Below, piece after piece: positions 1 through 64,000 of a stretch of 64,000 nucleotides of DNA. Within the stretch, counting starts at the first letter, position 1. Each line of letters begins with the position of its first letter. The notes beneath the pieces are model-generated. The model was not told where the DNA came from. It made no database searches and saw nothing but the letters and a program-made list of their open reading frames with translations. The stretch is taken from NCBI GenBank assembly GCA_030390025.1, contig CM059432.1, positions 46,316,001-46,380,000 of the forward strand, given 5' to 3'. The translations under genes were made by a program, and so were the position numbers. This DNA comes from Squalus acanthias (taxonomy: Eukaryota).

Positions 1-148
1 CTCATATTTACATAGCATATTTACAATATAAAGTTATTTAATTTCTGTCACAAGTACACTAATGGTGAGTATTGCTGCTTCATATATTTTCCTGTGGCCT
101 GCAAAATTGGGTATGTCACATGCACATTGCATTAGGTAAGACTTTAGG

Positions 149-1072
149 ATGAAAATGTCACCCCAGAAATCAGGAAGAAATGATGGACATTTTCAGTGTT
201 CAGGTAAGAAATATTTCTCTTTTTTTTTATTCGTTTATGGGATGTGGGCGTCGCTGGCAAGGCCAGCATTTATTGCCCATCCCTAATTGCCCTCGAGAAG
301 GTGGTGGTGAGCCACCTTCTTGAACCGCTGCAGTCCGTGTGATGAAGGTACTCCCACAATGCTGTTAGGTAGGGAGTTCCAGGATTTTGACCCAGCGATG
401 ATGAAGGATCGGTGAGATATTTCCAAGTCAGGATGGTGTGTGACTTGGAGGGGAATTTGGAGGTGATGGTGTTCCCATGCGCCTGCTGCCCTTGGCCTTC
501 TAGGTGGAAGAAGTCGCAGGTTTTGGAGGTGCTGCTGAAGAAGCCTTGGCGAGCTGCTGCATTTAGATCAACTTGAATATGGGTTTTCAATATGATTTCA
601 GCCATAAACCATTGTCAGCCCATTCAGTAATCCAACTGAGGACCATTTGCAGAAGTATGAACCCCCTCTGTGTCTTCATATTCATGCTGCGGTATTCTGC
701 ACAGAATGAAATGGTGCACTTACCACTGGTTTTCTAAATCTGAAAAAGCAAAATTTACAAGGGCAAGTTTTTACACTGGTGCAGAACATTGCACGGCACA
801 CAAAGGAATACCAGTCATGTCACTACTGAGATCACAAACAAGTATTAACTGCAATTATATCAAGATGTTAAATCTGGTCTATTGCTTTATATCAATTTAC
901 AGGGCTGACGTATGAACAAACATTCGCTGCTGACCCCGAAGTCCGCTTCACACAAGGACCTCACGATCCCTGTGTCGAGAACTTCAGGCTGTCCAACCTT
1001 CAATTCAAATCAATGAAGTATAGTGAGGATATCCCCTTGTGCGAACTGTTATGCCATCATCAAGCTCTCTAA
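149..1072 (+). CDS. Tentative two-exon ORF (149-203 + 903-1072), ~74 aa, unknown product
   Basis: ATG149...TCAG|gtaaga donor (phase 1) joins in frame to tttacag|GG at 903, giving MKMSPQKSGRNDGHFQCS-G-LTYEQTFAADPEVRFTQGPHDPCVENFRLSNLQFKSMKYSEDIPLCELLCHHQAL*. Exon 2 retains several CpGs in CpG-poor surroundings. No homolog recognised. Confidence 0.2.
221..562 (-). mobile_element. 3' fragment of CR1-group LINE 'family B' with poly-A tail
   Basis: Near-identical to 3' ends at 8030-8352(+), 44597-44940(-) and 52263-52580(-); T-run at 221-228 is the tail. Confidence 0.85.
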
Positions 1073-1320
1073 GCAGCTAATCAAAAGGCAGAATTCTCAC
1101 AGGCAGCAAACAAGGAAGTGAGTAAGCTCTTAAAATTCTCACTTTTTAAAATAGTTACAGAGAGCAAAACAAAGATTGGGACTCTCACATTGGGGAAAAG
1201 GCAAATTTGAAATAAAGATGAACAAACTTTAAAAAAAAATTAAAACTTTTTTTTGAAAAGTTTCTTAAAATTTGAATTTTTATTAAAATGGACAAATTTC
1301 ACACTGCACACTACTTTTAA

Positions 1321-1434
1321 GAAAAGCAAGCAAGTTCTCCATGGTGTCCTGGAAAATATTTACCCTTCAATCAACATCACTAAAACAGATTATCTGGTCA
1401 TTATCGCATTGCTGTTTATGGGACCTTGCTGTGC
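1321..1434 (+). mobile_element. Internal fragment of Deu-domain SINE (SacSINE1-like)
   Basis: ggtgtcctgg...tcaatcaacatcactaaaacagattatctggtcattatc...ttgctgtgca matches the copy at 51001-51423. Confidence 0.75.
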
Positions 1435-2299
1435 AGGGTAGAGCTTAGCTATATTGTCCTTTGCAGTTAAATAGTCTGGCAACACTAAATGTAGGAAAAA
1501 TGGACACTTGGGTGAGGTGCTAGAGGGCAATCGCTGCCTGTAGAACTGTACCTCTGCAGAACTGTACTCCTGCAAGAAGTCAAAGACTTCAGGGGAGTAG
1601 GAGGGGAGAAAATTGGCAGTAAAAGGTAAGGGAAGAAAGAAATGTTACAATAACTGTGGTAGAATGTGACAATTATCACTCTTCGACAATGTATTGTAAG
1701 AATATTGGTGGGGGGGAGGGGGGACAGTAGCAGAAGAGTATCTTGAAAGCGAAAGTTGGATTTCTGTTAATTTCGGCCCTAAATATTTTGAAAATCTGGT
1801 TGTATGTCATTGATTTGCCTACTGTGTTTGTCTATGGGATACAGTTGCACATACTAACAATCTTTCAATTTCTCACGCAAGTATCAGCCCAGGTTAATCA
1901 ACCATGGGAGCCATTAGAGTTGTGGCCGGGCCTGTCCTTAGGCAGCATCTACACATGTATACTTTCCAGCGACAATAACTAGATCAGGAGTGGAATGTTT
2001 GAGTGATCTTTTGCCCTCCCTAGCTTAAGGGGCCTGAGGCTAATTATAGCATCCTTACTACTGTCCCAGCTGAAGTCAGCTAACAGGAATTTAATATTTG
2101 TTCTTTTGAATATTATTCCACTGAAGTCAATGGAAGAGAAAATCATGTGGGGTGTAAAATGGCTGTCGATTCGTTATTGCTCGCTTTGCGTTACTGTCAA
2201 ATACCAATGTCACTCCCTGCCAGTTGAATTTAGCTACTGATATAAAGGAACTTTAGCAAGAACAATAATTACATGGATAGTTAAGGTGGGCAGGAAACC

Positions 2300-2867
2300 T
2301 CTGTAAGGGTGACCCCGAGCTTCCGGTCGCTTGTCATTTTAATTCACCTCTCCACGCCCACTCAGACCTCACCGTCCTCGGCCTCGTGCATTGTTCCACG
2401 GAAGCTCAGCGTAAGCTCGAGGAACAGCACCTCATCTTTCGTTTAGGCACTTTACAGCCTTCCGGACTCAATATCGAGTTCAACAATTTTAGATCATAAC
2501 CTCGGCCCCTACCACCATATACATTTTATCCACCCTTTTGGTTCGTGCCTTTTTCCTTTTTTTCTCTCTCCCCCCACGGCAACTGTCTCTCATTCTGCCG
2601 GCATTTCACACTTCACACTTCTAGCCACCTTTTGTTTCTTAACCTGTCCCATTACCATCTCGTCTTGCCTTGAGCATCTCTTAATGTCTCTACTTACAAT
2701 AGTTATTCCTTCCCCCAGCCTCCCCCTTGCTTTTTTATCCGTTTCATTTCCCACTTTTTCTCAGTTCTGACGAAGGGTTTCGACCTGAAACGTTAACTCT
2801 GTTTTTCTCTCCACGGATGTTGCCTGGCCTGCTGAGTTTTTCCAGCGTTTTCTGTTGTTGTTTCTGT
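2300..2867 (+). mobile_element. Penelope-like element (PLE) 3' fragment
   Basis: Encodes the ORF C-terminus (...LGTLQPSGLNIEFNNFRS*), as in the 36305-37669 ORF, followed by the same 3' terminal repeat. Confidence 0.9.
2763..2798 (+). ncRNA. Minimal type-I hammerhead ribozyme motif in PLE terminus
   Basis: agtt-CTGACGA-a-gggt[ttcg]acct-GAAA-CGTT-aact: conserved core, stem II, palindromic ACGT stem III, stem I agtt/aact. Confidence 0.7.
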
Positions 2868-4672
2868 ATTAGCTTACTTTTACTAATGCAGGATAATGCC
2901 CAAATATTAGACCTAATATAGGACTTAAGAAGTATTACACTGGCAGATAACTAACTGACTAGGTGCTAAAAGCTTTGAGAAAAATCCTGCAATCAAAATC
3001 ACTTTATTTTCCTGCATGCATTATTAATGTTATTATTGTAATGTTAGTGTAGCAAGGTAAGTATTACTATGGTATTTATATAAAATCAGAAAGGTTATTC
3101 TTCTGTTCTAAGTAAGTATATAGTTTTGGAGTTTTTCTTGTGTACAGTCTTTTTGGATGTTTATTTTTTCTGGGTGTTTTTATTCATTATCTTGAATATT
3201 CAACATGTGCAGCAATATTCAAATAGACTAAGCATGGATAAGAGAGAAAGATAAAATAGCTGTTGTTAGGAATTGTGGGAGTTATTGAAGAGTATAACTA
3301 GCACAGAAAACTTAACCAAAGTCAAGAGAATGTTGTAAATTCTAATAAGAAAAGCAAGAAAAGTTAGGAGGAATGTTAATGCAAGCCCATCCAAGACAGC
3401 TCAATTGTAAGCAGTGTCTGAAGAAATAAGGAAGAGAGTGACAGTGTAGTTGTCACATGCTAAAACTACAACGAGTGTTGTTGAAACAGAAGGAACTCAA
3501 GAAAGTGAATAAAATCCATGGCCAAATAACCCTAATGATGATAGTGGCTCAATGTATCAGAGTGTGATGTTGGTAGGTGTGCTGTAGAGCTTCAAGAAGT
3601 GAGGATGGTTCCTAATTTTTAAAGCTGGACAATGTTCACAAGTTGCAATCAGAGTTCTCTTCTATCCTATGTTGGAAGATGGAAATTTCTGAACTTAAAC
3701 AGTTTTTAAGAATATGATGGCTAACAATTTCAGAAAAATTCAAAGAGGCATCTGACATCAAGCTACAAAGGATTAATTGGTACTCATCTAAAATATGTTT
3801 TACTGTGCACTCATGCGTCATCAGTGAACTCAGAGCAAGACGCTATTGCATTTGTTGTGGGTTTGGAGGACCCATTCATACTGGCACCTCCAAACCTTAC
3901 CTGAGTTTCTTGGGATTCATTTAGTGGTGAAGTCACGAGGAACAATTTCAGGTAATAGTAAAAATAATCTTCCCCCACCCCCACCCCCACCCCCAATCAG
4001 GCCAGCTGAACTTTTCCCTTTAGGACCCAAACTGTAGAAGACTGCATTTACACAGCGATCTACGATCTGCAGTTTAACTGTGAACCAACTGTGTGCTGGG
4101 GGTTCCACACTTGATCAGCCATTGACACTATTCTTTAGTAGTGATGCTAAAGATGGTGTGTGAATGAATAACGTGAAGAATAATTTGTAAAGGGTAGGTC
4201 ATGCCTGATGAACCTGATTGAATTTTTTGAAGAGGTGATAAATAACTGGACAGGGGAACGTCTATGGATTAAAAACAGAAAATGCTGGAGATACTCAGCA
4301 AGTCAGGCAGCATTTGAGGAGAGAGAAACAGAGTTAACGGCTGTGAATTTGCCGGCGCTTAGAGGGGGGGTTTGGAGGCGGGTCCGCTGTCAAAATAACA
4401 AAGATTGACAGCAGGTAGGAAACCCGCTGTCAACCCGCCTCCACGCGAGTCTCCCAGGTGTCAGGTCTATCAGCGGAGAACTGACCCCACACCAAGCACT
4501 GGGGGAGACAATTGAGATCATTAAATGGCTTGTTAAGAGCCAATTTAATGATATTTTGAGGCTTCCTTCCCATTTTACGTTCTCCACCACGGGTTACCCG
4601 CTGCTCGGGGAACACGCCAGCTCACCCTGGCGTGATTTGAGTCTGCTCTGATGTTTCTGATAAGCTGACAGC

Positions 4673-5144
4673 TGTAAGAATTTGGATCAAAGGTCACACA
4701 CAGATTACCCAAAGGGTCTTAGGAGTTGTAAGGCATTTTATTAAAGAGCGGCAGTTTAAGTTAAGTACAACACGCAATCAGGATAGACATAGTAGACATA
4801 CGACCGTGACAAGCAGCTAGTATCGGTCCCGATCGGACATACGGCTGGCGTGCGTGAACAGCTCATCACCGTCTGTGCTAAAAGCTCTTTTGATATCTCT
4901 TTTACTCTCTTTTTAGGAGTGGGCCTAGGGTAGATTATCAAAGATACAGTCAACAACCTTTCTAGCACACAAACAGCAGACAGCTAGTCTGGAAACAAGG
5001 TCACCACCACGGTGCAGAATGTTATAACATCCGCAGGGAACCAAGAACATCAGCAAATTCTAAGCGTCTATCCAGTTATTCTAACACCAGTCCGAAGAGA
5101 CCTTTTTGTCTCAAGTTATTTCTTCCAATTCATGATTTCTTACA
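4673..5144 (-). mobile_element. Solo LTR (472 bp)
   Basis: Termini TGTAAGAA...TTCTTACA (8-bp inverted repeat), 4-bp TSD CAGC (4669-4672, 5145-5148), AATAAA on the minus strand near 4737-4742. Confidence 0.8.
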
Positions 5145-5235
5145 CAGCTGCAGAAGTGGTTTAAAGGATGCCATGTTGCCGATGGTCAGTTTCAGAGCAC
5201 AGAAACTGTTGGTTACTGCATTTGTAAGACATATA

Positions 5236-5496
5236 GGGCTGGATTTTGATACTGGGGTGGGTTGGGGTCGTGTCATCCGCATTTCGTGTTATCCACCCGC
5301 CTGCAATTGGATGTGGGAGATTGATGCAATTTTCACTTAACTGGGCAATTGATTTCCAGCATGTGGGAACCCATGAACCAATTAGTGGTTTCAGTCTGAA
5401 AGTCGCCTCTGATGATGTCATCATTGCAGGTCAGAGACTGCCTGGTCTCAGAGATTGCCTGGCCTTTGCTGTGAGAGACCTGGATGCAAAATGAGC

Positions 5497-5531
<35 letters not shown>

Positions 5532-5869
5532 ACCAAGTCCTCCCAGGCAGTCTCTGAAGACATTCACTTGCGCTCCCGCCAGGTTTCACTGGCGTGTTTC
5601 ACATCAGGCGTACTTCACGTCAGAAAAGGGTTAAACTAGCTAAAACGTTTCAAAATGGCATTACAGAGCCAATTTAGGGCTTGTTAAGGGCTTTAATGGC
5701 CTCTCCCACCTCTTGGAGGCGGGACAGAGTCAGGAACCCCGCGACCGATTTTGTCAAAATTGCGTGGAGGCGGAATGGAGTCAGGATGGGGTCGGGACCC
5801 CCGAATCTGCAACTTTAACCCCCCACACGCCTCCAAACCTGACTCCACGGGTCATTGAAAATCCAGCCC
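5236..5869. mobile_element. MITE (Harbinger-like termini) nested in the Harbinger; contains (GA)n at ~5498-5527
   Basis: Perfect 12-bp TIR gggctggatttt / aaaatccagccc, flanked by TA on both sides. Confidence 0.8.
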
Positions 5870-6689
5870 TAGAGATTCCTTTAGCTTGCAAGTGTTTAGA
5901 GCCAACGTATGTCCAGTGGCACCTCATTGGGAGAACCTCTCTCACCTTTGACAGATCGCTTCTGTCATCTCACCTGCAGCTGTCATCTAGTGCAGCAACA
6001 TCGGTGCCCTTGAAAAAATCTCACCTTGGTCCTCTGAATCGTTCCACGATCAGCCCCAACACCAACATCACCAGGCACACCAACATCACCAACAACAACA
6101 CCAACCTTCTCCGCCATCACCTGATGCTGCACTGGACACAGGGCATCAGCCCCTGACAGCATTGCTGGCTGGGAGGCCAGCGAAAGCATCACCATGGCCA
6201 GATTTACTTCACTTGATGCTGTTCACCCTGGCTGCCACATGATGCGCCAGGTAGACACCATCCCACACCAGCAGCGTGAAGCAGCCCTTTAATGTCCAAG
6301 CCATTCCATGCACACTCATCACTATAGCGGGGGGCGGTGGGGGGAAGTTATGTCTGAACATTCACTGGAACTCAGTAAGACACTTCTCAAGGTGCGTTCA
6401 GATCTGTCCAATATGGGGCAGTGTTGGAAAAATAGATTTCACTGTATGACAACACATTACCAGAAACTTCACATGGACATTGGCTAAACCTCTCAAGTGC
6501 CTACCCTTGTGTGTTGTTAGTTGGTATGCTTGCAGTAGGATGAGGGTGAGTGTGAGGGGTGGCTAGTGAGATGGGGAAGTGATAAAGTAGATAGAGAGGG
6601 TTGGGTGGAGGTGCAAGGTAAGTTGGTGTGAGTAAGGATGTGCAGGAGAAGGGTATGGAAGGCAGAGTGATGGGGATGTGTTGAGTGGC

Positions 6690-6935
6690 ACAGCAAGGTG
6701 AGTTTGAGTGTGGCTTTGCAGTAACGTTTTGTGATCCACTGAGATCATTGAAAGGTTGGCGCCACTGCAGCCTGACTGCTTTTGCCCTCCTGTGCAATGT
6801 GCAACCAGGCTGGGTTGGTGTCCTGGGGAGGTTCCTTCCACCATTGGAAGGGAAGAGAACCTCCCTGCACATTGTGACTCTCTCCATAAGCATATGGAGG
6901 GAGTCATTTGAGAACCTGGGTGCAACCGTCCACCT
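6690..6935 (-). pseudogene. Harbinger Myb/SANT-like DNA-binding ORF remnant
   Basis: VAPRFSNDSLHMLMERVTMCREVLFPSNG...RQPFNDL resembles the APRFS..L..L...V..R..VLF...CRKRFNDL pattern of Harbinger Myb-like proteins; degenerate. Confidence 0.65.
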
Positions 6936-7809
6936 TTGTACAGTGCTTGTCAGTGTTTGCAGCACCTCAGTGCTGTGAAACACTGACAGAACAACTGTCA
7001 AACTCCATGTGGTCGTGGTCCCTTTAAGGAAACCAGCTGATGACACGTCATCAAATGACGTCATCAGACCCGCTTCCTGTTAATTGGCTGGGAAGCCCGC
7101 AGGTCGGGCTTAACAAGGCCAATCAAGGGAAAATCCCTTTGACAGTGCGGCTGCAGCCAGGATCGTGACTGGAACCCAGAAACCAGCTCTCCCGCCGCCA
7201 ACCCGACACCTATAATAAAATCACGGCCAACGTTTCAGGTTGATGACCTTTCATCAGAACTCCATAGAATGTCTATGGATGTTATTTATATAGACTTCCA
7301 GAAGGCATTCGATAAAATCCCTCATAAGAGACTGTTAACTAAAGTTGAAGCTCATGAAATTGAAGGCAAATTATTGACCTGGTTAGGAGAATGGCTGTGT
7401 GGCAGGAGACAGAGAGTAGGCATAATGGCCAGGTACTTTAATTGGCAGGATGTGACTAGTGGTGTCCCACTTGGATTTGTGTTGGGGCCCCAACTATTCA
7501 CAATATTTACTAACGACTTAGATGACAGGATAGAGAGCCTCATATCCAAGTTTGCCGATGACACAAAGTTAGACGGCATTGTAAGCAGTGTAGATGGAAG
7601 CAAAAATTACAAAGAGATATTAATAGATTAAGTGAATGGGCAAAACTGTGGGAAATGGATTTCAATATAGGCAAGTGTGAATCATCCATTTTTGACCTGA
7701 AAAGAGCAATTTCTAAATGCTGAAAAGCTAGAAGCAGAGGAGGTTCAAAGAGACTTAGGGGTCCATGTACATAAATCATTAAAATGTCATGGACAGGTAC
7801 AGAAAATAG

Positions 7810-8352
7810 TCCATCATCTACAAGGCACAAGTCAGGACTGTGATGAAATACTCTGCACTTGCCTTGATGAGTGCATCTCCCACATCACTCAAGAAGCTCG
7901 ACACCATCGAGGGCAAAGCAACCCGCTTGATTTGCACTTCATCCACTACCTTAAACATTCACTTCCTCCACCACCGGTGCACCATGGCTGCAGTGTGTAC
8001 CATCTACAAGATGCACTGCAGCAACTCACCAAGGCTTCTTTGGCAGCACCTCCCAAACCCGCGACCTCTTCCACCTAGAAGGACAAAGGGCAGCAGGTGC
8101 ATGGGAACACCACCACCTCCAAGTTTCCCTCCAAGTCACACACCATCCGGACTTGGAAATATATCGCCGTTCCTTCATCGTCGCTGGGTCAAAATCCTGG
8201 AACTCCCTCAGCACTGTGGGAATACCTTCACCACACGGATTGCAGTGGTTCAAGAAGGCGGCTCACCACCACCTTCTCAAGGGTAACTAGGGATGGGCAA
8301 TAAATGCTGGCCTTGCCAGCGATGCTCACATCCCATGAACAAATAAAAAAAA
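7810..8352 (+). mobile_element. 3' fragment of LINE family B nested in CR1
   Basis: IYKAQVR..MKYS...HRCTMAAVCTIYKMHCSNSPRLL; ends in aaataaaaaaaa; CR1 resumes at 8353. Confidence 0.85.
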
Positions 8353-9332
8353 GTAAGGCTAATGTAATGCTGGCCTTTGTATCTATAGGACTAGAATACA
8401 AGGTGTTAGAAGTCATGCTACAGCTAAACAAAGCCCTGATTAGACCACATCTGGAGTACTGTGAGCAGTTCTGGGCACCACACCTTAGGAGGGATATATT
8501 GCCCTTGGAGAGATGGCAACGCTGATTTACTAGAATGATACCTGGACTCCAAGGGTTAAATTATGAGGAGAGACTACACAAAGTAGGGTTGTATTCCCTG
8601 GAATTTAGAAGATTAAAGGGTGATTTGATCGAAGCTTTCAAGATATTAATGGGAACTGATAGAGAGAAACTACTTCCACTGGTTGGGGAATCTAGGACTA
8701 GGGGACATAGCCTAAAAGTTAGAACGAGGAATTTCAGCAGTGAAGTTAGGAAACAGTTCTACATGCAAAGGGTGTTAGAAGTTTGGAACTGTCTCTGCAA
8801 ACAGCTGTTGATGTTGGGTGAATTGTTAATTTCAAATCTGAGTTTAATAGATTTCTGTTAATCAAAGGTATTAAGGGATATGGGGCAAAGGCAGATATAT
8901 GGAGTTAGGTCACAGATCAGCCATGATGTCATTGAATAGCGGAAGAAACTCGAGGGGCTAAATAGCCTACTCCTTTTCCTATGTTCCGATAATGAGATCT
9001 GCACATTCAGTAGATAAAGCAATCATGAACTCTTTAGCTGTCTAGGTTCTGGAATATTAAATGTGCCAGGGGAAACAACAGGAGCCCCAGCTGCCTGTTC
9101 CCAACATAGTTCAAAGGGACATGAAGGCCTTGAATTACAAAAGGAACTCAAGCAGGTGGAGAACACGGAAATACAGCAATTTTGCCAGAACTCTGACTTT
9201 TACACTGATCAAAGTTGATTTGGCTGCACCAGAGTAATAGGAAAGTGAGAAACAAGAATGAAAGAAATCCCTTCAAGAGAGAAACAGACAAAGTTTGAGA
9301 ACAAGCATCTGAACTGTGGTGGTATGGAGTAC

Positions 9333-12300
9333 TGGCCAAGGGAGGAATGTTGGCCATGGGAGGAATTTGGCCAAGGGAGGAATGTTGGCCAAGGGAGGAA
9401 TGTTGGCCAAGAGAGGAATGTTGGCCAAGGGAGCAACGTTGGCCAAGGGAGGAATGTTGGCCATGGGAGGAATGTTGGCCAAGAGAGGAATGTTGGCCAA
9501 GGGAGCAACGTTGGCCAAGGGAGGAATGTTGGCCAAGGGAGGAATGTTGGCCAAGGGAGGAATGTTGGCCAAGGGAGGAATGTTGGCCATGGGAGGAATG
9601 TTTGCCAAGGGAGGAATGTTGGCCAAGGGAGGAATGTTGGCCAATGGAGGAATGTTGGCCATGGGAGGAATGTTGGCCAAGGGAGGAATGTTGGCCAAGG
9701 GAGGAATGTTGGCCATGGGAGGAATGTTAGCCAATGGAGGAATGTTGGCCAAGGGAGCAATGTTGGCCAAGGGAGGAATGTTAGCCAAGGGAGGAATGTT
9801 GGTCATGGGAGGAATGTTGGCCAAGGGAGGAATGTTGGCCAATGGAGGAATGTTGGCCAAGGGAGGAATGTTGGCCAAGGGAGGAATGTTGGCCAAGGGA
9901 GGAATGTTGGCCAAGGGAGGAATGTTGGCCAAGGGAGGAATGTTGGCCAAGGGAGGAATGTTGGCCAAGGGAGGAATGTTGGCCAAGGGAGGAATGTTGG
10001 CCAAGGGAGGAATGTTGGCCAAGGGAGGAATGTTGGCCAAGGGAGGAATGTTGGCCAAGGGAGGAATGTTGGCCAAAGGAGGAATGTTGGCCAAGGGAGG
10101 AATGTTGGCCATGGGAGGAATGTTGGCCAAGGGAAGAATGTTGGCCAAGGGAGGAATGTTGGCCAAGGGAGGAATGTTGGCCAAGGGAAGAATGTTGGCC
10201 AAGGGAGGAATGTTGGCCAAGGGAGGAATATTGGCCAAGGGAGGAATGTTGGCCAAGGGAGGAATGTTGGCCAAGGGAAGAATGTTGGCCAAGGGAGGAA
10301 TGTTGGCCAAGGGAGGAATGTAGGCCAAGGGAGGAATGTTGGCCAAGAGAGGAATGTTGGCCAAGGGAAGAATGTTGGTCATGGGAGGAATGTTGGCCAA
10401 GGGAGGAATGTTGGCCAAGGGAGGAATGTTGGCCAAGGGAAGAATGTTGGTCATGGGAGGAATGTTAGCCAAGGGAGGAATGTTGGCCAAGGGAGGAATG
10501 TTAGCCAAGGGAAGAATGTTGGTCATGGGAGGAATGTTGGCCAAGGGAGGAATGTTGGCCAAGGGAAGAATGTTGGCCAAGGGAGGAATGTTGGCCAAGA
10601 GAGGAATGTTGGCCAAGGGAAGAATGTTGGCCATGGGAGGAATGTTGGCCAAGAGAGGAATGTTAGCCAAGGGAGGAATGTTGGCCAAGGGAGGAATGTT
10701 GGCCAAGGGAGGAATGTTGGCCAAGGGAGGAATGTTAGCCAAGGGAGGAATGTTGGCCAAGGGAGGAATGTTGGCCAAGGGAGGAATGTTGGCCAAGGGA
10801 AGAATGTTGGCCATGGGAGGAATGTTGGCCAAGAGAGGAATGTTAGCCAAGGGAGGAATGTTGGCCAAGGGAAGAATGTTGGCCAAGGGAGGAATGTTGG
10901 CCAAGGGAGGAATGTTGGCCATTGGAGGAATGTTGGCCAAGGGAGGAATGTTAGCCAAGGGAGGAATGTTGGCCAAGGGAAGAATGTTGGCCAAGGGAGG
11001 AATGTTGGCCAAGGGAGGAATGTTGGCCAAGGGAAGAATGTTGGTCATGGGAGGAATGTTGGCCAATGGAGGAATGTTGGCCATGGGAGGAATGTTAGCC
11101 AAGGGAGGAATGTTGGCCAAGGGAGGAATGTTGGCCAAGGGAGGAATGTTGGCCAAGGGAGGAATGTTGGCCAAGGGAAGAATGTTGGCCATGGGAGGAA
11201 TGTTGGCCAAGGGAGGAATGTTGGCCAAGGGAAGAATGTTGGCCATGGGAGGAATGTTGGCCAAGAGAGGAATGTTAGCCAAGGGAGGAATGTTGGCCAA
11301 GGGAAGAATGTTGGCCAAGGGAGGAATGTTGGCCAAGGGAGGAATGTTGGCCATTGGAGGAATGTTGGCCAAGGGAGGAATGTTAGCCAAGGGAGGAATG
11401 TTGGCCAAGGGAAGAATGTTGGCCAAGGGAGGAATGTTGGCCAAGGGAGGAATGTTGGCCAAGGGAGGAATGTTGGCCAAGGGAAGAATGTTGGTCATGG
11501 GAGGTATGTTGGCCAAGGGAGGAATGTTGGACAAGGGAGGAATGTTGGCCAAGGGAGGAATGTTGGCCAAGGGAAGAATGTTGGTCATGGGAGGAATGTT
11601 GGCCAAGGGAAGAATGTTGGCCAAGGGAGGAATGTTGGCCAAGGGAGCAACGTTGGCCAAGGGAGGAATGTTGGCCATGGGAGGAATGTTGGCCAAGGGA
11701 GGAATGTTGGCCAAGGGAAGAATGTTGGTCATGGGAGGAATGTTGGTCAAGGGAGGAATGTTGGCCAAGGGAGGAATGTTGGCCAAGGGAGGAATGTTGG
11801 CCATGGGAGGAATGTTGGCCAAGGGAGGAATGTTGGCCAAGGGAAGAATGTTGGTCATGGGAAGAATGTTGGCCATGGGAGGAATGTTGGCCAAGGGAGG
11901 AATGTTGGCCAAGGGAGGAATGTTGGCCAAGGGAGGAATGTTGGCCATGGGAGGAATGTTGGCCAAGGGAGGAATGTTGGCCAAGGGAGGAATGTTGGCC
12001 ATGGGAGGAATGTTGGCCAAGGGAGGAACGTTGGCCAAGGGAGGAATGTTGGCCAAGGGAGGAATGTTGGCCATGGGAGCAACGTTGGCCAAGGGAGGAA
12101 TGTTGGCCAAGGGAGGAATGTTGGCCAAGGGAGGAATGTTGGCCATGGGAGGAATGTTGGCCAAGGGAGGAATGTTGGCCAAGGGAGGAATGTTGGCCAT
12201 GGGAGCAACGTTGGCCAAGGGAGTAATGTTGGCCATGGGAGCAACGTTGGCCAAGGGAGGAATGTTGGCCAAGGGAGGAATGTTGGCCAAGGGAGCAACG

Positions 12301-15300
12301 TTGGCCAAGGGAGGAATGTTGGCCAAGGGAAGAATGTTGGTCATGGGAGGAACGTTGGCCAATGGAGGAATGTTGGCCAAGGGAGGAATGTTGGTCATGG
12401 GAAGAATGTTGGTCATGGGAGGAATGTTGGCCAATGGAGGAATGTTGGCCAAGGGAGGAATGTTGGCCAAGGGAAGAATGTTGGCCAAAGGAGGAATGTT
12501 GGCCAAGGGAGGAATGTTGGCCAAGGGAGGAATGTTGGCCATGGGAGGAATGTTGGCCAAGGGAGGAATGTTGGCCAAGAGAGGAATGTTGGCCAAGGGA
12601 GGAATGTTGGCCAAGGGAGGAATGTTGGCCATGGGAGGAATGTTAGCCAATGGAGGAATGTTGGCCATGGGAGGAATGTTGGCCAAAGGAGGAATGTTGG
12701 GCCAAGGGAGGAATGTTGGCCAAGGGAGGAATGTTGGCCAAGGGAGGAATGTTGGCCAAGGGAGGAATGTTGGCCAAGAGAGGAATGTTGGCCAAGGGAG
12801 GAATGTTGGCCAAGGGAGGAATGTTGGCGAAGGGAGGAATGTTGGCCAAGGGAGGAATGTTGGCCAAGAGAGGAATGTTGGCCAAGGGAAGAATGTTGGC
12901 CAAGGGAGGAATGTTGGCGAAGGGAGGAATGTTGGCCATGGGAGGAATGTTGGCCAAGGGAGGAATGTTGGCCAAGGGAAGAATGTTGGCCATGGGAGGA
13001 ATGTTGGCCAATGGAGGAATGTTGGCCAAGAGAGGAATGTTGGCCAATGGAGGAATGTTGGCCATGGGAGGAATGTTGGCCATGGGAGGAATGTTGGCCA
13101 TGGGAGGACTGTTGGCCAAGGGAGGAATGTTGGCCAAGAGAGGAATGTTGGCCAATGGAGGAATGTTGGCCATGGGAGGAATGTTGGCCAAAGGAGGAAT
13201 GTTGGGCCAAGGGAAGAATGTTGGCCATGGGAGGAATGTTGGCCAAGGGAGGAATGTTGGCCAAGGGAAGAATGTTGGCCATGGGAGGAATGTTGGCCAT
13301 GGGAGGAATGTTGGCCAAGGGAGGAATGTTGGCCATGGGAGGAATGTTGGCCAAGGGAGGAATGTTGGCCAAGAGAGGAATGTTGGCCAAGGGAGGAATG
13401 TTGGCCAAGGGAAGAATGTTGGCCAAGGGAGGAATGTTGGTGAAGGGAGGAATGTTGGCCATGGGAGGAATGTTGGCCAAGGGAGGAATGTTGGCCAAGG
13501 GAAGAATGTTGGCCATGGGAGGAATGTTGGCCAATGGAGGAATGTTGGCCAAGAGAGGAATGTTGGCCAATGGAGGAATGTTGGCCATGGGAGGAATGTT
13601 GGCCATGGGAGGAATGTTGGCCATGGGAGGACTGTTGGCCAAGGGAGGAATGTTGGCCAAGAGAGGAATGTTGGCCAATGGAGGAATGTTGGCCATGGGA
13701 GGAATGTTGGCCAAAGGAGGAATGTTGGGCCAAGGGAAGAATGTTGGCCATGGGAGGAATGTTGGCCAAGGGAGGAATGTTGGCCAAGGGAAGAATGTTG
13801 GCCATGGGAGGAATGTTGGCCATGGGAGGAATGTTGGCCAAGGGAGGAATGTTGGCCATGGGAGGAATGTTGGCCAAGGGAGGAATGTTGGCCAAGAGAG
13901 GAATGTTGGCCAAGGGAGGAATGTTGGCCAAGGGAAGAATGTTGGCCAAGGGAGGAATGTTGGTGAAGGGAGGAATGTTGGCCATGGGAGGAATGTTGGC
14001 CAAGGGAGGAATGTTGGCCAAGGGAAGAATGTTGGCCATGGGAGGAATGTTGGCCAATGGAGGAATGTTGGCCAAGAGAGGAATGTTGGCCAATGGAGGA
14101 ATGTTGGCCATGGGAGGAATGTTGGCCATGGGAGGAATGTTGGCCATGGGAGGAATGTTGGCCAAGGGAGGAATGTTGGCCAAGAGAGGAATGTTGGCCA
14201 ATGGAGGAATGTTGGCCATGGGAGGAATGTTGGCCAAAGGAGGAATGTTGGGCCAAGGGAAGAATGTTGGCCATGGGAGGAATGTTGGCCAAGGGAGGAA
14301 TGTTGGCCAAGGGAAGAATGTTGGCCATGGGAGGAATGTTGGCCATGGGAGGAATGTTGGCCAAGGGAGGAATGTTGGCCAAGGGAGGAATGTTGGCCAT
14401 GGGAGGAATGTTGGCCAAGGGAGGAATGTTGGCCATGGGAGCAACGTTGGCCAAGGGAGGAATGTTGGCCAAGGGAGGAATGTTGGCCAAGGGAGGAATG
14501 TTGGCCATGGGAGGAATGTTGGCCAAGGGAGGAATGTTGGCCAAGGGAGGAATGTTGGCCATGGGAGCAACGTTGGCCAAGGGAGTAATGTTGGCCATGG
14601 GAGCAACGTTGGCCAAGGGAGGAATGTTGGCCAAGGGAGGAATGTTGGCCAAGGGAGCAACGTTGGCCAAGGGAGGAATGTTGGCCAAGGGAAGAATGTT
14701 GGTCATGGGAGGAACGTTGGCCAATGGAGGAATGTTGGCCAAGGGAGGAATGTTGGTCATGGGAAGAATGTTGGTCATGGGAGGAATGTTGGCCAATGGA
14801 GGAATGTTGGCCAAGGGAGGAATGTTGGCCAAGGGAAGAATGTTGGCCAAAGGAGGAATGTTGGCCAAGGGAGGAATGTTGGCCAAGGGAGGAATGTTGG
14901 CCATGGGAGGAATGTTGGCCAAGGGAGGAATGTTGGCCAAGAGAGGAATGTTGGCCAAGGGAGGAATGTTGGCCAAGGGAGGAATGTTGGCCATGGGAGG
15001 AATGTTAGCCAATGGAGGAATGTTGGCCATGGGAGGAATGTTGGCCAAAGGAGGAATGTTGGGCCAAGGGAGGAATGTTGGCCAAGGGAGGAATGTTGGC
15101 CAAGGGAGGAATGTTGGCCAAGGGAGGAATGTTGGCCAAGAGAGGAATGTTGGCCAAGGGAGGAATGTTGGCCAAGGGAGGAATGTTGGCGAAGGGAGGA
15201 ATGTTGGCCAAGGGAGGAATGTTGGCCAAGAGAGGAATGTTGGCCAAGGGAAGAATGTTGGCCAAGGGAGGAACGTTGGCCAATGGAGGAATGTTGGCCA

Positions 15301-18300
15301 AGGGAGGAATGTTGGTCATGGGAAGAATGTTGGTCATGGGAGGAATGTTGGCCAATGGAGGAATGTTGGCCAAGGGAGGAATGTTGGCCAAGGGAAGAAT
15401 GTTGGCCAAAGGAGGAATGTTGGCCAAGGGAGGAATGTTGGCCAAGGGAGGAATGTTGGCCATGGGAGGAATGTTGGCCAAGGGAGGAATGTTGGCCAAG
15501 AGAGGAATGTTGGCCAAGGGAGGAATGTTGGCCAAGGGAGGAATGTTGGCCATGGGAGGAATGTTAGCCAATGGAGGAATGTTGGCCATGGGAGGAATGT
15601 TGGCCAAAGGAGGAATGTTGGGCCAAGGGAGGAATGTTGGCCAAGGGAGGAATGTTGGCCAAGGGAGGAATGTTGGCCAAGGGAGGAATGTTGGCCAAGA
15701 GAGGAATGTTGGCCAAGGGAGGAATGTTGGCCAAGGGAGGAATGTTGGCGAAGGGAGGAATGTTGGCCAAGGGAGGAATGTTGGCCAAGAGAGGAATGTT
15801 GGCCAAGGGAAGAATGTTGGCCAAGGGAGGAATGTTGGCGAAGGGAGGAATGTTGGCCATGGGAGGAATGTTGGCCAAGGGAGGAATGTTGGCCAAGGGA
15901 AGAATGTTGGCCATGGGAGGAATGTTGGCCAATGGAGGAATGTTGGCCAAGAGAGGAATGTTGGCCAATGGAGGAATGTTGGCCATGGGAGGAATGTTGG
16001 CCATGGGAGGAATGTTGGCCATGGGAGGACTGTTGGCCAAGGGAGGAATGTTGGCCAAGAGAGGAATGTTGGCCAATGGAGGAATGTTGGCCATGGGAGG
16101 AATGTTGGCCAAAGGAGGAATGTTGGGCCAAGGGAAGAATGTTGGCCATGGGAGGAATGTTGGCCAAGGGAGGAATGTTGGCCAAGGGAAGAATGTTGGC
16201 CATGGGAGGAATGTTGGCCATGGGAGGAAAGTTGGCCAAGGGAGGAATGTTGGCCATGGGAGGAATGTTGGCCAAGGGAGGAATGTTGGCCAAGAGAGGA
16301 ATGTTGGCCAAGGGAGGAATGTTGGCCAAGGGAAGAATGTTGGCCAAGGGAGGAATGTTGGTGAAGGGAGGAATGTTGGCCATGGGAGGAATGTTGGCCA
16401 AGGGAGGAATGTTGGCCAAGGGAAGAATGTTGGCCATGGGAGGAATGTTGGCCAATGGAGGAATGTTGGCCAAGAGAGGAATGTTGGCCAATGGAGGAAT
16501 GTTGGCCATGGGAGGAATGTTGGCCATGGGAGGAATGTTGGCCATGGGAGGACTGTTGGCCAAGGGAGGAATGTTGGCCAAGAGAGGAATGTTGGCCAAT
16601 GGAGGAATGTTGGCCATGGGAGGAATGTTGGCCAAAGGAGGAATGTTGGGCCAAGGGAAGAATGTTGGCCATGGGAGGAATGTTGGCCAAGGGAGGAATG
16701 TTGGCCAAGGGAAGAATGTTGGCCAAGGGAGGAATGTTGGTCATGGGAAGAATGTTGGTCATGGGAGGAATGTTGGCCAATGGAGGAATGTTGGCCAAGG
16801 GAGGAATGTTGGCCAAGGGAAGAATGTTGGCCAAAGGAGGAATGTTGGCCAAGGGAGGAATGTTGGCCAAGGGAGGAATGTTGGCCATGGGAGGAATGTT
16901 GGCCAAGGGAGGAATGTTGGCCAAGTGAGGAATGTTGGCCAAGGGAGGAATGTTGGCCAAGGGAGGAATGTTGGCCATGGGAGGAATGTTAGCCAATGGA
17001 GGAATGTTGGCCATGGGAGGAATGTTGGCCAAAGGAGGAATGTTGGGCCAAGGGAGGAATGTTGGCCAAGGGAGGAATGTTGGCCAAGGGAGGAATGTTG
17101 GCCAAGGGAGGAATGTTGGCCAAGAGAGGAATGTTGGCCAAGGGAGGAATGTTGGCCAAGGGAGGAATGTTGGCCAAGGGAGGAATGTTGGCCAAGGGAG
17201 GAATGTTGGCCAAGAGAGGAATGTTGGCCAAGGGAAGAATGTTGGCCAAGGGAGGAATGTTGGCGAAGGGAGGAATGTTGGCCATGGGAGGAATGTTGGC
17301 CAAGGGAGGAATGTTGGCCAAGGGAAGAATGTTGGCCATGGGAGGAATGTTGGCCAATGGAGGAATGTTGGCCAAGAGAGGAATGTTGGCCAATGGAGGA
17401 ATGTTGGCCATGGGAGGAATGTTGGCCATGGGAGGAATGTTGGCCATGGGAGGACTGTTGGCCAAGGGAGGAATGTTGGCCAAGAGAGGAATGTTGGCCA
17501 ATGGAGGAATGTTGGCCATGGGAGGAATGTTGGCCAAAGGAGGAATGTTGGGCCAAGGGAAGAATGTTGGCCATGGGAGGAATGTTGGCCAAGGGAGGAA
17601 TGTTGGCCAAGGGAAGAATGTTGGCCATGGGAGGAATGTTGGCCATGGGAGGAATGTTGGCCAAGGGAGGAATGTTGGCCATGGGAGGAATGTTGGCCAA
17701 GGGAGGAATGTTGGCCAAGAGAGGAATGTTGGCCAAGGGAGGAATGTTGGCCAAGGGAAGAATGTTGGCCAAGGGAGGAATGTTGGTGAAGGGAGGAATG
17801 TTGGCCATGGGAGGAATGTTGGCCAAGGGAGGAATGTTGGCCAAGGGAAGAATGTTGGCCATGGGAGGAATGTTGGCCAATGGAGGAATGTTGGCCAAGA
17901 GAGGAATGTTGGCCAATGGAGGAATGTTGGCCATGGGAGGAATGTTGGCCATGGGAGGAATGTTGGCCATGGGAGGACTGTTGGCCAAGGGAGGAATGTT
18001 GGCCAAGAGAGGAATGTTGGCCAATGGAGGAATGTTGGCCATGGGAGGAATGTTGGCCAAAGGAGGAATGTTGGGCCAAGGGAAGAATGTTGGCCATGGG
18101 AGGAATGTTGGCCAAGGGAGGAATGTTGGCCAAGGGAAGAATGTTGGCCATGGGAGGAATGTTGGCCATGGGAGGAATGTTGGCCAAGGGAGGAATGTTG
18201 GCCATGGGAGGAATGTTGGCCAAGGGAGGAATGTTGGCCAAGAGAGGAATGTTGGCCAAGGGAGGAATGTTGGCCAAGGGAAGAATGTTGGCCAAGGGAG

Positions 18301-21300
18301 GAATGTTGGTGAAGGGAGGAATGTTGGCCATGGGAGGAATGTTGGCCAAGGGAGGAATGTTGGCCAAGGGAAGAATGTTGGCCATGGGAGGAATGTTGGC
18401 CAATGGAGGAATGTTGGCCAAGAGAGGAATGTTGGCCAATGGAGGAATGTTGGCCATGGGAGGAATGTTGGCCATGGGAGGAATGTTGGCCATGGGAGGA
18501 ATGTTGGCCAAGGGAGGAATGTTGGCCAAGAGAGGAATGTTGGCCAATGGAGGAATGTTGGCCATGGGAGGAATGTTGGCCAAAGGAGGAATGTTGGGCC
18601 AAGGGAAGAATGTTGGCCATGGGAGGAATGTTGGCCAAGGGAGGAATGTTGGCCAAGGGAAGAATGTTGGCCATGGGAGGAATGTTGGCCATGGGAGGAA
18701 TGTTGGCCAAGGGAGGAATGTTGGCCAAGGGAGGAATGTTGGCCATGGGAGGAATGTTGGCCAAGGGAGGAATGTTGGCCATGGGAGCAACGTTGGCCAA
18801 GGGAGGAATGTTGGCCAAGGGAGGAATGTTGGCCAAGGGAGGAATGTTGGCCATGGGAGGAATGTTGGCCAAGGGAGGAATGTTGGCCAAGGGAGGAATG
18901 TTGGCCATGGGAGCAACGTTGGCCAAGGGAGTAATGTTGGCCATGGGAGCAACGTTGGCCAAGGGAGGAATGTTGGCCAAGGGAGGAATGTTGGCCAAGG
19001 GAGCAACGTTGGCCAAGGGAGGAATGTTGGCCAAGGGAAGAATGTTGGTCATGGGAGGAACGTTGGCCAATGGAGGAATGTTGGCCAAGGGAGGAATGTT
19101 GGTCATGGGAAGAATGTTGGTCATGGGAGGAATGTTGGCCAATGGAGGAATGTTGGCCAAGGGAGGAATGTTGGCCAAGGGAAGAATGTTGGCCAAAGGA
19201 GGAATGTTGGCCAAGGGAGGAATGTTGGCCAAGGGAGGAATGTTGGCCATGGGAGGAATGTTGGCCAAGGGAGGAATGTTGGCCAAGAGAGGAATGTTGG
19301 CCAAGGGAGGAATGTTGGCCAAGGGAGGAATGTTGGCCATGGGAGGAATGTTAGCCAATGGAGGAATGTTGGCCATGGGAGGAATGTTGGCCAAAGGAGG
19401 AATGTTGGGCCAAGGGAGGAATGTTGGCCAAGGGAGGAATGTTGGCCAAGGGAGGAATGTTGGCCAAGGGAGGAATGTTGGCCAAGAGAGGAATGTTGGC
19501 CAAGGGAGGAATGTTGGCCAAGGGAGGAATGTTGGCGAAGGGAGGAATGTTGGCCAAGGGAGGAATGTTGGCCAAGAGAGGAATGTTGGCCAAGGGAAGA
19601 ATGTTGGCCAAGGGAGGAATGTTGGCGAAGGGAGGAATGTTGGCCATGGGAGGAATGTTGGCCAAGGGAGGAATGTTGGCCAAGGGAAGAATGTTGGCCA
19701 TGGGAGGAATGTTGGCCAATGGAGGAATGTTGGCCAAGAGAGGAATGTTGGCCAATGGAGGAATGTTGGCCATGGGAGGAATGTTGGCCATGGGAGGAAT
19801 GTTGGCCATGGGAGGACTGTTGGCCAAGGGAGGAATGTTGGCCAAGAGAGGAATGTTGGCCAATGGAGGAATGTTGGCCATGGGAGGAATGTTGGCCAAA
19901 GGAGGAATGTTGGGCCAAGGGAAGAATGTTGGCCATGGGAGGAATGTTGGCCAAGGGAGGAATGTTGGCCAAGGGAAGAATGTTGGCCATGGGAGGAATG
20001 TTGGCCATGGGAGGAATGTTGGCCAAGGGAGGAATGTTGGCCATGGGAGGAATGTTGGCCAAGGGAGGAATGTTGGCCAAGAGAGGAATGTTGGCCATGG
20101 GAGGAATGTTGGCCAAGGGAAGAATGTTGGCCAAGGGAGGAATGTTGGTGAAGGGAGAAATGTTGGCCATGGGAGGAATGTTGGCCAAGGGAGGAATGTT
20201 GGCCAAGGGAAGAATGTTGGCCATGGGAGGAATGTTGGCCAATGGAGGAATGTTGGCCAAGAGAGGAATGTTGGCCAATGGAGGAATGTTGGCCATGGGA
20301 GGAATGTTGGCCATGGGAGGAATGTTGGCCATGGGAGGACTGTTGGCCAAGGGAGGAATGTTGGCCAAGAGAGGAATGTTGGCCAATGGAGGAATGTTGG
20401 CCATGGGAGGAATGTTGGCCAAAGGAGGAATGTTGGGCCAAGGGAAGAATGTTGGCCATGGGAGGAATGTTGGCCAAGGGAGGAATGTTGGCCAAGGGAA
20501 GAATGTTGGCCATGGGAGGAATGTTGGCCATGGGAGGAATGTTGGCCAAGGGAGGAATGTTGGCCATGGGAGGAATGTTGGCCAAGGGAGGAATGTTGGC
20601 CAAGAGAGGAATGTTGGCCAAGGGAGGAATGTTGGCCAAGGGAAGAATGTTGGCCAAGGGAGGAATGTTGGTGAAGGGAGGAATGTTGGCCATGGGAGGA
20701 ATGTTGGCCAAGGGAGGAATGTTGGCCAAGGGAAGAATGTTGGCCATGGGAGGAATGTTGGCCAATGGAGGAATGTTGGCCAAGAGAGGAATGTTGGCCA
20801 ATGGAGGAATGTTGGCCATGGGAGGAATGTTGGCCATGGGAGGAATGTTGGCCATGGGAGGAATGTTGGCCAAGGGAGGAATGTTGGCCAAGAGAGGAAT
20901 GTTGGCCAATGGAGGAATGTTGGCCATGGGAGGAATGTTGGCCAAAGGAGGAATGTTGGGCCAAGGGAAGAATGTTGGCCATGGGAGGAATGTTGGCCAA
21001 GGGAGGAATGTTGGCCAAGGGAAGAATGTTGGCCATGGGAGGAATGTTGGCCATGGGAGGAATGTTGGCCAAGGGAGGAATGTTGGCCATGGGAGGAATG
21101 TTGGCCAAGGGAGGAATGTTGGCCAAGAGAGGAATGTTGGCCAAGGGAGGAATGTTGGCCAAGAGAGGAATGTTGGCCAAGGGAACAATGTTGGCCAAGG
21201 GAGGAATTTTGGCCATGGGAGGAATGTTGGCCAAGGAAGGAATGTTGTCCAAGGGAGGAATGTTGGCCAAGGGAAGAATGTTGGCCATGGGAGGAATGTT

Positions 21301-21612
21301 GGCCAAGGGAGGAATGTTGGCCAAGGGAGGAATGTTGGCCAAGGGAGGAATGTTGGCCAAGGGAAGAATGTTGGCCATGGGAGGAATGTTGGCCAATGGA
21401 GGAATGTTGGCAATGGGAGGAATGTTGGCCATGGGAGGAATGTTGGCCATGGGAAGAATGTTGGCGAAGGGAGGAATGTTGGCCAATGGAGGAATGTTTG
21501 CCAAGGGAGGAATGTTTGACATGGGAGGAATGTTGGCCAAGGGAGGAATGTTGGCCAAGGGAGGAATGTTGGCCATGGGAGGAATGTTGGCCATTGGAGG
21601 AATGTTGGTGAA
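9333..21612. repeat. 12.3-kb tandem satellite, 18-bp unit TGGCCAAGGGAGGAATGT (~680 copies) with higher-order repeats
   Basis: Directly visible; recurrent variants (CCATGGG, GGAAGAA, AAGAGAG, GAGCAACG) and sixteen 19-bp (+G) units. Confidence 0.99.
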
Positions 21613-21860
21613 GTCACTGGGGGAACTCCCCTGCTCTTCTTCAAGTAGTGCCATGAGATTTTTTACTTTCAGCTGAAAGAACAGACAGGGCCTCAGGTTA
21701 GCATCTCATCTGAAAGACAGCACCTTCAACAGTGCAGCACTCCCTTAGTACTGCACTGAAGTATTGGCCTAAATTATGTGCTCAAGTCTCTGGAGTGTGG
21801 TTTGAATCCATGACCTTCTGACTCAGGTGAGTATGCTACCACTGAGTCAAAGCTGACACC
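21613..21860 (-). mobile_element. 5' half of Deu-domain SINE (tRNA head at right), contiguous with the satellite
   Basis: cactgggggaactcccctgctcttcttc...cagtgcagcactcccttagtactgcactg...gctaccactgagtcaaagctgacacc is collinear with 60293-60537. Confidence 0.9.
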
Positions 21861-21865
21861 TTAAA

Positions 21866-21900
21866 TGGATAGATAGATAGATTGATAGATAGATGGATGG
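21866..21900. repeat. (GATA)n/(GATG)n microsatellite
   Basis: ggatagatagatagattgatagatagatggatgg. Confidence 0.9.
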
Positions 21901-23077
21901 AGGGACATAGATATTCTCTTAGACTTTCAACCCCCTGCCCCGCCAAGTTCTAGTGGATCTAGGGCGGGTGGAAGTAGAAAGATGCTTAGGGATACGGTCT
22001 GTCATATCTTCGACTATATGCATCTCCTACGCCCTTTCTGGAGGGCTGGTCCCAAGAGGGCAGAATATGCCTAATCATTTGTGGGCAAGTATAAGTTAAA
22101 GGTATATAAATGTTTTCTGCCAATAGCACTGTTTGAATGCTGGATACAAGGCCATCTCTTTGGCCCAGGCACCCAACATTCCATACTTGGTGGAAGGAAA
22201 TATAAAATTCTCCATTCAGCCATGGAAAGTATTCATGGAATGCTACCTTGCATAGGCCCAAGAGGGGAGTCTGACTTTTTTTTACAAAACAGAATTTTGC
22301 ATGCAGTATGTAGACTGTCTTCATTCATCTCTGCAGCAGGCCCCCAAGGCTTGCCATGTCAGAACTCCCCTCTTTTTTCAACAGTGGCCAGGAAGCCCAC
22401 CTCTAATAATATAACCATCCTGAGGCTGGAAAGTCTGCTGGGACAGGGGGCACCTCTGTGGTGTGACGTCCCACTCCCTATAGAAGGTCTTCAATCAAGG
22501 TGGACATGGAAAGCATAGGCCATACAGTTTGGAAAGGGTTCGTGATTTAAGTGTAATTCCTCTGCATTAACAGGTTTCCCTAACCTCAGAAATACCACAC
22601 GAGGATAGACTTTTACCATATCCTATACTATTTTTCCATTTATTTTATTCTTGATAAATATCTGGTTAATTTCTTTATTGAGGTGAGACAGTTTGAACAA
22701 ATGATAGAAGGAATCAGTTGTAAGGGGGCGTGTCTCAGACGGTGCTGGTGCGAGGTTTGGCCTTCGTTGCCTATACTATTGCTTGCTCTGGTCTCCGGCC
22801 AGCCTTTTTGCAATAAGCACCTGTGAGTGGTTCGACCCACTCGCCCTTACGGTTCTAACACTGGACTTAGGTGCAGGGAGCAGTAATGCAGAGAAAACTT
22901 CAAATAGACCCGGTTGAATAGCACGAAATGGAAATCTTTATTGCATGGCGTCTAAAATCATGAAATACATGTCATAGGCGCAAATCAAAGATAGTACAAG
23001 TATACATACATTCATAAAGCTTGGTCTATGGAAATGGACAAAAATGAGAAGTCGCACAACACCAGGTTATAGTCCAA

Positions 23078-23970
23078 GGGGTAGAAATTAGGTCGCGCCC
23101 CATTTGGGGCGCAAATATCGTCCGGACGCAAATATTAGCGCCTGGCGCTAATTATCGGCACTGACAGGAAACTTCACTTTTACCGCCCCGGGAGGTGAGT
23201 GGAGCGCTAAAGCAGGCGCTGCACACCTCTCTTAAGGCGCAAAGGCCGAGCAGTGAGGCGCTAACTCGGAGTGCTGGCGAAGCTCATGTAATGTCAGTCA
23301 GCAATGGAACACACACACAATGGCACGGGCCAGTTCTTAAAGGGGATGGTTAATCTTGCTTTCCATCCACATCCTGTTCATTGCAGCCTTGAATCTCGGC
23401 CTGGAGAGACTTGCACATCAAATGTGCTGGAAAGAACAATGGAGAGTACCAGGCAAAGAGCTCAGAGTGCAGCTCCCACAGTCTCTGCTAAATCGATACA
23501 AGGAATGGCAAATCAAAATGAACCTGCAAAGTGCTGCTCAGTACCCAAAACTCCTTCACACAACGTTGAATCTCTCCAGAAGTCTCTCCCTCTCTCTCTC
23601 AGAATGCGTAGTTGAAAAATGCCACCAACAATAAAAGACAGGAAGAGGCCCCCTTTAAATAGCGCCCCCCCCAGCCCCACAGCGATTGATAGCGTTCCAG
23701 TCTTCTGGTCGTTGGAAGCGCCAGGCGGTAAGGCAGGGGGCGCCATTCAATTTCCACTACGGGGCGCCACAAGGGCGTTGCACCATGGAATGACGTCACA
23801 ATCTGCGCGCGCAGGTGGTCGCAGCGGTAAGTTTTAGCGCCGCCGCACAATCTCAAGTTAAGTTCTCGAGCGGCGCAAACATCGCTGCGCCCGGGCGTTA
23901 GCGGCTTTGCGCCCCATTAGCGCCCTCTTAAGGCGCTAACGGGAAGCGCAACCAAGTGAATTTTTACCCC
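23078..23970. mobile_element. Harbinger-type non-autonomous element/MITE (893 bp)
   Basis: TIR ggggtagaaatt / aatttttacccc; flanks CAA / TAA; GC-rich subterminal gcgc repeats. Confidence 0.8.
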
Positions 23971-24051
23971 TAAGAGTTTTTTTGAAATCACAAGCTTTTG
24001 GAGCTATCGATCGCCCCTTCCTCAGGTGAAGTAAAGAGATACAGATTCTGT

Positions 24052-24092
24052 ATCCTGAGGAAGGGGCGATCGATAGCTCCGAAAGCTTGTGA
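24052..24092 (+). ncRNA. Minimal hammerhead ribozyme motif (second PLE family)
   Basis: CTGAGGA-a-ggggc[gatcgata]gctcc-GAAA-GCTT-gtga; palindromic AGCT stem III; mirror copy on the minus strand at ~23986-24029 has GAAA>AAAA. Confidence 0.6.
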
Positions 24093-26273
24093 TTTCAAAT
24101 AAAACTGTTGGACTATAACCTGGTGTTGTGCGACTTCTCATTTTTGTCCACCCCAGTCCAACACCGGCATCTCCGCATTATGGAAATGGAGAACACACGG
24201 CACATCATAAAAAGGGGAACACATTATATCTTAACCTTATTAAAACCACCCTCCCTTAACAATACCTACACTACGTCTGGATTTGTAGGATCGGAAATCA
24301 TGCTCACCACTCGTTTTACTTCGGAAATTTTAAAGTGAGGCACTCAGCTCGTTTCGCTGCAGCACCTGACTGTCACGTGTTTGGAAGAGTTTTCTGCACC
24401 CCACTTGTTTACTTTCGCTGCTGCGAAAAGCAGGCCAGACTCCCTGTTGTCATGAAGAACTCGACGGAACTCGGATACAATTCAAAGAAGAGTCTTCCTG
24501 TGTCCGACACAGGTTGTAGTCGGTAGAACTCAAAGAAGAGTCCTGTATTTATATTTTCGGGCGCAGGTCGGGGTTTACTGACCGTGGCGGCACGTGGAAT
24601 TTCTTCTCGTCTTCTTCTCGTCTCGTCTCCTCGGACCTCCGGGTCCAGACACCGTTTACCGACACTCGGGATGGTGTACCCTGTTACTTGCCCTTGTCGG
24701 GGCAGCTCGTACCGATTGAGCTCCACCCAACACTCGAATAACCGACCAGTACGGCTAAGAGTCAAGAGTCAACAAAGTCCAGAGAGAAAAACAAAAGGCT
24801 GCCCGTCCAGGAGAGCGATACCAGAGGATAAGAGTTCAGCAAGCGAAATAAGAGAGCGATGGACATTTGTTCTCTATAGTTATAGTGCTGTGTCCACTTA
24901 TCTCCCGCTCAAATCTTAATGTTTGTCCTTTGTGTAATATTTGGCGCTCAAAACTCCCAGCATGGGGCGATTATCTTCTTTAACGGGTTTCGGTTGCACC
25001 TGAAACTGGCCAACTATCCGTTAATGTTTTCCCCATTGTTGAAACCAGCCAGGATGTGTATGAATCGTCTCCCTGACTGGTTTTGGGGCCCCCCGAATAC
25101 TGGCTTAATCACCCGTCAATGTCTCTCTCATTGTAGAGCCGGGGGGGTATTTGTGTATTGATGTGTCTGGCTGGGCCTTCGATTGCCCAGTACAATGATC
25201 CTTACTGTGCATAGGAAAACGATTCCAGCACTTATATCATTGCTATTGTTCGCAATGCAAACGGGTTGCATCCTGTCTTTATCAATGTTTACCGAGTATG
25301 ATCCAATCTCATATTGAATGTATATTCGACGCCATCTTGTCTGCCCACTGTGTTCCTGGAAGCTTCTGCCACGATGCGTGGTGGCCATTTTACAGGCTTC
25401 TGTGTCCTTTATCATCAGGACAGCATTTCGTTTAATAAAACTGATCAATTGAATCTGCTTCTGTCATGTTATTTTGAATCGCGATAATTGCGAACTTTAC
25501 AAGTCCACAGGAATCAGATATGAATTCCATATTTTTAAGATTTTTATTATGAAGTGAGCTCTAATAATTTCTGCCAGAAATAATACTATTTCTTAACCAA
25601 AATATGAAATACCATTTATGGTGAATTTGTTTAAATTTTAATCCCTTTATCACATTCTACTTCATTATATATTCTATTAGCTTTCTCCACATAGAATTAT
25701 TATAGCATTGAGTTACTTTGTTGATTTATTTCCTAGGACAGAGTTCATGCCAAGAGGTTAAGAACACGCAGATACTGTAAAAAAAAATGAACAGCTGTAA
25801 TAAGCATTGATGAAAAAACAAATGGGAAACAGTGGAGCCAATACTTGTTCTTTTGATTAGCTACATCTCCAGTGTTTGTCTGTATGTGATCATTTATTTT
25901 TGCATAGCTGATTCAAGCACATGACAAATCTGTGCACATGGACAACGTGCATGTGATTGTAATTTTATAATGACCCATTTGTTTGGCCACAGATAATTTG
26001 CCTCTGCCCGTGGTGAACAAATCGTATGCACAGGTAAGACTGGAAAGCAGGCATTAATTGTATGCTAGAAAAAGAAAAGATGGATTTGAATGAAAAAGGA
26101 ACAGAAAAGAGGAATGCATCAGGACAGAATTCCAGAAGGAAAATGAGGGCAGCTTCAGAGTAGGAGACATGATGACTACCTGAACTATGGCCATTCCTCC
26201 CTTTTCTAGATTTCATAACAGCCCATGAGGAGCAGCTGCAATAATTGGTAACCCGACAACGATTCTTCTAGGC

Positions 26274-26468
26274 CAGCGTTTCCCAACCTGTGGTCCGCGG
26301 ACCACTGGTGGTCCGCAAGGGTACTGCAGGTGGTCCGTGATAAAAAATATATAAGTTTGACTCCCGTCAGCCATAGGCTGTTAAAAAAATTTTAAACGGC
26401 TGGTGGTCCGCAGAAGCAATTTTTAAACGGCTGGTGGTCCGCATGAAGGAAAAGGTTGGGAACCGCTG
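26274..26468. mobile_element. hAT (Charlie-like) MITE, 195 bp
   Basis: TIR cagcgtttcccaacct / aggttgggaaccgctg; perfect 8-bp TSD ttctaggc; internal tggtccgc repeats. Confidence 0.92.
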
Positions 26469-27368
26469 TTCTAGGCTAAAATCTTACGGTGTGATATTCG
26501 TAATAAAGTATTTGTATAAAATTCTGTCTGTTACTTTGTTGAAAGTGTTAGTCTGTTTAAAGGAAATCGACTACCAACTTTATTAATATAGTGCACAAAG
26601 CAAGATCACACAGCAAGATTTCACCCCATTCAAATCTCCTCTGTGTTCCCAGCAATTACTAGTGTCAGAGTAATAGCTGTCTGTGCTGCACCTTGTCTTG
26701 TACTTTTAATGTATTAAAACTCTTAGGTATTCATGTACTTCTTGTAAATGTAACATTTACTTCATGTAACACTTCCATTTCCCTCAAGCTTTTTTCATCA
26801 TTCTATTTCTGTTATGCTTGTCTGTTATGCTTAAAATTTACTAATTTCTTAAAGTTACCTCTGATTGGGTCCTCCAAGCCCCATCTCCAAAGTAGGTAGT
26901 AATGTGGCACTGGTCTCCACAGCGCCATCTCCCTGATGCCGATCAAAATCAAGCACCTCACCCAATGCAAACTCTTGCTGCCTCTGCCCACTCGCTCCTA
27001 CCACTTCTTCCACACCTGAGCCTCCGCCCCTCACCCCCCGCAATTGCACTTCCCCCCCTTTCCTATTAACCACTTTCCCTTGCACAAGCATCCATGTTTC
27101 CACCCCCCGCCCCCACCCCCACCATAATCCTGCCCTGAGATAAGAGCTATTGCTGCATTCACAACTGTGACCTGGGAGATGGCTTTAAGCTGGCTAACTA
27201 CAATAAAAGCACAGAAATTGCTTTAAACAATTTAAAGCCAGTTGCCAAGTCATGGCCAGGAATTCAGCTATAGGCTTTCTTTACAAATACAGTGGTGGGA
27301 TTCCTGAAAGGTTTCTCTCAGTTCTGAGTTGGGAAGCCTGTCTTAACTATTTAAAGTGCATTTATATT

Positions 27369-28128
27369 GGGCCGTATTTTCCGATCGGAGGCTTCCTGTG
27401 TGCGGAGGCCTCCGATCTGGAAAAAATCTATGGACTTACCTGAGGGCTCCCAAGGTGCGTATACTTCCGATTCCTGGGCCTCTCCAACTCGAAATGTGCA
27501 GGGCCCACGTATCCCAGAGGCGCATGCGGTTCGCAAGCGTCCCTGGGATCACGTGGGCTATAGGGAGCCAATAGGAGAAGGGAATCTCCCTTCATACACT
27601 TGACAGATAGACCGTGTCAAAAGTATGAATGGAGATCACCCCAAAAACACAGTAAAACATTAAATAAATGTAATAAAAAATCACATTTTTTAAATGAGTT
27701 GAAATTACAATAAATTAAATAATTTAAACAAAAATTTAATTTTTTGAAAAAAATAATTAAAGTTTTTATGGGGCTAAAAATAAACTTATCTATTTTTAAA
27801 GTATTTTTAAATGATAAATGATTGAATTTTTTTTTTTTTACTTTTTTTCAAATCTTATGCTGGTAAAAGCAGGCCTTACGCTTGCTTTTACCAGGCGTAA
27901 GATTTCTAAGGGTTTTCTGCGGGCAGAGGTTCTCCAGAAAGCGGAACTATCCGCCCACAGAGGCCCTTCTCCAGGGCAGGTGTCCGATCTGTCAAGAGCA
28001 TTCTTGACAGATTGGAAATGCCGGTTTTCAGCGCGTGCGCTTGGCATGCCTGAAACCGGCATTTCCGATGTCCCTACGGGTGTGTATACAGCGCGTACAC
28101 GCCCGTAGGGATCGGAATATATGGCCCC
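27369..28128. mobile_element. Harbinger-type MITE (~760 bp)
   Basis: TIR gggccgtattttccgatc / gatcggaatatatggccc; AT-rich core, GC-rich ends; TSD unclear. Confidence 0.7.
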
Positions 28129-28169
28129 AGATATTATATTATAATTGCTGACTTACGGTTGGCAATTGC

Positions 28170-28966
28170 AAACTCCATTCCCTAGCCACTTACTCCATCC
28201 CTCTCCCTAACATCTGTCTGAGGTTGAACCACACTGTTCGTAACCTTGGTGTCATATTTGACCCTGAAATGAGCTTCCGACCACATATCTGCAGCATAAC
28301 TAAGACCGCCTATCTCCACCTCCGTATCATCACCCATCTCCGCCCTTGCCTCAGCTCATCCGCTGCTGAAACCCTCATCTATGCCTTTGTTACCTCTAGA
28401 CTTGACTATTCCAACGCACTCCTGGCTGGCCTCCCTCATTCTACCCTTCGTAAACTTGTGGTGATCCAAAACTCGGCTGCCCGTGTCCTAACTCGCACCA
28501 AGTCCTGTTCACCCATCACCCCTGTGCTCACTGACCTACATTGGCTCCCGGTTAAACAACGCCTCGATTTCAAAATTCTTGTTTTTAAATCCCTCCCTGG
28601 CCTCACCCCTCCCTATCTCTGTAATCTCCTTCAGCCCCACAACCCCTCGAGATATCTGCGCTTCTCTAATTCTGCCCTCTTGAGCATCCCTGATTATAAT
28701 CGCTCTACCATTGGTGGCCGTGCCTTCTGTTGCCTAGGCCCCAAGCTCTGGAATTCCCTGCCTAAACCTCTCCGCCTCGCTACCTCTCTTTCCTCCTTTA
28801 AGACGCTCCTTAAAACCTACCTCTCTGACCAAGCTTTTGGTCACCTGCCCTAATTTATCCTTATGTGGATCGGTGTCAAATTTTTTTGTCTTAGAATACT
28901 CCTGTGAAGCACCTTGGGATGTTTTACTACGTTAAAGTCGCTATATAAATACAAGTTGTTGTTGTT
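28170..28966 (+). mobile_element. L2 LINE 3' fragment (ORF2 C-terminus 28224-28853)
   Basis: VRNLGVIFD...AFVTSRLDYSN...LHWLPVKQRLDFKIL...GGRAF...WNSLP; tail gctatataaatacaagttgttgttgtt. Confidence 0.9.
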
Positions 28967-29194
28967 ATAAGTGGACCAAGCATTTTATTTAACTATAAAA
29001 AGCTTCCCAGCTCAGTGCTGGGAAAACATTGTTGTAAAACTTCTGAGAGGCAGAACACTGTTTAGGCTTACAACCTTCATTCTTCTTTGTTCCACTCCTC
29101 CCAAAAGTATTACCAGATATCAGCCTTCTCAACATATATCCTAGCCCCTTCTGCTAGTTCGTCACTCTGCTCCCTCTCCCTCAAGCTTTCTAGG

Positions 29195-29520
29195 AGTCAG
29201 CCATGGCTCAGTGGTAGCACTCTTGCCTCTGAGTCAGAAGATTGTAAGGTTCAAGCCCCTAATACAGAGACTTGAGCACATAATCTAACTTGACACTACT
29301 TCAGTGCTGAGGGATTGCAGCACTGCCAGAGATACTATCTTTCAGATGAGATGTTAAACTGAGGCCCTATTAGGCGGATATAAAAGATCCCATGACATGA
29401 TCCGTAGAAGAGCATGGCAATCTCTTGGGGTCCTGGCCAACATTTATCCCTCATCCAACACCACCAAAGACAGATTATCTGGCTCATTTATCTCACTGCT
29501 CTTTGTGGGACCTTGTGTAT
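29195..29520 (+). mobile_element. Deu-domain SINE, 3'-truncated
   Basis: tRNA-like head tggctcagtggtagc...ggttcaagccc; body matches 51001-51340. Confidence 0.85.
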
Positions 29521-30435
29521 AAAAACTGACAAAAGCCCCCCACCCCCACCCCCCCCCCCCCCCCCAACCTCCACCCTTTCTCCAGTCCTTTTACACACCT
29601 CTTATCTTCTTACAACCTAAAACATCTTCCCTGCCATCTTCCAAGGATCCTGGGCTTTAAAAAAATGAAATAAAACTGAGTACACAGGTAAACAATAATA
29701 CGCAAATGTCTTTGATTTACACTTTACAATTTACAAAAATAAATGTAGATATCATCATAAACTATGAATCCAAAAATGTATACATTATTAAAAATCTTGT
29801 GTCAGACAGGCACTCCCTGTCCACATACCCAACTTCCTGGTGTCATGATTTTGGTTATGATTTTCTGTCAACATTTAATTGCTGTTTCAACATTTCTCAT
29901 TCAATTTTGCTATGTCAACTGTCACAATGAAGTTGCAGGTTCTGTAGCTCTGTGAAACATGTTTCTGAAGTCTCTCTCCCAACTTTATTGTCATCTTGTA
30001 TATAAAAAGACATATATTCATTAACTGTCCATGAGCAATGCCACAGGCAATTTACTAGTTTATAATCATCATAAATCAGTGGCCTGAGTAACATAATGTT
30101 TATTACATGGGATAAAACAATACCACCATTATTACCAAATAAATGTTCTACAGCATTGGTTTAGGAACTTCCTGTCTTCACACTTACCATGGTGATGCAA
30201 GTCATAAGGAAATAGACAAGAAAAGTAGATTTTATGAATTTGCACTCACAGTGCAAAGCTTTGTGCAGTGGGAATGTGTATCAGAAATTAAGCACAGAGG
30301 TCAGTGGATTCCACAAGATTTTCCATCCATCAATTGGTGCTGGGAGCACAAATTCATAAAATTTAAGTCCAATATATCTAAAATCAAATATAACAAAAAT
30401 AAATACCAGTTATTCTATAGGGTACTGAATTTGGA

Positions 30436-30526
30436 TGATCAGCCATGATCTCATTAAATGGTGGAGCAGGCTCGAGGGGCCGAATGGCCTACTCCTGCTC
30501 CTATCTTCTATGTTTCTATGTTTCTA
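30436..30526 (+). mobile_element. CR1 3' tail fragment
   Basis: gatcagccatgatctcatt...ggcctactcctgctcctat + (ttctatgt)n tail. Confidence 0.8.
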
Positions 30527-30947
30527 TTCAACACAGAAAAAAAGGGCTCAGTATCATGCAGAACAGAAACAATTACCACAACAAGAAACACAAAACTGCA
30601 ATGCCGGCACTAATATGCAGATACCTATGTGACACCAGCACCTTTTTACAATAGTGCACAGCTGGCTTATTCTAAAGACAGAATCTACAGTATATCTGGT
30701 TTATTTGTCTGCATGAAACACCAGTAAGTATTAATTGAATACTTGCTGCCTGAAGCACAGAGAACCACAAAATATGTTAATTCACAAAGCAAAGGGCATC
30801 ATCCTACAAAATGGTTAAACTGGTTAAAAGACATATTGCAGCTATTCAACAAACCTACTAGATGGAACAAAATGACATAATGAACAGATGCAGAGCCAAT
30901 TGACTGAACAGGAATCTGCCTACAAGATGAATACAGGAAACCCAAAC

Positions 30948-31407
30948 TAAAAATAGAACATGCTGGAAATGTACAGCAAGTCTGTCATCATCTGTAAAGA
31001 AAGACTTGCATTTATATAACGCCTTTCATGACCACCGGACGTCCCAAAGTGCTTTACAGCCAATTAAGTACTTTTTTTAACTGTAGTCACTGTTGTAATG
31101 TAGGAAATGCAGTAGCCAAATTGCACACAGCAAGCTCCCACAAACAGCAATGTGAGAATGACCAGATAATCTGTTTTAGTGATGTTGATTGAGGGATAAA
31201 TATTGGCCAGGACACTGGGGGTAACTCCCCTGCTCTTCTTCGAAATAGTGCCATGGGATCTTTTACGTCCACTTGAGTTTCACATCCCATCCGAAAGACG
31301 GCACCTCCGACAGTGCAGCACTCGCTCAGTACTGCACTGGAGTGTCAGCCTGGAGTAAAGAGAATAGATAGATTAATGCTTTGCTTATAGACTCTTCATC
31401 AGAACTG
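30948..31407 (-). mobile_element. Old PLE terminal remnant split by a Deu SINE (31001-31354, minus)
   Basis: atgctggaaat..cagcaagtctgtcatcatctg | SINE | ..ctcttcatcagaactg; TSD gtaaaga at 30994-31000 and 31355-31361. Confidence 0.7.
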
Positions 31408-31829
31408 AAAACTAAAAGAAAGCCCTTTAACAGGGTTTAAAATAGAAAAGGGAAAACCACCGACAATGCAACCAGAGAGAGGAAGCTAATAGGTTAAACG
31501 GCCTACAGACTGTGTATTTCTGACATTTCCTAATTTTGTTTCAATGGTCCCAGAATGATTCTTCTTCCAATTTCTCCTCCTTCCGTGACACCATAGAGAT
31601 CACGGCTGAGACTGGAAACTCAATATAAGGGGGACAATGGGACAAAATTCGTATCTCTCCCACTGAAAAATCTCAGTGCACTTTAAGCACAGTGAGTGAT
31701 ACAAGGGTTGAGCTTTTAATTTTCTCTATCGAATGGCCCCTGATATAAAAAAAACATTGCTAGGAATAACGTAGATATTTATCACATAGTAGAGAATTCA
31801 GCTTTGCATTTGTTTAACTAACATAAGAT

Positions 31830-34250
31830 AAAACATTCTTGAACCGCCAGAGCACAGGGGAGATGCATTCCGTTCACACTAATCTGGATATTTTGTCTAT
31901 CTTCCCTGCCAAGGAGACAGATAAATACAACGCCTGCATAATGAACGAAGGTTTCTGCCGTGAAACAGGAGTGAGGGAGGACTGTGCCAGTTGTACAGGG
32001 TCGTTTGATAGTCAGTGCGCAGACTCGCTGGAGGCTGCCTGGACTGTTACACTCCAGCTCAGTGGTTGCAGCCAGTGAAATTGCTCAGGAGCGATCGGCA
32101 GCACAGAGCAGCCCAGGCTCTGCATAGCTCCCTGTCTCCCTCTTATTCACAGTCTGGCTCTGTCTCCAGCCACAGGCAGCTCCCTTACAAATGAGCGACT
32201 CCTTCTTTGAAAGATGGCAAACGGGTTCACTAAGCCTCTAGCCACATTGTACAAAGGAAGACTTGCATTTGTATATTCCGGGGCGTTTTATTTGCAAACC
32301 TTGCTTTGGATTATTTGTTCCGTTTGCGGCGAGGAGCAGCCCTTCAGCGTGGAGGTAAGTTTGCAAGACTTCTTTTTCTGGATTAGTAATATTCCTGTTC
32401 CAGTATTTGAATTCGCTGACGCTCCGATACCGTATTATCCACGCACTGGGATCTCCACAAATTACTAAAGTAACAACCCAAACATGTTTCTACAGCTTAC
32501 AAAATTGTGTGCATGCGATTGCTTAGAAAAAAATGTTTTAATATTTTATTCCTTTAAGCTAAGCAAAAAAGATCCCGTATATCTATTTTAGAACAGTTTT
32601 CATTTGTGTGGAACGATATTCAGTTTATTATAATTCCTAGGCACATAAAACACGAAGGCGATAGTGCTGTCTCACAGTGTGAAAGGACTTAAGTGTCCGG
32701 AGGGATTTTTTTCAAGCCAAAGAACCTTACCCGATGACTTGGTGAATGCCGCTTTCTTGAGCACTTGTGTGGAGAAGCGGTGTTGTTGTTGATTTATTAT
32801 TCATTGCCCGGCCAATGAGAATAAACGTGTTTGCGGACTGGATACTTTCTGCTTAAGGCAGAGTCACAGCTTTGATCCAACACTGTGCTACAATCCCACT
32901 TTAACCCTCCTCACCCCTGCATAGCCCGTGTCTTATTGTGGGCATTACTCTGGGGTTGTGACATTCCTCCAGTCGGAGTCTCCCTGTGTAATTTCAAATG
33001 ACTGGGGAAACGAACACTATATATATCCCGAGCAAATTATTCTGCTTTTCTCATATTTCTAAAGATGGCTTGAAAATATTATAAGGAAACCAATTGCAAT
33101 TACCATATGTGCAACGATGATGATTTAACTCAGCAAACTTTACTGGCTCTCTATCGAACCCCTTTATTTCACTCATGTAGTTGGTGGGTCGAATCCCAAC
33201 GACCTGTCCCGCTGTTGGCTTTCGGTCCTCTCAATATTTACATTATTTACACGTTGTATTCATTTTTTTAACCAAAGTTTGATAAATAATGGTAAAGTGA
33301 CGGGTCACTTGGAGTTCAGTTCCTTATTCGTTCTGTTTCTACAAACTCCATTAGGATTTGATCATTTAACACAGATGTACCGTTTAGGAGAATCCGCCTT
33401 TCATATCATTTCGCTTTTTTATGCGTCTCTTTATTTCTCGCCCCGATCGGATATTCAGACAATGAGACTGGGAGTTGCATTCCATCTCCCGAGTGAACGT
33501 GCTCTGTCTCTGGCTGTGAAGTCACAGCCTACGAGCTGATACTGGCGAACTGCAGTTGCCTCGGGCAAACGGACGCCAGCTTGAACATTCGGCTTCTAAA
33601 AAGCAGCCAGCAATCCCAGAGTGACTTTTCAGGGCAGCTTGGAGCATCCCCAATGCTTTCTCAACATTGGAAACTGCTTTGCACTTGGCCTGTTCTGCAG
33701 TGCAGTTTTAATCGGCGGCGAATGGGGTATTGTCATGAAAGTTATCAGAGAGGATCTGCTGAAGAACCTCCTGTGGAATATATTGACAGACCAATAAGTT
33801 TTGATTTATCAAATATAATTGTCAAGAGCTGAATTTGGAGAAGTGTGGTTATTGCGTCTTTTAGAAATGGTACTGGGCTTGAGATTCCTGAACTTGCCTT
33901 CACACATTGGAATTGATGCAGTTGTAATGCTTTGCCGATGGTAATATGAATCATTCTTGCGCGTTCTGAGTTTGGTAAATATATAGAGCACGATTTTCCT
34001 ACCGCTATAATCATTGTGAATAAGTCTCTGCTGAGATTACTTTTCTGAGTGCCACAGCTGCACACAATTGTAGTATGGCAGCAAGGAGACCGTCTTTCGG
34101 AGTCAGGAAACCATGCTACCACCATCGTTACATTTCTGGAGTGGGAGGAGGAATGGGCGGAGAGTGCCATGTGATTAAGGGACGCTCTCTTTTCTGACGG
34201 TGTGACCGGGAGGCGGGAGGGGGACGAACAGGGTGCAGACTTCTAGGTAC
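31830..34250 (+). promoter_or_regulatory. CpG-enriched unique region: probable promoter / 5' UTR / start of first intron
   Basis: Repeat-poor and visibly richer in CpG than unique DNA at 47-51 kb; contains the candidate first exon. Confidence 0.55.
32214..32354 (+). CDS. Probable first coding exon of a secreted or type-I membrane protein (signal peptide)
   Basis: Strong start context aagATGG; MANGFTKPLATLYKGRLAFVYSGAFYLQTLLWIICSVCG-EEQPFSVE (hydrophobic stretch, VCG|EE cleavage-like site); consensus donor GAG|gtaagt at 32354/32355, phase 0. No downstream exon confidently found. Confidence 0.6.
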
Positions 34251-34769
34251 TTCAGTCCTATCAAGCAAAAGGGGTCTGCATGTTTTCTTTTCAGTCGTGT
34301 TTCTATAATTTATTAGAATGACCTATGTATCACTGACAAAAAAATACAATTTTAATGACATGATTTGTGCCCTGTTAATAATTTGCTGCTTTATTTGCTT
34401 TTTCATAGCTCATGTTGTAAAATTCTGTGTCGCTGGGTAGAGGTAAATCAAAAGTGAGTATCTGGCTTGTATGTCACCAAATAGTATTGGCACGATGCAG
34501 CTAGGGTTGCCAACTCTGGATGGAGGCATTTCTGGAGGTTTGATCATGTGACATTCTGACGACATGACATCTGACTATATGGTGCCCAATCACATGACAT
34601 CCAATCGTGCCATTTGCTCACATGCCATCCGATCACATGACTTCTACAAATGTTATTGCATTTACCTTATAAAGGTTGGACCCTAGTAGTTGAGTATTTT
34701 TTCTCCTGGATTTGCACCAGTAGCTGTTGTGCGAGAAGTTCCAAGAACCAGGAGGCCACCCGTGAGCAG

Positions 34770-35266
34770 GCGAAGAGGGGAAACTGACGGTGGAGAAGAG
34801 GGGAAACTGACGGTGGAGAAGAGGGGAAACCGAGGGTGGGGTAAGAAGGGAAACCGAGGGTGGGGAAGAGGGGAGATCGAGGCCGGGGAAGAGAGGAGAT
34901 CGAGGGTGGGGAAGAGGGGAGATCGAGGGTGGGGAAGAGGGGAGATCGAGGGTGGGGAAGAGGGGAGATCGAGGGTGGGGAAGAGGGGAGATCGAGGGTG
35001 GGGAAGAGGGGAGATCGAGGGTGGGGAAGAGGGGAGATCGAGGGTGGGGAAGAGGGGAGATCGAGGGTGGGGAAGAGGGGAGATCGAGGGTGGGGAAGAG
35101 GGGAGATCGAGGCCGGGGAAGAGGGGAGATCGAGGGTGGGGAAGAGGGGAGATCGAGGCCGGGGAAGAGGGGAGATCGAGGCCGGGGAAGAGGGGAGATC
35201 GAGGGTGGGGAAGAGGGGAGATCGAGGGTGGGGAAGAGGGGAGATCGAGGCTGGGGAAGAGGGGAA
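34770..35266. repeat. G-rich minisatellite, 23-bp unit GAGGGTGGGGAAGAGGGGAGATC (~21 copies)
   Basis: Directly visible; variants GAGGCCGGGG and degenerate left-hand units. Confidence 0.95.
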
Positions 35267-35336
35267 TCTGAAGGTGGGGGAGCGATTCTCAGAGGGGAAA
35301 CCAGAGGTGGGAGGAAATTTGATTCCACCAGTAAAG

Positions 35337-35561
35337 AAGAAAGACTTGCATTTATATAGCGCCTTTCACGACCACCGGGCATCTCAAAGCACTTTACAGC
35401 CAATGAAGTACATTTTGAAGTGGAGTCACTGTTGTAATGTAGGAAATGCAGCAGCCAATTTGTGCACAGCAAGGTCCCACAAACAGCAATGCAAGAATGA
35501 CCAGATAATCTGTTTTGTTATGTTGGTTGAGGGATAAATATTGGCCAGGACACTGGGGATA
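35337..35561 (-). mobile_element. Deu-domain SINE 3' half
   Basis: aagaaagacttgcatttatatagcgcc...gagggataaatattggccaggacactgggga. Confidence 0.9.
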
Positions 35562-35990
35562 ACAAATGATAACTCAGCGAAATTGCACTGATGTCTAATA
35601 GTAAAGTGGTAACACTCAAATTCCCCTCAAAACCAACAGTAATACAACAACTCAGTATATTTAACTAGTAGTAATAGATGTAATGCCCCGATATCCTACC
35701 TGTAACTAGTAGTAATCCTACAACCCACTGATATTCACCCTGAAACCGTAGCAAGGTGGGGTCAGGCACCCCAGTTGGCCACATTTAACAGGCCCAATCT
35801 CTCTCCCTATCACCTTCGTCTCTGGTTTGGGCTCCGGTTCTGTGTGAAGATGACAACACTGAACTGGGAACCTCAGTCAGAGCTGATCTGTACGATAGCA
35901 AAATGCTGCGGATGCTGGAAATCCGAAATAACAACAGAAAACGCTGGAAAAACTCAGCAGGCCAGGCAGCATCCGTGGAGAGAGAAACAG

Positions 35991-36028
35991 AGTTAACGTT
36001 TCAGGTCGAAGACCTTTCGTCAGAACTG
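35991..36028 (-). ncRNA. Minimal type-I hammerhead ribozyme motif
   Basis: Reverse complement reads agtt-CTGACGA-a-aggtc[ttc]gacct-GAAA-CGTT-aact. Confidence 0.75.
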
Positions 36029-36304
36029 GAAAAAAGCAGGAAATGAAATAGATTTAAAGCAAGTTAGGGCTGGGAAAAGGGGGAGGGGATGAAAGAACAA
36101 AAGGAGAGATTAAGAGACATTGAGAGACATTAAGAGATAATCAAGGCAAGAGGAGGTGTTAATGTGACAGGTGGAGGCTAGATGAAGTGTGAAATGCACT
36201 GGCAGAATGAAGGACAGCTGCCAGCTTCTGGGAGGGAAAAAAAAGGGGGGGCCAAACAAAAGGGTGGATGAAAAAATGAAATATAAATATGATAGGGGCC
36301 GAGG

Positions 36305-37669
36305 TTATGATCTAAAATTGTTGAACTCGATGTTGAGTCCAGAGGGCTGTAGAGTGCCTAAACGAAAGATGAGGTGCTGTTCCTTGAGCTTACGCTGAGC
36401 TTCCGTGGAACAGTGTAATAGGCCGAGTACGGTGAGGTCAGAGTGGGAGTGGAGCGGAGAATTAAAGTGACAGGCCACCGGGAGTTCGGGGTACCCCTTA
36501 CGGACTGAACGGAGGTGTTCCGCAAAGCCGTCACCCAATCTGCGTTTGGTCTCCCCAATGTAGAGGAGACCACATCGTGAGCAGCGAATACAGTATACTA
36601 AATTGCAGGAAGTACAAGTAAATCGCTGTTTCACCTGGAAGGGGTGTTTGGGGCCCTGGACAGTGGGAAGAGGGGAGGTATAAGGGCATGTGTTGCATCT
36701 CTTGCGCTTGCACGGGAAGGTGCCGGGCGAAGGGGAAGGGCTGTTGAGGGTGATTGAGGAGTGGACCAGGGTGTCACAGAGGGAGCAGTCCCTGTGGAAT
36801 GTTGAAAGGGGAGGTGAGGGGAAGATGCATTTGGTGATGGGATCACGCTGGAGGTGGCGGAAATGGCGGAGGATGATCCGTTGAATGTGAAGGCTGGTGG
36901 GGTGAAAGGTGAGGACAAGGGGAACTCTATCTTGGTTCCGGGAGGGAGGGGCAGGGGTGAGGGCAGAAGTGCGGGAGATAGAACGGACACGGTCGAGGGC
37001 CGTGTCAACCACAGTAGAGGGGAATCCTCGGTTGAGGAAAAAGGAAGACATGTCGGAAGCACTGGTATGGAAGGTGGCATCGTCAGAGCAGATGCGGCAG
37101 AGATGGAGAAACTGGGAGAATGGAATAGAGTCCTTACAGGAGGCGGGGTGGGAGGAAATGTAGTCCAGGTAGCTGTGGGAGTCAGTGGGCTTGTAATGAA
37201 TGTTAGTCAATAACCTATCCCCAGAGATGGAGACGGAGAAGTCGAGGAAGGGAAGGGAAGAGTCGGAGATGGACCATGTGAAGGTGAGGGAAAGGTGGAA
37301 ATTGGAAGCATAGTGAATGAAATGTTCTAGTACAGGGCGAGAGCAGGAGACGGCACTGATACCGTCATCAATGTACTGGAAAAAGAGGTGAGGGAGGGGA
37401 CCCGAGTAGGACTGGAACAAAGAGTGTTCCACATATCCCACGAAAAGGCAGGCATAGCTAGGACCCATGCGGGTACCCATAGCAACACCTTTGATTTGGA
37501 GGAAATGGGTGGAGTCAAAGGAGAAGTTGTTCAATGTGAGAACAAATTCAGCCAGGTGGAGGAGCGTGGTGGTGGATGGGGACTGGTTGGGCCTCTGTTC
37601 AAGGAAGAAGCGGAGCGCCCTCAGGCCATCCTGGTGGGGAATGGAGGTGTAGAGGGATTGTACGTCCAT
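36305..37669 (-). pseudogene. PLE reverse transcriptase + GIY-YIG endonuclease ORF (open 454-aa segment; upstream part disrupted)
   Basis: MDVQSLYTSIPH, GVAMGTRMGPSYACLFVG, YIDD; LVYCIRCSRCGLLYIGETKRRL. Confidence 0.92.
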
Positions 37670-39233
37670 AGTGAAAAGGAGGCGGTTGGGGCAGGGAAAC
37701 TGGAAACTGTTAAAGTGGCGGAGGGCGTCGGAAGAGTCGCGGATGTAGGTGGGAAGAGACTGGACAAGGGGAGAAAAAATAGAGTCGAGATAGGAAGAGA
37801 TAAGTTCCGTAGGGCAAGAACAGGCTGAAACGATGGGTCTACCGGGGCAGTCCTGTTTGTGGATCTTGGGAAGGAGTTAGAAGCGGGCTGTGCGGGGTTG
37901 GGGAACTATGAGGTTGGCGGCCGTGGGGGGGAAGGTCTCCAGAGGAGATGAGGTCAGTGACGGTCTTGGAAATGGTGGCTTGATGTTCGGTAGTGGGGTC
38001 ATTGTCCAGGTGGAGGAAGGAGGAGGTGTCGGAGAGTTGGCGTTTAGCTTCCACTAGGTAGAGGTCGGTACGCCAAACAACAACAGCACTACCCTTGTCA
38101 GCAGGTTTAATGACAATGTCGGGGTTGGATCTGAGGTAATAGAGTGCTGCAAGTTCAGAGGGAGGTAGGTTGGAGTGAGAGAGGGAAGCAGAGAAATTGA
38201 GACGGCCGATGTCACGGCGGCAATTAGCAATGAAAAGATCTAGAGAGGGTAAGAGGCCAGAGGGAGGAGTCCAGGTAGAACGGGAATTCTGAAAGCAGGA
38301 GAAAGGGTCAGCCGTGCGGGGGGAAGACTCCTGGCCAAAGAAGTGGGCACAGAGGCGAAGGTGGCGGAAAAAGAGCTCAGCATCGTGCCGAGCTCGAAAT
38401 TCATTGAGGTGGGGCCGTAAGGGGATGAAGCTCAGGCCTTTGCTGAGGACTGATCATTCGGGGTCAGAAAGGGGAAGGTCAGAAGGGATAGTGAAAACGC
38501 GGCAGGGGGTGAGATTGGGAGAAGGGGGGTCAGACGAAAGTGAAGGGGAAGAAGGTTCCAGAGGGGCATTGGTGTTCAAGAATTGATGAAACTTGCGATC
38601 CTTGACATCAGAAAGGAAGAAAAAAAGTTTTTTGTTAAAGCGTCGAAGGATGAAATGGAACTGTGGACCCGGACAGCTTTGAGATAGAGTGCGCCGGTGC
38701 TGCTGAAGAGAGAGGTCGAGAGTGTTCATGTGGCGCCGCATGGCATTGAGCGTGGATCTCAAGATGCGGCGAGAGCAGTAGTTCGAGGAATGATGAATAT
38801 CTTGGAGATATCTTGGAGAGCTGATCTGTACTTGGACTTCACACACCAAAACTGAGCGGCACAGACTGATCTGAATCAAAGCGAGAGATCGCACATGGGG
38901 CAGTGCGCTCAGTTTTTGGGGCACTTCTCATGGGACACTCCATAAAGGAAAGTTTAGAATTGTACAGGAGGAGGCCTTTCATCTCCCAGTGCTAGCGCTC
39001 TTATAACCCCATTCCCCTCAAAAAAGATTTTTTTATATTCCTCCTTTTCAAATATATATCCCATTCCCTTTGACATGAAGAGTTAGGCTGCGATCTTACC
39101 TGAAGAGGCGAGTTGGGAGCAGGTCAGCTGACTTGCGGGTTCTGATCCGCCCCCAACGACGCCCGACGCACAGATGCTATTTTGTGTCAATTGGCCTTGT
39201 TAAGCCCGCCCTGTGGGCTTGCCGGCCGATTAA

Positions 39234-40424
39234 GATGTGTATTTGGATTTCCAGAAGGCATTCAATAAGGTGCCACATAAAAGGTTACTACAGAAGATAA
39301 GAGATCACGGGGTTGGGGGTAATATGGATCGAGGATTGGCTAACTGACAGAAAACAGAGTTGGGGTAAATGGGTCATTTTCAGGTTGGCAAACTGTAACT
39401 AGTGGGGTGCCGCAGGGATCAGTGTTGGGGCCTCAACTATTTACAATCTATATTAATGACTTGGATGAAGGGACTGAGTGTAATGTAGCCAAATTTGCTG
39501 ATGATACAAAGATAGGTGGAAAAACAAATTGTGTGGAGGATGCAAAAAATCTCCAAAGGGATATAGATAGGCTAAGTGAGTGGGCAAAAATCTGGCAGAT
39601 GGAGTTTAATGTGGGAAAATGCAAGGTTATCCACTTTGGTAGGAAAAATAAAAAAGCAAATTATTATTTAAATGGAGAGAGATTACAGAATGCTGAGGTA
39701 CAGAGGGATCTGGGGGTCCTTGTACATGAATCATAAAAAGTTAGCATGCAGGTACAGCAAGTAATTAGGAAGGCAAATGGAATGTTGGCCTTTATTGCAA
39801 AGGGAATGGTGTATAAAAGCAGGGAAGTCCTGTTACAACTGTACAGGGTGTTGGTGAGACCACACCTGGAGTACTGCGTACAGTTTTGGTCTCCTTATTT
39901 AAGGAAGGATATACTTGCATTGGAAGCAGTTCAGAGAAGGTTCACGAGGTTGATTTTGGAGATGAAGGGGTTGTCTTATGAAGAAAGGTTGAGCAGGTTG
40001 GGCCTATACTCATTGGAGTTTAGAAGAATGAGAGGGGATCTTATTGAAACATATAAGATTTTGAAGGGGCTTGACAGGGTAGATGCAGAAAGGATGTTTC
40101 CCCTCGTGGAGGAATCTAGAACTAGGGAGCATAATTTCAGAATAAGGGGAAACCCTTTTAAATCGGAAATGAGGAGGAATTTCTTCTCTGAGAGTCGTGA
40201 ATCTTTGGAATTCTCTTCCCCAGAGAGCTGTGGAGGCTGGGTCATTGAATATATTTATGGTGGAGATAGACAGATTTTGAAAGGTAAGGGAATCAAGTCT
40301 ATGGGGAGCAGGCAGGGAAGTGGAGTTGAGGCCAAGATCAGATCAGCCATGATCTTATTGAATGGCGGAGTAGGCTTGAGCAGCCAAATGACCTACTCCT
40401 GCTCCTATGTCTTATGTTCTTATG
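39234..40424 (+). mobile_element. 5'-truncated CR1 LINE
   Basis: PQGSVLGPQLFTIYINDL, KFADD, RPHLEYCVQFWSP; internal stop at 39734-39736; (ttcttatg) tail. Confidence 0.92.
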
Positions 40425-40654
40425 ATGTGGAGATGCCGGCGTTGGACTGGGGTGGACAAAAATGAGAAGTCGCACAACACCAGGTTATAGTCCAACAGAT
40501 TTATTTAAAATTACAAGCTTTCAGAGCTGTCGCCCCTTCCTCAGGTAGAGTTACTGTCAGAGTAACTCTACCTGAGGAAGGGGCGACAACTCAGAAAGCT
40601 TGTAATTTTAAATAAATCTGTTGGACTATAACCTGGTGTTGTGCGACTTCTCAT
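40425..40654. mobile_element. Fold-back PLE-derived element: ~97-bp inverted arms, 5-nt loop
   Basis: 40460-40556 vs 40562-40656 are reverse-complementary with 2 mismatches; flanked by ttatgttcttatg duplication; same family as 23039-24178. Confidence 0.9.
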
Positions 40655-41467
40655 TTATGTTCTTATGTAAGAGATGTCAGATGACGTCAGTTGATGACGC
40701 GTCATCTGCCGGTTTTCTTAAAGGGGACACGCTCATTTTTGTTTGACAGATGATTTTTCAGTGTTTGACAGCATTGAGGTGCTGCAAACACTGTCAATCA
40801 CTGTACAAAGATGAGCCCTTGCACCCAAGCTCTCTAGAGACTCTCTCCTTAGGATAAAACAGATGGCAGCTGCTGGTGAGGTTACAGAAGTGATCTGTCA
40901 TTGGTGAGAGAGGTTCTCCCAATGAGGTGGGACTACACAAACACTTCAAACCTTATTACCTACAGAAAAGTCGAAATACATTAAAAATGATTTTCCCAGC
41001 ATTTCCTTACCTCTGAAACTCACCAGTGTACCATTGGATCCTTCACACCACTTCTGCAGCTGTCATCAATGAAGAAACACTACAGCAGACTCACAACACG
41101 CCGCACTCACCTGGCATGGAAGCCCGCAGTCGACCTGGCAAAATTGGAAAAAGCCTCTTAACTGCCTGTTAACTACCTGTAAACAAGCAGTTAAGTGGTT
41201 ATAATCCTCTTTCCCCTGATTCTCATTTCCCAGTCTCCATAGCTCCCCCCGAGCCCCCATTCCTCAGGCTCCATCTCTTTCTCCCCCCCCCCCCAAGCCC
41301 CCATTCCCCAGTCTCCATCTTTCCTCTGTTCCCTATTGCTCAGTCTCCCCTTGATCCCCCAGTCTCCTTCTCTTTCCCCACTCTCGAGCCCTCCCCAATT
41401 TTAGAGCCCCCCCCCCCACTGTTTTCACACCTCCCCCCCCAATTTCAGAGACCTCACAAGGACAGAG

Positions 41468-42906
41468 AAGGGGAAGTCATGTTTGACAAATTTGCTGGAG
41501 TTCTTTGAGGAAGTAACATATAGAGTGGATAAAGGGGAACCAGTGGACGTAGTGTATTTAGACTTCCAAAAGGCATTTGACAAGGTGCCACACAAAAGAT
41601 TATTGCTTAAGGTAAAAAATCACGGGATTGGGGGTAATATTCTGGCATGGATAGAGGATTGGCTATCTAACAGAAAGCAAAGAGTTGGGATAAATGGTTC
41701 ATTCTCAGACTGGCAATCAGTAACTAGTGGTGTTCCACAGGGGTCAGTGCTGGGTCCCCAACTCTTCACAATCTATATTAACGATTTGGAGGAAGGGACC
41801 AAGTGTAACATATCAAAATTTGCAGATGATACAAAGATGGGAGGGAAAGTAGTGAGTGAGGAGGACATAAAAAACCTGCAAGGGGACATAGACAGGCTAA
41901 GTAAGTGGGCAGAGATTTGGCAGATGGAATACAACACTGGAAAGTGTGAGGTGATGCACTTTGGCAGGAAAAATCCTAGAGCAATTTATTATCTTAATGG
42001 CAAGAAACTGGAGAGTACTGAAGTGCAAAGGGATCTGGGGGTCCTGGTGCACGAAACTCAAAAGGTTAGTATGCAGGTGCAGCAAGTGATTAAGAAGGCA
42101 AATGGAATGTTGGCTTTCATTGCTAGGGGGATAGAATATAAAAATAGGGAGGTATTGCTTCAGTTGTACAAGGTATTGGTGAGACCGCACCTGGAATACT
42201 GCATACAGTTTTGGTGTCCTTACTTAAGGAAAGACATCCTTGCTCTCGAGGCAGTGCAAAAAAGGTTCACTCGGTTAATCCCGGGGATGAGGGGGTGGTC
42301 ATATGAGGAGAGGTTGGGTAGATTGGGACTCTACTCATTGGAGTTCAGAAGAATGAGAGGCGATCTTATTGAAACATATAAGATTGTGAAGGGGTTGGAT
42401 CGGGTGGATGCGGGGAGGATGTTCCCGATGACGGGTGAGACGAGAACTAGGGGACATAGTCTTAGAATAAGGGGCTGCTCTTTCAAAACTGAGATGAGGA
42501 GGAACTACTTCACTCAGAGGGTGGGATGTCCATGGAATATGCTGCCACAAAAAGCTGTAGAAGCTACAACATTAATTAAATTTAAAACAGAAATAGACAG
42601 TTTCCTAGAAGTAAAGGGCATTAAGGGTTACGGGGAGCGGGCAGGAATTTGGACATGAGTCTAGGTTCGGATCGGTCATGGCCCTGTGGGTAGTGGAGCG
42701 GGCCCAGGGACTGTGTAGCCTGATTCTGCTCCTATTTCGTGTGTGCAATTCTGTTAGATGCAGGAGATGGTTCTGTGATAGATAGTAGATTGGCGGTTAG
42801 GATCAGATCAGCCATGATCTTATTGAATGGCGGAGCAGGCTCGAGGGGCCGATTGGCCTACTCCTGCTCCTATTTCTTATGTTCTTATGTTCTTATGTTC
42901 TTATGT
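41468..42906 (+). mobile_element. Young 5'-truncated CR1 LINE with uninterrupted RT ORF (41483-42658) and doubled 3' UTR
   Basis: 391 codons without a stop: YLDFQKAFDKVPH, PQGSVLGP, FADD; tail (ttcttatg)x4. Confidence 0.95.
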
Positions 42907-44162
42907 CCCCGAATGGACATGCGTGATTCCCGAGCCTCCCAGTTCCCGACTCTAGCATCACCTGGCCGACTGCGCTCCATGTGGTTGCGGCTCTCTGCGG
43001 TGGTGGTTGGGTGACATCACCGAGCCTGAGGCTTTAAAAGCAGCTGGTGACATCACGGAAGGGTGGGGGGACACGGCGGCGGGAAATTTAAATCGCTGAT
43101 CTCCCGGGCTGCTGGAGGCAGAGCTTGGGAAAAATACCCTCAATTCCAGAACCGCTCGGTCATTCCGGGAGGGTTAGGAACCCTATATGCAGCATAGCAT
43201 TAATGCTGTGTCGTAGTGGCAGGTAACTTGCTCCCAGGCATTCACCGATGTCAGCGACTGAGTAAAGTGGACCAAGGCTGTGCCTCCTTCTAATTTTCCC
43301 TCCAAGCTTGTACGAAGCAACACCAGGCCCTTACCCCACATTGGCATGACTGACATCAGGAATTCAGCGAAGTAGAAAGTTTGAGCATGTGTTCCACATT
43401 TCCATGGTGCTGTTCCTTAATGTTGCAGCATACCACAACACTACCAACTTCTTGTAACTTTGTAACTTCAAATTCATAAAGCTGTAATACAAGACTAACC
43501 TGAATGTAAAACTGGTCTTGGATTGTTCACAGTTTGCATCCTGTTGTCGGTTGTCTTTTTTCCCCTTTTATTCTCCTCTCTCCTGAAAACAGTGGTACTC
43601 TGGTATTTCATTTAAATGGCCATTCTTTATGTGGAAGTCTTGGAAGTGAGTGTTAGTAAGCTATTCAGCTGCAGGAGGCACCACGGTCAAGCTTGAAAAC
43701 TGTCACACCCGGCATCCGAATATGGGCATCATCCTAAAGGAGGGGGGAGGGATCACTGGACAATGATCAGGGGCAGGAACCCTGAGATCAGCTACCTCAG
43801 CATTGAACCAACATCCTTCCTGGCCTATTTTGCTGATTACCATATCACACAATGCATTTGTTGATAGAGCTAATGGGGAACACCCAATAATTCAGTGATT
43901 TTCTTTCTGGCATAGAAAGTCTGATGGTTACCATATAAATAACAGTCACTAGGTAATTGCAGGCTCCTCAGTGAGTGGTACTCCTATTTTTCACCTCTAC
44001 ATGACCAAGAATTAAAGTTTTGACCAGAAGAACAGTGCAAATATGTGACCTCCATTAAATAATGACATAAAATAGGTGATCAGACCATTTTATCAATAAT
44101 AAAGTCTTTTCTCGTTGTCAATAAAACATGTATTACTTGATGAAAATGCCCCATTGATTACC

Positions 44163-47157
44163 TTTGTAGATGGAAATTACAAAGAGTTATTAATAGATTA
44201 AGCGAATCAGCAAAACTGTGGCAAATGGATTTCAATGTAGGCAAATGTGAGGTCATCCACTTTGGACCTAAAAAGGATAGAACAGAGTACTTTCTAAATG
44301 TTGAAAAGCTAGAAACGGAGATCCAAAGGGACTTGAGGGTCCATGTACATAGATCATTAAAATGTCATGGACAAGTACAGAACATAAATAATAAGGCTAA
44401 TGGAATGCTGGCCTTTATATCTAGTGGACTGGCATACAAGGGGGTAGAAGTTATGCTACACCTATACAAAGCCCTGGTTAGACCACACCTGGAGTACTGT
44501 GAGCATTTCTAAGCACCATACCTTAGGTAGGATATATTGGCTTTGGAGGGAGTGCAGCGTAGATTTACCAGAATACCTGCACTCCAAAGGTTACATTTTT
44601 AAAAATTCGTTCATGGGATGTGGGCGTCGCTGGCAAGGCCAGCATTTATTGCGCATCCCTAAATGCCCTTGAGAAGGTGGTGGTGAGCTGTTGTCTTGAA
44701 CTCCTGCAGTCCTTGTGGTGAAGGTACACCTACAGTGTTGTTAGGGAGGGAGTTCCAGGATTTTGACCCAGCGACGATGAAGGAATGGCGATATATTTCC
44801 AAGTCAGGATGGTGTGTGACTTGGAGGGGAACTTGCAGGTGATAGTGTTCCCATGTGCCTGCTGCCCTTGTCCTTCTAGGTGGTAGAGGTCGCGGGTATG
44901 GGAGGTGCTGTTGAAGAAGCCTTGGCGAGTTGCTGCAGTGCATCTTGTAGATGGTACACACTGCAGCCACGGTGTGCCGGTGGTGGAGGGAGTGAATGTT
45001 TAAGGTGATGAATGGGTTGCCAATCAAGCGGGCTGCTTTGTCCTGGATGGTGCCGAGCTTCTTGAGTGTTGTTGGAGCTGCACTCATCCAGGCAAGTGGA
45101 GAATATTCCATCAAACTCCTGACTTGTGCCTTGTAGATGGTGGAAATACTTTGGGGAGTCAGGAGGTGAGACATTCGCTGCAGAATGCCCAGCCTCTGGC
45201 CTACTGTTGTTGCCACAGTATTTATGTGGCTGATTCAGTTAAGTTTCTGGTCAATGGTGACCCCCAGGATGTTGATGGTGGGGGATTCGGCAATGGTAAT
45301 GCTGTTGAATGTCAAGGGCCGGTGGTTAGACTCTCGCTTGTTGGAGATAGTCATTGCCTGGCACTTGTGTTATCACTTACTTGCCACTTATCAGCCCAAG
45401 CCTGAATGTTGTCCAGGTCTTGCTGCATGCGGTCATGGACTGCTTCATTATCTGTGGAGTTGCGAATGGAACTGAACATTGTTCATCAGTGAACATTCCC
45501 ACTTCTGACCTTATGATGGAAGGAAGGTCACTGATGAAGCAGCTGAAGATGGTTGGGCCTAGGACACTGCCCTGTGGAACTCCTGCAGCAATGTCTTCCT
45601 TTGTACTAGGTATGACTCCAGCCAGTGGAGAGTTTTCCCCCTGATTCCCATTGTCTTCAATTTTACTAGGGCTCCTTGATGCCACACTTGGTCAAATGCT
45701 GCCTTGATGTCAAGGGCAGTCACTCTCATGTCACCTCTGGAATTCAGCTTTTTTGGCCATGTTTGGACCAAGGCTGTAATGAGGTCTGGAGCCAAGTGGT
45801 CCTGGCGGAACCCAAACTAAGCATCGGTGAGCAAGTTATTGGTGAGTAAGTGCCGCTTGATAGCACTGTTGACGACACCTTCCATCACTTTGCTGATGAT
45901 TGAGAGTAGACTGATGGGGTGGTAATTGGCTGGATTGAATTTGTCCTGCTTTTTGTAGGCATACTTGGGCAGTTTTCCATGTTGTCCAGTGTTGTAGCTG
46001 TACTGGAATAGCTTGGCTAGAGGCACAGCTAGTTCTGGAGCACAAGTCTTCAGCATGACAGCTGGGATGTTGTCGAGGCCCATAGCCTTAGCTGTATCCA
46101 GTGCACTCAGATATTTCTTGATATCATGTGGAGTGAATCGAATTAGCTGAAGACTGGCTTCTGCGATGATAGGGACGTCAGAAGGAGGCCGATATGAATC
46201 ATCCACTCAGCACTTCTGGCTGAAGATGGTTGCAAACGCTCAGTCTTGTCTTTTGCACTCGTGTGCTGGGCTGCGCCATCATTGAGGATGGGGATATTCA
46301 TGGACCCTCCTCTTCCTGTTAGTTGTTTAATTGTCCACCACCATTCACAACTGGATGTGGCAGGACTGCAGAGCTTTGATCCGAGCCGTTGATTGTGGGA
46401 TCGCTTAGCCCTTTCTATAGCATGCTGCTTTCGCTGTTTAGCATGTAGTCCTGTGTTGCAGCTTCCCCAGGTTGGCACTTCATTTTTAGGTATGCCTGGT
46501 GCTGCTCCTGGCATGCTTTTCTGCACTCCTCATTGAACTAGGGTTGGTCCCCTGGCTTGATGGTAATGGTGGAGGGATATGCCGGGCCATGAGGTTACAG
46601 ATTGTGGTGGAATACAATTCTGCTGCTGCTGATGGCCCACAGCGCCTCATGGTGCCCAGTTTTGGGCTGCTAGATCTATTCTGAATCTATCCCATTCAGC
46701 ACGGTGGTAGTGCCACACAACACAATGGAGCTTGTCCTCCGTGTGAAGATGAGGAGAGATTACACAAACTAAAGTTGTATTCCTTGGAATTTAGAAGTTT
46801 AAGGGGTGCTTTGATCAAAGTTTTCAAGATATTAAAGGGAACTGATAGGTTAGATAGAGAGAAACTATTTCTGCTGGTTGGGGAGTCTAGGACTGGGGCC
46901 GTAGTCTAAAAATTAGAGCCAGGCCTTTCAGGAGTGAAGTTGGGAAACACTTCTACACGCAAAGGGTGGTAGAAGTTTGGAACTCTCTTCTGTAAACGAC
47001 AATTGATCCTAGACCAATTGTAAATTTTAAAGCTGAGATTGATAGATTTTTGTTAACCAAAGGTATTAAGTGATATTAGGTCACAGATCAGCCACGATCT
47101 CACTGAATGGCGGAACAGGCCCGAGGGACCAAATGGCCTACTCCTGTTCCTATGTTC
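44163..47157 (+). mobile_element. CR1 LINE (same subfamily as 7267-8987) split by a family-B LINE
   Basis: 44163-44596 and 46750-47157 are collinear with 7590-8987 once the inserts are removed. Confidence 0.88.
44597..46749 (-). mobile_element. CR1-group LINE family B, 5'-truncated, frameshifted ORF2
   Basis: NPANYHPISLLS, ALDIKAAFDQVWH, PQGSVLGPTIFSCFISDL fragments. Confidence 0.9.
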
Positions 47158-50100
47158 ATTTGACTACATAGAATATAAGCCTGGAAAACATACTGCTTAT
47201 TCAGCACTCCTATTCATTACTAGTATGGAATTATAGAAGCTTCTTTATTAGCACCGCTCTTGTCTTTCTGCAGGAGCATAATTAGTTGTATATAAGTGTG
47301 CATGGAGACATATTCAAACTAAACTGTATTAATCAGGATGTTAGCACTAAGAATACTGCGATACGGTCTTTTCTTCAAGCTCTGTAAATGGCACACTCAA
47401 CAGCATTAATTCAAATATCAGTGGTCCTGACACCAAAAACAGCAAGCATGGCAAAACCTTTTTGACTTATTTTTTACTTCAGTGGTTTATCTGATTTATA
47501 ATCTCATTAAGATAAATCTGGTATATGATGTAAAATATAGATTGTCGCCATGCAATTCTTGTACAATTCCTATAACTATAAATTGGGTACATATTTAGGC
47601 TCTGATAAGATGTCTCATATTTCACTGGACTGACTGGTAATATTAAAGCATTTAAAGTTGGATCATACCTTCAGGCGTTAATCTCAAACATAACTGACTG
47701 AAAATGAACTTGGGTGAAATAGACGTAAAGTAGAAAGACCACTTTCGTGGGAAATTGAGATAGAATATCACTCTTGGGATGATAGTCAATCTAGAAATCC
47801 ATCCGAATGTGTTCTTGAAAGGGGAACATGCATTGTAGCAATTATAACACATCAAAAGGTATATTTTCCCGCAAAATAGCTTATTATGATTAACTATCCA
47901 TAAACGTATAGTAATCTGGAGGGAAGTATAGCCCTAGTCTATGTGTAATGAAATTGTAAATGCTTTAAGTGCATTTATGATGTTGCTACTCAGAGTCTGA
48001 AGCAATTTTTCCTCCTTGATTATTACACTTAACGATGGTGGAGATAACCCTTTCGCATTCATACTATTGAAGAATTTCAATTATTTTCACTCTCAGTTTG
48101 AATTGCTTTGAGTGAAAAACAGGCACCATAATGGGAGTTGTTCAAGTTATTGCTTCTGCAAGTGAAAAATAGGATTGGATAGGATTATTCTAAAGACCGC
48201 TTCAGTGCCATTTTGTTCTGACTATTTTTCTAAATTGTTGGTTAATTTGTGTTCATTAGATGGAGCAGAATGTTCGTGCTGAGGAATGGATTCCCCACCC
48301 CACCCCCCTCTAAAATGTACCCAGTGTCAATATTGGGCAGTCCCAGATCAGGTACATATGGAATGGATACAAAGTAAATCTCCCTGGACTCTGCTTACAA
48401 CAGTATACCTTAACCTCAGAAAAGCGCTTCCCGTTCTTTGCCGCCATTGCGTTAGTGTGAATATTTCTATTTGACACAGCAGCCATCCTCATTAGGTGGT
48501 ATGAATTCGCTCCCACTCTAAACTAGGCTGAGACTGTTAAAATACACACATAAGAGTCTTACAGCCATCTGAGGAAGCTTTCATTTCAACAGCTCGAGCT
48601 AGATTCAAACCAGGTTCCATGAGTGAAAAAACCTATTGCACTGCCTAGTATCCATGGTTATTATCTTTAATTTTTGGAGTCATTGGATGGAGTCTTTTCA
48701 ATTGAGTATTTCTGTTTTTTTTATAAACCAATGTTACATTTTCTGAATTTCATTCATTCTACTTGGAGAGTTTGCGGAAGTGTCAAATGAAACTAGTGCT
48801 GCAAGTGTTAGTTTCATAGGCATTGAGATCTAAGTAGTCAGATACAATTACAATTGGGGCTCATTGTTACCATGAAGATACATTCATGGCCTGATTGTTC
48901 ACTAATTTTACTTTATAGACCAAGAGGCCTTTAAAGCTTTTAAAGTATGCAAAGCTACCTTTTCAGACAAACCTTAGTCAAGATCATTTTTTTACATGTT
49001 TCTAATTATCAATACTGCCAAGAAGAATTTGAGGAATATGACAAACTACAGGATATTCCTAATTCAGTGTATTCTTGGTTCAAGCTGGTGATTTTGAGCT
49101 TCACAGAAATGCTACTGCGGTTCTCAAAGAATGAAGGCAATGTTTGGGTTTAAGCAATGATATGTATCATAAATTGAACCACGCTTTCCTATTTGAGTGC
49201 TCTCTTCAGTGGCTCAGGTAGTTTTTCAGTTGAGGCCTGTGTGAAAGCAGCAGTGCATGATCCATGAAGAGGTGAGGACCCAGTAAATAGATTTTCAGAG
49301 GGAAATGCTGTTATTGAGGATGAAATTGAATTATCAATATAGAATGGAGAGCCAAAAAGGTTTCTAGGAGGGCTATGATCCTATCAGAGATAAATCAAAC
49401 CCAATAGAAATCATTTTATTGTTTAAAGATGTTGTAACTGATTTTAAAATGTTCATGTTGAAAATAAGTTGCTTTGTTTATTTCTACCCAGATGTGTATG
49501 TAGTCACAGCCTAGAACTGGATTGTGGCAGAATAATAGACAGGTTGTTACAATCACTAGCAGGCTCCAGAGTATCGATGGTGCAGAGTTATGGGACTGCT
49601 GTAAGTCTGAAATGTTAATAGCTAATTTCAGTGGTTAGCCCACACAGTATTAAAATATTGTAAGTGTTGGAGTAGTTGCAATTCATAATGCCTGGGGGCT
49701 CAGTACTGAAGGAACTCCAACTCTGACACACCAGCCGTCATATTAGCTTTAGCACTATTACATTTTTAAATAGCACAGCATTCTTTTAAGCACTTTATTA
49801 TGCCTTGACTACTGTCACTACTGCCAGTTACCTCTGGATTAACTGCAGCTTCTGTCAGACAGATCACTTAGCATTTGAGAGACCACTAGCCTTTCTGCTG
49901 GTGCTACAGATTATTCATTGCAGTCTGTTGCTTTCTTGTAGTGAAAACTAATTCATTTTAAGTGACCAAATTTTAGCCAGTCAAGATTCTAGCCCCAGAG
50001 TATGATAATACTCTATAAAACTAAATGTAATACAATCACACCTCACTTGAGTAGTGGTCATTGCCTGAAGCACATGCTCAATTTCTGAAGGAGGACAGTT

Positions 50101-51000
50101 CAGCTTGATTAGGGATGGCATAAAATGCAAGCTGTCGTGATGTCATATTGGACTCATCCATGGTTTGTGGGGGTGTTATAGGAATGAATCATTATGTGGT
50201 TAACAGGTTAAATAAATAATGGAATTGAATTCCAAAGACTGAAACTGAATAACAGTAATGGACTGTGTGTGTACTGCCCCTTCCAATTGAGGATAGTCTG
50301 GATGATTAACGAACTAGACCTTTGGTCTTGTCCTTCAGTTGTTCGGCCCGTGCTCAGTTTGGCAGACAGTATGCAGGCATGTCCATTAGTGTTTAAATAA
50401 TTGCTGCCCAACAAAATAAAGCATTGCTCCTGATAGGAGCCACAGAATTGAAATTAAAAACTATCATTCATACCAGTGAAATATCACTTAAAGTGTGAAT
50501 GTTTTCTTGTAAGATGCTCTTTTAAGACAAATCTCCTTTGTGAAATACAGTGCTCCTGGTGATATCAGCACCCTATCTAATGCACATGTAAGGTCATTTT
50601 GATCATGTATTTGAAAGAAAGGTCCTTAAAGTCAAAGCACTAGCAGAAGGATCACAATGCAGCAGTAGACTACTAATATGTAGAATTAATTCATCTCTGG
50701 CACCATAAACATTTCCCAGCAATAATCATGGCTCTTTTATGGTGCATACTGTGCCTCATTCTCTAAGGCGTGAGCTTGCCCATAACCCTCCATAAGAAGG
50801 CAACATATCTTATTTATTCATGGGGCTGTGTGTCATATTTTCATTCAAATTCAAAGCAAGGCAAATTTGGGTCTGTTTGGATTTTTCCTGTTTCTCCTCA
50901 AATTCAAACTTGAATAATATGCATAACCCACTGCGGTAAGAATAGCCTCCGATTTTTTGATCACATGGCTTGGGTCTCGAAGAACTGAAGCTATATTTTA

Positions 51001-51423
51001 GGTGTCAGCTGTGGCTCAGTTGGTAGCACTCTCACCTCTGAGTCAGAAGGTTGTGGGTTCAAGTCCCACTCCGGAGATAAAAATCTAGGCTAACGCTCCA
51101 GTGCAGTGCTGAGGGAGCGCTGCACTGTCAGAGGTGCTGTCTTTTGGATGAGATGTTAAACCGAGACCCTGTCTGGTCTCTCAGGTGGATGTAAAAGATC
51201 CCACGGCACTATTTTGAGGAAGAGCGGGGGAGTTACCCCCGGTGTCCTGGCCAAGATTTTTCCCTCAATCAACATCACTAAAAAAACAGATTATCTGGTA
51301 ATTATCACATTGCTGTTTGTAGGACCTTGCTGTGTGCAAATTGGCTGCCGCGTTTCCTAATTTACAACAGTGACTACACTTCAAAAGTATTTCATTGGCT
51401 GTAAAGCGCTGTGGGACATCCTG
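51001..51423 (+). mobile_element. Near full-length Deu-domain SINE (SacSINE1-like)
   Basis: A box tggctcagttgg, B box ggttcaagtcc, Deu-type core ...aaattggctgccgcgtttcc...cagtgactacacttcaaaagt... Confidence 0.9.
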
Positions 51424-51686
51424 TGTTCGTGATTGCATGTCTTTCCTTCTTTTAACTGAAGTTGGGGATGGTAAGAAGCTAGTAAAAATAGCCCTAACTA
51501 GACAGTCACTTGTGACATTGCACACAGAGAGTCAGGACCATGTGTCATATTCAGGTCAAGTAGTGTCAGAACCTGGGGATATTTGGACCAAAACATGCTG
51601 ATGCAATTCAGTATCCATTTTAAAGACAAGCATTCTGTCCTTATTTTTATATTTCCATTCTGAATTCTTATGTCCACATTTAAGAT

Positions 51687-51770
51687 ACAGATCATCTATG
51701 ATCTCATTGACTGGCGAACAGGCTTGAGGGGATGAATAGCCTACTCCTGTTCCAACGTTCCTATGTTCCT
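51687..51770 (+). mobile_element. CR1 3' tail fragment
   Basis: cagatcatctatgatctcattg...gcctactcctgttcc...cctatgttcc. Confidence 0.75.
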
Positions 51771-52262
51771 ACCACCTCCTCATTCCCATCACTAACCCTA
51801 CTCCTTTCTTTTTGAACTGCCCACTCAACCCCTGTATCTTTCCTCCCCTTGCTCTGCTGTCACTCATTTCACCCTTAACTCTACATCCACTCCCCGAATT
51901 CCCATTCATTCCTCCCAAGGGCAGGTGGCAACAGGCCAAAGACCCACTTTTGCTCCTCCCATCTGCCTCATACTCTCCTTTCCAATCCACTGTTACAAAT
52001 ATATGAAAGTACAATAAAAGCCCATTTAGCATGTCAAGCCCATTGATTCCACAATTATATATATATATATATATATCTCCATCTTGACATTGCTTCAGTG
52101 GGCTATCATGGTGCAACGAAATGAGAATTCTGTACAAAACATCTGTTCCTAAGCTGCCTTTAACCAACACTAGTTGTAAAGTATAAAGCAAGGACATCTG
52201 AGATATTAGTAACAGTACAGATATATTACCTTGGATTTCCTTGGAGCTTCTCCTGCACAATC

Positions 52263-54746
52263 TTTTTTTTTTATTCATTCCTGGGATGTTGGCGTCACTG
52301 GCATCACTAACTGCCCTTGAGAAGGTGGTGGTGAGCCGCCTTCTTGACTGCTGCAGTCCGCGTGGCGAAGTTTTTCCCACAGTGCTGAGGGAGTTCCAGG
52401 ATTTTGACCCAGCGACTATGAAGGAACTGCGATATATTTCCAAGTCAGGATGGTGTGTGACTTGGAGGGGAACTTGGAGGTGATGGTGTTCCCATGCGCC
52501 TGCTGCCCTTATCCTTCTAGGTGGTAGAGGTCGCGGGTTTGGGAGATGCTGTCGAAGAAGCCTTGGTAAATTGCTGCAGTGCATCTTGTAGATGGTACAC
52601 CCTGCAGCTATGGTGCTCTAGTGTTGGAGGGAGTGAATGTTTAAGGTGGTGAATGGGGTACCGATCAAGCGGGCTGCTTTGTCCTGGATGGTGTCGAGCT
52701 TCTTGAGTGTTGGTGGAGCTGCACTCATCCAGGCAAGTGTAGAATATTCCATCACACTCCTGACTTGTGCCTTGTAGATGGTGGAAAGGCTTTGGGGAGT
52801 CAGGCGGTGAGACACTCGCCGCAGAATATCCAGCCTCTGACCTGCTCTTGTTGCCACAGTATTTATGTGGCTGGTCCAGTTAAGTTTCTGGTCAATGGTG
52901 AGCCCCAGGATGTTGATGTTGGGGGATTCGGCGATGGTAATGCCGTTGAATGTCAAGGAGCGGTGGTTAGATTCTCTCTTGTTGGAGATAGACATTGCCT
53001 GGCACTTGTGTGGTGTGAATGTTACTTGCCACTTATCAGCCCAAGCCTGATTGTCATACAGGTCTTGCTGTATGTGGGCATAGACTGCTTCATTATCTGA
53101 GGAGTTGCGAATGGAACTGAACACTGTGCAAACAACAGCGAACACCCCCACTTCTGACCTTATGATGGATGGAAGGTCATTGATGAAGCAGCTGAAGATG
53201 GTTAATCCTAGGGCACTGCCCTGAGGAGCTCCTGCAGCGATGTCCTGGGGTTGATGATTGGCCTCCAAAAACCACAACCATCTTCCTTTGTGCTAGGTAT
53301 GACTCCAGCCAGTGGAGAGTCTTTCCCCTGATTCCCATTGACTTCAATTTTACTAGGGCTCCTTGATGCCACACTTGGTTAAATGATGCCTTGATGTCAA
53401 GGGCAGTCACTCTCACCTCACCTCTGGAATTCAGCTCTTTTGCCCATGTTTGGACCAAAGCTGTAATGAGGTCTGGAGCCAAGTGGTCCTGGTGGAACCC
53501 AAACTGAGCATCGGTGAGCAAGTTATTGGTGTGTAAGTGCCGCTTGATAGCACTGTCGACAACACCTTCCATCACTTTGCTGATGATTGAGAGTAGACTG
53601 ATGGGGCAGTAATTGGCCGGATTGGATTTGTCCTGTTTTTTTGTGGACAGGACATACTTGGGCAGTTTTCCACATTGTCGGATAGATGCCAGTGTTGTAA
53701 CTGTACTGGAACAGCTTGGCCAGAGGTGCGGCTAGTTCTGGAGCACAAGTCTTCAGCACGACAGCCAGGATATTGTCGGGGCCCATAGCATTTGCTGTAT
53801 CCAGTGCGCTCAGCCGTTTCTGGATATCACGTGGAGTGAATCGAATTGGCTGAAGACTGACTTCTGTGATGACGGGGGCGTCAAGAGGAGGCCGAGATGG
53901 ATCATCCACCCGGCACTTCTGGCTGAAGATGGTTGCAAATGCTTCAGCCTTGTCTTTTTCACTCGCATGCTGGGCTCTGCCATCATTGAGGATGTGGATG
54001 TTTATGGAGACTCCTTCTCCTGTCAGTTGCTTAATGGTCCACCACCATTCACGACTGGATGTGGCAGGACTGCAGGGCTTTGATCTGATCTGTTGGTTGT
54101 GGGATCGCTTAACTCTGTCTATAGCATGCTGTTTCCATTGTTTATCATGCATCTAGTCCTGTGTTGCAGCTTCCCCAAGTTGACACCTCATTTTTAGATA
54201 TGCCTGGTGCTGCTCCTGGCATGCTCTTCTGCACGCCTCATTGAACCAGGGTTGGTCCCCTGGCTTGATGGTAATGGTAGAGTGAGGGATATGCCGGGCC
54301 ATGAGGTTACAGATAGTGGTGGAATACAATTCTGCTGCTGCTGATGGCCCACAGCACCTCATGGATGCCCAGTTTTGGGCTGCTAGATCTGTTCTGAATC
54401 TATCCCATTTGGCACGGTGGTAGTGCCACACAACACGATGGAGGGTGTCCTCAGTGTGAAGACAGGACTTCGTCTCCACAAGTACTGTGCGGTGGCTACT
54501 GCTACCAATACTGTCATGGACAGATGCATCTGCGACAGGTAGTTTCGTGAGGATGAGGTCAAGTAGGATTTCCCCTTGTGTTGGTTCTCTCACCACCTGC
54601 TGCAGGCCCAGTCTGGCAGCTATGTCTTTCAGGACTTGGCCAGCTCGGTCAGTAGTGGTGATACCGAGCCACTCTTGGTGATGGACATTGAAGTCCCCCA
54701 CCCAGAGTACATTCTGTGCCCTTGCTACTCTCAGTGCTTCTTCCAG
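52263..54746 (-). mobile_element. CR1-group LINE family B, 2.5 kb, from the APE endonuclease C-terminal half through RT to poly-A
   Basis: WVGDFNVHHQEWLG, LDLILT (APE); ALDIKASFNQVWH, PQGSALG...FINDL (RT); frameshifted. Confidence 0.92.
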
Positions 54747-54789
54747 TAGAGGTTTGGTGGAAACCACATTTATGTGCTACAAACTCTGT

Positions 54790-55552
54790 TGCCTAGCCAC
54801 CAACTTCATCCCTCTCTCTGGCAACTGTCTGAGGCTGAACCAGACTGTTCGCAAACTTGGTGTCATATTTGACTCCGAGATGAAGGTCTGACCCCATATC
54901 CGCTCCATCACCAAGACTGCCTATTTCGACCTCTGTAACATTGCTCGACTGCACCTGCCTCAGCTCATCTGCTGCTGAAATGCTCATCCATGCCTTTGTT
55001 ACCTGTAGACTTGACTATTCCAATGCTCTTCTGGCTGGCCTTCCATCCTACATAATCTTGAGCTCATCCAAAGCTCTGGTGCCCGTATCCTAACTCGCAT
55101 CAAGACCCGTTTACCCATCACCTCTGTGCTCACTGACCTACATTGGATCCCGGTCCGGCAATGCATCAATTTTAAATTCTCATCCTTGTTTTAAAATCCC
55201 TTCATGGCCTTGCCCCTCCCTATCTCCGTAACCTCCTCCAGGCCTACAACACTTCGTCATCTCTGCGCTTCTCCAATTCTGGCCTCTTGCGCATCCATGA
55301 TTTTAATTGCTCCATCATTGGTGGCCGTGCCTTCTGTTGCCTAGGCCCTAAGCTCTGGAATTCCCTGCCTAAACCTCTCCGCCTCTCCACCTCTATCGCC
55401 TCCTTAAAACCTATCTTTTTGACCAAGCGTTTGGTCATCTGTCCTAATATCTCCTATGTGGCTCGGTGTCAAATTTTGTTAACGGTTCTGTGAAGTGCCT
55501 TGGGATGTTTTAGTACATTAAAGGTGCTGTGTAAATGCAAGCTGTTGTTGTT
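54790..55552 (+). mobile_element. L2 LINE 3' fragment
   Basis: Collinear with 28170-28966; tail gtaaatgcaagctgttgttgtt. Confidence 0.88.
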
Positions 55553-56434
55553 TAAACAGGGTTTCCACCAAATTTGCACCAAAGTTATGGCAGCTGATTT
55601 CTTGAATTACAAGTTTCATGAGAAAGAGTAATACCAAAGGGCATTTTGAGCGAGCAGGAGAGTGGAGTTAGACTAAGTGACTCATGAAGAAAAGTTTAGA
55701 TTTGAAGGGCCAAATGGCTATAACTGTGCTGTAACTTGCTATGATTTTAACTGCTACCCTGGCTGAGATCAGAAATTTAGTACAGACTGAGAACTGAAGC
55801 AGGACCCTTCTGCTCTGTGCCACCGAAAATAGTGTCTTTATCCATTTGGCCATCAGCAAAGCTAATTGCTTCCTCTTTGGTAAGTTGGCAGAGGGTACAG
55901 CAATTTTAACTTGCTGATTCCTTGCAATATGCTGTTCTGTATAATTGGTAGTCTGAAACGCCAAACTCCTTCCGCAGTAACAATTGGGAGCCTTAGAGTT
56001 TGTAAAACTAGACAATAAATAGCTGAATAATCCAGAAATGTAGTTTTAACCCTGTGTTGTACGATAATAGAAATGGAATCTATTTCACCATTGTGTATTT
56101 TGCTGTCTGAGTTTTGATGTACAAGCTCTTTTCTTTCACTGCTGCCACTGGATGTAACCAATATATACAACACATAGCCCATAGGCTGAATCTATTGAAC
56201 TACACATTTAGGGCTGGCCCAGCAAGATGACATCAAATTTGTGGAAGTTCACAGCAATTTTCATTGTAGCTTTCTTTCTTCAATGCAGCGTGTCTTTCCT
56301 GCAATTCTGCTGGGATCCCCACTAGGGAACTCACATGTCATCAGGCATTGTCCATGAGGCAGAATATAAACCAAAGCAATTTCCCATGTGTATTTGAATA
56401 TGAAATAAAGAATTTGTGCATTAATGAGAAAATT

Positions 56435-56580
56435 GCTAGACGGGTTCATTAGAGATACTCTGTATGACCACCTAGAGAGAGAAAGGGTTATTAGATACTC
56501 TCATCATGGCTTGCTGGAAAAGAAGATTATATCTTAACACTCTAACTGGACTTTTTGAGGAAATTACTAGTTTTATTGAT
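56435..56580 (+). mobile_element. Highly decayed CR1 RT fragment
   Basis: attagagat...cacctagag...catcatggcttg...ctaactggactttttgaggaaattac resembles IRD..HLE..HGF..NL.FFEE. Confidence 0.5.
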
Positions 56581-58839
56581 GTAACAACAATCATTGCACT
56601 TCAAAGCACTGTCAGATGATTCTGAGAGACATGAAAAGGCACTTTATATATACATATCTTTATTTGCTGGGCAGGCCTTGAGACACAACAAGACATTATA
56701 TAAACAGAAATCATTTTTTTCTCATTTCTGTTGGAGCTTTGCTTTCGGAGCTGTGACTTGTGTTACCGCTGACATTGTGGCCAGTGTATTTTCTGTGTGG
56801 CTCTGCATTATGTGACAAGAATAAAGAGTATTTTACATTGTGACGCTGAAGTAGAGTTAGAATTAATTCAGCTGGTAGGAAGGACGAGTTTTAAAGGAAA
56901 ACTACCCACTGTTTTACAGACATATATATTAGCGTAAAGGTTCCCAGTCAGGGCAGATGATGATGCACCACACCTGCCACCAGTGCATGTCGATTCTGAT
57001 ACGCACATGTGATGGTTGAGGTATCTGTCCATCAACCTGGACTCTCAAAATATAACCAGGACACCCTAATCACTACCAGTTCCCTACTGTCAAATTCACT
57101 AGCATGCTCTGAAAGGATAAAGTTTGGAAAGAAAAATCACCTGTGTGTTTCAATATGTATAGTGAAAATACGACCTCAACAGAATTGAATAAATTGAAAC
57201 AGGCCCTAGGGTTGGAGAGGGTGTGTGTTAACAATTTTTCCGACAATAAGCACAACTTATGCCATCACTAACCAGCAGATATTAGCACCTCGGTATCCCA
57301 GCTAAATCTGAACTGGATTGTTGTGGCAGAGAAGGACATGTCTTTTATTATTCAAGACAACCTTGGCATTGGCCCATTGCCTTCTGTTTGGTCTCTATAC
57401 AATGCTGAGCTGTGCTGAATTATTTAAACACATCGGGGGGGAAACAAATCGCACCAGAGGTCCAAGGAGTAATTGAAGAGAGCCCCAGGATGACGTCATA
57501 AAGACTTGACTGGTGTCAGGTTCTCGACGATCTCATCTGTTTAGTCCGCATGTTGTGGCTCCAGTATGAATGTGGATGTTTTCTGATATTATCAGCACAG
57601 CGCTGTGAGCAAAATGGTTTATGGATTGCAAAGTTTCGTACAAAATCCCTTTCCTGGTGTTTCTGTGCATTTGTCACTTTAATAGTGCCATGGAAAGTTA
57701 ACCAGTTTTCCATTGCAATTTCAGATTTTTTTCTGACTAAGAATTTGTTTTCCGCAAAGATTAAATGCATAACCATGCAGGGAAGACAGTAAATAAAGAA
57801 AAAAGTAATATTACAGTCCCTAGATGCTTATAATAAAAGAAAAGGCAAATGTCACAGTATATGTACCGAGAGTCATGTTCAAAGGAAACATAAAAGTTCC
57901 CGGATGCTTTGGCATAGGCAGCATGGCCTGGTCTTTGTCACTCAGTGTTTCTCTTTCAGGACCACTGTTGCTTGGCATCTTTAGCAGATGAAACCATTGG
58001 ACAAAGGGTAAATTGGATGATTGTGCGTCAGGAGTTAATATCAGGAAAATCAAATGCACACAGTCCCCGAATTTCATGGATTTTCCGCTGTGAACTCAAG
58101 CAGCCTCTTCTCTGCTCTAGGAGCATACATTTGGAAAATTTAACCATTGGTGCAGCTGTTGCTCTTAGTCTCATGTCCAAGCTGTTTTACTAGTACTACA
58201 TAGCCCTTTCCAACTTGGTTTGAACTATATTATTGATGCTGCTCTGAGTGGCGGGGTTTTTATTTTGGTGAATTTTGTGCTCAACAATTTGAGGGATTTT
58301 TGCACTGGGAAATGGAGCACTTTCCCATTTCAGGTACCCAGCATCAGCGCTTAACCCAGCTAGATGCAGAATAAAGCTTCTTCTACTCCACCTCAACAAT
58401 GTGCCTCAGCCCTAGCCTCAGAAGGGCATCCCTATTGCACCAGTGCGATAGTTTCAATTTCCCACACCGACCGTCCTTCCGCTCTCAGTGAGACTGCTGA
58501 TTTAAGGGTAAAAATTCCAAATGTGCTGCTCCATGGTGTGTGCTGGGAGTACGTGTCGCAAAAATGTGCTCTTGCAACTGGAGATTTTCCGTCCATTAAG
58601 TTGATGGATGAAAAATTGAGGGCTGGGAGTGTCTAGTGTTGTGTATGTGCTCCCAGCATATCACAATTTGGGGGCCTTGATACAGTGTTTTAATTAGCAG
58701 TGAGTCCTGTCAGTTCTTCAAATAGCACTTAACCTTCTACAGTGTTGATAGTCTCTTTTGGATTGTTCGATGTACTGGTAGTTTATACTGTCTGTGTAGT
58801 TATTTAGGTCTGGAAATTGAATTTATATTCCCACACTCG

Positions 58840-59009
58840 GGTAATTTTGACTTTTGGCGATAGTGTACAACGGGCAATATCGGCTTGGCCACCCATTAAA
58901 CACCTCTCCCGAAGTTTGTTTCCATGGAAACTAAAATCAGGAGAGGTGTTTAACGGGTGGGCGAGACGAAATTCCGCGTTTTCCACTATTGACAAAAGTC
59001 TAAATTACC
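58840..59009. mobile_element. Small fold-back MITE (~170 bp)
   Basis: ggtaattttgacttttggcgatagtg / cactattgacaaaagtctaaattacc imperfect 26-bp inverted ends. Confidence 0.7.
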
Positions 59010-59734
59010 GCCCCTGCTCAGTGTCAGTAATTCATAATTTTTTCTGATTTCAGTGCCCGCAACATCATGAAATAGTTAATTTTTAAAACTACTTGGAATA
59101 CTGAATGCCTCCCAGTGAAATGTGGTTTTCATTTCCATTCATGAGACTGACTACAATTCACTTGTGTGTTTTCAGTATCCTCTACAGACCATGTGCCTGG
59201 CTGTTGTAGACAGAAGGATGAAAAATTATACTCATGGCTATTGAGCACTATTTTGAAATTAAGTTTTTTTTTGCAGGGGAGTAAGACTGATTGAAACCTA
59301 TGATTCATTTTTATTCCCCTGTTTTGTCTCCCCAACGGTCTCCCGCATCAGAACATTTTATCCTGCAGCCCAAGGCTCGACCAATCCATTCACTTCTCTC
59401 CAGCCATCATGAATTTAACTCAGCAAATTCAAGTGGATCACACTGCTCTAAATTAGACTCCTCACATTTGTGTGCTCTACTTGGCCTTCAATCTTTTAAT
59501 TTCACATGCTTTCCTACACATTACCTGTACTTCTGTAAAAATATGTCTGTAACAGAGAGGCTGAATTAAATCAATGGCGGTGGGAACTAGGTTTAATTTG
59601 TCTGCTCTAGTAATGGTGTTTAAAAAGGGTACAAAAGTTATATTCACTGAGCTGTAACCTCTTTGAATTAGTTCTCTGCAAGACCCTGATGATTGCACTC
59701 GTGTTACGGCTCATCAAGGACCACTAATGAGTCA

Positions 59735-61133
59735 ATGATCCTGATATTTACGGGGAGGCAGGGAGGGAGTGGGGGGAAGTGCGTTTGTGGGGGGGATTCA
59801 CGGAAATCCCGAGAGCGCCGAGGTCCTGCCGAATTTAATGACAGGACCTCATTTTCATTTTTTTGACCCCGTTATCTTTTCGACAGCCGGGCAGATTGAC
59901 GGGCTTTTCTACACAGGCTATCGGGCGCGAAAGCCACTGGTAGAAGGCCGCAGCCGGGGACCGTTGGGGACGGTCCCCAGAATCCGGGAAAGATCAGAGG
60001 TTGGTGGGGGGAGAAAGATTGTCAATCTGGAGGGAGGGGGGTCCGGGAGAGATCGCGAGGCGGAAGACAAAGATAAAGAAAGACTTGCATTTTATATAGC
60101 GCCTTTCACGACCACCGGATGTCCCAAAGTGCTTTGCAGCCAATTAAGTACTATTTTTGAAGTGTAGTCACTGTTGTAACGTAGGAAACACGGCAGCCAA
60201 TTTGTGCATAGCAAGCTCCCACAAACAGCAATGTGATAATGGCCAGATAATCTGTTTTAGTGATGTTGATTGAGGGATAAATATTGGCTAGGACACCGGG
60301 GATAACTCCCCTGCTCTTCTTCAAAATAGTGCCATGGGATCTTTTACGTCCTCCTGAGAGAGCAGATGGGGCCTTGGTTTAACGTCTCATCCGAAAGACG
60401 GCACCTCTGACAGTGCAGTACTCCCTCAGTACTGCACTGGAGTGTCAGCCTAGATTTTTGTGCTCAAGTCTCTGGAGCAGGACTTGAACCCACAACCTTC
60501 TGAGGCAAGGGTGCTACCAACTGAGCCATGGCTGACTCATAGAAGGGGGGGAGGTGAACTGGAAATCGGGAGAGAGAGATCACAGGGCAGAGGGTGGGGA
60601 GGGGGGGGGGGGGGGGGGGGGGTCAGACCAGCAATCGGACGTAGGGAGAACTGGGAGAGTTCTTGGGACAGAAGGACCAGGATTGTGGGCTTGGCGGGGT
60701 GGTGGGGAGGGGTGAGTGGGAGGTCGGCCGATCGCAGCAGAAGATTTGCTTGAAGGGAGGGGATATAGCTCTCCTGCTCCTCCTGGCTCACAAGCAGTGT
60801 TATTAAAAAGCACTTACCTGCTTGATCCGGCTGCTCCCGTCTCCAGTTAGCTGCTGGGTTTCCCAAGCCCTGGGAAATCTGGCCGGCAACCATTACATTT
60901 AAATCAGGCTCCCAACTGCACTGTGGGAGTCTGATTTAAATATTATAATAAGGTGTCCCGCCTCTCTAGAGCAGAGCACAGACACGCCACGCAACCAGCC
61001 ACCGTAAAAATGGCGTCAGGCACGTACGCAGTGGGTCGGGGCCACCATAAGCGATTCTTTTTTTATTTTTTACGCTTCCCCCCCCTCTACCCGACCCTCT
61101 TCCACCCGTTGTGGTGATGTTAGAATTCCCCCC
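59735..61133. mobile_element. GC-rich Harbinger-type non-autonomous element containing a SINE
   Basis: Right end agaattccccccc, degenerate left end, GC-rich subtermini; boundaries approximate. Confidence 0.45.
60073..60537 (-). mobile_element. Full-length Deu-domain SINE
   Basis: Tail aaagaaagacttgcatttt...; head ggacttgaacccacaaccttctga...gctaccaactgagccatggctgac. Confidence 0.92.
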
Positions 61134-61651
61134 AATAGATCAGTCCTGTGTATTTTCCTTAATGTGAATTTGCTGCCTTTTAAACTGCGTCACCTGCATT
61201 CATAGCTAGGTGGACTTCCCAAAGGAAACTTCATTTAAAGAAAGATTATCTTCATGAACAGATCATTTGAGAAATCTTTTGTCAGTCTGTTTATAAACAC
61301 ACAATGAGTAATGTAAATCGCATTGAAAAATATCGGACCACACTCACATGACACAGTCACGGCAAAAATGAGGCATGACTTTCTGAGTCGTCTTCCCAAA
61401 ATTATTAGCCTAACATTTCCATGAGGTGGATGCCCCTTTAATAAAGTACCTTTATAAAATGTGTCTGCCAGCCTTTGAATTCTTGTTTCTTATTGTAGTA
61501 CCTAGAGAAGAGTTAAAGGACAGTTACAGTTTTACTTGAAAACACACTGGGAAGCCATTTCTTCCTTTTGCATGAACACATGATGTGCAGCTTTATTTTT
61601 TTTTTCAATACTCAGGCAAAATAAATCACTTGAAAAAACAATGGTCCCAAC

Positions 61652-62050
61652 TTTTTTTTAAATTCATTCACGGGAGGTGGGCGTCGCTGACAAGGCCGGC
61701 ATTTATTGCCCATCCCGAATTGCCCTTGAGAAGGTGGTGGTGAGCTGCTTGTTGAACCGCAGAGGGCAGTTAAGAGTCAACCACATTGCTGTGGGTCTGG
61801 AGTCACATATAGGCCAGACCGGGTAAGGACAGCAGATTTCCTTCCCTAAAGGACATTAGTGAGCCAGATGGGTTTTTATGACAATCTGGTAGTTTCATGG
61901 TCACCATTACTGTTACTAGTTTTTTTTTAATTCCAGATTTATTTAATTAATTGAATTTAAATTCCCCAGCTGCCTGTGGTGGGATTATGAATTCACATCT
62001 CCAGGCCTCTGGATTGCTAGTCCAGTAACATAACCACTATGCTACCGTAC
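61652..62050 (-). mobile_element. tRNA-headed SINE sharing its 3' tail with LINE family B
   Basis: 61652-61760 matches 221-330; tRNA-like head (reverse complement ggtagcatagtggttatgttactggactagcaatccagagg). Confidence 0.75.
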
Positions 62051-62799
62051 CAGCAGGGCATCTCTGTGGCATGTCCAGTTAGTTAGACTTTTCCTGCACA
62101 CTTCAGCTTGCAAAATTGCTGGAAGTGCGAGCTGATAACGGCAAGGGAAACAGGGCATCTGGGACCTTGAGAAATAAACAGAGGAAGGACTGAGAATGCA
62201 TTAGAGTGGGTGAATTCAATGACAAATCAAATACAGAAAAAAAAGTGGGAAAGAAAGATTAGATTAAGAGAGAGAAAAAAAAGAGACAAAGGAAAAATAA
62301 GAAAAAATTAAAAAAATTAAATTTTACATTTAAAAAATCTCCAACAACAATTCACTACCTCCATACTTTTAGTTGTTCATTTTCTGGGCCAGAAAGGTTC
62401 ATTGGCAGTCATTAACAATTATCACATCATTAAAAGGGTACTTACGCTGTTAATTACTAGATTTACTTTTCTGTGGCGAGTTTAATGGACAATTAATGTG
62501 CAAATGAAGCAACTTCATGAAACTCATAGGAAGATTAAGTGCAAGATGCTGTTTGTGCAAAACTAACAGTGGAGCAGTGCAAATCAGCCAGCAACTTGAT
62601 GCGATTCAGAATTCACGGGGTATCTCTTCCTCGCCACAAATTTCTGGCTGATTTGCACATTAATAACAGCGTGCATCATTCACACACCGTTATTGTTTCA
62701 GGGGGGGATTTTAACTCCTTTTTCTGTCTCTGAGCTGGCGTCTGCGAGTGTAATAATCAGTCATGCTTCCTCTTGTGTAGTGCTGCCCTCTTCTTGTTC

Positions 62800-64000
62800 T
62801 GTTCCCTGAGGGCTGTGCGGAGTTTTTGGATCTGAAATGGAAGAATCTGAAGTGGCCTGCACAGAGTGGTCTTAAACGGAGTGCTTCTAAATAGAGTGTT
62901 AAAGTTAGAAATTTTGAGAGAGTGGGAAGGAGGTGTTGCTTTTTGCCTCCAATACTTGTAGTGCTTTGTGTTCCAGGTAAATATTTAATTTCATCTACCT
63001 ATAACTTAATCTAGATCTAGTAATAAATTAAAATCTAAACTATAAGCTAAGTTAATTAAATACATAAACTTTAATTAATTAAATAAATAAAACAAATTTA
63101 TATAGGGATGGCAGTGCAGGTGGTATGCCGCAACTGCAGCATGTGGGAGTTTGTGGAGAGCATCGCGATCCCGATGACCACATCTGCACTAAGTGTTTGT
63201 ATCTCAATGAACTTCAGCTCAGAGTTGTTGAGCTGGAGTCCGAGGTGCAGACATTGCGGGGCATCAGGGAGGGGGAGAGTTATCTGGACACGTTGATCCA
63301 GGAGACAGTCACACCATTTAGGTTAGGTAGTGGTACAGGTCTGGTTAGTGGTCAGGGACAGGAGGGTGTGACTGCAACTCAGGGAGGTAAGGGGACCCCA
63401 GGTGCAGTGCTGGAGGAGCCTCGGCCTTTATCCTGATCCTACAGGTATGAGGTTCTTGCTGCCTGTGTGTACAAGGGCAAAGTCTGCAGGGTGGATGAGC
63501 AAACTGACACCGTGCTACAGGAGGCCATTCAAGTGGGGGAGTGAAAAGGAATGTTGTAGTGGTAGGGAGCAGTATAGTAAAGGGGAGACTGTTCTCTGCA
63601 GCCACAACCGGGAGTTGCGAAGGCTGTTTTGCCTGCCCAGTGCCAGGGTTAAAGATATCTCCTCGTGGCTGGAGAAGAACTTGGAGTGGGAGGGGGAGGA
63701 TCCAGTTGTTGTGGTCCACGTAGGAACCAACAACATAGGTAGAACTAGGAATGAGGTTCTGCTGAGAGTTTGAGGGGCTAGGGTCCAAATTAAAATGCAG
63801 AACTTCAAAGGTAATAATCTCTGGATTGTCACCTGAGCCATGCACAAATTGGCATAGGAACAAGCAGATCAGAGAGTTATATGCGTGGCTCAAAGAGTGG
63901 TGTGGAACGAAGGGGTTTCGATTCATGGGGCATTGGGGCCAGTACTGGGGAAAGAGGGAGCTGCTCAATTGGGATGGGCTCCACTTAAACCGGGCTGGGG
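62800..64000 (+). mobile_element. 5' end of CR1 LINE: 5' UTR + frameshifted ORF1 (zinc finger/coiled coil + SGNH esterase); runs off the window
   Basis: MAVQVVCRNCSMW...HICTKC..LQLRVVELESEVQTL; VVVVGSSIVKG, CLPSARVKDI, VVVHVGTNNIG; 5' boundary approximate. Confidence 0.85.

What the first reader, a model, noticed from the sequence alone, without database searches (positions are those of the whole stretch)
12050..21000. Three-tier higher-order repeat hierarchy, marked by a 19-bp (+G) unit
The variant TTGGGCC (always preceded by a CCAAAGG unit) has its GGG at 12699, 13204, 13727, 14250, 15061, 15620, 16125, 16648, 17045, 17550, 18073, 18596, 19407, 19912, 20435 and 20958. Spacings are 505, 523, 523, 811, 559, 505, 523, 397, 505, 523, 523, 811, 505, 523, 523, all of the form 18n+1 (28, 29, 45, 31 and 22 units). 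505+523+523+811 = 2362 recurs as a super-unit. The private variant GAGTAATG (12221, 14583, 18929) is spaced 2362 and 4346. This resembles alpha-satellite-like HOR organisation built from a minisatellite-sized monomer in an interstitial array, and the unequal-exchange history can be read from it.
Basis: seen in the sequence. Interest (0 to 1): 0.7.

Follow-up and report, generated by a model that had tools for sequence, protein, structure and literature searches.

The report
SINE-born minisatellite with nested block duplications
This is a 12.3-kb run of 681 copies of an 18-base repeat that likely grew out of one spot in an old short jumping gene (a SINE), and its nested pattern is the trace of about six block duplications, which is known behaviour for ordinary variable repeats and gives no sign of a centromere.

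Summary
The longest repeated monomer string is 134 units, against at most 13 in 300 shuffles. The '18n+1' rule is a tautology. Removing two internal duplications (559 and 1425 bp) leaves three 131-unit (2362-bp) copies that differ by 1-2 units; six duplications made 430 of 681 units. New here: the array's right end runs in register into the 5' half of a tRNA-headed SINE, and the monomer's best matches elsewhere in the window are that same SINE site. Junctions share only 8-19 identical bases, so an overlap assembler is unlikely to have invented them. It is a structural higher-order repeat, but not alpha-satellite-like: monomers are 92.6% alike, each tier has 2-3 copies, and the array is 12 kb. 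Block duplications are reported at 29,964 human tandem-repeat loci, and 23% of human minisatellites derive from transposons. No read spanning the array was examined. Verdict: real, tidy, ordinary.

The parts
9334..21608 (.). Whole minisatellite: 681 units of 18 bp, 39 unit types, commonest type 246 of 681; G-rich on the + strand
9334..12050 (.). Older left part, 151 units, no 19-bp unit, 8 one-off unit types; holds a 14-unit block at 10773-11024 repeated at 11205-11456
12051..14412 (.). 131-unit (2362-bp) super-unit, copy 1; holds the 523-bp period (12880-14376) and four 19-bp units
14413..18758 (.). Super-unit copy 2, enlarged to 241 units (4346 bp) by two internal tandem duplications; eight 19-bp units
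14701..15818 (.). 31-unit (559-bp) tandem duplication; junction at 15266-15273 (8 identical bases) inside a hybrid monomer
15296..18145 (.). 79-unit (1425-bp) tandem duplication, copies differ at 3 bases; junction at 16714-16725 (12 identical bases)
18759..21120 (.). Super-unit copy 3; 2 substitutions against copy 1 over the first 2326 bp; runs into the original array tail
12681..20958 (.). Span of the sixteen 19-bp (+G) marker units, found in only two contexts (11 and 5 copies); two remain once the six duplications are collapsed, which points to one origin
21101..21608 (.). Diverged right tail, 28 units, 7 of them one-off types
21584..21861 (-). 5' half of a tRNA-headed SINE (A-box-like and B-box-like motifs), 73-77% identical to four other copies in the window; its 18-bp source site coincides with the array's last unit
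   Evidence: high copy number from depth
9170..9329 (-). Possible decayed 3' half of the same SINE, colinear and ending at the array's left edge (weak)
   Evidence: 5 of 1500 random window stretches score as high; not found by blastn or nhmmer

Best explanation
This is a non-coding 18-bp minisatellite that likely arose by tandem duplication of one 18-bp segment inside an old tRNA-headed SINE and likely reached its nested pattern through about six in-register block duplications, with no sign of function. Shown: the array's last unit occupies the position of an 18-bp SINE site that matches the monomer at 14-16 of 18 bases in five other copies. The core collapses cleanly to three 131-unit copies, each holding a 29-unit period, with 31-unit and 79-unit duplications inside the middle copy. 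Inferred steps: (1) Misalignment at a short near-repeat spaced 18 bp apart in the SINE probably set the period. (2) The head-to-tail join lengthened a 6-bp palindrome to TTGGCCAA, so neighbouring units are predicted to form hairpins that could favour slippage. (3) Point mutation and small turnover gave 39 unit types, including a single +G insertion that then rode along as a marker. (4) Each new period began by a strand switch between imperfectly matched units (8-19 identical bases), which fits template switching or mismatch-tolerant recombination. The second copies at 523 and 2362 bp could be true unequal exchanges between long near-identical blocks. The top-tier copies are more alike than this flank is to other samples of the species, so the block order is predicted to vary between alleles.
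For: Collapse to 3 x 131 units with 1 and 2 unit differences (plus the last two units of copy 3, where it joins the tail); 430 of 681 units come from six events. Junction identity is 8, 12, 17 and 17-19 bp; random in-register breakpoints have a median of 18-19 bp. SINE link: the right flank is 73-77% identical to four copies from the array's last unit onward (nhmmer E 1.4e-60). 5 loci reach at least 15/18 to the monomer outside the array, against 0.25 in 20 shuffles, and 4 of the 5 are the SINE site. Lag 18 is the best or tied-best short near-repeat at that site in 5 of 5 copies examined. One-off unit types sit at the ends: 8 of 151 left, 3 of 502 core, 7 of 28 right. A neutral duplication/deletion simulation gave 3 or more long periods in 7-19 of 40 runs and nested periods in 4-10 of 40 runs across five parameter sets. 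Copy divergence is 2/2326 and 2/2885, against 0.26% and 0.31% between this flank and two samples. Precedent in papers.
Against: No read or contig spanning the array was examined, so copy numbers and allele variation are untested. The left-flank SINE half is weak (5 of 1500; per-copy shuffles passed for 3 of 6 copies; nhmmer and blastn missed it) and is more decayed than the right half. The monomer junction lies 3-4 bases beyond the short near-repeat, not inside it, and the five SINE copies are related, not independent. Nesting arose in only 10-25% of simulated arrays, and the simulation's parameters were arbitrary. The 1425-bp copies (3 differences) are not more alike than alleles (P=0.44). 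The hairpin folds had no shuffle control.
Confidence: 0.8

Rival explanations
1. Part of the hierarchy is an assembly artefact: a repeat loop or two haplotypes joined in tandem added copies of the 523-, 1425- or 2362-bp blocks.
For: The blocks are 99.8-100% identical. The 523 and 2362 junctions occur more than once, so a wrong copy count would need no new junction. The 1425-bp copies differ at an allele-like level. No spanning read was seen.
Against: The longest exact repeat in the array is 2444 bp, so reads above about 2.5 kb can resolve it. The 559 and 1425 junctions are single and have only 8 and 12 identical bases. All five private differences are substitutions, and 12.3 kb holds just one sporadic indel. 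The +G is not a local-context error: 6 units with the same CCAAAGG lack it, and 5 of the 16 +G units have the same following unit as those 6. Copy 1 vs 3 is closer than flank alleles (P 0.04 and 0.01).
Confidence: 0.08
2. The monomer is unrelated to the SINE; the array merely abuts a truncated SINE and the likeness is chance.
For: The monomer differs from the best SINE copy at 2 of 18 bases and from others at 3-4. The last partial unit is itself diverged. The left SINE half is weak.
Against: The array ends at the very site, in the same orientation and register, that gives 4 of the 5 best monomer matches among about 103,000 positions. The left flank scores in the top 5 of 1500 for the missing half.
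Confidence: 0.07
3. The array is a functional satellite: an alpha-satellite-like HOR domain that carries centromeric or heterochromatic chromatin, and its tiers are maintained by selection.
For: It meets the structural HOR criterion. CpG is depleted (29 observed), and one variant pair differs by a CpG-to-TpG change, which is compatible with methylation.
Against: It is 12.3 kb with 2-3 copies per tier, and monomers are 92.6% alike, against about 70% in alpha-satellite HORs and megabase arrays. No second array of this unit occurs in the window, and single-copy DNA shared with a relative lies 350 bp away. Neutral simulations give similar tiers.
Confidence: 0.03
4. The array is a coding repeat exon (for example a GQGRNV or NIPPLA hexapeptide repeat).
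For: Stop-free stretches reach 1779 aa on + and 1809 aa on -.
Against: Every one of the six frames has 9-20 stops in 9250-21750, and 16 single-base insertions shift frame about every 500 bp. These codon sets have few one-step routes to a stop, so long open frames are expected. The three commonest variants change the amino acid in both of these frames (read).
Confidence: 0.02

Closest known systems
Euchromatic human tandem repeats with 'block mutations' (TRCompDB, bioRxiv 10.1101/2024.08.07.607105, section 2.6; MUC1 VNTR given as an example)
   Same: Multi-motif blocks duplicated inside a tandem repeat give higher-order patterns. 29,964 of 2,221,932 loci (1.3%) are block-positive, and 67.2% of 4,653 block-positive VNTRs have more than one block pattern.
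   Different: That method filters out nested duplications. Here four block sizes are nested in one 12.3-kb array in a shark-like genome, seen in a single haplotype.
Transposon-derived minisatellites (Ahmed and Liang 2012, PMC3389668; Alu-derived minisatellites of Jurka and Gentles 2006 as cited there)
   Same: A segment of a SINE is tandemly amplified in place. 23% of human minisatellites/satellites derive from TEs, and short direct repeats flanking the unit are one proposed trigger.
   Different: Alu-derived arrays there average about 2.3-2.4 units; this one has 681. The source is a tRNA-headed SINE.
Primate alpha-satellite higher-order repeats (PMC8122249; PMC4053949)
   Same: Blocks of polymorphic monomers are repeated, and blocks are more alike than monomers.
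   Different: The monomer is 18 bp rather than 171 bp; monomers are 92.6% rather than about 70% alike; each tier has 2-3 copies in 12 kb rather than a megabase array; there is no centromere evidence.
Shark tRNA-derived SINEs: SacSINE1 (Deu-SINE) or HE1 (V-SINE) (PMC5499810, PMC3747384)
   Same: About 475-bp element with a tRNA-type head and very high copy number; SacSINE1 copies reach 463 bp in whale shark.

Membership tests
Higher-order repeat (structural definition) | Adjacent multimers much more alike than individual monomers (PMC4053949) | tested here: met
   Monomers 92.6% alike; 523-bp lag 2 differences in 974 bp; super-units 2 in 2326 bp
Alpha-satellite-type centromeric HOR | Monomers within a HOR about 70% identical | tested here: not met
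   92.6% mean pairwise identity over 502 core units
Alpha-satellite-type centromeric HOR | HOR amplified to very many copies in a megabase-scale array | tested here: not met
   12.3-kb array, 2-3 copies per tier
Alpha-satellite-type centromeric HOR | CENP-A chromatin or centromeric position | not testable with these tools
   No chromatin data and no whole genome held
Minisatellite / VNTR | Unit of 10-100 bp in an array of 0.5-30 kb | tested here: met
   18-bp unit, 12.3 kb
Minisatellite / VNTR | Copy number varies between alleles | not testable with these tools
   Only short-read contigs were listed; variation is predicted from copy divergence below flank allele divergence
TE-derived tandem repeat | Unit similar to a TE segment and array overlapping the TE at that segment | tested here: met
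   14-16/18 match at one SINE site in five copies; array ends in register at that site
TE-derived tandem repeat | Both halves of the TE flank the array | tested here: inconclusive
   5' half clear (E 1.4e-60); 3' half weak (5 of 1500; missed by nhmmer and blastn)
tRNA-derived SINE | Pol III A and B boxes in a tRNA-type head; high copy number | tested here: met
   Box-like motifs in 3 of 3 copies checked, using recalled patterns; summed contig depth about 1e5-1e6 against about 10 for single-copy DNA
SacSINE1 (Deu-SINE) or HE1 (V-SINE) | Similarity to the family consensus and its conserved domain | not testable with these tools
   No repeat library; paper supplements not available; name is recalled
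G-quadruplex-forming minisatellite (CEB1/CEB25 type, recalled) | Four closely spaced G3 runs or high G4Hunter score | tested here: not met
   0 canonical motifs; G4Hunter mean 0.70, 0.3% of windows at or above 1.2

The most novel reading that the evidence does not exclude
This SINE family carries a built-in satellite seed: an 18-bp-spaced near-repeat whose duplication creates an 8-bp palindrome and a hairpin-prone monomer. Arrays would then have started repeatedly at the same site among its very many copies in shark genomes, and this locus would be a satellite caught at birth, with every step from SINE segment to multi-tier HOR readable and every new tier founded by template switching at under 20 bases of identity.
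Probability: 0.15. Interest if true: 0.55.

Novelty: new member of a known kind. Interest (0 to 1): 0.27.

Why it matters
It is a clean worked example of how higher-order repeat structure appears without any centromere. Six duplications built 63% of the array, all four junction types can be mapped to within 8-19 bases, and the monomer's source is still attached. It would serve as a test locus for block-duplication mechanisms and rates in a slowly mutating lineage, and probably as a highly variable marker. It changes no general view unless the same SINE site proves to seed arrays at many loci.

Tried and rejected
Whole-genome search for other arrays of this monomer: not possible, no genome held. 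Coding repeat: rejected. G-quadruplex driver: not supported. The +G unit as a trigger for large duplications: all six blocks hold one, but the chance of this under random placement is about 0.09 over the four independent events, so it is not supported. +G as a sequencing error: rejected by context. RNA or tRNA genes: 0 Rfam matches in 1-36000; 0 tRNA genes in the window. Host gene: an exon-like piece at 872-1069 has no Pfam match and 7143-7628 is reverse transcriptase; whether the array is intronic or intergenic stayed open. Sequencing runs: the search used the right flank only; no RNA holder listed. Contigs laid on 21560-34700 were swamped by SINE paralogues, and none of the listed pieces reaches the array edge (nearest start 21781), so neither the edge in other samples nor the empty site in a relative was seen. 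SINE family naming: supplements of PMC5499810 not available; they may hold the consensus that would settle it. Print check: 'shark + minisatellite + higher-order repeat' gave 0 papers; 'HE1 SINE + shark' gave 1 unrelated paper; the library lacks most subscription journals. Earlier scan notes: none near this place, by sequence, or by the first word search. An absolute date (about 6e5 generations from 2/2326 at 7e-10 per generation) is not relied on: it rests on two differences and a rate from another species, and conversion can reset it.
Full report
Observation. The window holds one large tandem array, 9333-21608 by Tandem Repeats Finder, period 18, 681 copies, 92% matches. Splitting it into monomers gives 681 units of 39 types; 664 are 18 bp, 16 are 19 bp and one is 17 bp. 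All positions and spacings in the finding are reproduced exactly, including the 2362 and 4346 spacing of GAGTAATG. The unit order is far from random: the longest exact repeated string is 134 units, against mean 7.3 and maximum 13 in 300 shuffles. The '18n+1' rule carries no information, since each interval contains one 19-bp unit and no other indel.

Anatomy of the hierarchy. The repeated blocks have lags of 29, 31, 79, 131, 241 and 372 units. Removing one 79-unit (1425-bp) copy and one 31-unit (559-bp) copy leaves three consecutive 131-unit copies. Copy 2 differs from copy 1 by one unit, and copy 3 by two units plus its last two, where it joins the old tail. So 4346 = 2362 + 559 + 1425. Removing two 131-unit and two 29-unit copies leaves 251 units with two 19-bp markers. 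Six events therefore made 430 of 681 units. The 16 markers occur in only two contexts (11 and 5 copies), which points to one insertion copied by the blocks (inference). The 505-bp interval is a junction interval that shares only its last 17-18 units with the 523-bp block. One-off unit types are concentrated at the ends: 8 of 151 units on the left, 3 of 502 in the core, 7 of 28 on the right. Monomers in the core are 92.6% alike, while blocks differ at 2 of 974 (523 lag), 2 of 2326 (copy 1 vs 3), 2 of 2885 (4346 lag), 3 of 1425 and 0 of 847 bases.

Junctions. The tract of perfect identity at the founding junction is 8 bp for the 559 duplication, which leaves a hybrid monomer; 12 bp for the 1425; 17 bp for the 523; and 17-19 bp for the 2362, which is less cleanly placed. 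Random in-register breakpoints in this array have a median tract of 18-19 bp and reach 100 bp in under 1% of draws. The events thus did not seek long perfect homology. That fits template switching or mismatch-tolerant exchange better than classical unequal crossing-over, which by recall needs well over 100 bp of identity. The second copies at 523 and 2362 bp could be ordinary unequal exchanges. All six blocks contain a +G unit, but this has a probability of about 0.09 by chance, so I treat the unit as a passive marker.

Is it an artefact? I examined no read spanning the array. Indirect evidence is against an artefact. The longest exact repeat is 2444 bp. Two junctions are single and short. The five private differences between block copies are all substitutions, and there is one sporadic indel in 12.3 kb. 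Six CCAAAGG units lack the +G, although 5 of the 16 +G units have the same following unit. The right flank is real: 5 of 24 listed runs hold half or more of its sampled words, from two samples in two studies of one organism; one of these may be the assembly's source. From the eight pieces listed per run in a cut table, the flank differs from runs X2 and X5 at 18 of 6881 and 20 of 6412 bases, and from a relative (X11) at 223 of 7003. Copies 1 and 3 are closer than that (P about 0.04; 4346 lag P about 0.01), while the 1425-bp pair is not (P 0.44). This suggests the top tier is younger than typical alleles and should be polymorphic (inference). Copy counts at the 523 and 2362 periods remain the part most open to error.

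Origin of the monomer. From the array's last unit onward, the right flank aligns at 73-77% to four copies of a roughly 475-bp interspersed repeat in the window. A profile of six copies hits 21584-21861 at E 1.4e-60. The element has A-box-like and B-box-like motifs in 3 of 3 heads checked, using recalled patterns, and summed contig depth 4-5 orders above single-copy DNA, so it is a tRNA-headed SINE on the minus strand. Scanning all rotations of the monomer over about 103,000 non-array positions finds 5 loci at 15/18 or better, against a mean of 0.25 in 20 shuffles. Four of these are the same site in the SINE copies, and a fifth copy matches at 14/18. That site is where the array ends, in the same orientation and register. 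The 160 bp left of the array align colinearly to the SINE's other half and score in the top 5 of 1500 random stretches. Per-copy shuffles passed for 3 of 6 copies, and nhmmer and blastn missed it, so 'inside one SINE' is likely but not shown. At this site all five SINE copies examined carry a 5-6 of 7 near-repeat whose best or tied-best spacing is 18. The copies are related, and the monomer join lies 3-4 bases past this repeat, so its role is inferred. The head-to-tail join extends the SINE's TGGCCA to TTGGCCAA, present 442 times; neighbouring units are predicted to pair through it on either strand (-21.6 and -20.4 kcal/mol over 108 nt, no shuffle control). There is no G-quadruplex signature. 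That the genome is shark-like, and that the SINE is SacSINE1 or HE1, rests on recall and on unchecked notes for this genome; no call tested it.

Do tiers need an explanation beyond drift? In a simple neutral model of point mutation plus random-length tandem duplication and deletion, 40 runs for each of five arbitrary parameter sets gave three or more long tandem periods in 19, 14, 19, 16 and 7 runs, and nested periods in 10, 8, 5, 6 and 4 runs. The median longest repeat was 97-142 units. The real array scores three periods (29, 31, 79) and 160 units by the same measure. Tiers are thus a common neutral outcome, though nesting was a minority result.

Function. No frame is open through the array: 9-20 stops per frame and 16 frameshifting units. 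Rfam found nothing in 1-36000 and ARAGORN nothing in the window. Gene context was not resolved. Nothing here indicates a function.

Comparison with what is known. The array meets the operational HOR test of PMC4053949 (passages), but not the alpha-satellite features of about 70% monomer identity (PMC8122249, passages) or megabase scale. Higher-order block patterns in euchromatic repeats are reported for 29,964 of 2,221,932 human loci (bioRxiv 10.1101/2024.08.07.607105, section 2.6 read whole plus passages); that method filters nested cases. TE-derived minisatellites make up 23% of human minisatellites/satellites, and short flanking direct repeats are one proposed trigger (PMC3389668, passages). 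For SINE names I saw passages of PMC3747384 and PMC5499810 (supplements unavailable). Passages of PMC10620051, bioRxiv 10.1101/2025.06.15.659631 and PMC10587355 added background only. I found no paper on this kind of array in sharks, but the library is partial.

Verdict. It is a SINE-derived minisatellite with nested block duplications, a new member of a known kind, and not an alpha-satellite-like domain. Its size (681 units) and the completeness of the record are its only unusual features. Interest 0.27.

Noticed in passing
window 22716-25501: A 2.8-kb high-copy insertion that is absent in a relative: one contig of run X11 joins 22715 to 25502.
   Followed up: partly
window 23035-24150 and 40456-40660: An element with perfect 43-bp terminal inverted repeats 1030 bp apart and an inner 50-bp inverted repeat, nested in the insertion above; a short, almost fully palindromic relative (100-bp arms) lies at 40456-40660. 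MITE-like by appearance.
   Followed up: partly
window 34772-35279: A second G-rich minisatellite, 22 x 23 bp, 94% matches, about 60 bp upstream of another SINE copy.
   Followed up: no
window 903-1118: An exon-like stretch with AG and GT borders but a stop in each frame; the 66-aa open frame has no Pfam match.
   Followed up: partly
window 31328-34552: Single-copy DNA covered by one contig of a relative, with a CpG-rich stretch and a splice-donor-like site near 32355; it may be the start of a gene on the + strand.
   Followed up: no
window 35900-38790: A minus-strand LINE-like stretch with strong G skew; other notes on this genome describe LINEs with SINE-type heads.
   Followed up: no
window 12916, 13439 and 21605-21612: Two variant units at homologous places differ by a CpG-to-TpG change, and the array's last partial unit carries the TpG form; a weak hint of germline methylation or of exchange with the array end.
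   Followed up: no
window 17175 and 20098: Two of the five private differences between block copies turn a unit into another common unit type, which looks like short gene conversion rather than new mutation.
   Followed up: no

What the first reader, a model, noticed from the sequence alone, without database searches (positions are those of the whole stretch)
9333..21860. A 12.3-kb satellite apparently born from an internal segment of a SINE
Seen: the last units (...ggaggaatgttggtgaag) run with no gap into tcactgggggaactcccctgctcttcttc..., the minus strand of a Deu-domain SINE. In other copies in this window, the sequence at exactly that position is gagggataaatattggccaggacac(t/c)gggg (31191-31220, 35529-35558, 60271-60301). 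The monomer agggaggaatgttggcca aligns to the SINE's agggataaatattggcca. Inference: an ~18-bp piece of this SINE copy was duplicated in place and amplified about 680-fold, so the birth site of the satellite is preserved. The SINE's 3' half is not clearly recognisable left of the array.
Basis: partly seen in the sequence, partly recalled or inferred. Interest (0 to 1): 0.8.

Follow-up and report, generated by a model that had tools for sequence, protein, structure and literature searches.

The report
SINE-seeded 12-kb minisatellite
A 12.3-kb run of 681 copies of an 18-base unit joins, in exact register, onto the surviving half of a short jumping element (a SINE) whose sister copies match the unit at that spot, so the array likely grew out of that element in place, which is a clear example of an already described way for tandem repeats to be born.

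Summary
Confirmed. The array (9339-21611, 681 units of 18 bp, 95.7% identical to consensus) runs without a gap into the head half of a tRNA-headed SINE (21612-21861, minus strand). The unit matches the in-register segment of five of six window SINE copies at 14-16 of 18 bases; 0 of 200,000 shuffles reach 15. One contig from a public run bridges the junction at single-copy depth. The SINE's tail half is missing: the left flank shows only a weak colinear trace (p about 0.01-0.025). The centre is built from exact multi-unit blocks of up to 135 units; the ends hold 17 of 20 one-off variants. Likely history: an 18-bp duplication inside this SINE copy, expansion by unequal exchange, loss of the tail side. 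This is a known kind: SINE-derived satellites of squamates typically keep one SINE end (PMC10702118), and Alu-derived minisatellites are common. The scan noted a similar case before (33-bp unit, same genome; unchecked). I found no paper on shark cases.

The parts
9339..21611 (+). Tandem array, 681 units of an 18-bp monomer (664 of 18 bp, 16 of 19 bp, 1 of 17 bp), G-rich on the + strand
12056..21090 (+). Central zone built from exact multi-unit blocks (main lags 29, 131 and 241 units; longest exact pair 135 units, about 2.4 kb, at 12831 and 17177)
   Evidence: longest repeat in 20 shuffled unit orders was 6-10 units; right limit approximate
9324..9338 (+). Likely a degenerate, shortened first unit (15 bp; 13 of 15 bases agree with a common internal variant by eye)
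   Evidence: sequence; inference
21594..21611 (+). Terminal unit, four differences from the consensus, occupying the position of the homologous 18-bp SINE segment
21612..21861 (-). Surviving 5' half of the SINE copy (tRNA-like head with A and B boxes at about 21790-21861, then body); 78-85% identical to four other window copies
   Evidence: (E 4.4e-58)
9140..9326 (-). Left flank with a weak colinear trace of the SINE's missing 3' half (about 63% identity with many gaps; best in 9282-9326); not established
   Evidence: 3 of 400; best of four copies 24 and 37 of 1500; no hit
29188..29520 (+). Reference SINE copy closest to the monomer (16/18), with a 6-base direct repeat at exactly 18-bp spacing around the segment; shares three single-base indels with the array-adjacent copy
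60070..60540 (-). Near full-length reference SINE copy (about 470 bp)
50996..51450 (+). Near full-length reference SINE copy
30995..31354 (-). 5'-truncated reference SINE copy
35335..35563 (-). 5'-truncated reference SINE copy
1309..1440 (+). SINE fragment, segment matches the monomer at only 11/18

Best explanation
The 18-bp unit matches an internal segment of a tRNA-headed SINE and the array joins that SINE's surviving head half in exact register, so the array is likely a single-locus minisatellite that arose by a short tandem duplication inside this SINE copy, likely grew by unequal exchange of multi-unit blocks, and likely lost the SINE's tail half by a later deletion. Shown: the identity, the register, the block structure, the missing tail. 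Inferred step 1: misalignment between two short direct repeats that lie 18 bp apart in this SINE lineage set the period, with the strand switch falling just past the repeat. Inferred step 2: point variants arose in single units and were then copied in blocks of 29 to more than 100 units, so the centre is young and the ends are old. Inferred step 3: a deletion or exchange at the left edge removed most of the 3' half. No function is needed; it behaves like a neutral, probably length-variable tandem repeat.
For: Consensus unit versus in-register segment: 16, 15, 15, 15, 14 and 11 of 18 in six copies; 0 of 200,000 shuffles reach 15. All 4 close matches outside the array are that segment. The array-adjacent copy groups with the best-matching copy at 9 sites including three single-base indels, against 7 and 3 for the other groupings, and loose-end consensus letters in the runs show two of these features, so that lineage is abundant. 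That copy has a 6-base repeat at lag 18 around the segment (627 of 100,000 shuffles). A 103-base contig of run X1 bridges the junction with 52 and 41 bases on the two sides, 2 other letters, depth 11 against 9.92 for the unique flank. Exact blocks of up to 135 units against 6-10 in shuffles; 17 of 20 one-off variants lie in the end zones. One-sided retention of the SINE and alternating subvariants are the published norm (PMC10702118).
Against: The tail half is not clearly present: nhmmer finds nothing in 9000-9400 (a weak test, it also missed the monomers in that stretch), and the anchored trace is about 63% identical with 35 internal gap columns while the right half is 78-85% identical, which one copy of one age does not readily explain. 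The terminal unit matches the SINE less well (8-12/18) than the consensus does. No window copy carries the two adjacent G bases of the monomer. Simple slippage at the 6-base repeat would give a unit ending differently from the one seen, and exact repeats of 6 or more bases at lags 8-40 occur 1-4 times in each of six copies, so the seed is only suggestive. The 9-versus-7 grouping margin is small. X1 may be the assembly's own sample; no bridging contig was among the 8 pieces listed for each of X5, X6 and X9 (37,109 pieces not shown).
Confidence: 0.8

Rival explanations
1. The monomer is SINE-derived but was born in another copy; ectopic recombination or conversion through the shared 18-bp homology joined that array, with its own left flank, to this SINE's head half.
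For: Explains in one step the missing tail half, the unrelated-looking left flank and the poorer match of the terminal unit. The SINE is very abundant in the runs (summed depth up to about 190,000 times the unique flank in X1; not a copy number).
Against: The weak colinear trace on the left lies on the expected diagonal. One-sided loss is normal in published cases (PMC10702118). No note of this scan on this genome shared words with the array.
Confidence: 0.11
2. A SINE subfamily already carried a short internal duplication of this segment and spread it by retrotransposition; this copy is simply the one that expanded furthest.
For: Pre-existing repeats spread by transposition are described for LTR12 (PMC3389668).
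Against: None of the six other window copies has the segment duplicated.
Confidence: 0.05
3. The junction or much of the length is an assembly artefact (misjoin, or duplicated blocks inflated by the assembler).
For: Exact block pairs of up to 2.4 kb are also what an over-expanded assembly would give; no long read was seen.
Against: A separately assembled contig bridges the junction at single-copy depth; array-type contigs reach 130-260 times the unique-flank depth in X1 and X5, two samples of two studies. The monomer-SINE match would stand even with a misjoin. Length alone stays unverified: my calibration spans 3-2,870 per genome copy depending on the contig length cut-off.
Confidence: 0.03
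4. An unrelated G-rich minisatellite lies next to a truncated SINE by chance.
For: Both are common in this repeat-rich window (a second G-rich array at 34772-35279 also lies near a SINE).
Against: 0 of 200,000 shuffles reach 15/18 in register; 1 of 2,000 reaches 16 even unanchored.
Confidence: 0.01

Closest known systems
SINE-derived satellites (sSat1-3) of squamate reptiles, Vassetzky, Kosushkin and Ryskov 2023, PMC10702118 (read: parts 1-4 of 5 of the main text; supplements not opened)
   Same: Tandem unit is an internal part of a tRNA-related SINE; one end of the array continues into the SINE up to its terminus and the other end is usually absent; hundreds of units per locus (320, nearly 950, over 1,200 reported); long loci about 94% homogeneous with alternating locus-specific subvariants.
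   Different: Units there are about 70-290 nt, here 18 bp; those are often multi-locus families with subtelomeric bias, here only one locus is seen and it lies at least 3.2 Mb from the end of its piece (positions); different SINE family and animal group.
Alu- and other TE-derived minisatellites of the human genome, Ahmed and Liang 2012, PMC3389668 (read: passages), citing Jurka and Gentles 2006 and Haber and Louis 1998 (seen only as cited there)
   Same: Minisatellite-sized units copied from inside a retroposon after insertion; initiation at short direct repeats of 5-20 bp proposed for some.
   Different: Most of the unexplained human cases have only two units by the passage read; this one has 681. 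The direct-repeat model fits here only loosely.
[quoted passage not shown] 1998), seen only as a table row and reference in the review PMC9659126 (read: passages)
   Same: Short G-rich unit expanded from within a SINE.
   Different: Six-base unit and a multi-locus family.
SacSINE1 and related Deu-domain SINEs of cartilaginous fishes, Luchetti et al. 2017, PMC5499810 (read: part 2 of 6; no supplement available) and PMC4824008 (passages; supplement part 1 of 4)
   Same: tRNA-like head, body, about 460-470 bp, very abundant, old copies.
   Different: No reference sequence came from a tool, so the assignment of the window's SINE to this family is recalled, not tested; the parts read mention no derived tandem arrays.

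Membership tests
SINE-derived satellite (sSat, PMC10702118) | Repeat unit corresponds to a part of a SINE, shorter than the SINE | tested here: met
   14-16/18 in five of six copies, in register
SINE-derived satellite (sSat, PMC10702118) | One terminal unit continues into the SINE up to its terminus | tested here: met
   21612-21861 runs to the SINE's 5' end
SINE-derived satellite (sSat, PMC10702118) | At least four middle monomers, high homogeneity, locus-specific subvariants in patterns | tested here: met
   681 units, 95.7% identity, block structure
SINE-derived satellite (sSat, PMC10702118) | Unit length about 70-290 nt (observed range, not a stated criterion) | tested here: not met
   18 bp; so it works like an sSat but is minisatellite-sized and is not a member of the squamate families
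SINE-derived satellite (sSat, PMC10702118) | Several loci per genome, subtelomeric bias | not testable with these tools
   No genome held; depth calibration uninformative
TE-derived minisatellite initiated at short direct repeats (as described in PMC3389668) | 5-20-bp direct repeats bracketing the unit in the parent element | tested here: inconclusive
   6-base repeat at lag 18 in 1 of 5 copies that hold the segment (627 of 100,000 shuffles), but the unit's end does not fall inside it
SacSINE1 / DeuSINE | tRNA-derived head with A and B boxes | tested here: met
   Box-like motifs visible in four heads (box consensus recalled); ARAGORN and Rfam call nothing
SacSINE1 / DeuSINE | Central Deu domain | not testable with these tools
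   No reference sequence in the paper parts seen
SacSINE1 / DeuSINE | 3' tail shared with an L2 LINE | not tested
   No partner LINE compared
Protein-coding tandem repeat | One frame kept open through the array | tested here: not met
   All six frames of the consensus lack stops, but 17 off-length units shift the frame and no ORF spans the array; the only Pfam hit of the longest + frame is a low-complexity glutenin repeat

The most novel reading that the evidence does not exclude
The surviving SINE head points into the array, and that strand has no run of four T from the head (21861) to 9142, so a still-working Pol III promoter would make a 12.7-kb satellite RNA from its own expanded interior, with a built-in 18-bp period making this segment a recurrent birth site in this SINE lineage. 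Against: the G that three other heads have at the start of the B box is A here, the copy is about 20% diverged from its sisters, the RNA would be the C-rich strand, and no RNA run was examined.
Probability: 0.05. Interest if true: 0.6.

Novelty: new member of a known kind. Interest (0 to 1): 0.3.

Why it matters
The parent sequence of a long tandem array can rarely be read off. Here the parent segment, the register and the order of later block duplications are all visible, so the locus could be dated and its allele lengths followed once relatives' assemblies are compared. It would extend SINE-derived satellites beyond squamates, a question PMC10702118 leaves open, and shows that a unit of only 18 bp can reach 12 kb. 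It reveals no new mechanism or function.

Tried and rejected
No whole genome was held, so no census of other arrays or SINE subfamilies. Scans of metagenome contigs and prokaryote genome contigs for SINE or monomer patterns gave 0 matches each; these collections are not expected to hold the host, so this is no evidence. Runs X6 and X9, labelled as other organisms, carry contigs with 0 other letters over 151, 151 and 270 bases of the unique flank, so they did not serve as diverged relatives; 4 of 20 listed runs were laid, on the right junction only. Read pile-ups gave no listed variant letters between 21596 and 21652 (9 rows not shown), so the subfamily with the exact monomer was not tested. 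Depth as copy number was rejected after calibration. A target-site duplication search gave only one 7-base match at 9057, not distinguishable from chance. Coding role rejected. Rfam and ARAGORN found nothing. Literature: searches listed no paper on a SINE-derived array in cartilaginous fishes and none holding the monomer letters; the library lacks most subscription papers, and repeat databases and unread supplements may hold it. Look-ups in earlier findings by place, sequence and words showed nothing on this array.

Full report
Observation. TRF reports one array at 9333-21608, period 18, 681.2 copies. Parsing gives 681 units from 9339 to 21611 in 42 variants; 664 are 18 bp with mean identity 95.7% to the consensus, 16 are 19 bp and one is 17 bp. 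The + strand is strongly G-skewed (about 0.59). The last unit is followed at once by 250 bases that match six other dispersed copies in the window. On the minus strand these begin with a tRNA-like head with A- and B-box-like motifs (box consensus recalled), so the element is a SINE whose head lies at 21861 and points into the array. Full-length copies are about 470 bp. Its assignment to SacSINE1/DeuSINE of cartilaginous fishes is recalled and fits the description in PMC5499810 (part 2 of 6 read), but no reference sequence was available.

Is the unit SINE-derived? The register is fixed by the SINE side: the 12 bases after the last unit match the bases after the homologous segment at 10, 9, 9, 8, 6 and 5 of 12 in the six copies, without a gap. 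In that register the consensus unit matches the segment at 16 (29-kb copy), 15, 15, 15, 14 and 11 of 18. Of 200,000 shuffles of the unit none reached 15 against the best of six copies; with any rotation, strand and position in four copies, 1 of 2,000 reached 16. The 17-base core has 684 matches in the window at up to three mismatches against 0.52 expected; the four outside the array are all this SINE segment. Against a too simple picture: the terminal unit matches the copies at only 8-12 of 18, and no window copy has the two adjacent G bases of the unit. The array-adjacent copy groups with the 29-kb copy at 9 sites, three of them single-base indels, against 7 and 3 for the alternatives; loose-end consensus letters in the laid runs show two of these features. 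So the nearest relative in the window is also the best match, though the margin is small.

What set the period? The 29-kb copy has an exact 6-base direct repeat at lag 18 around the segment; 627 of 100,000 shuffles of that 48-base region do as well. Such repeats at some lag between 8 and 40 occur 1-4 times in each of six copies, and plain slippage inside this repeat would give a unit with a different last three bases, so the switch must have fallen just past it. I treat this as a plausible seed, not a shown one. Initiation at 5-20-bp direct repeats is one of the models discussed for TE-derived minisatellites (PMC3389668, passages).

The missing half. About 200 bp of SINE should lie left of the array. 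A profile of the six copies finds nothing in 9000-9400 at E up to 100; it also missed the monomers in that stretch, so this is a weak negative. Anchored alignment of the 70 bases next to the array scores 27 against a null of 13.0 plus or minus 4.1, reached by 3 of 400 random window positions. Over 230 bases the best of four copies is reached by 24 of 1,500 window positions and 37 of 1,500 dinucleotide shuffles; per copy the counts are 15, 15, 219, 6 and 12, 34, 297, 13. The trace is on the expected diagonal but is about 63% identical with many gaps, whereas the right half is 78-85% identical to other copies. I count it as suggestive only. Retrotransposition truncates 5' ends (established knowledge), so a copy with an intact head and no tail was cut after insertion.

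How it grew. Written as a string of unit types, the array has autocorrelation peaks at 241, 29 and 131 units and exact repeated blocks of up to 135 units (about 2.4 kb); in 20 shuffles of unit order the longest was 6-10. Nine of the ten 50-unit bins from 12038 to 21053 are 94-100% covered by exact repeats of 18 or more units and one is 50% covered; the first three bins are 0% and the last 6%. The ends hold 17 of the 20 variants that occur once. This is the pattern expected from recent unequal exchange in the centre with older, sheltered ends (inference). The array is not coding: no frame spans it and the one Pfam hit is a low-complexity repeat.

Independent data. Twenty runs from 14 studies were listed for 21540-24500; five hold half of the words or more, all one organism, two samples. 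Four were laid on 21560-23000. In X1 a 103-base contig spans 21560-21652 with 2 other letters and no gap at depth 11, against 9.92 for a unique-flank contig, so it bridges the junction at single-copy depth; X1 may be the source sample. No bridging piece was among those listed for X5, X6 and X9, but 37,109 pieces were not shown. Array-type contigs sum to 1,961 (X1) and 4,984 (X5) in the first bin, about 200 and 260 times the unique flank, so many copies of the unit exist in both samples. A simulation from this array alone gives 3 to 2,870 depending on the contig length cut-off, so these figures neither confirm the length nor show whether other loci exist.

Comparison with what is known. PMC10702118 (parts 1-4 of 5 read) describes SINE-derived satellites in 56 squamate genomes: most have a longer terminal unit at one end that continues to the SINE's terminus, loci reach 320 to over 1,200 units, long loci are about 94% homogeneous and subvariants alternate. 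The present array has this architecture, with a much shorter unit. PMC3389668 attributes at least 7,276 human minisatellites and satellites to TEs, and the review PMC9659126 lists a mouse VNTR family from SINE B1 (passages). Seven literature searches listed no paper on such arrays in cartilaginous fishes.

Verdict. It is a new member of a known kind. The boldest open reading is Pol III read-through from the head, since the strand has no four-T run for 12.7 kb, but the B box is mutated and no RNA was examined (0.05). Interest 0.3.

Noticed in passing
window 34772-35279: A second G-rich tandem array (23-bp unit, 22 copies, 94% matches) with drifting variants at both ends, ending about 55 bp from the tail of the SINE copy at 35335; its source was not identified.
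   Followed up: no
window 21861 to 9142, minus strand: No run of four T from the SINE head through the whole array; the B box of this head has A where three other heads have G.
   Followed up: partly
window 23035-24181 and 40422-40660: A palindromic, MITE-like element; the first copy is split by a GC-rich insertion of about 900 bp (23078-23976). A 43-base piece is identical among three places.
   Followed up: no
window 44653-46749 and 52301-54776: Two copies (87% alike) of a LINE with reverse transcriptase and endonuclease remnants; may be the LINE family described in other notes on this genome.
   Followed up: no
window 22467: Runs X1 and X5 read A where the window and X6 read C, a likely polymorphism in the unique right flank that could tag array alleles.
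   Followed up: no
window 21870-21900: A short GATA-type microsatellite lies directly outside the SINE head.
   Followed up: no
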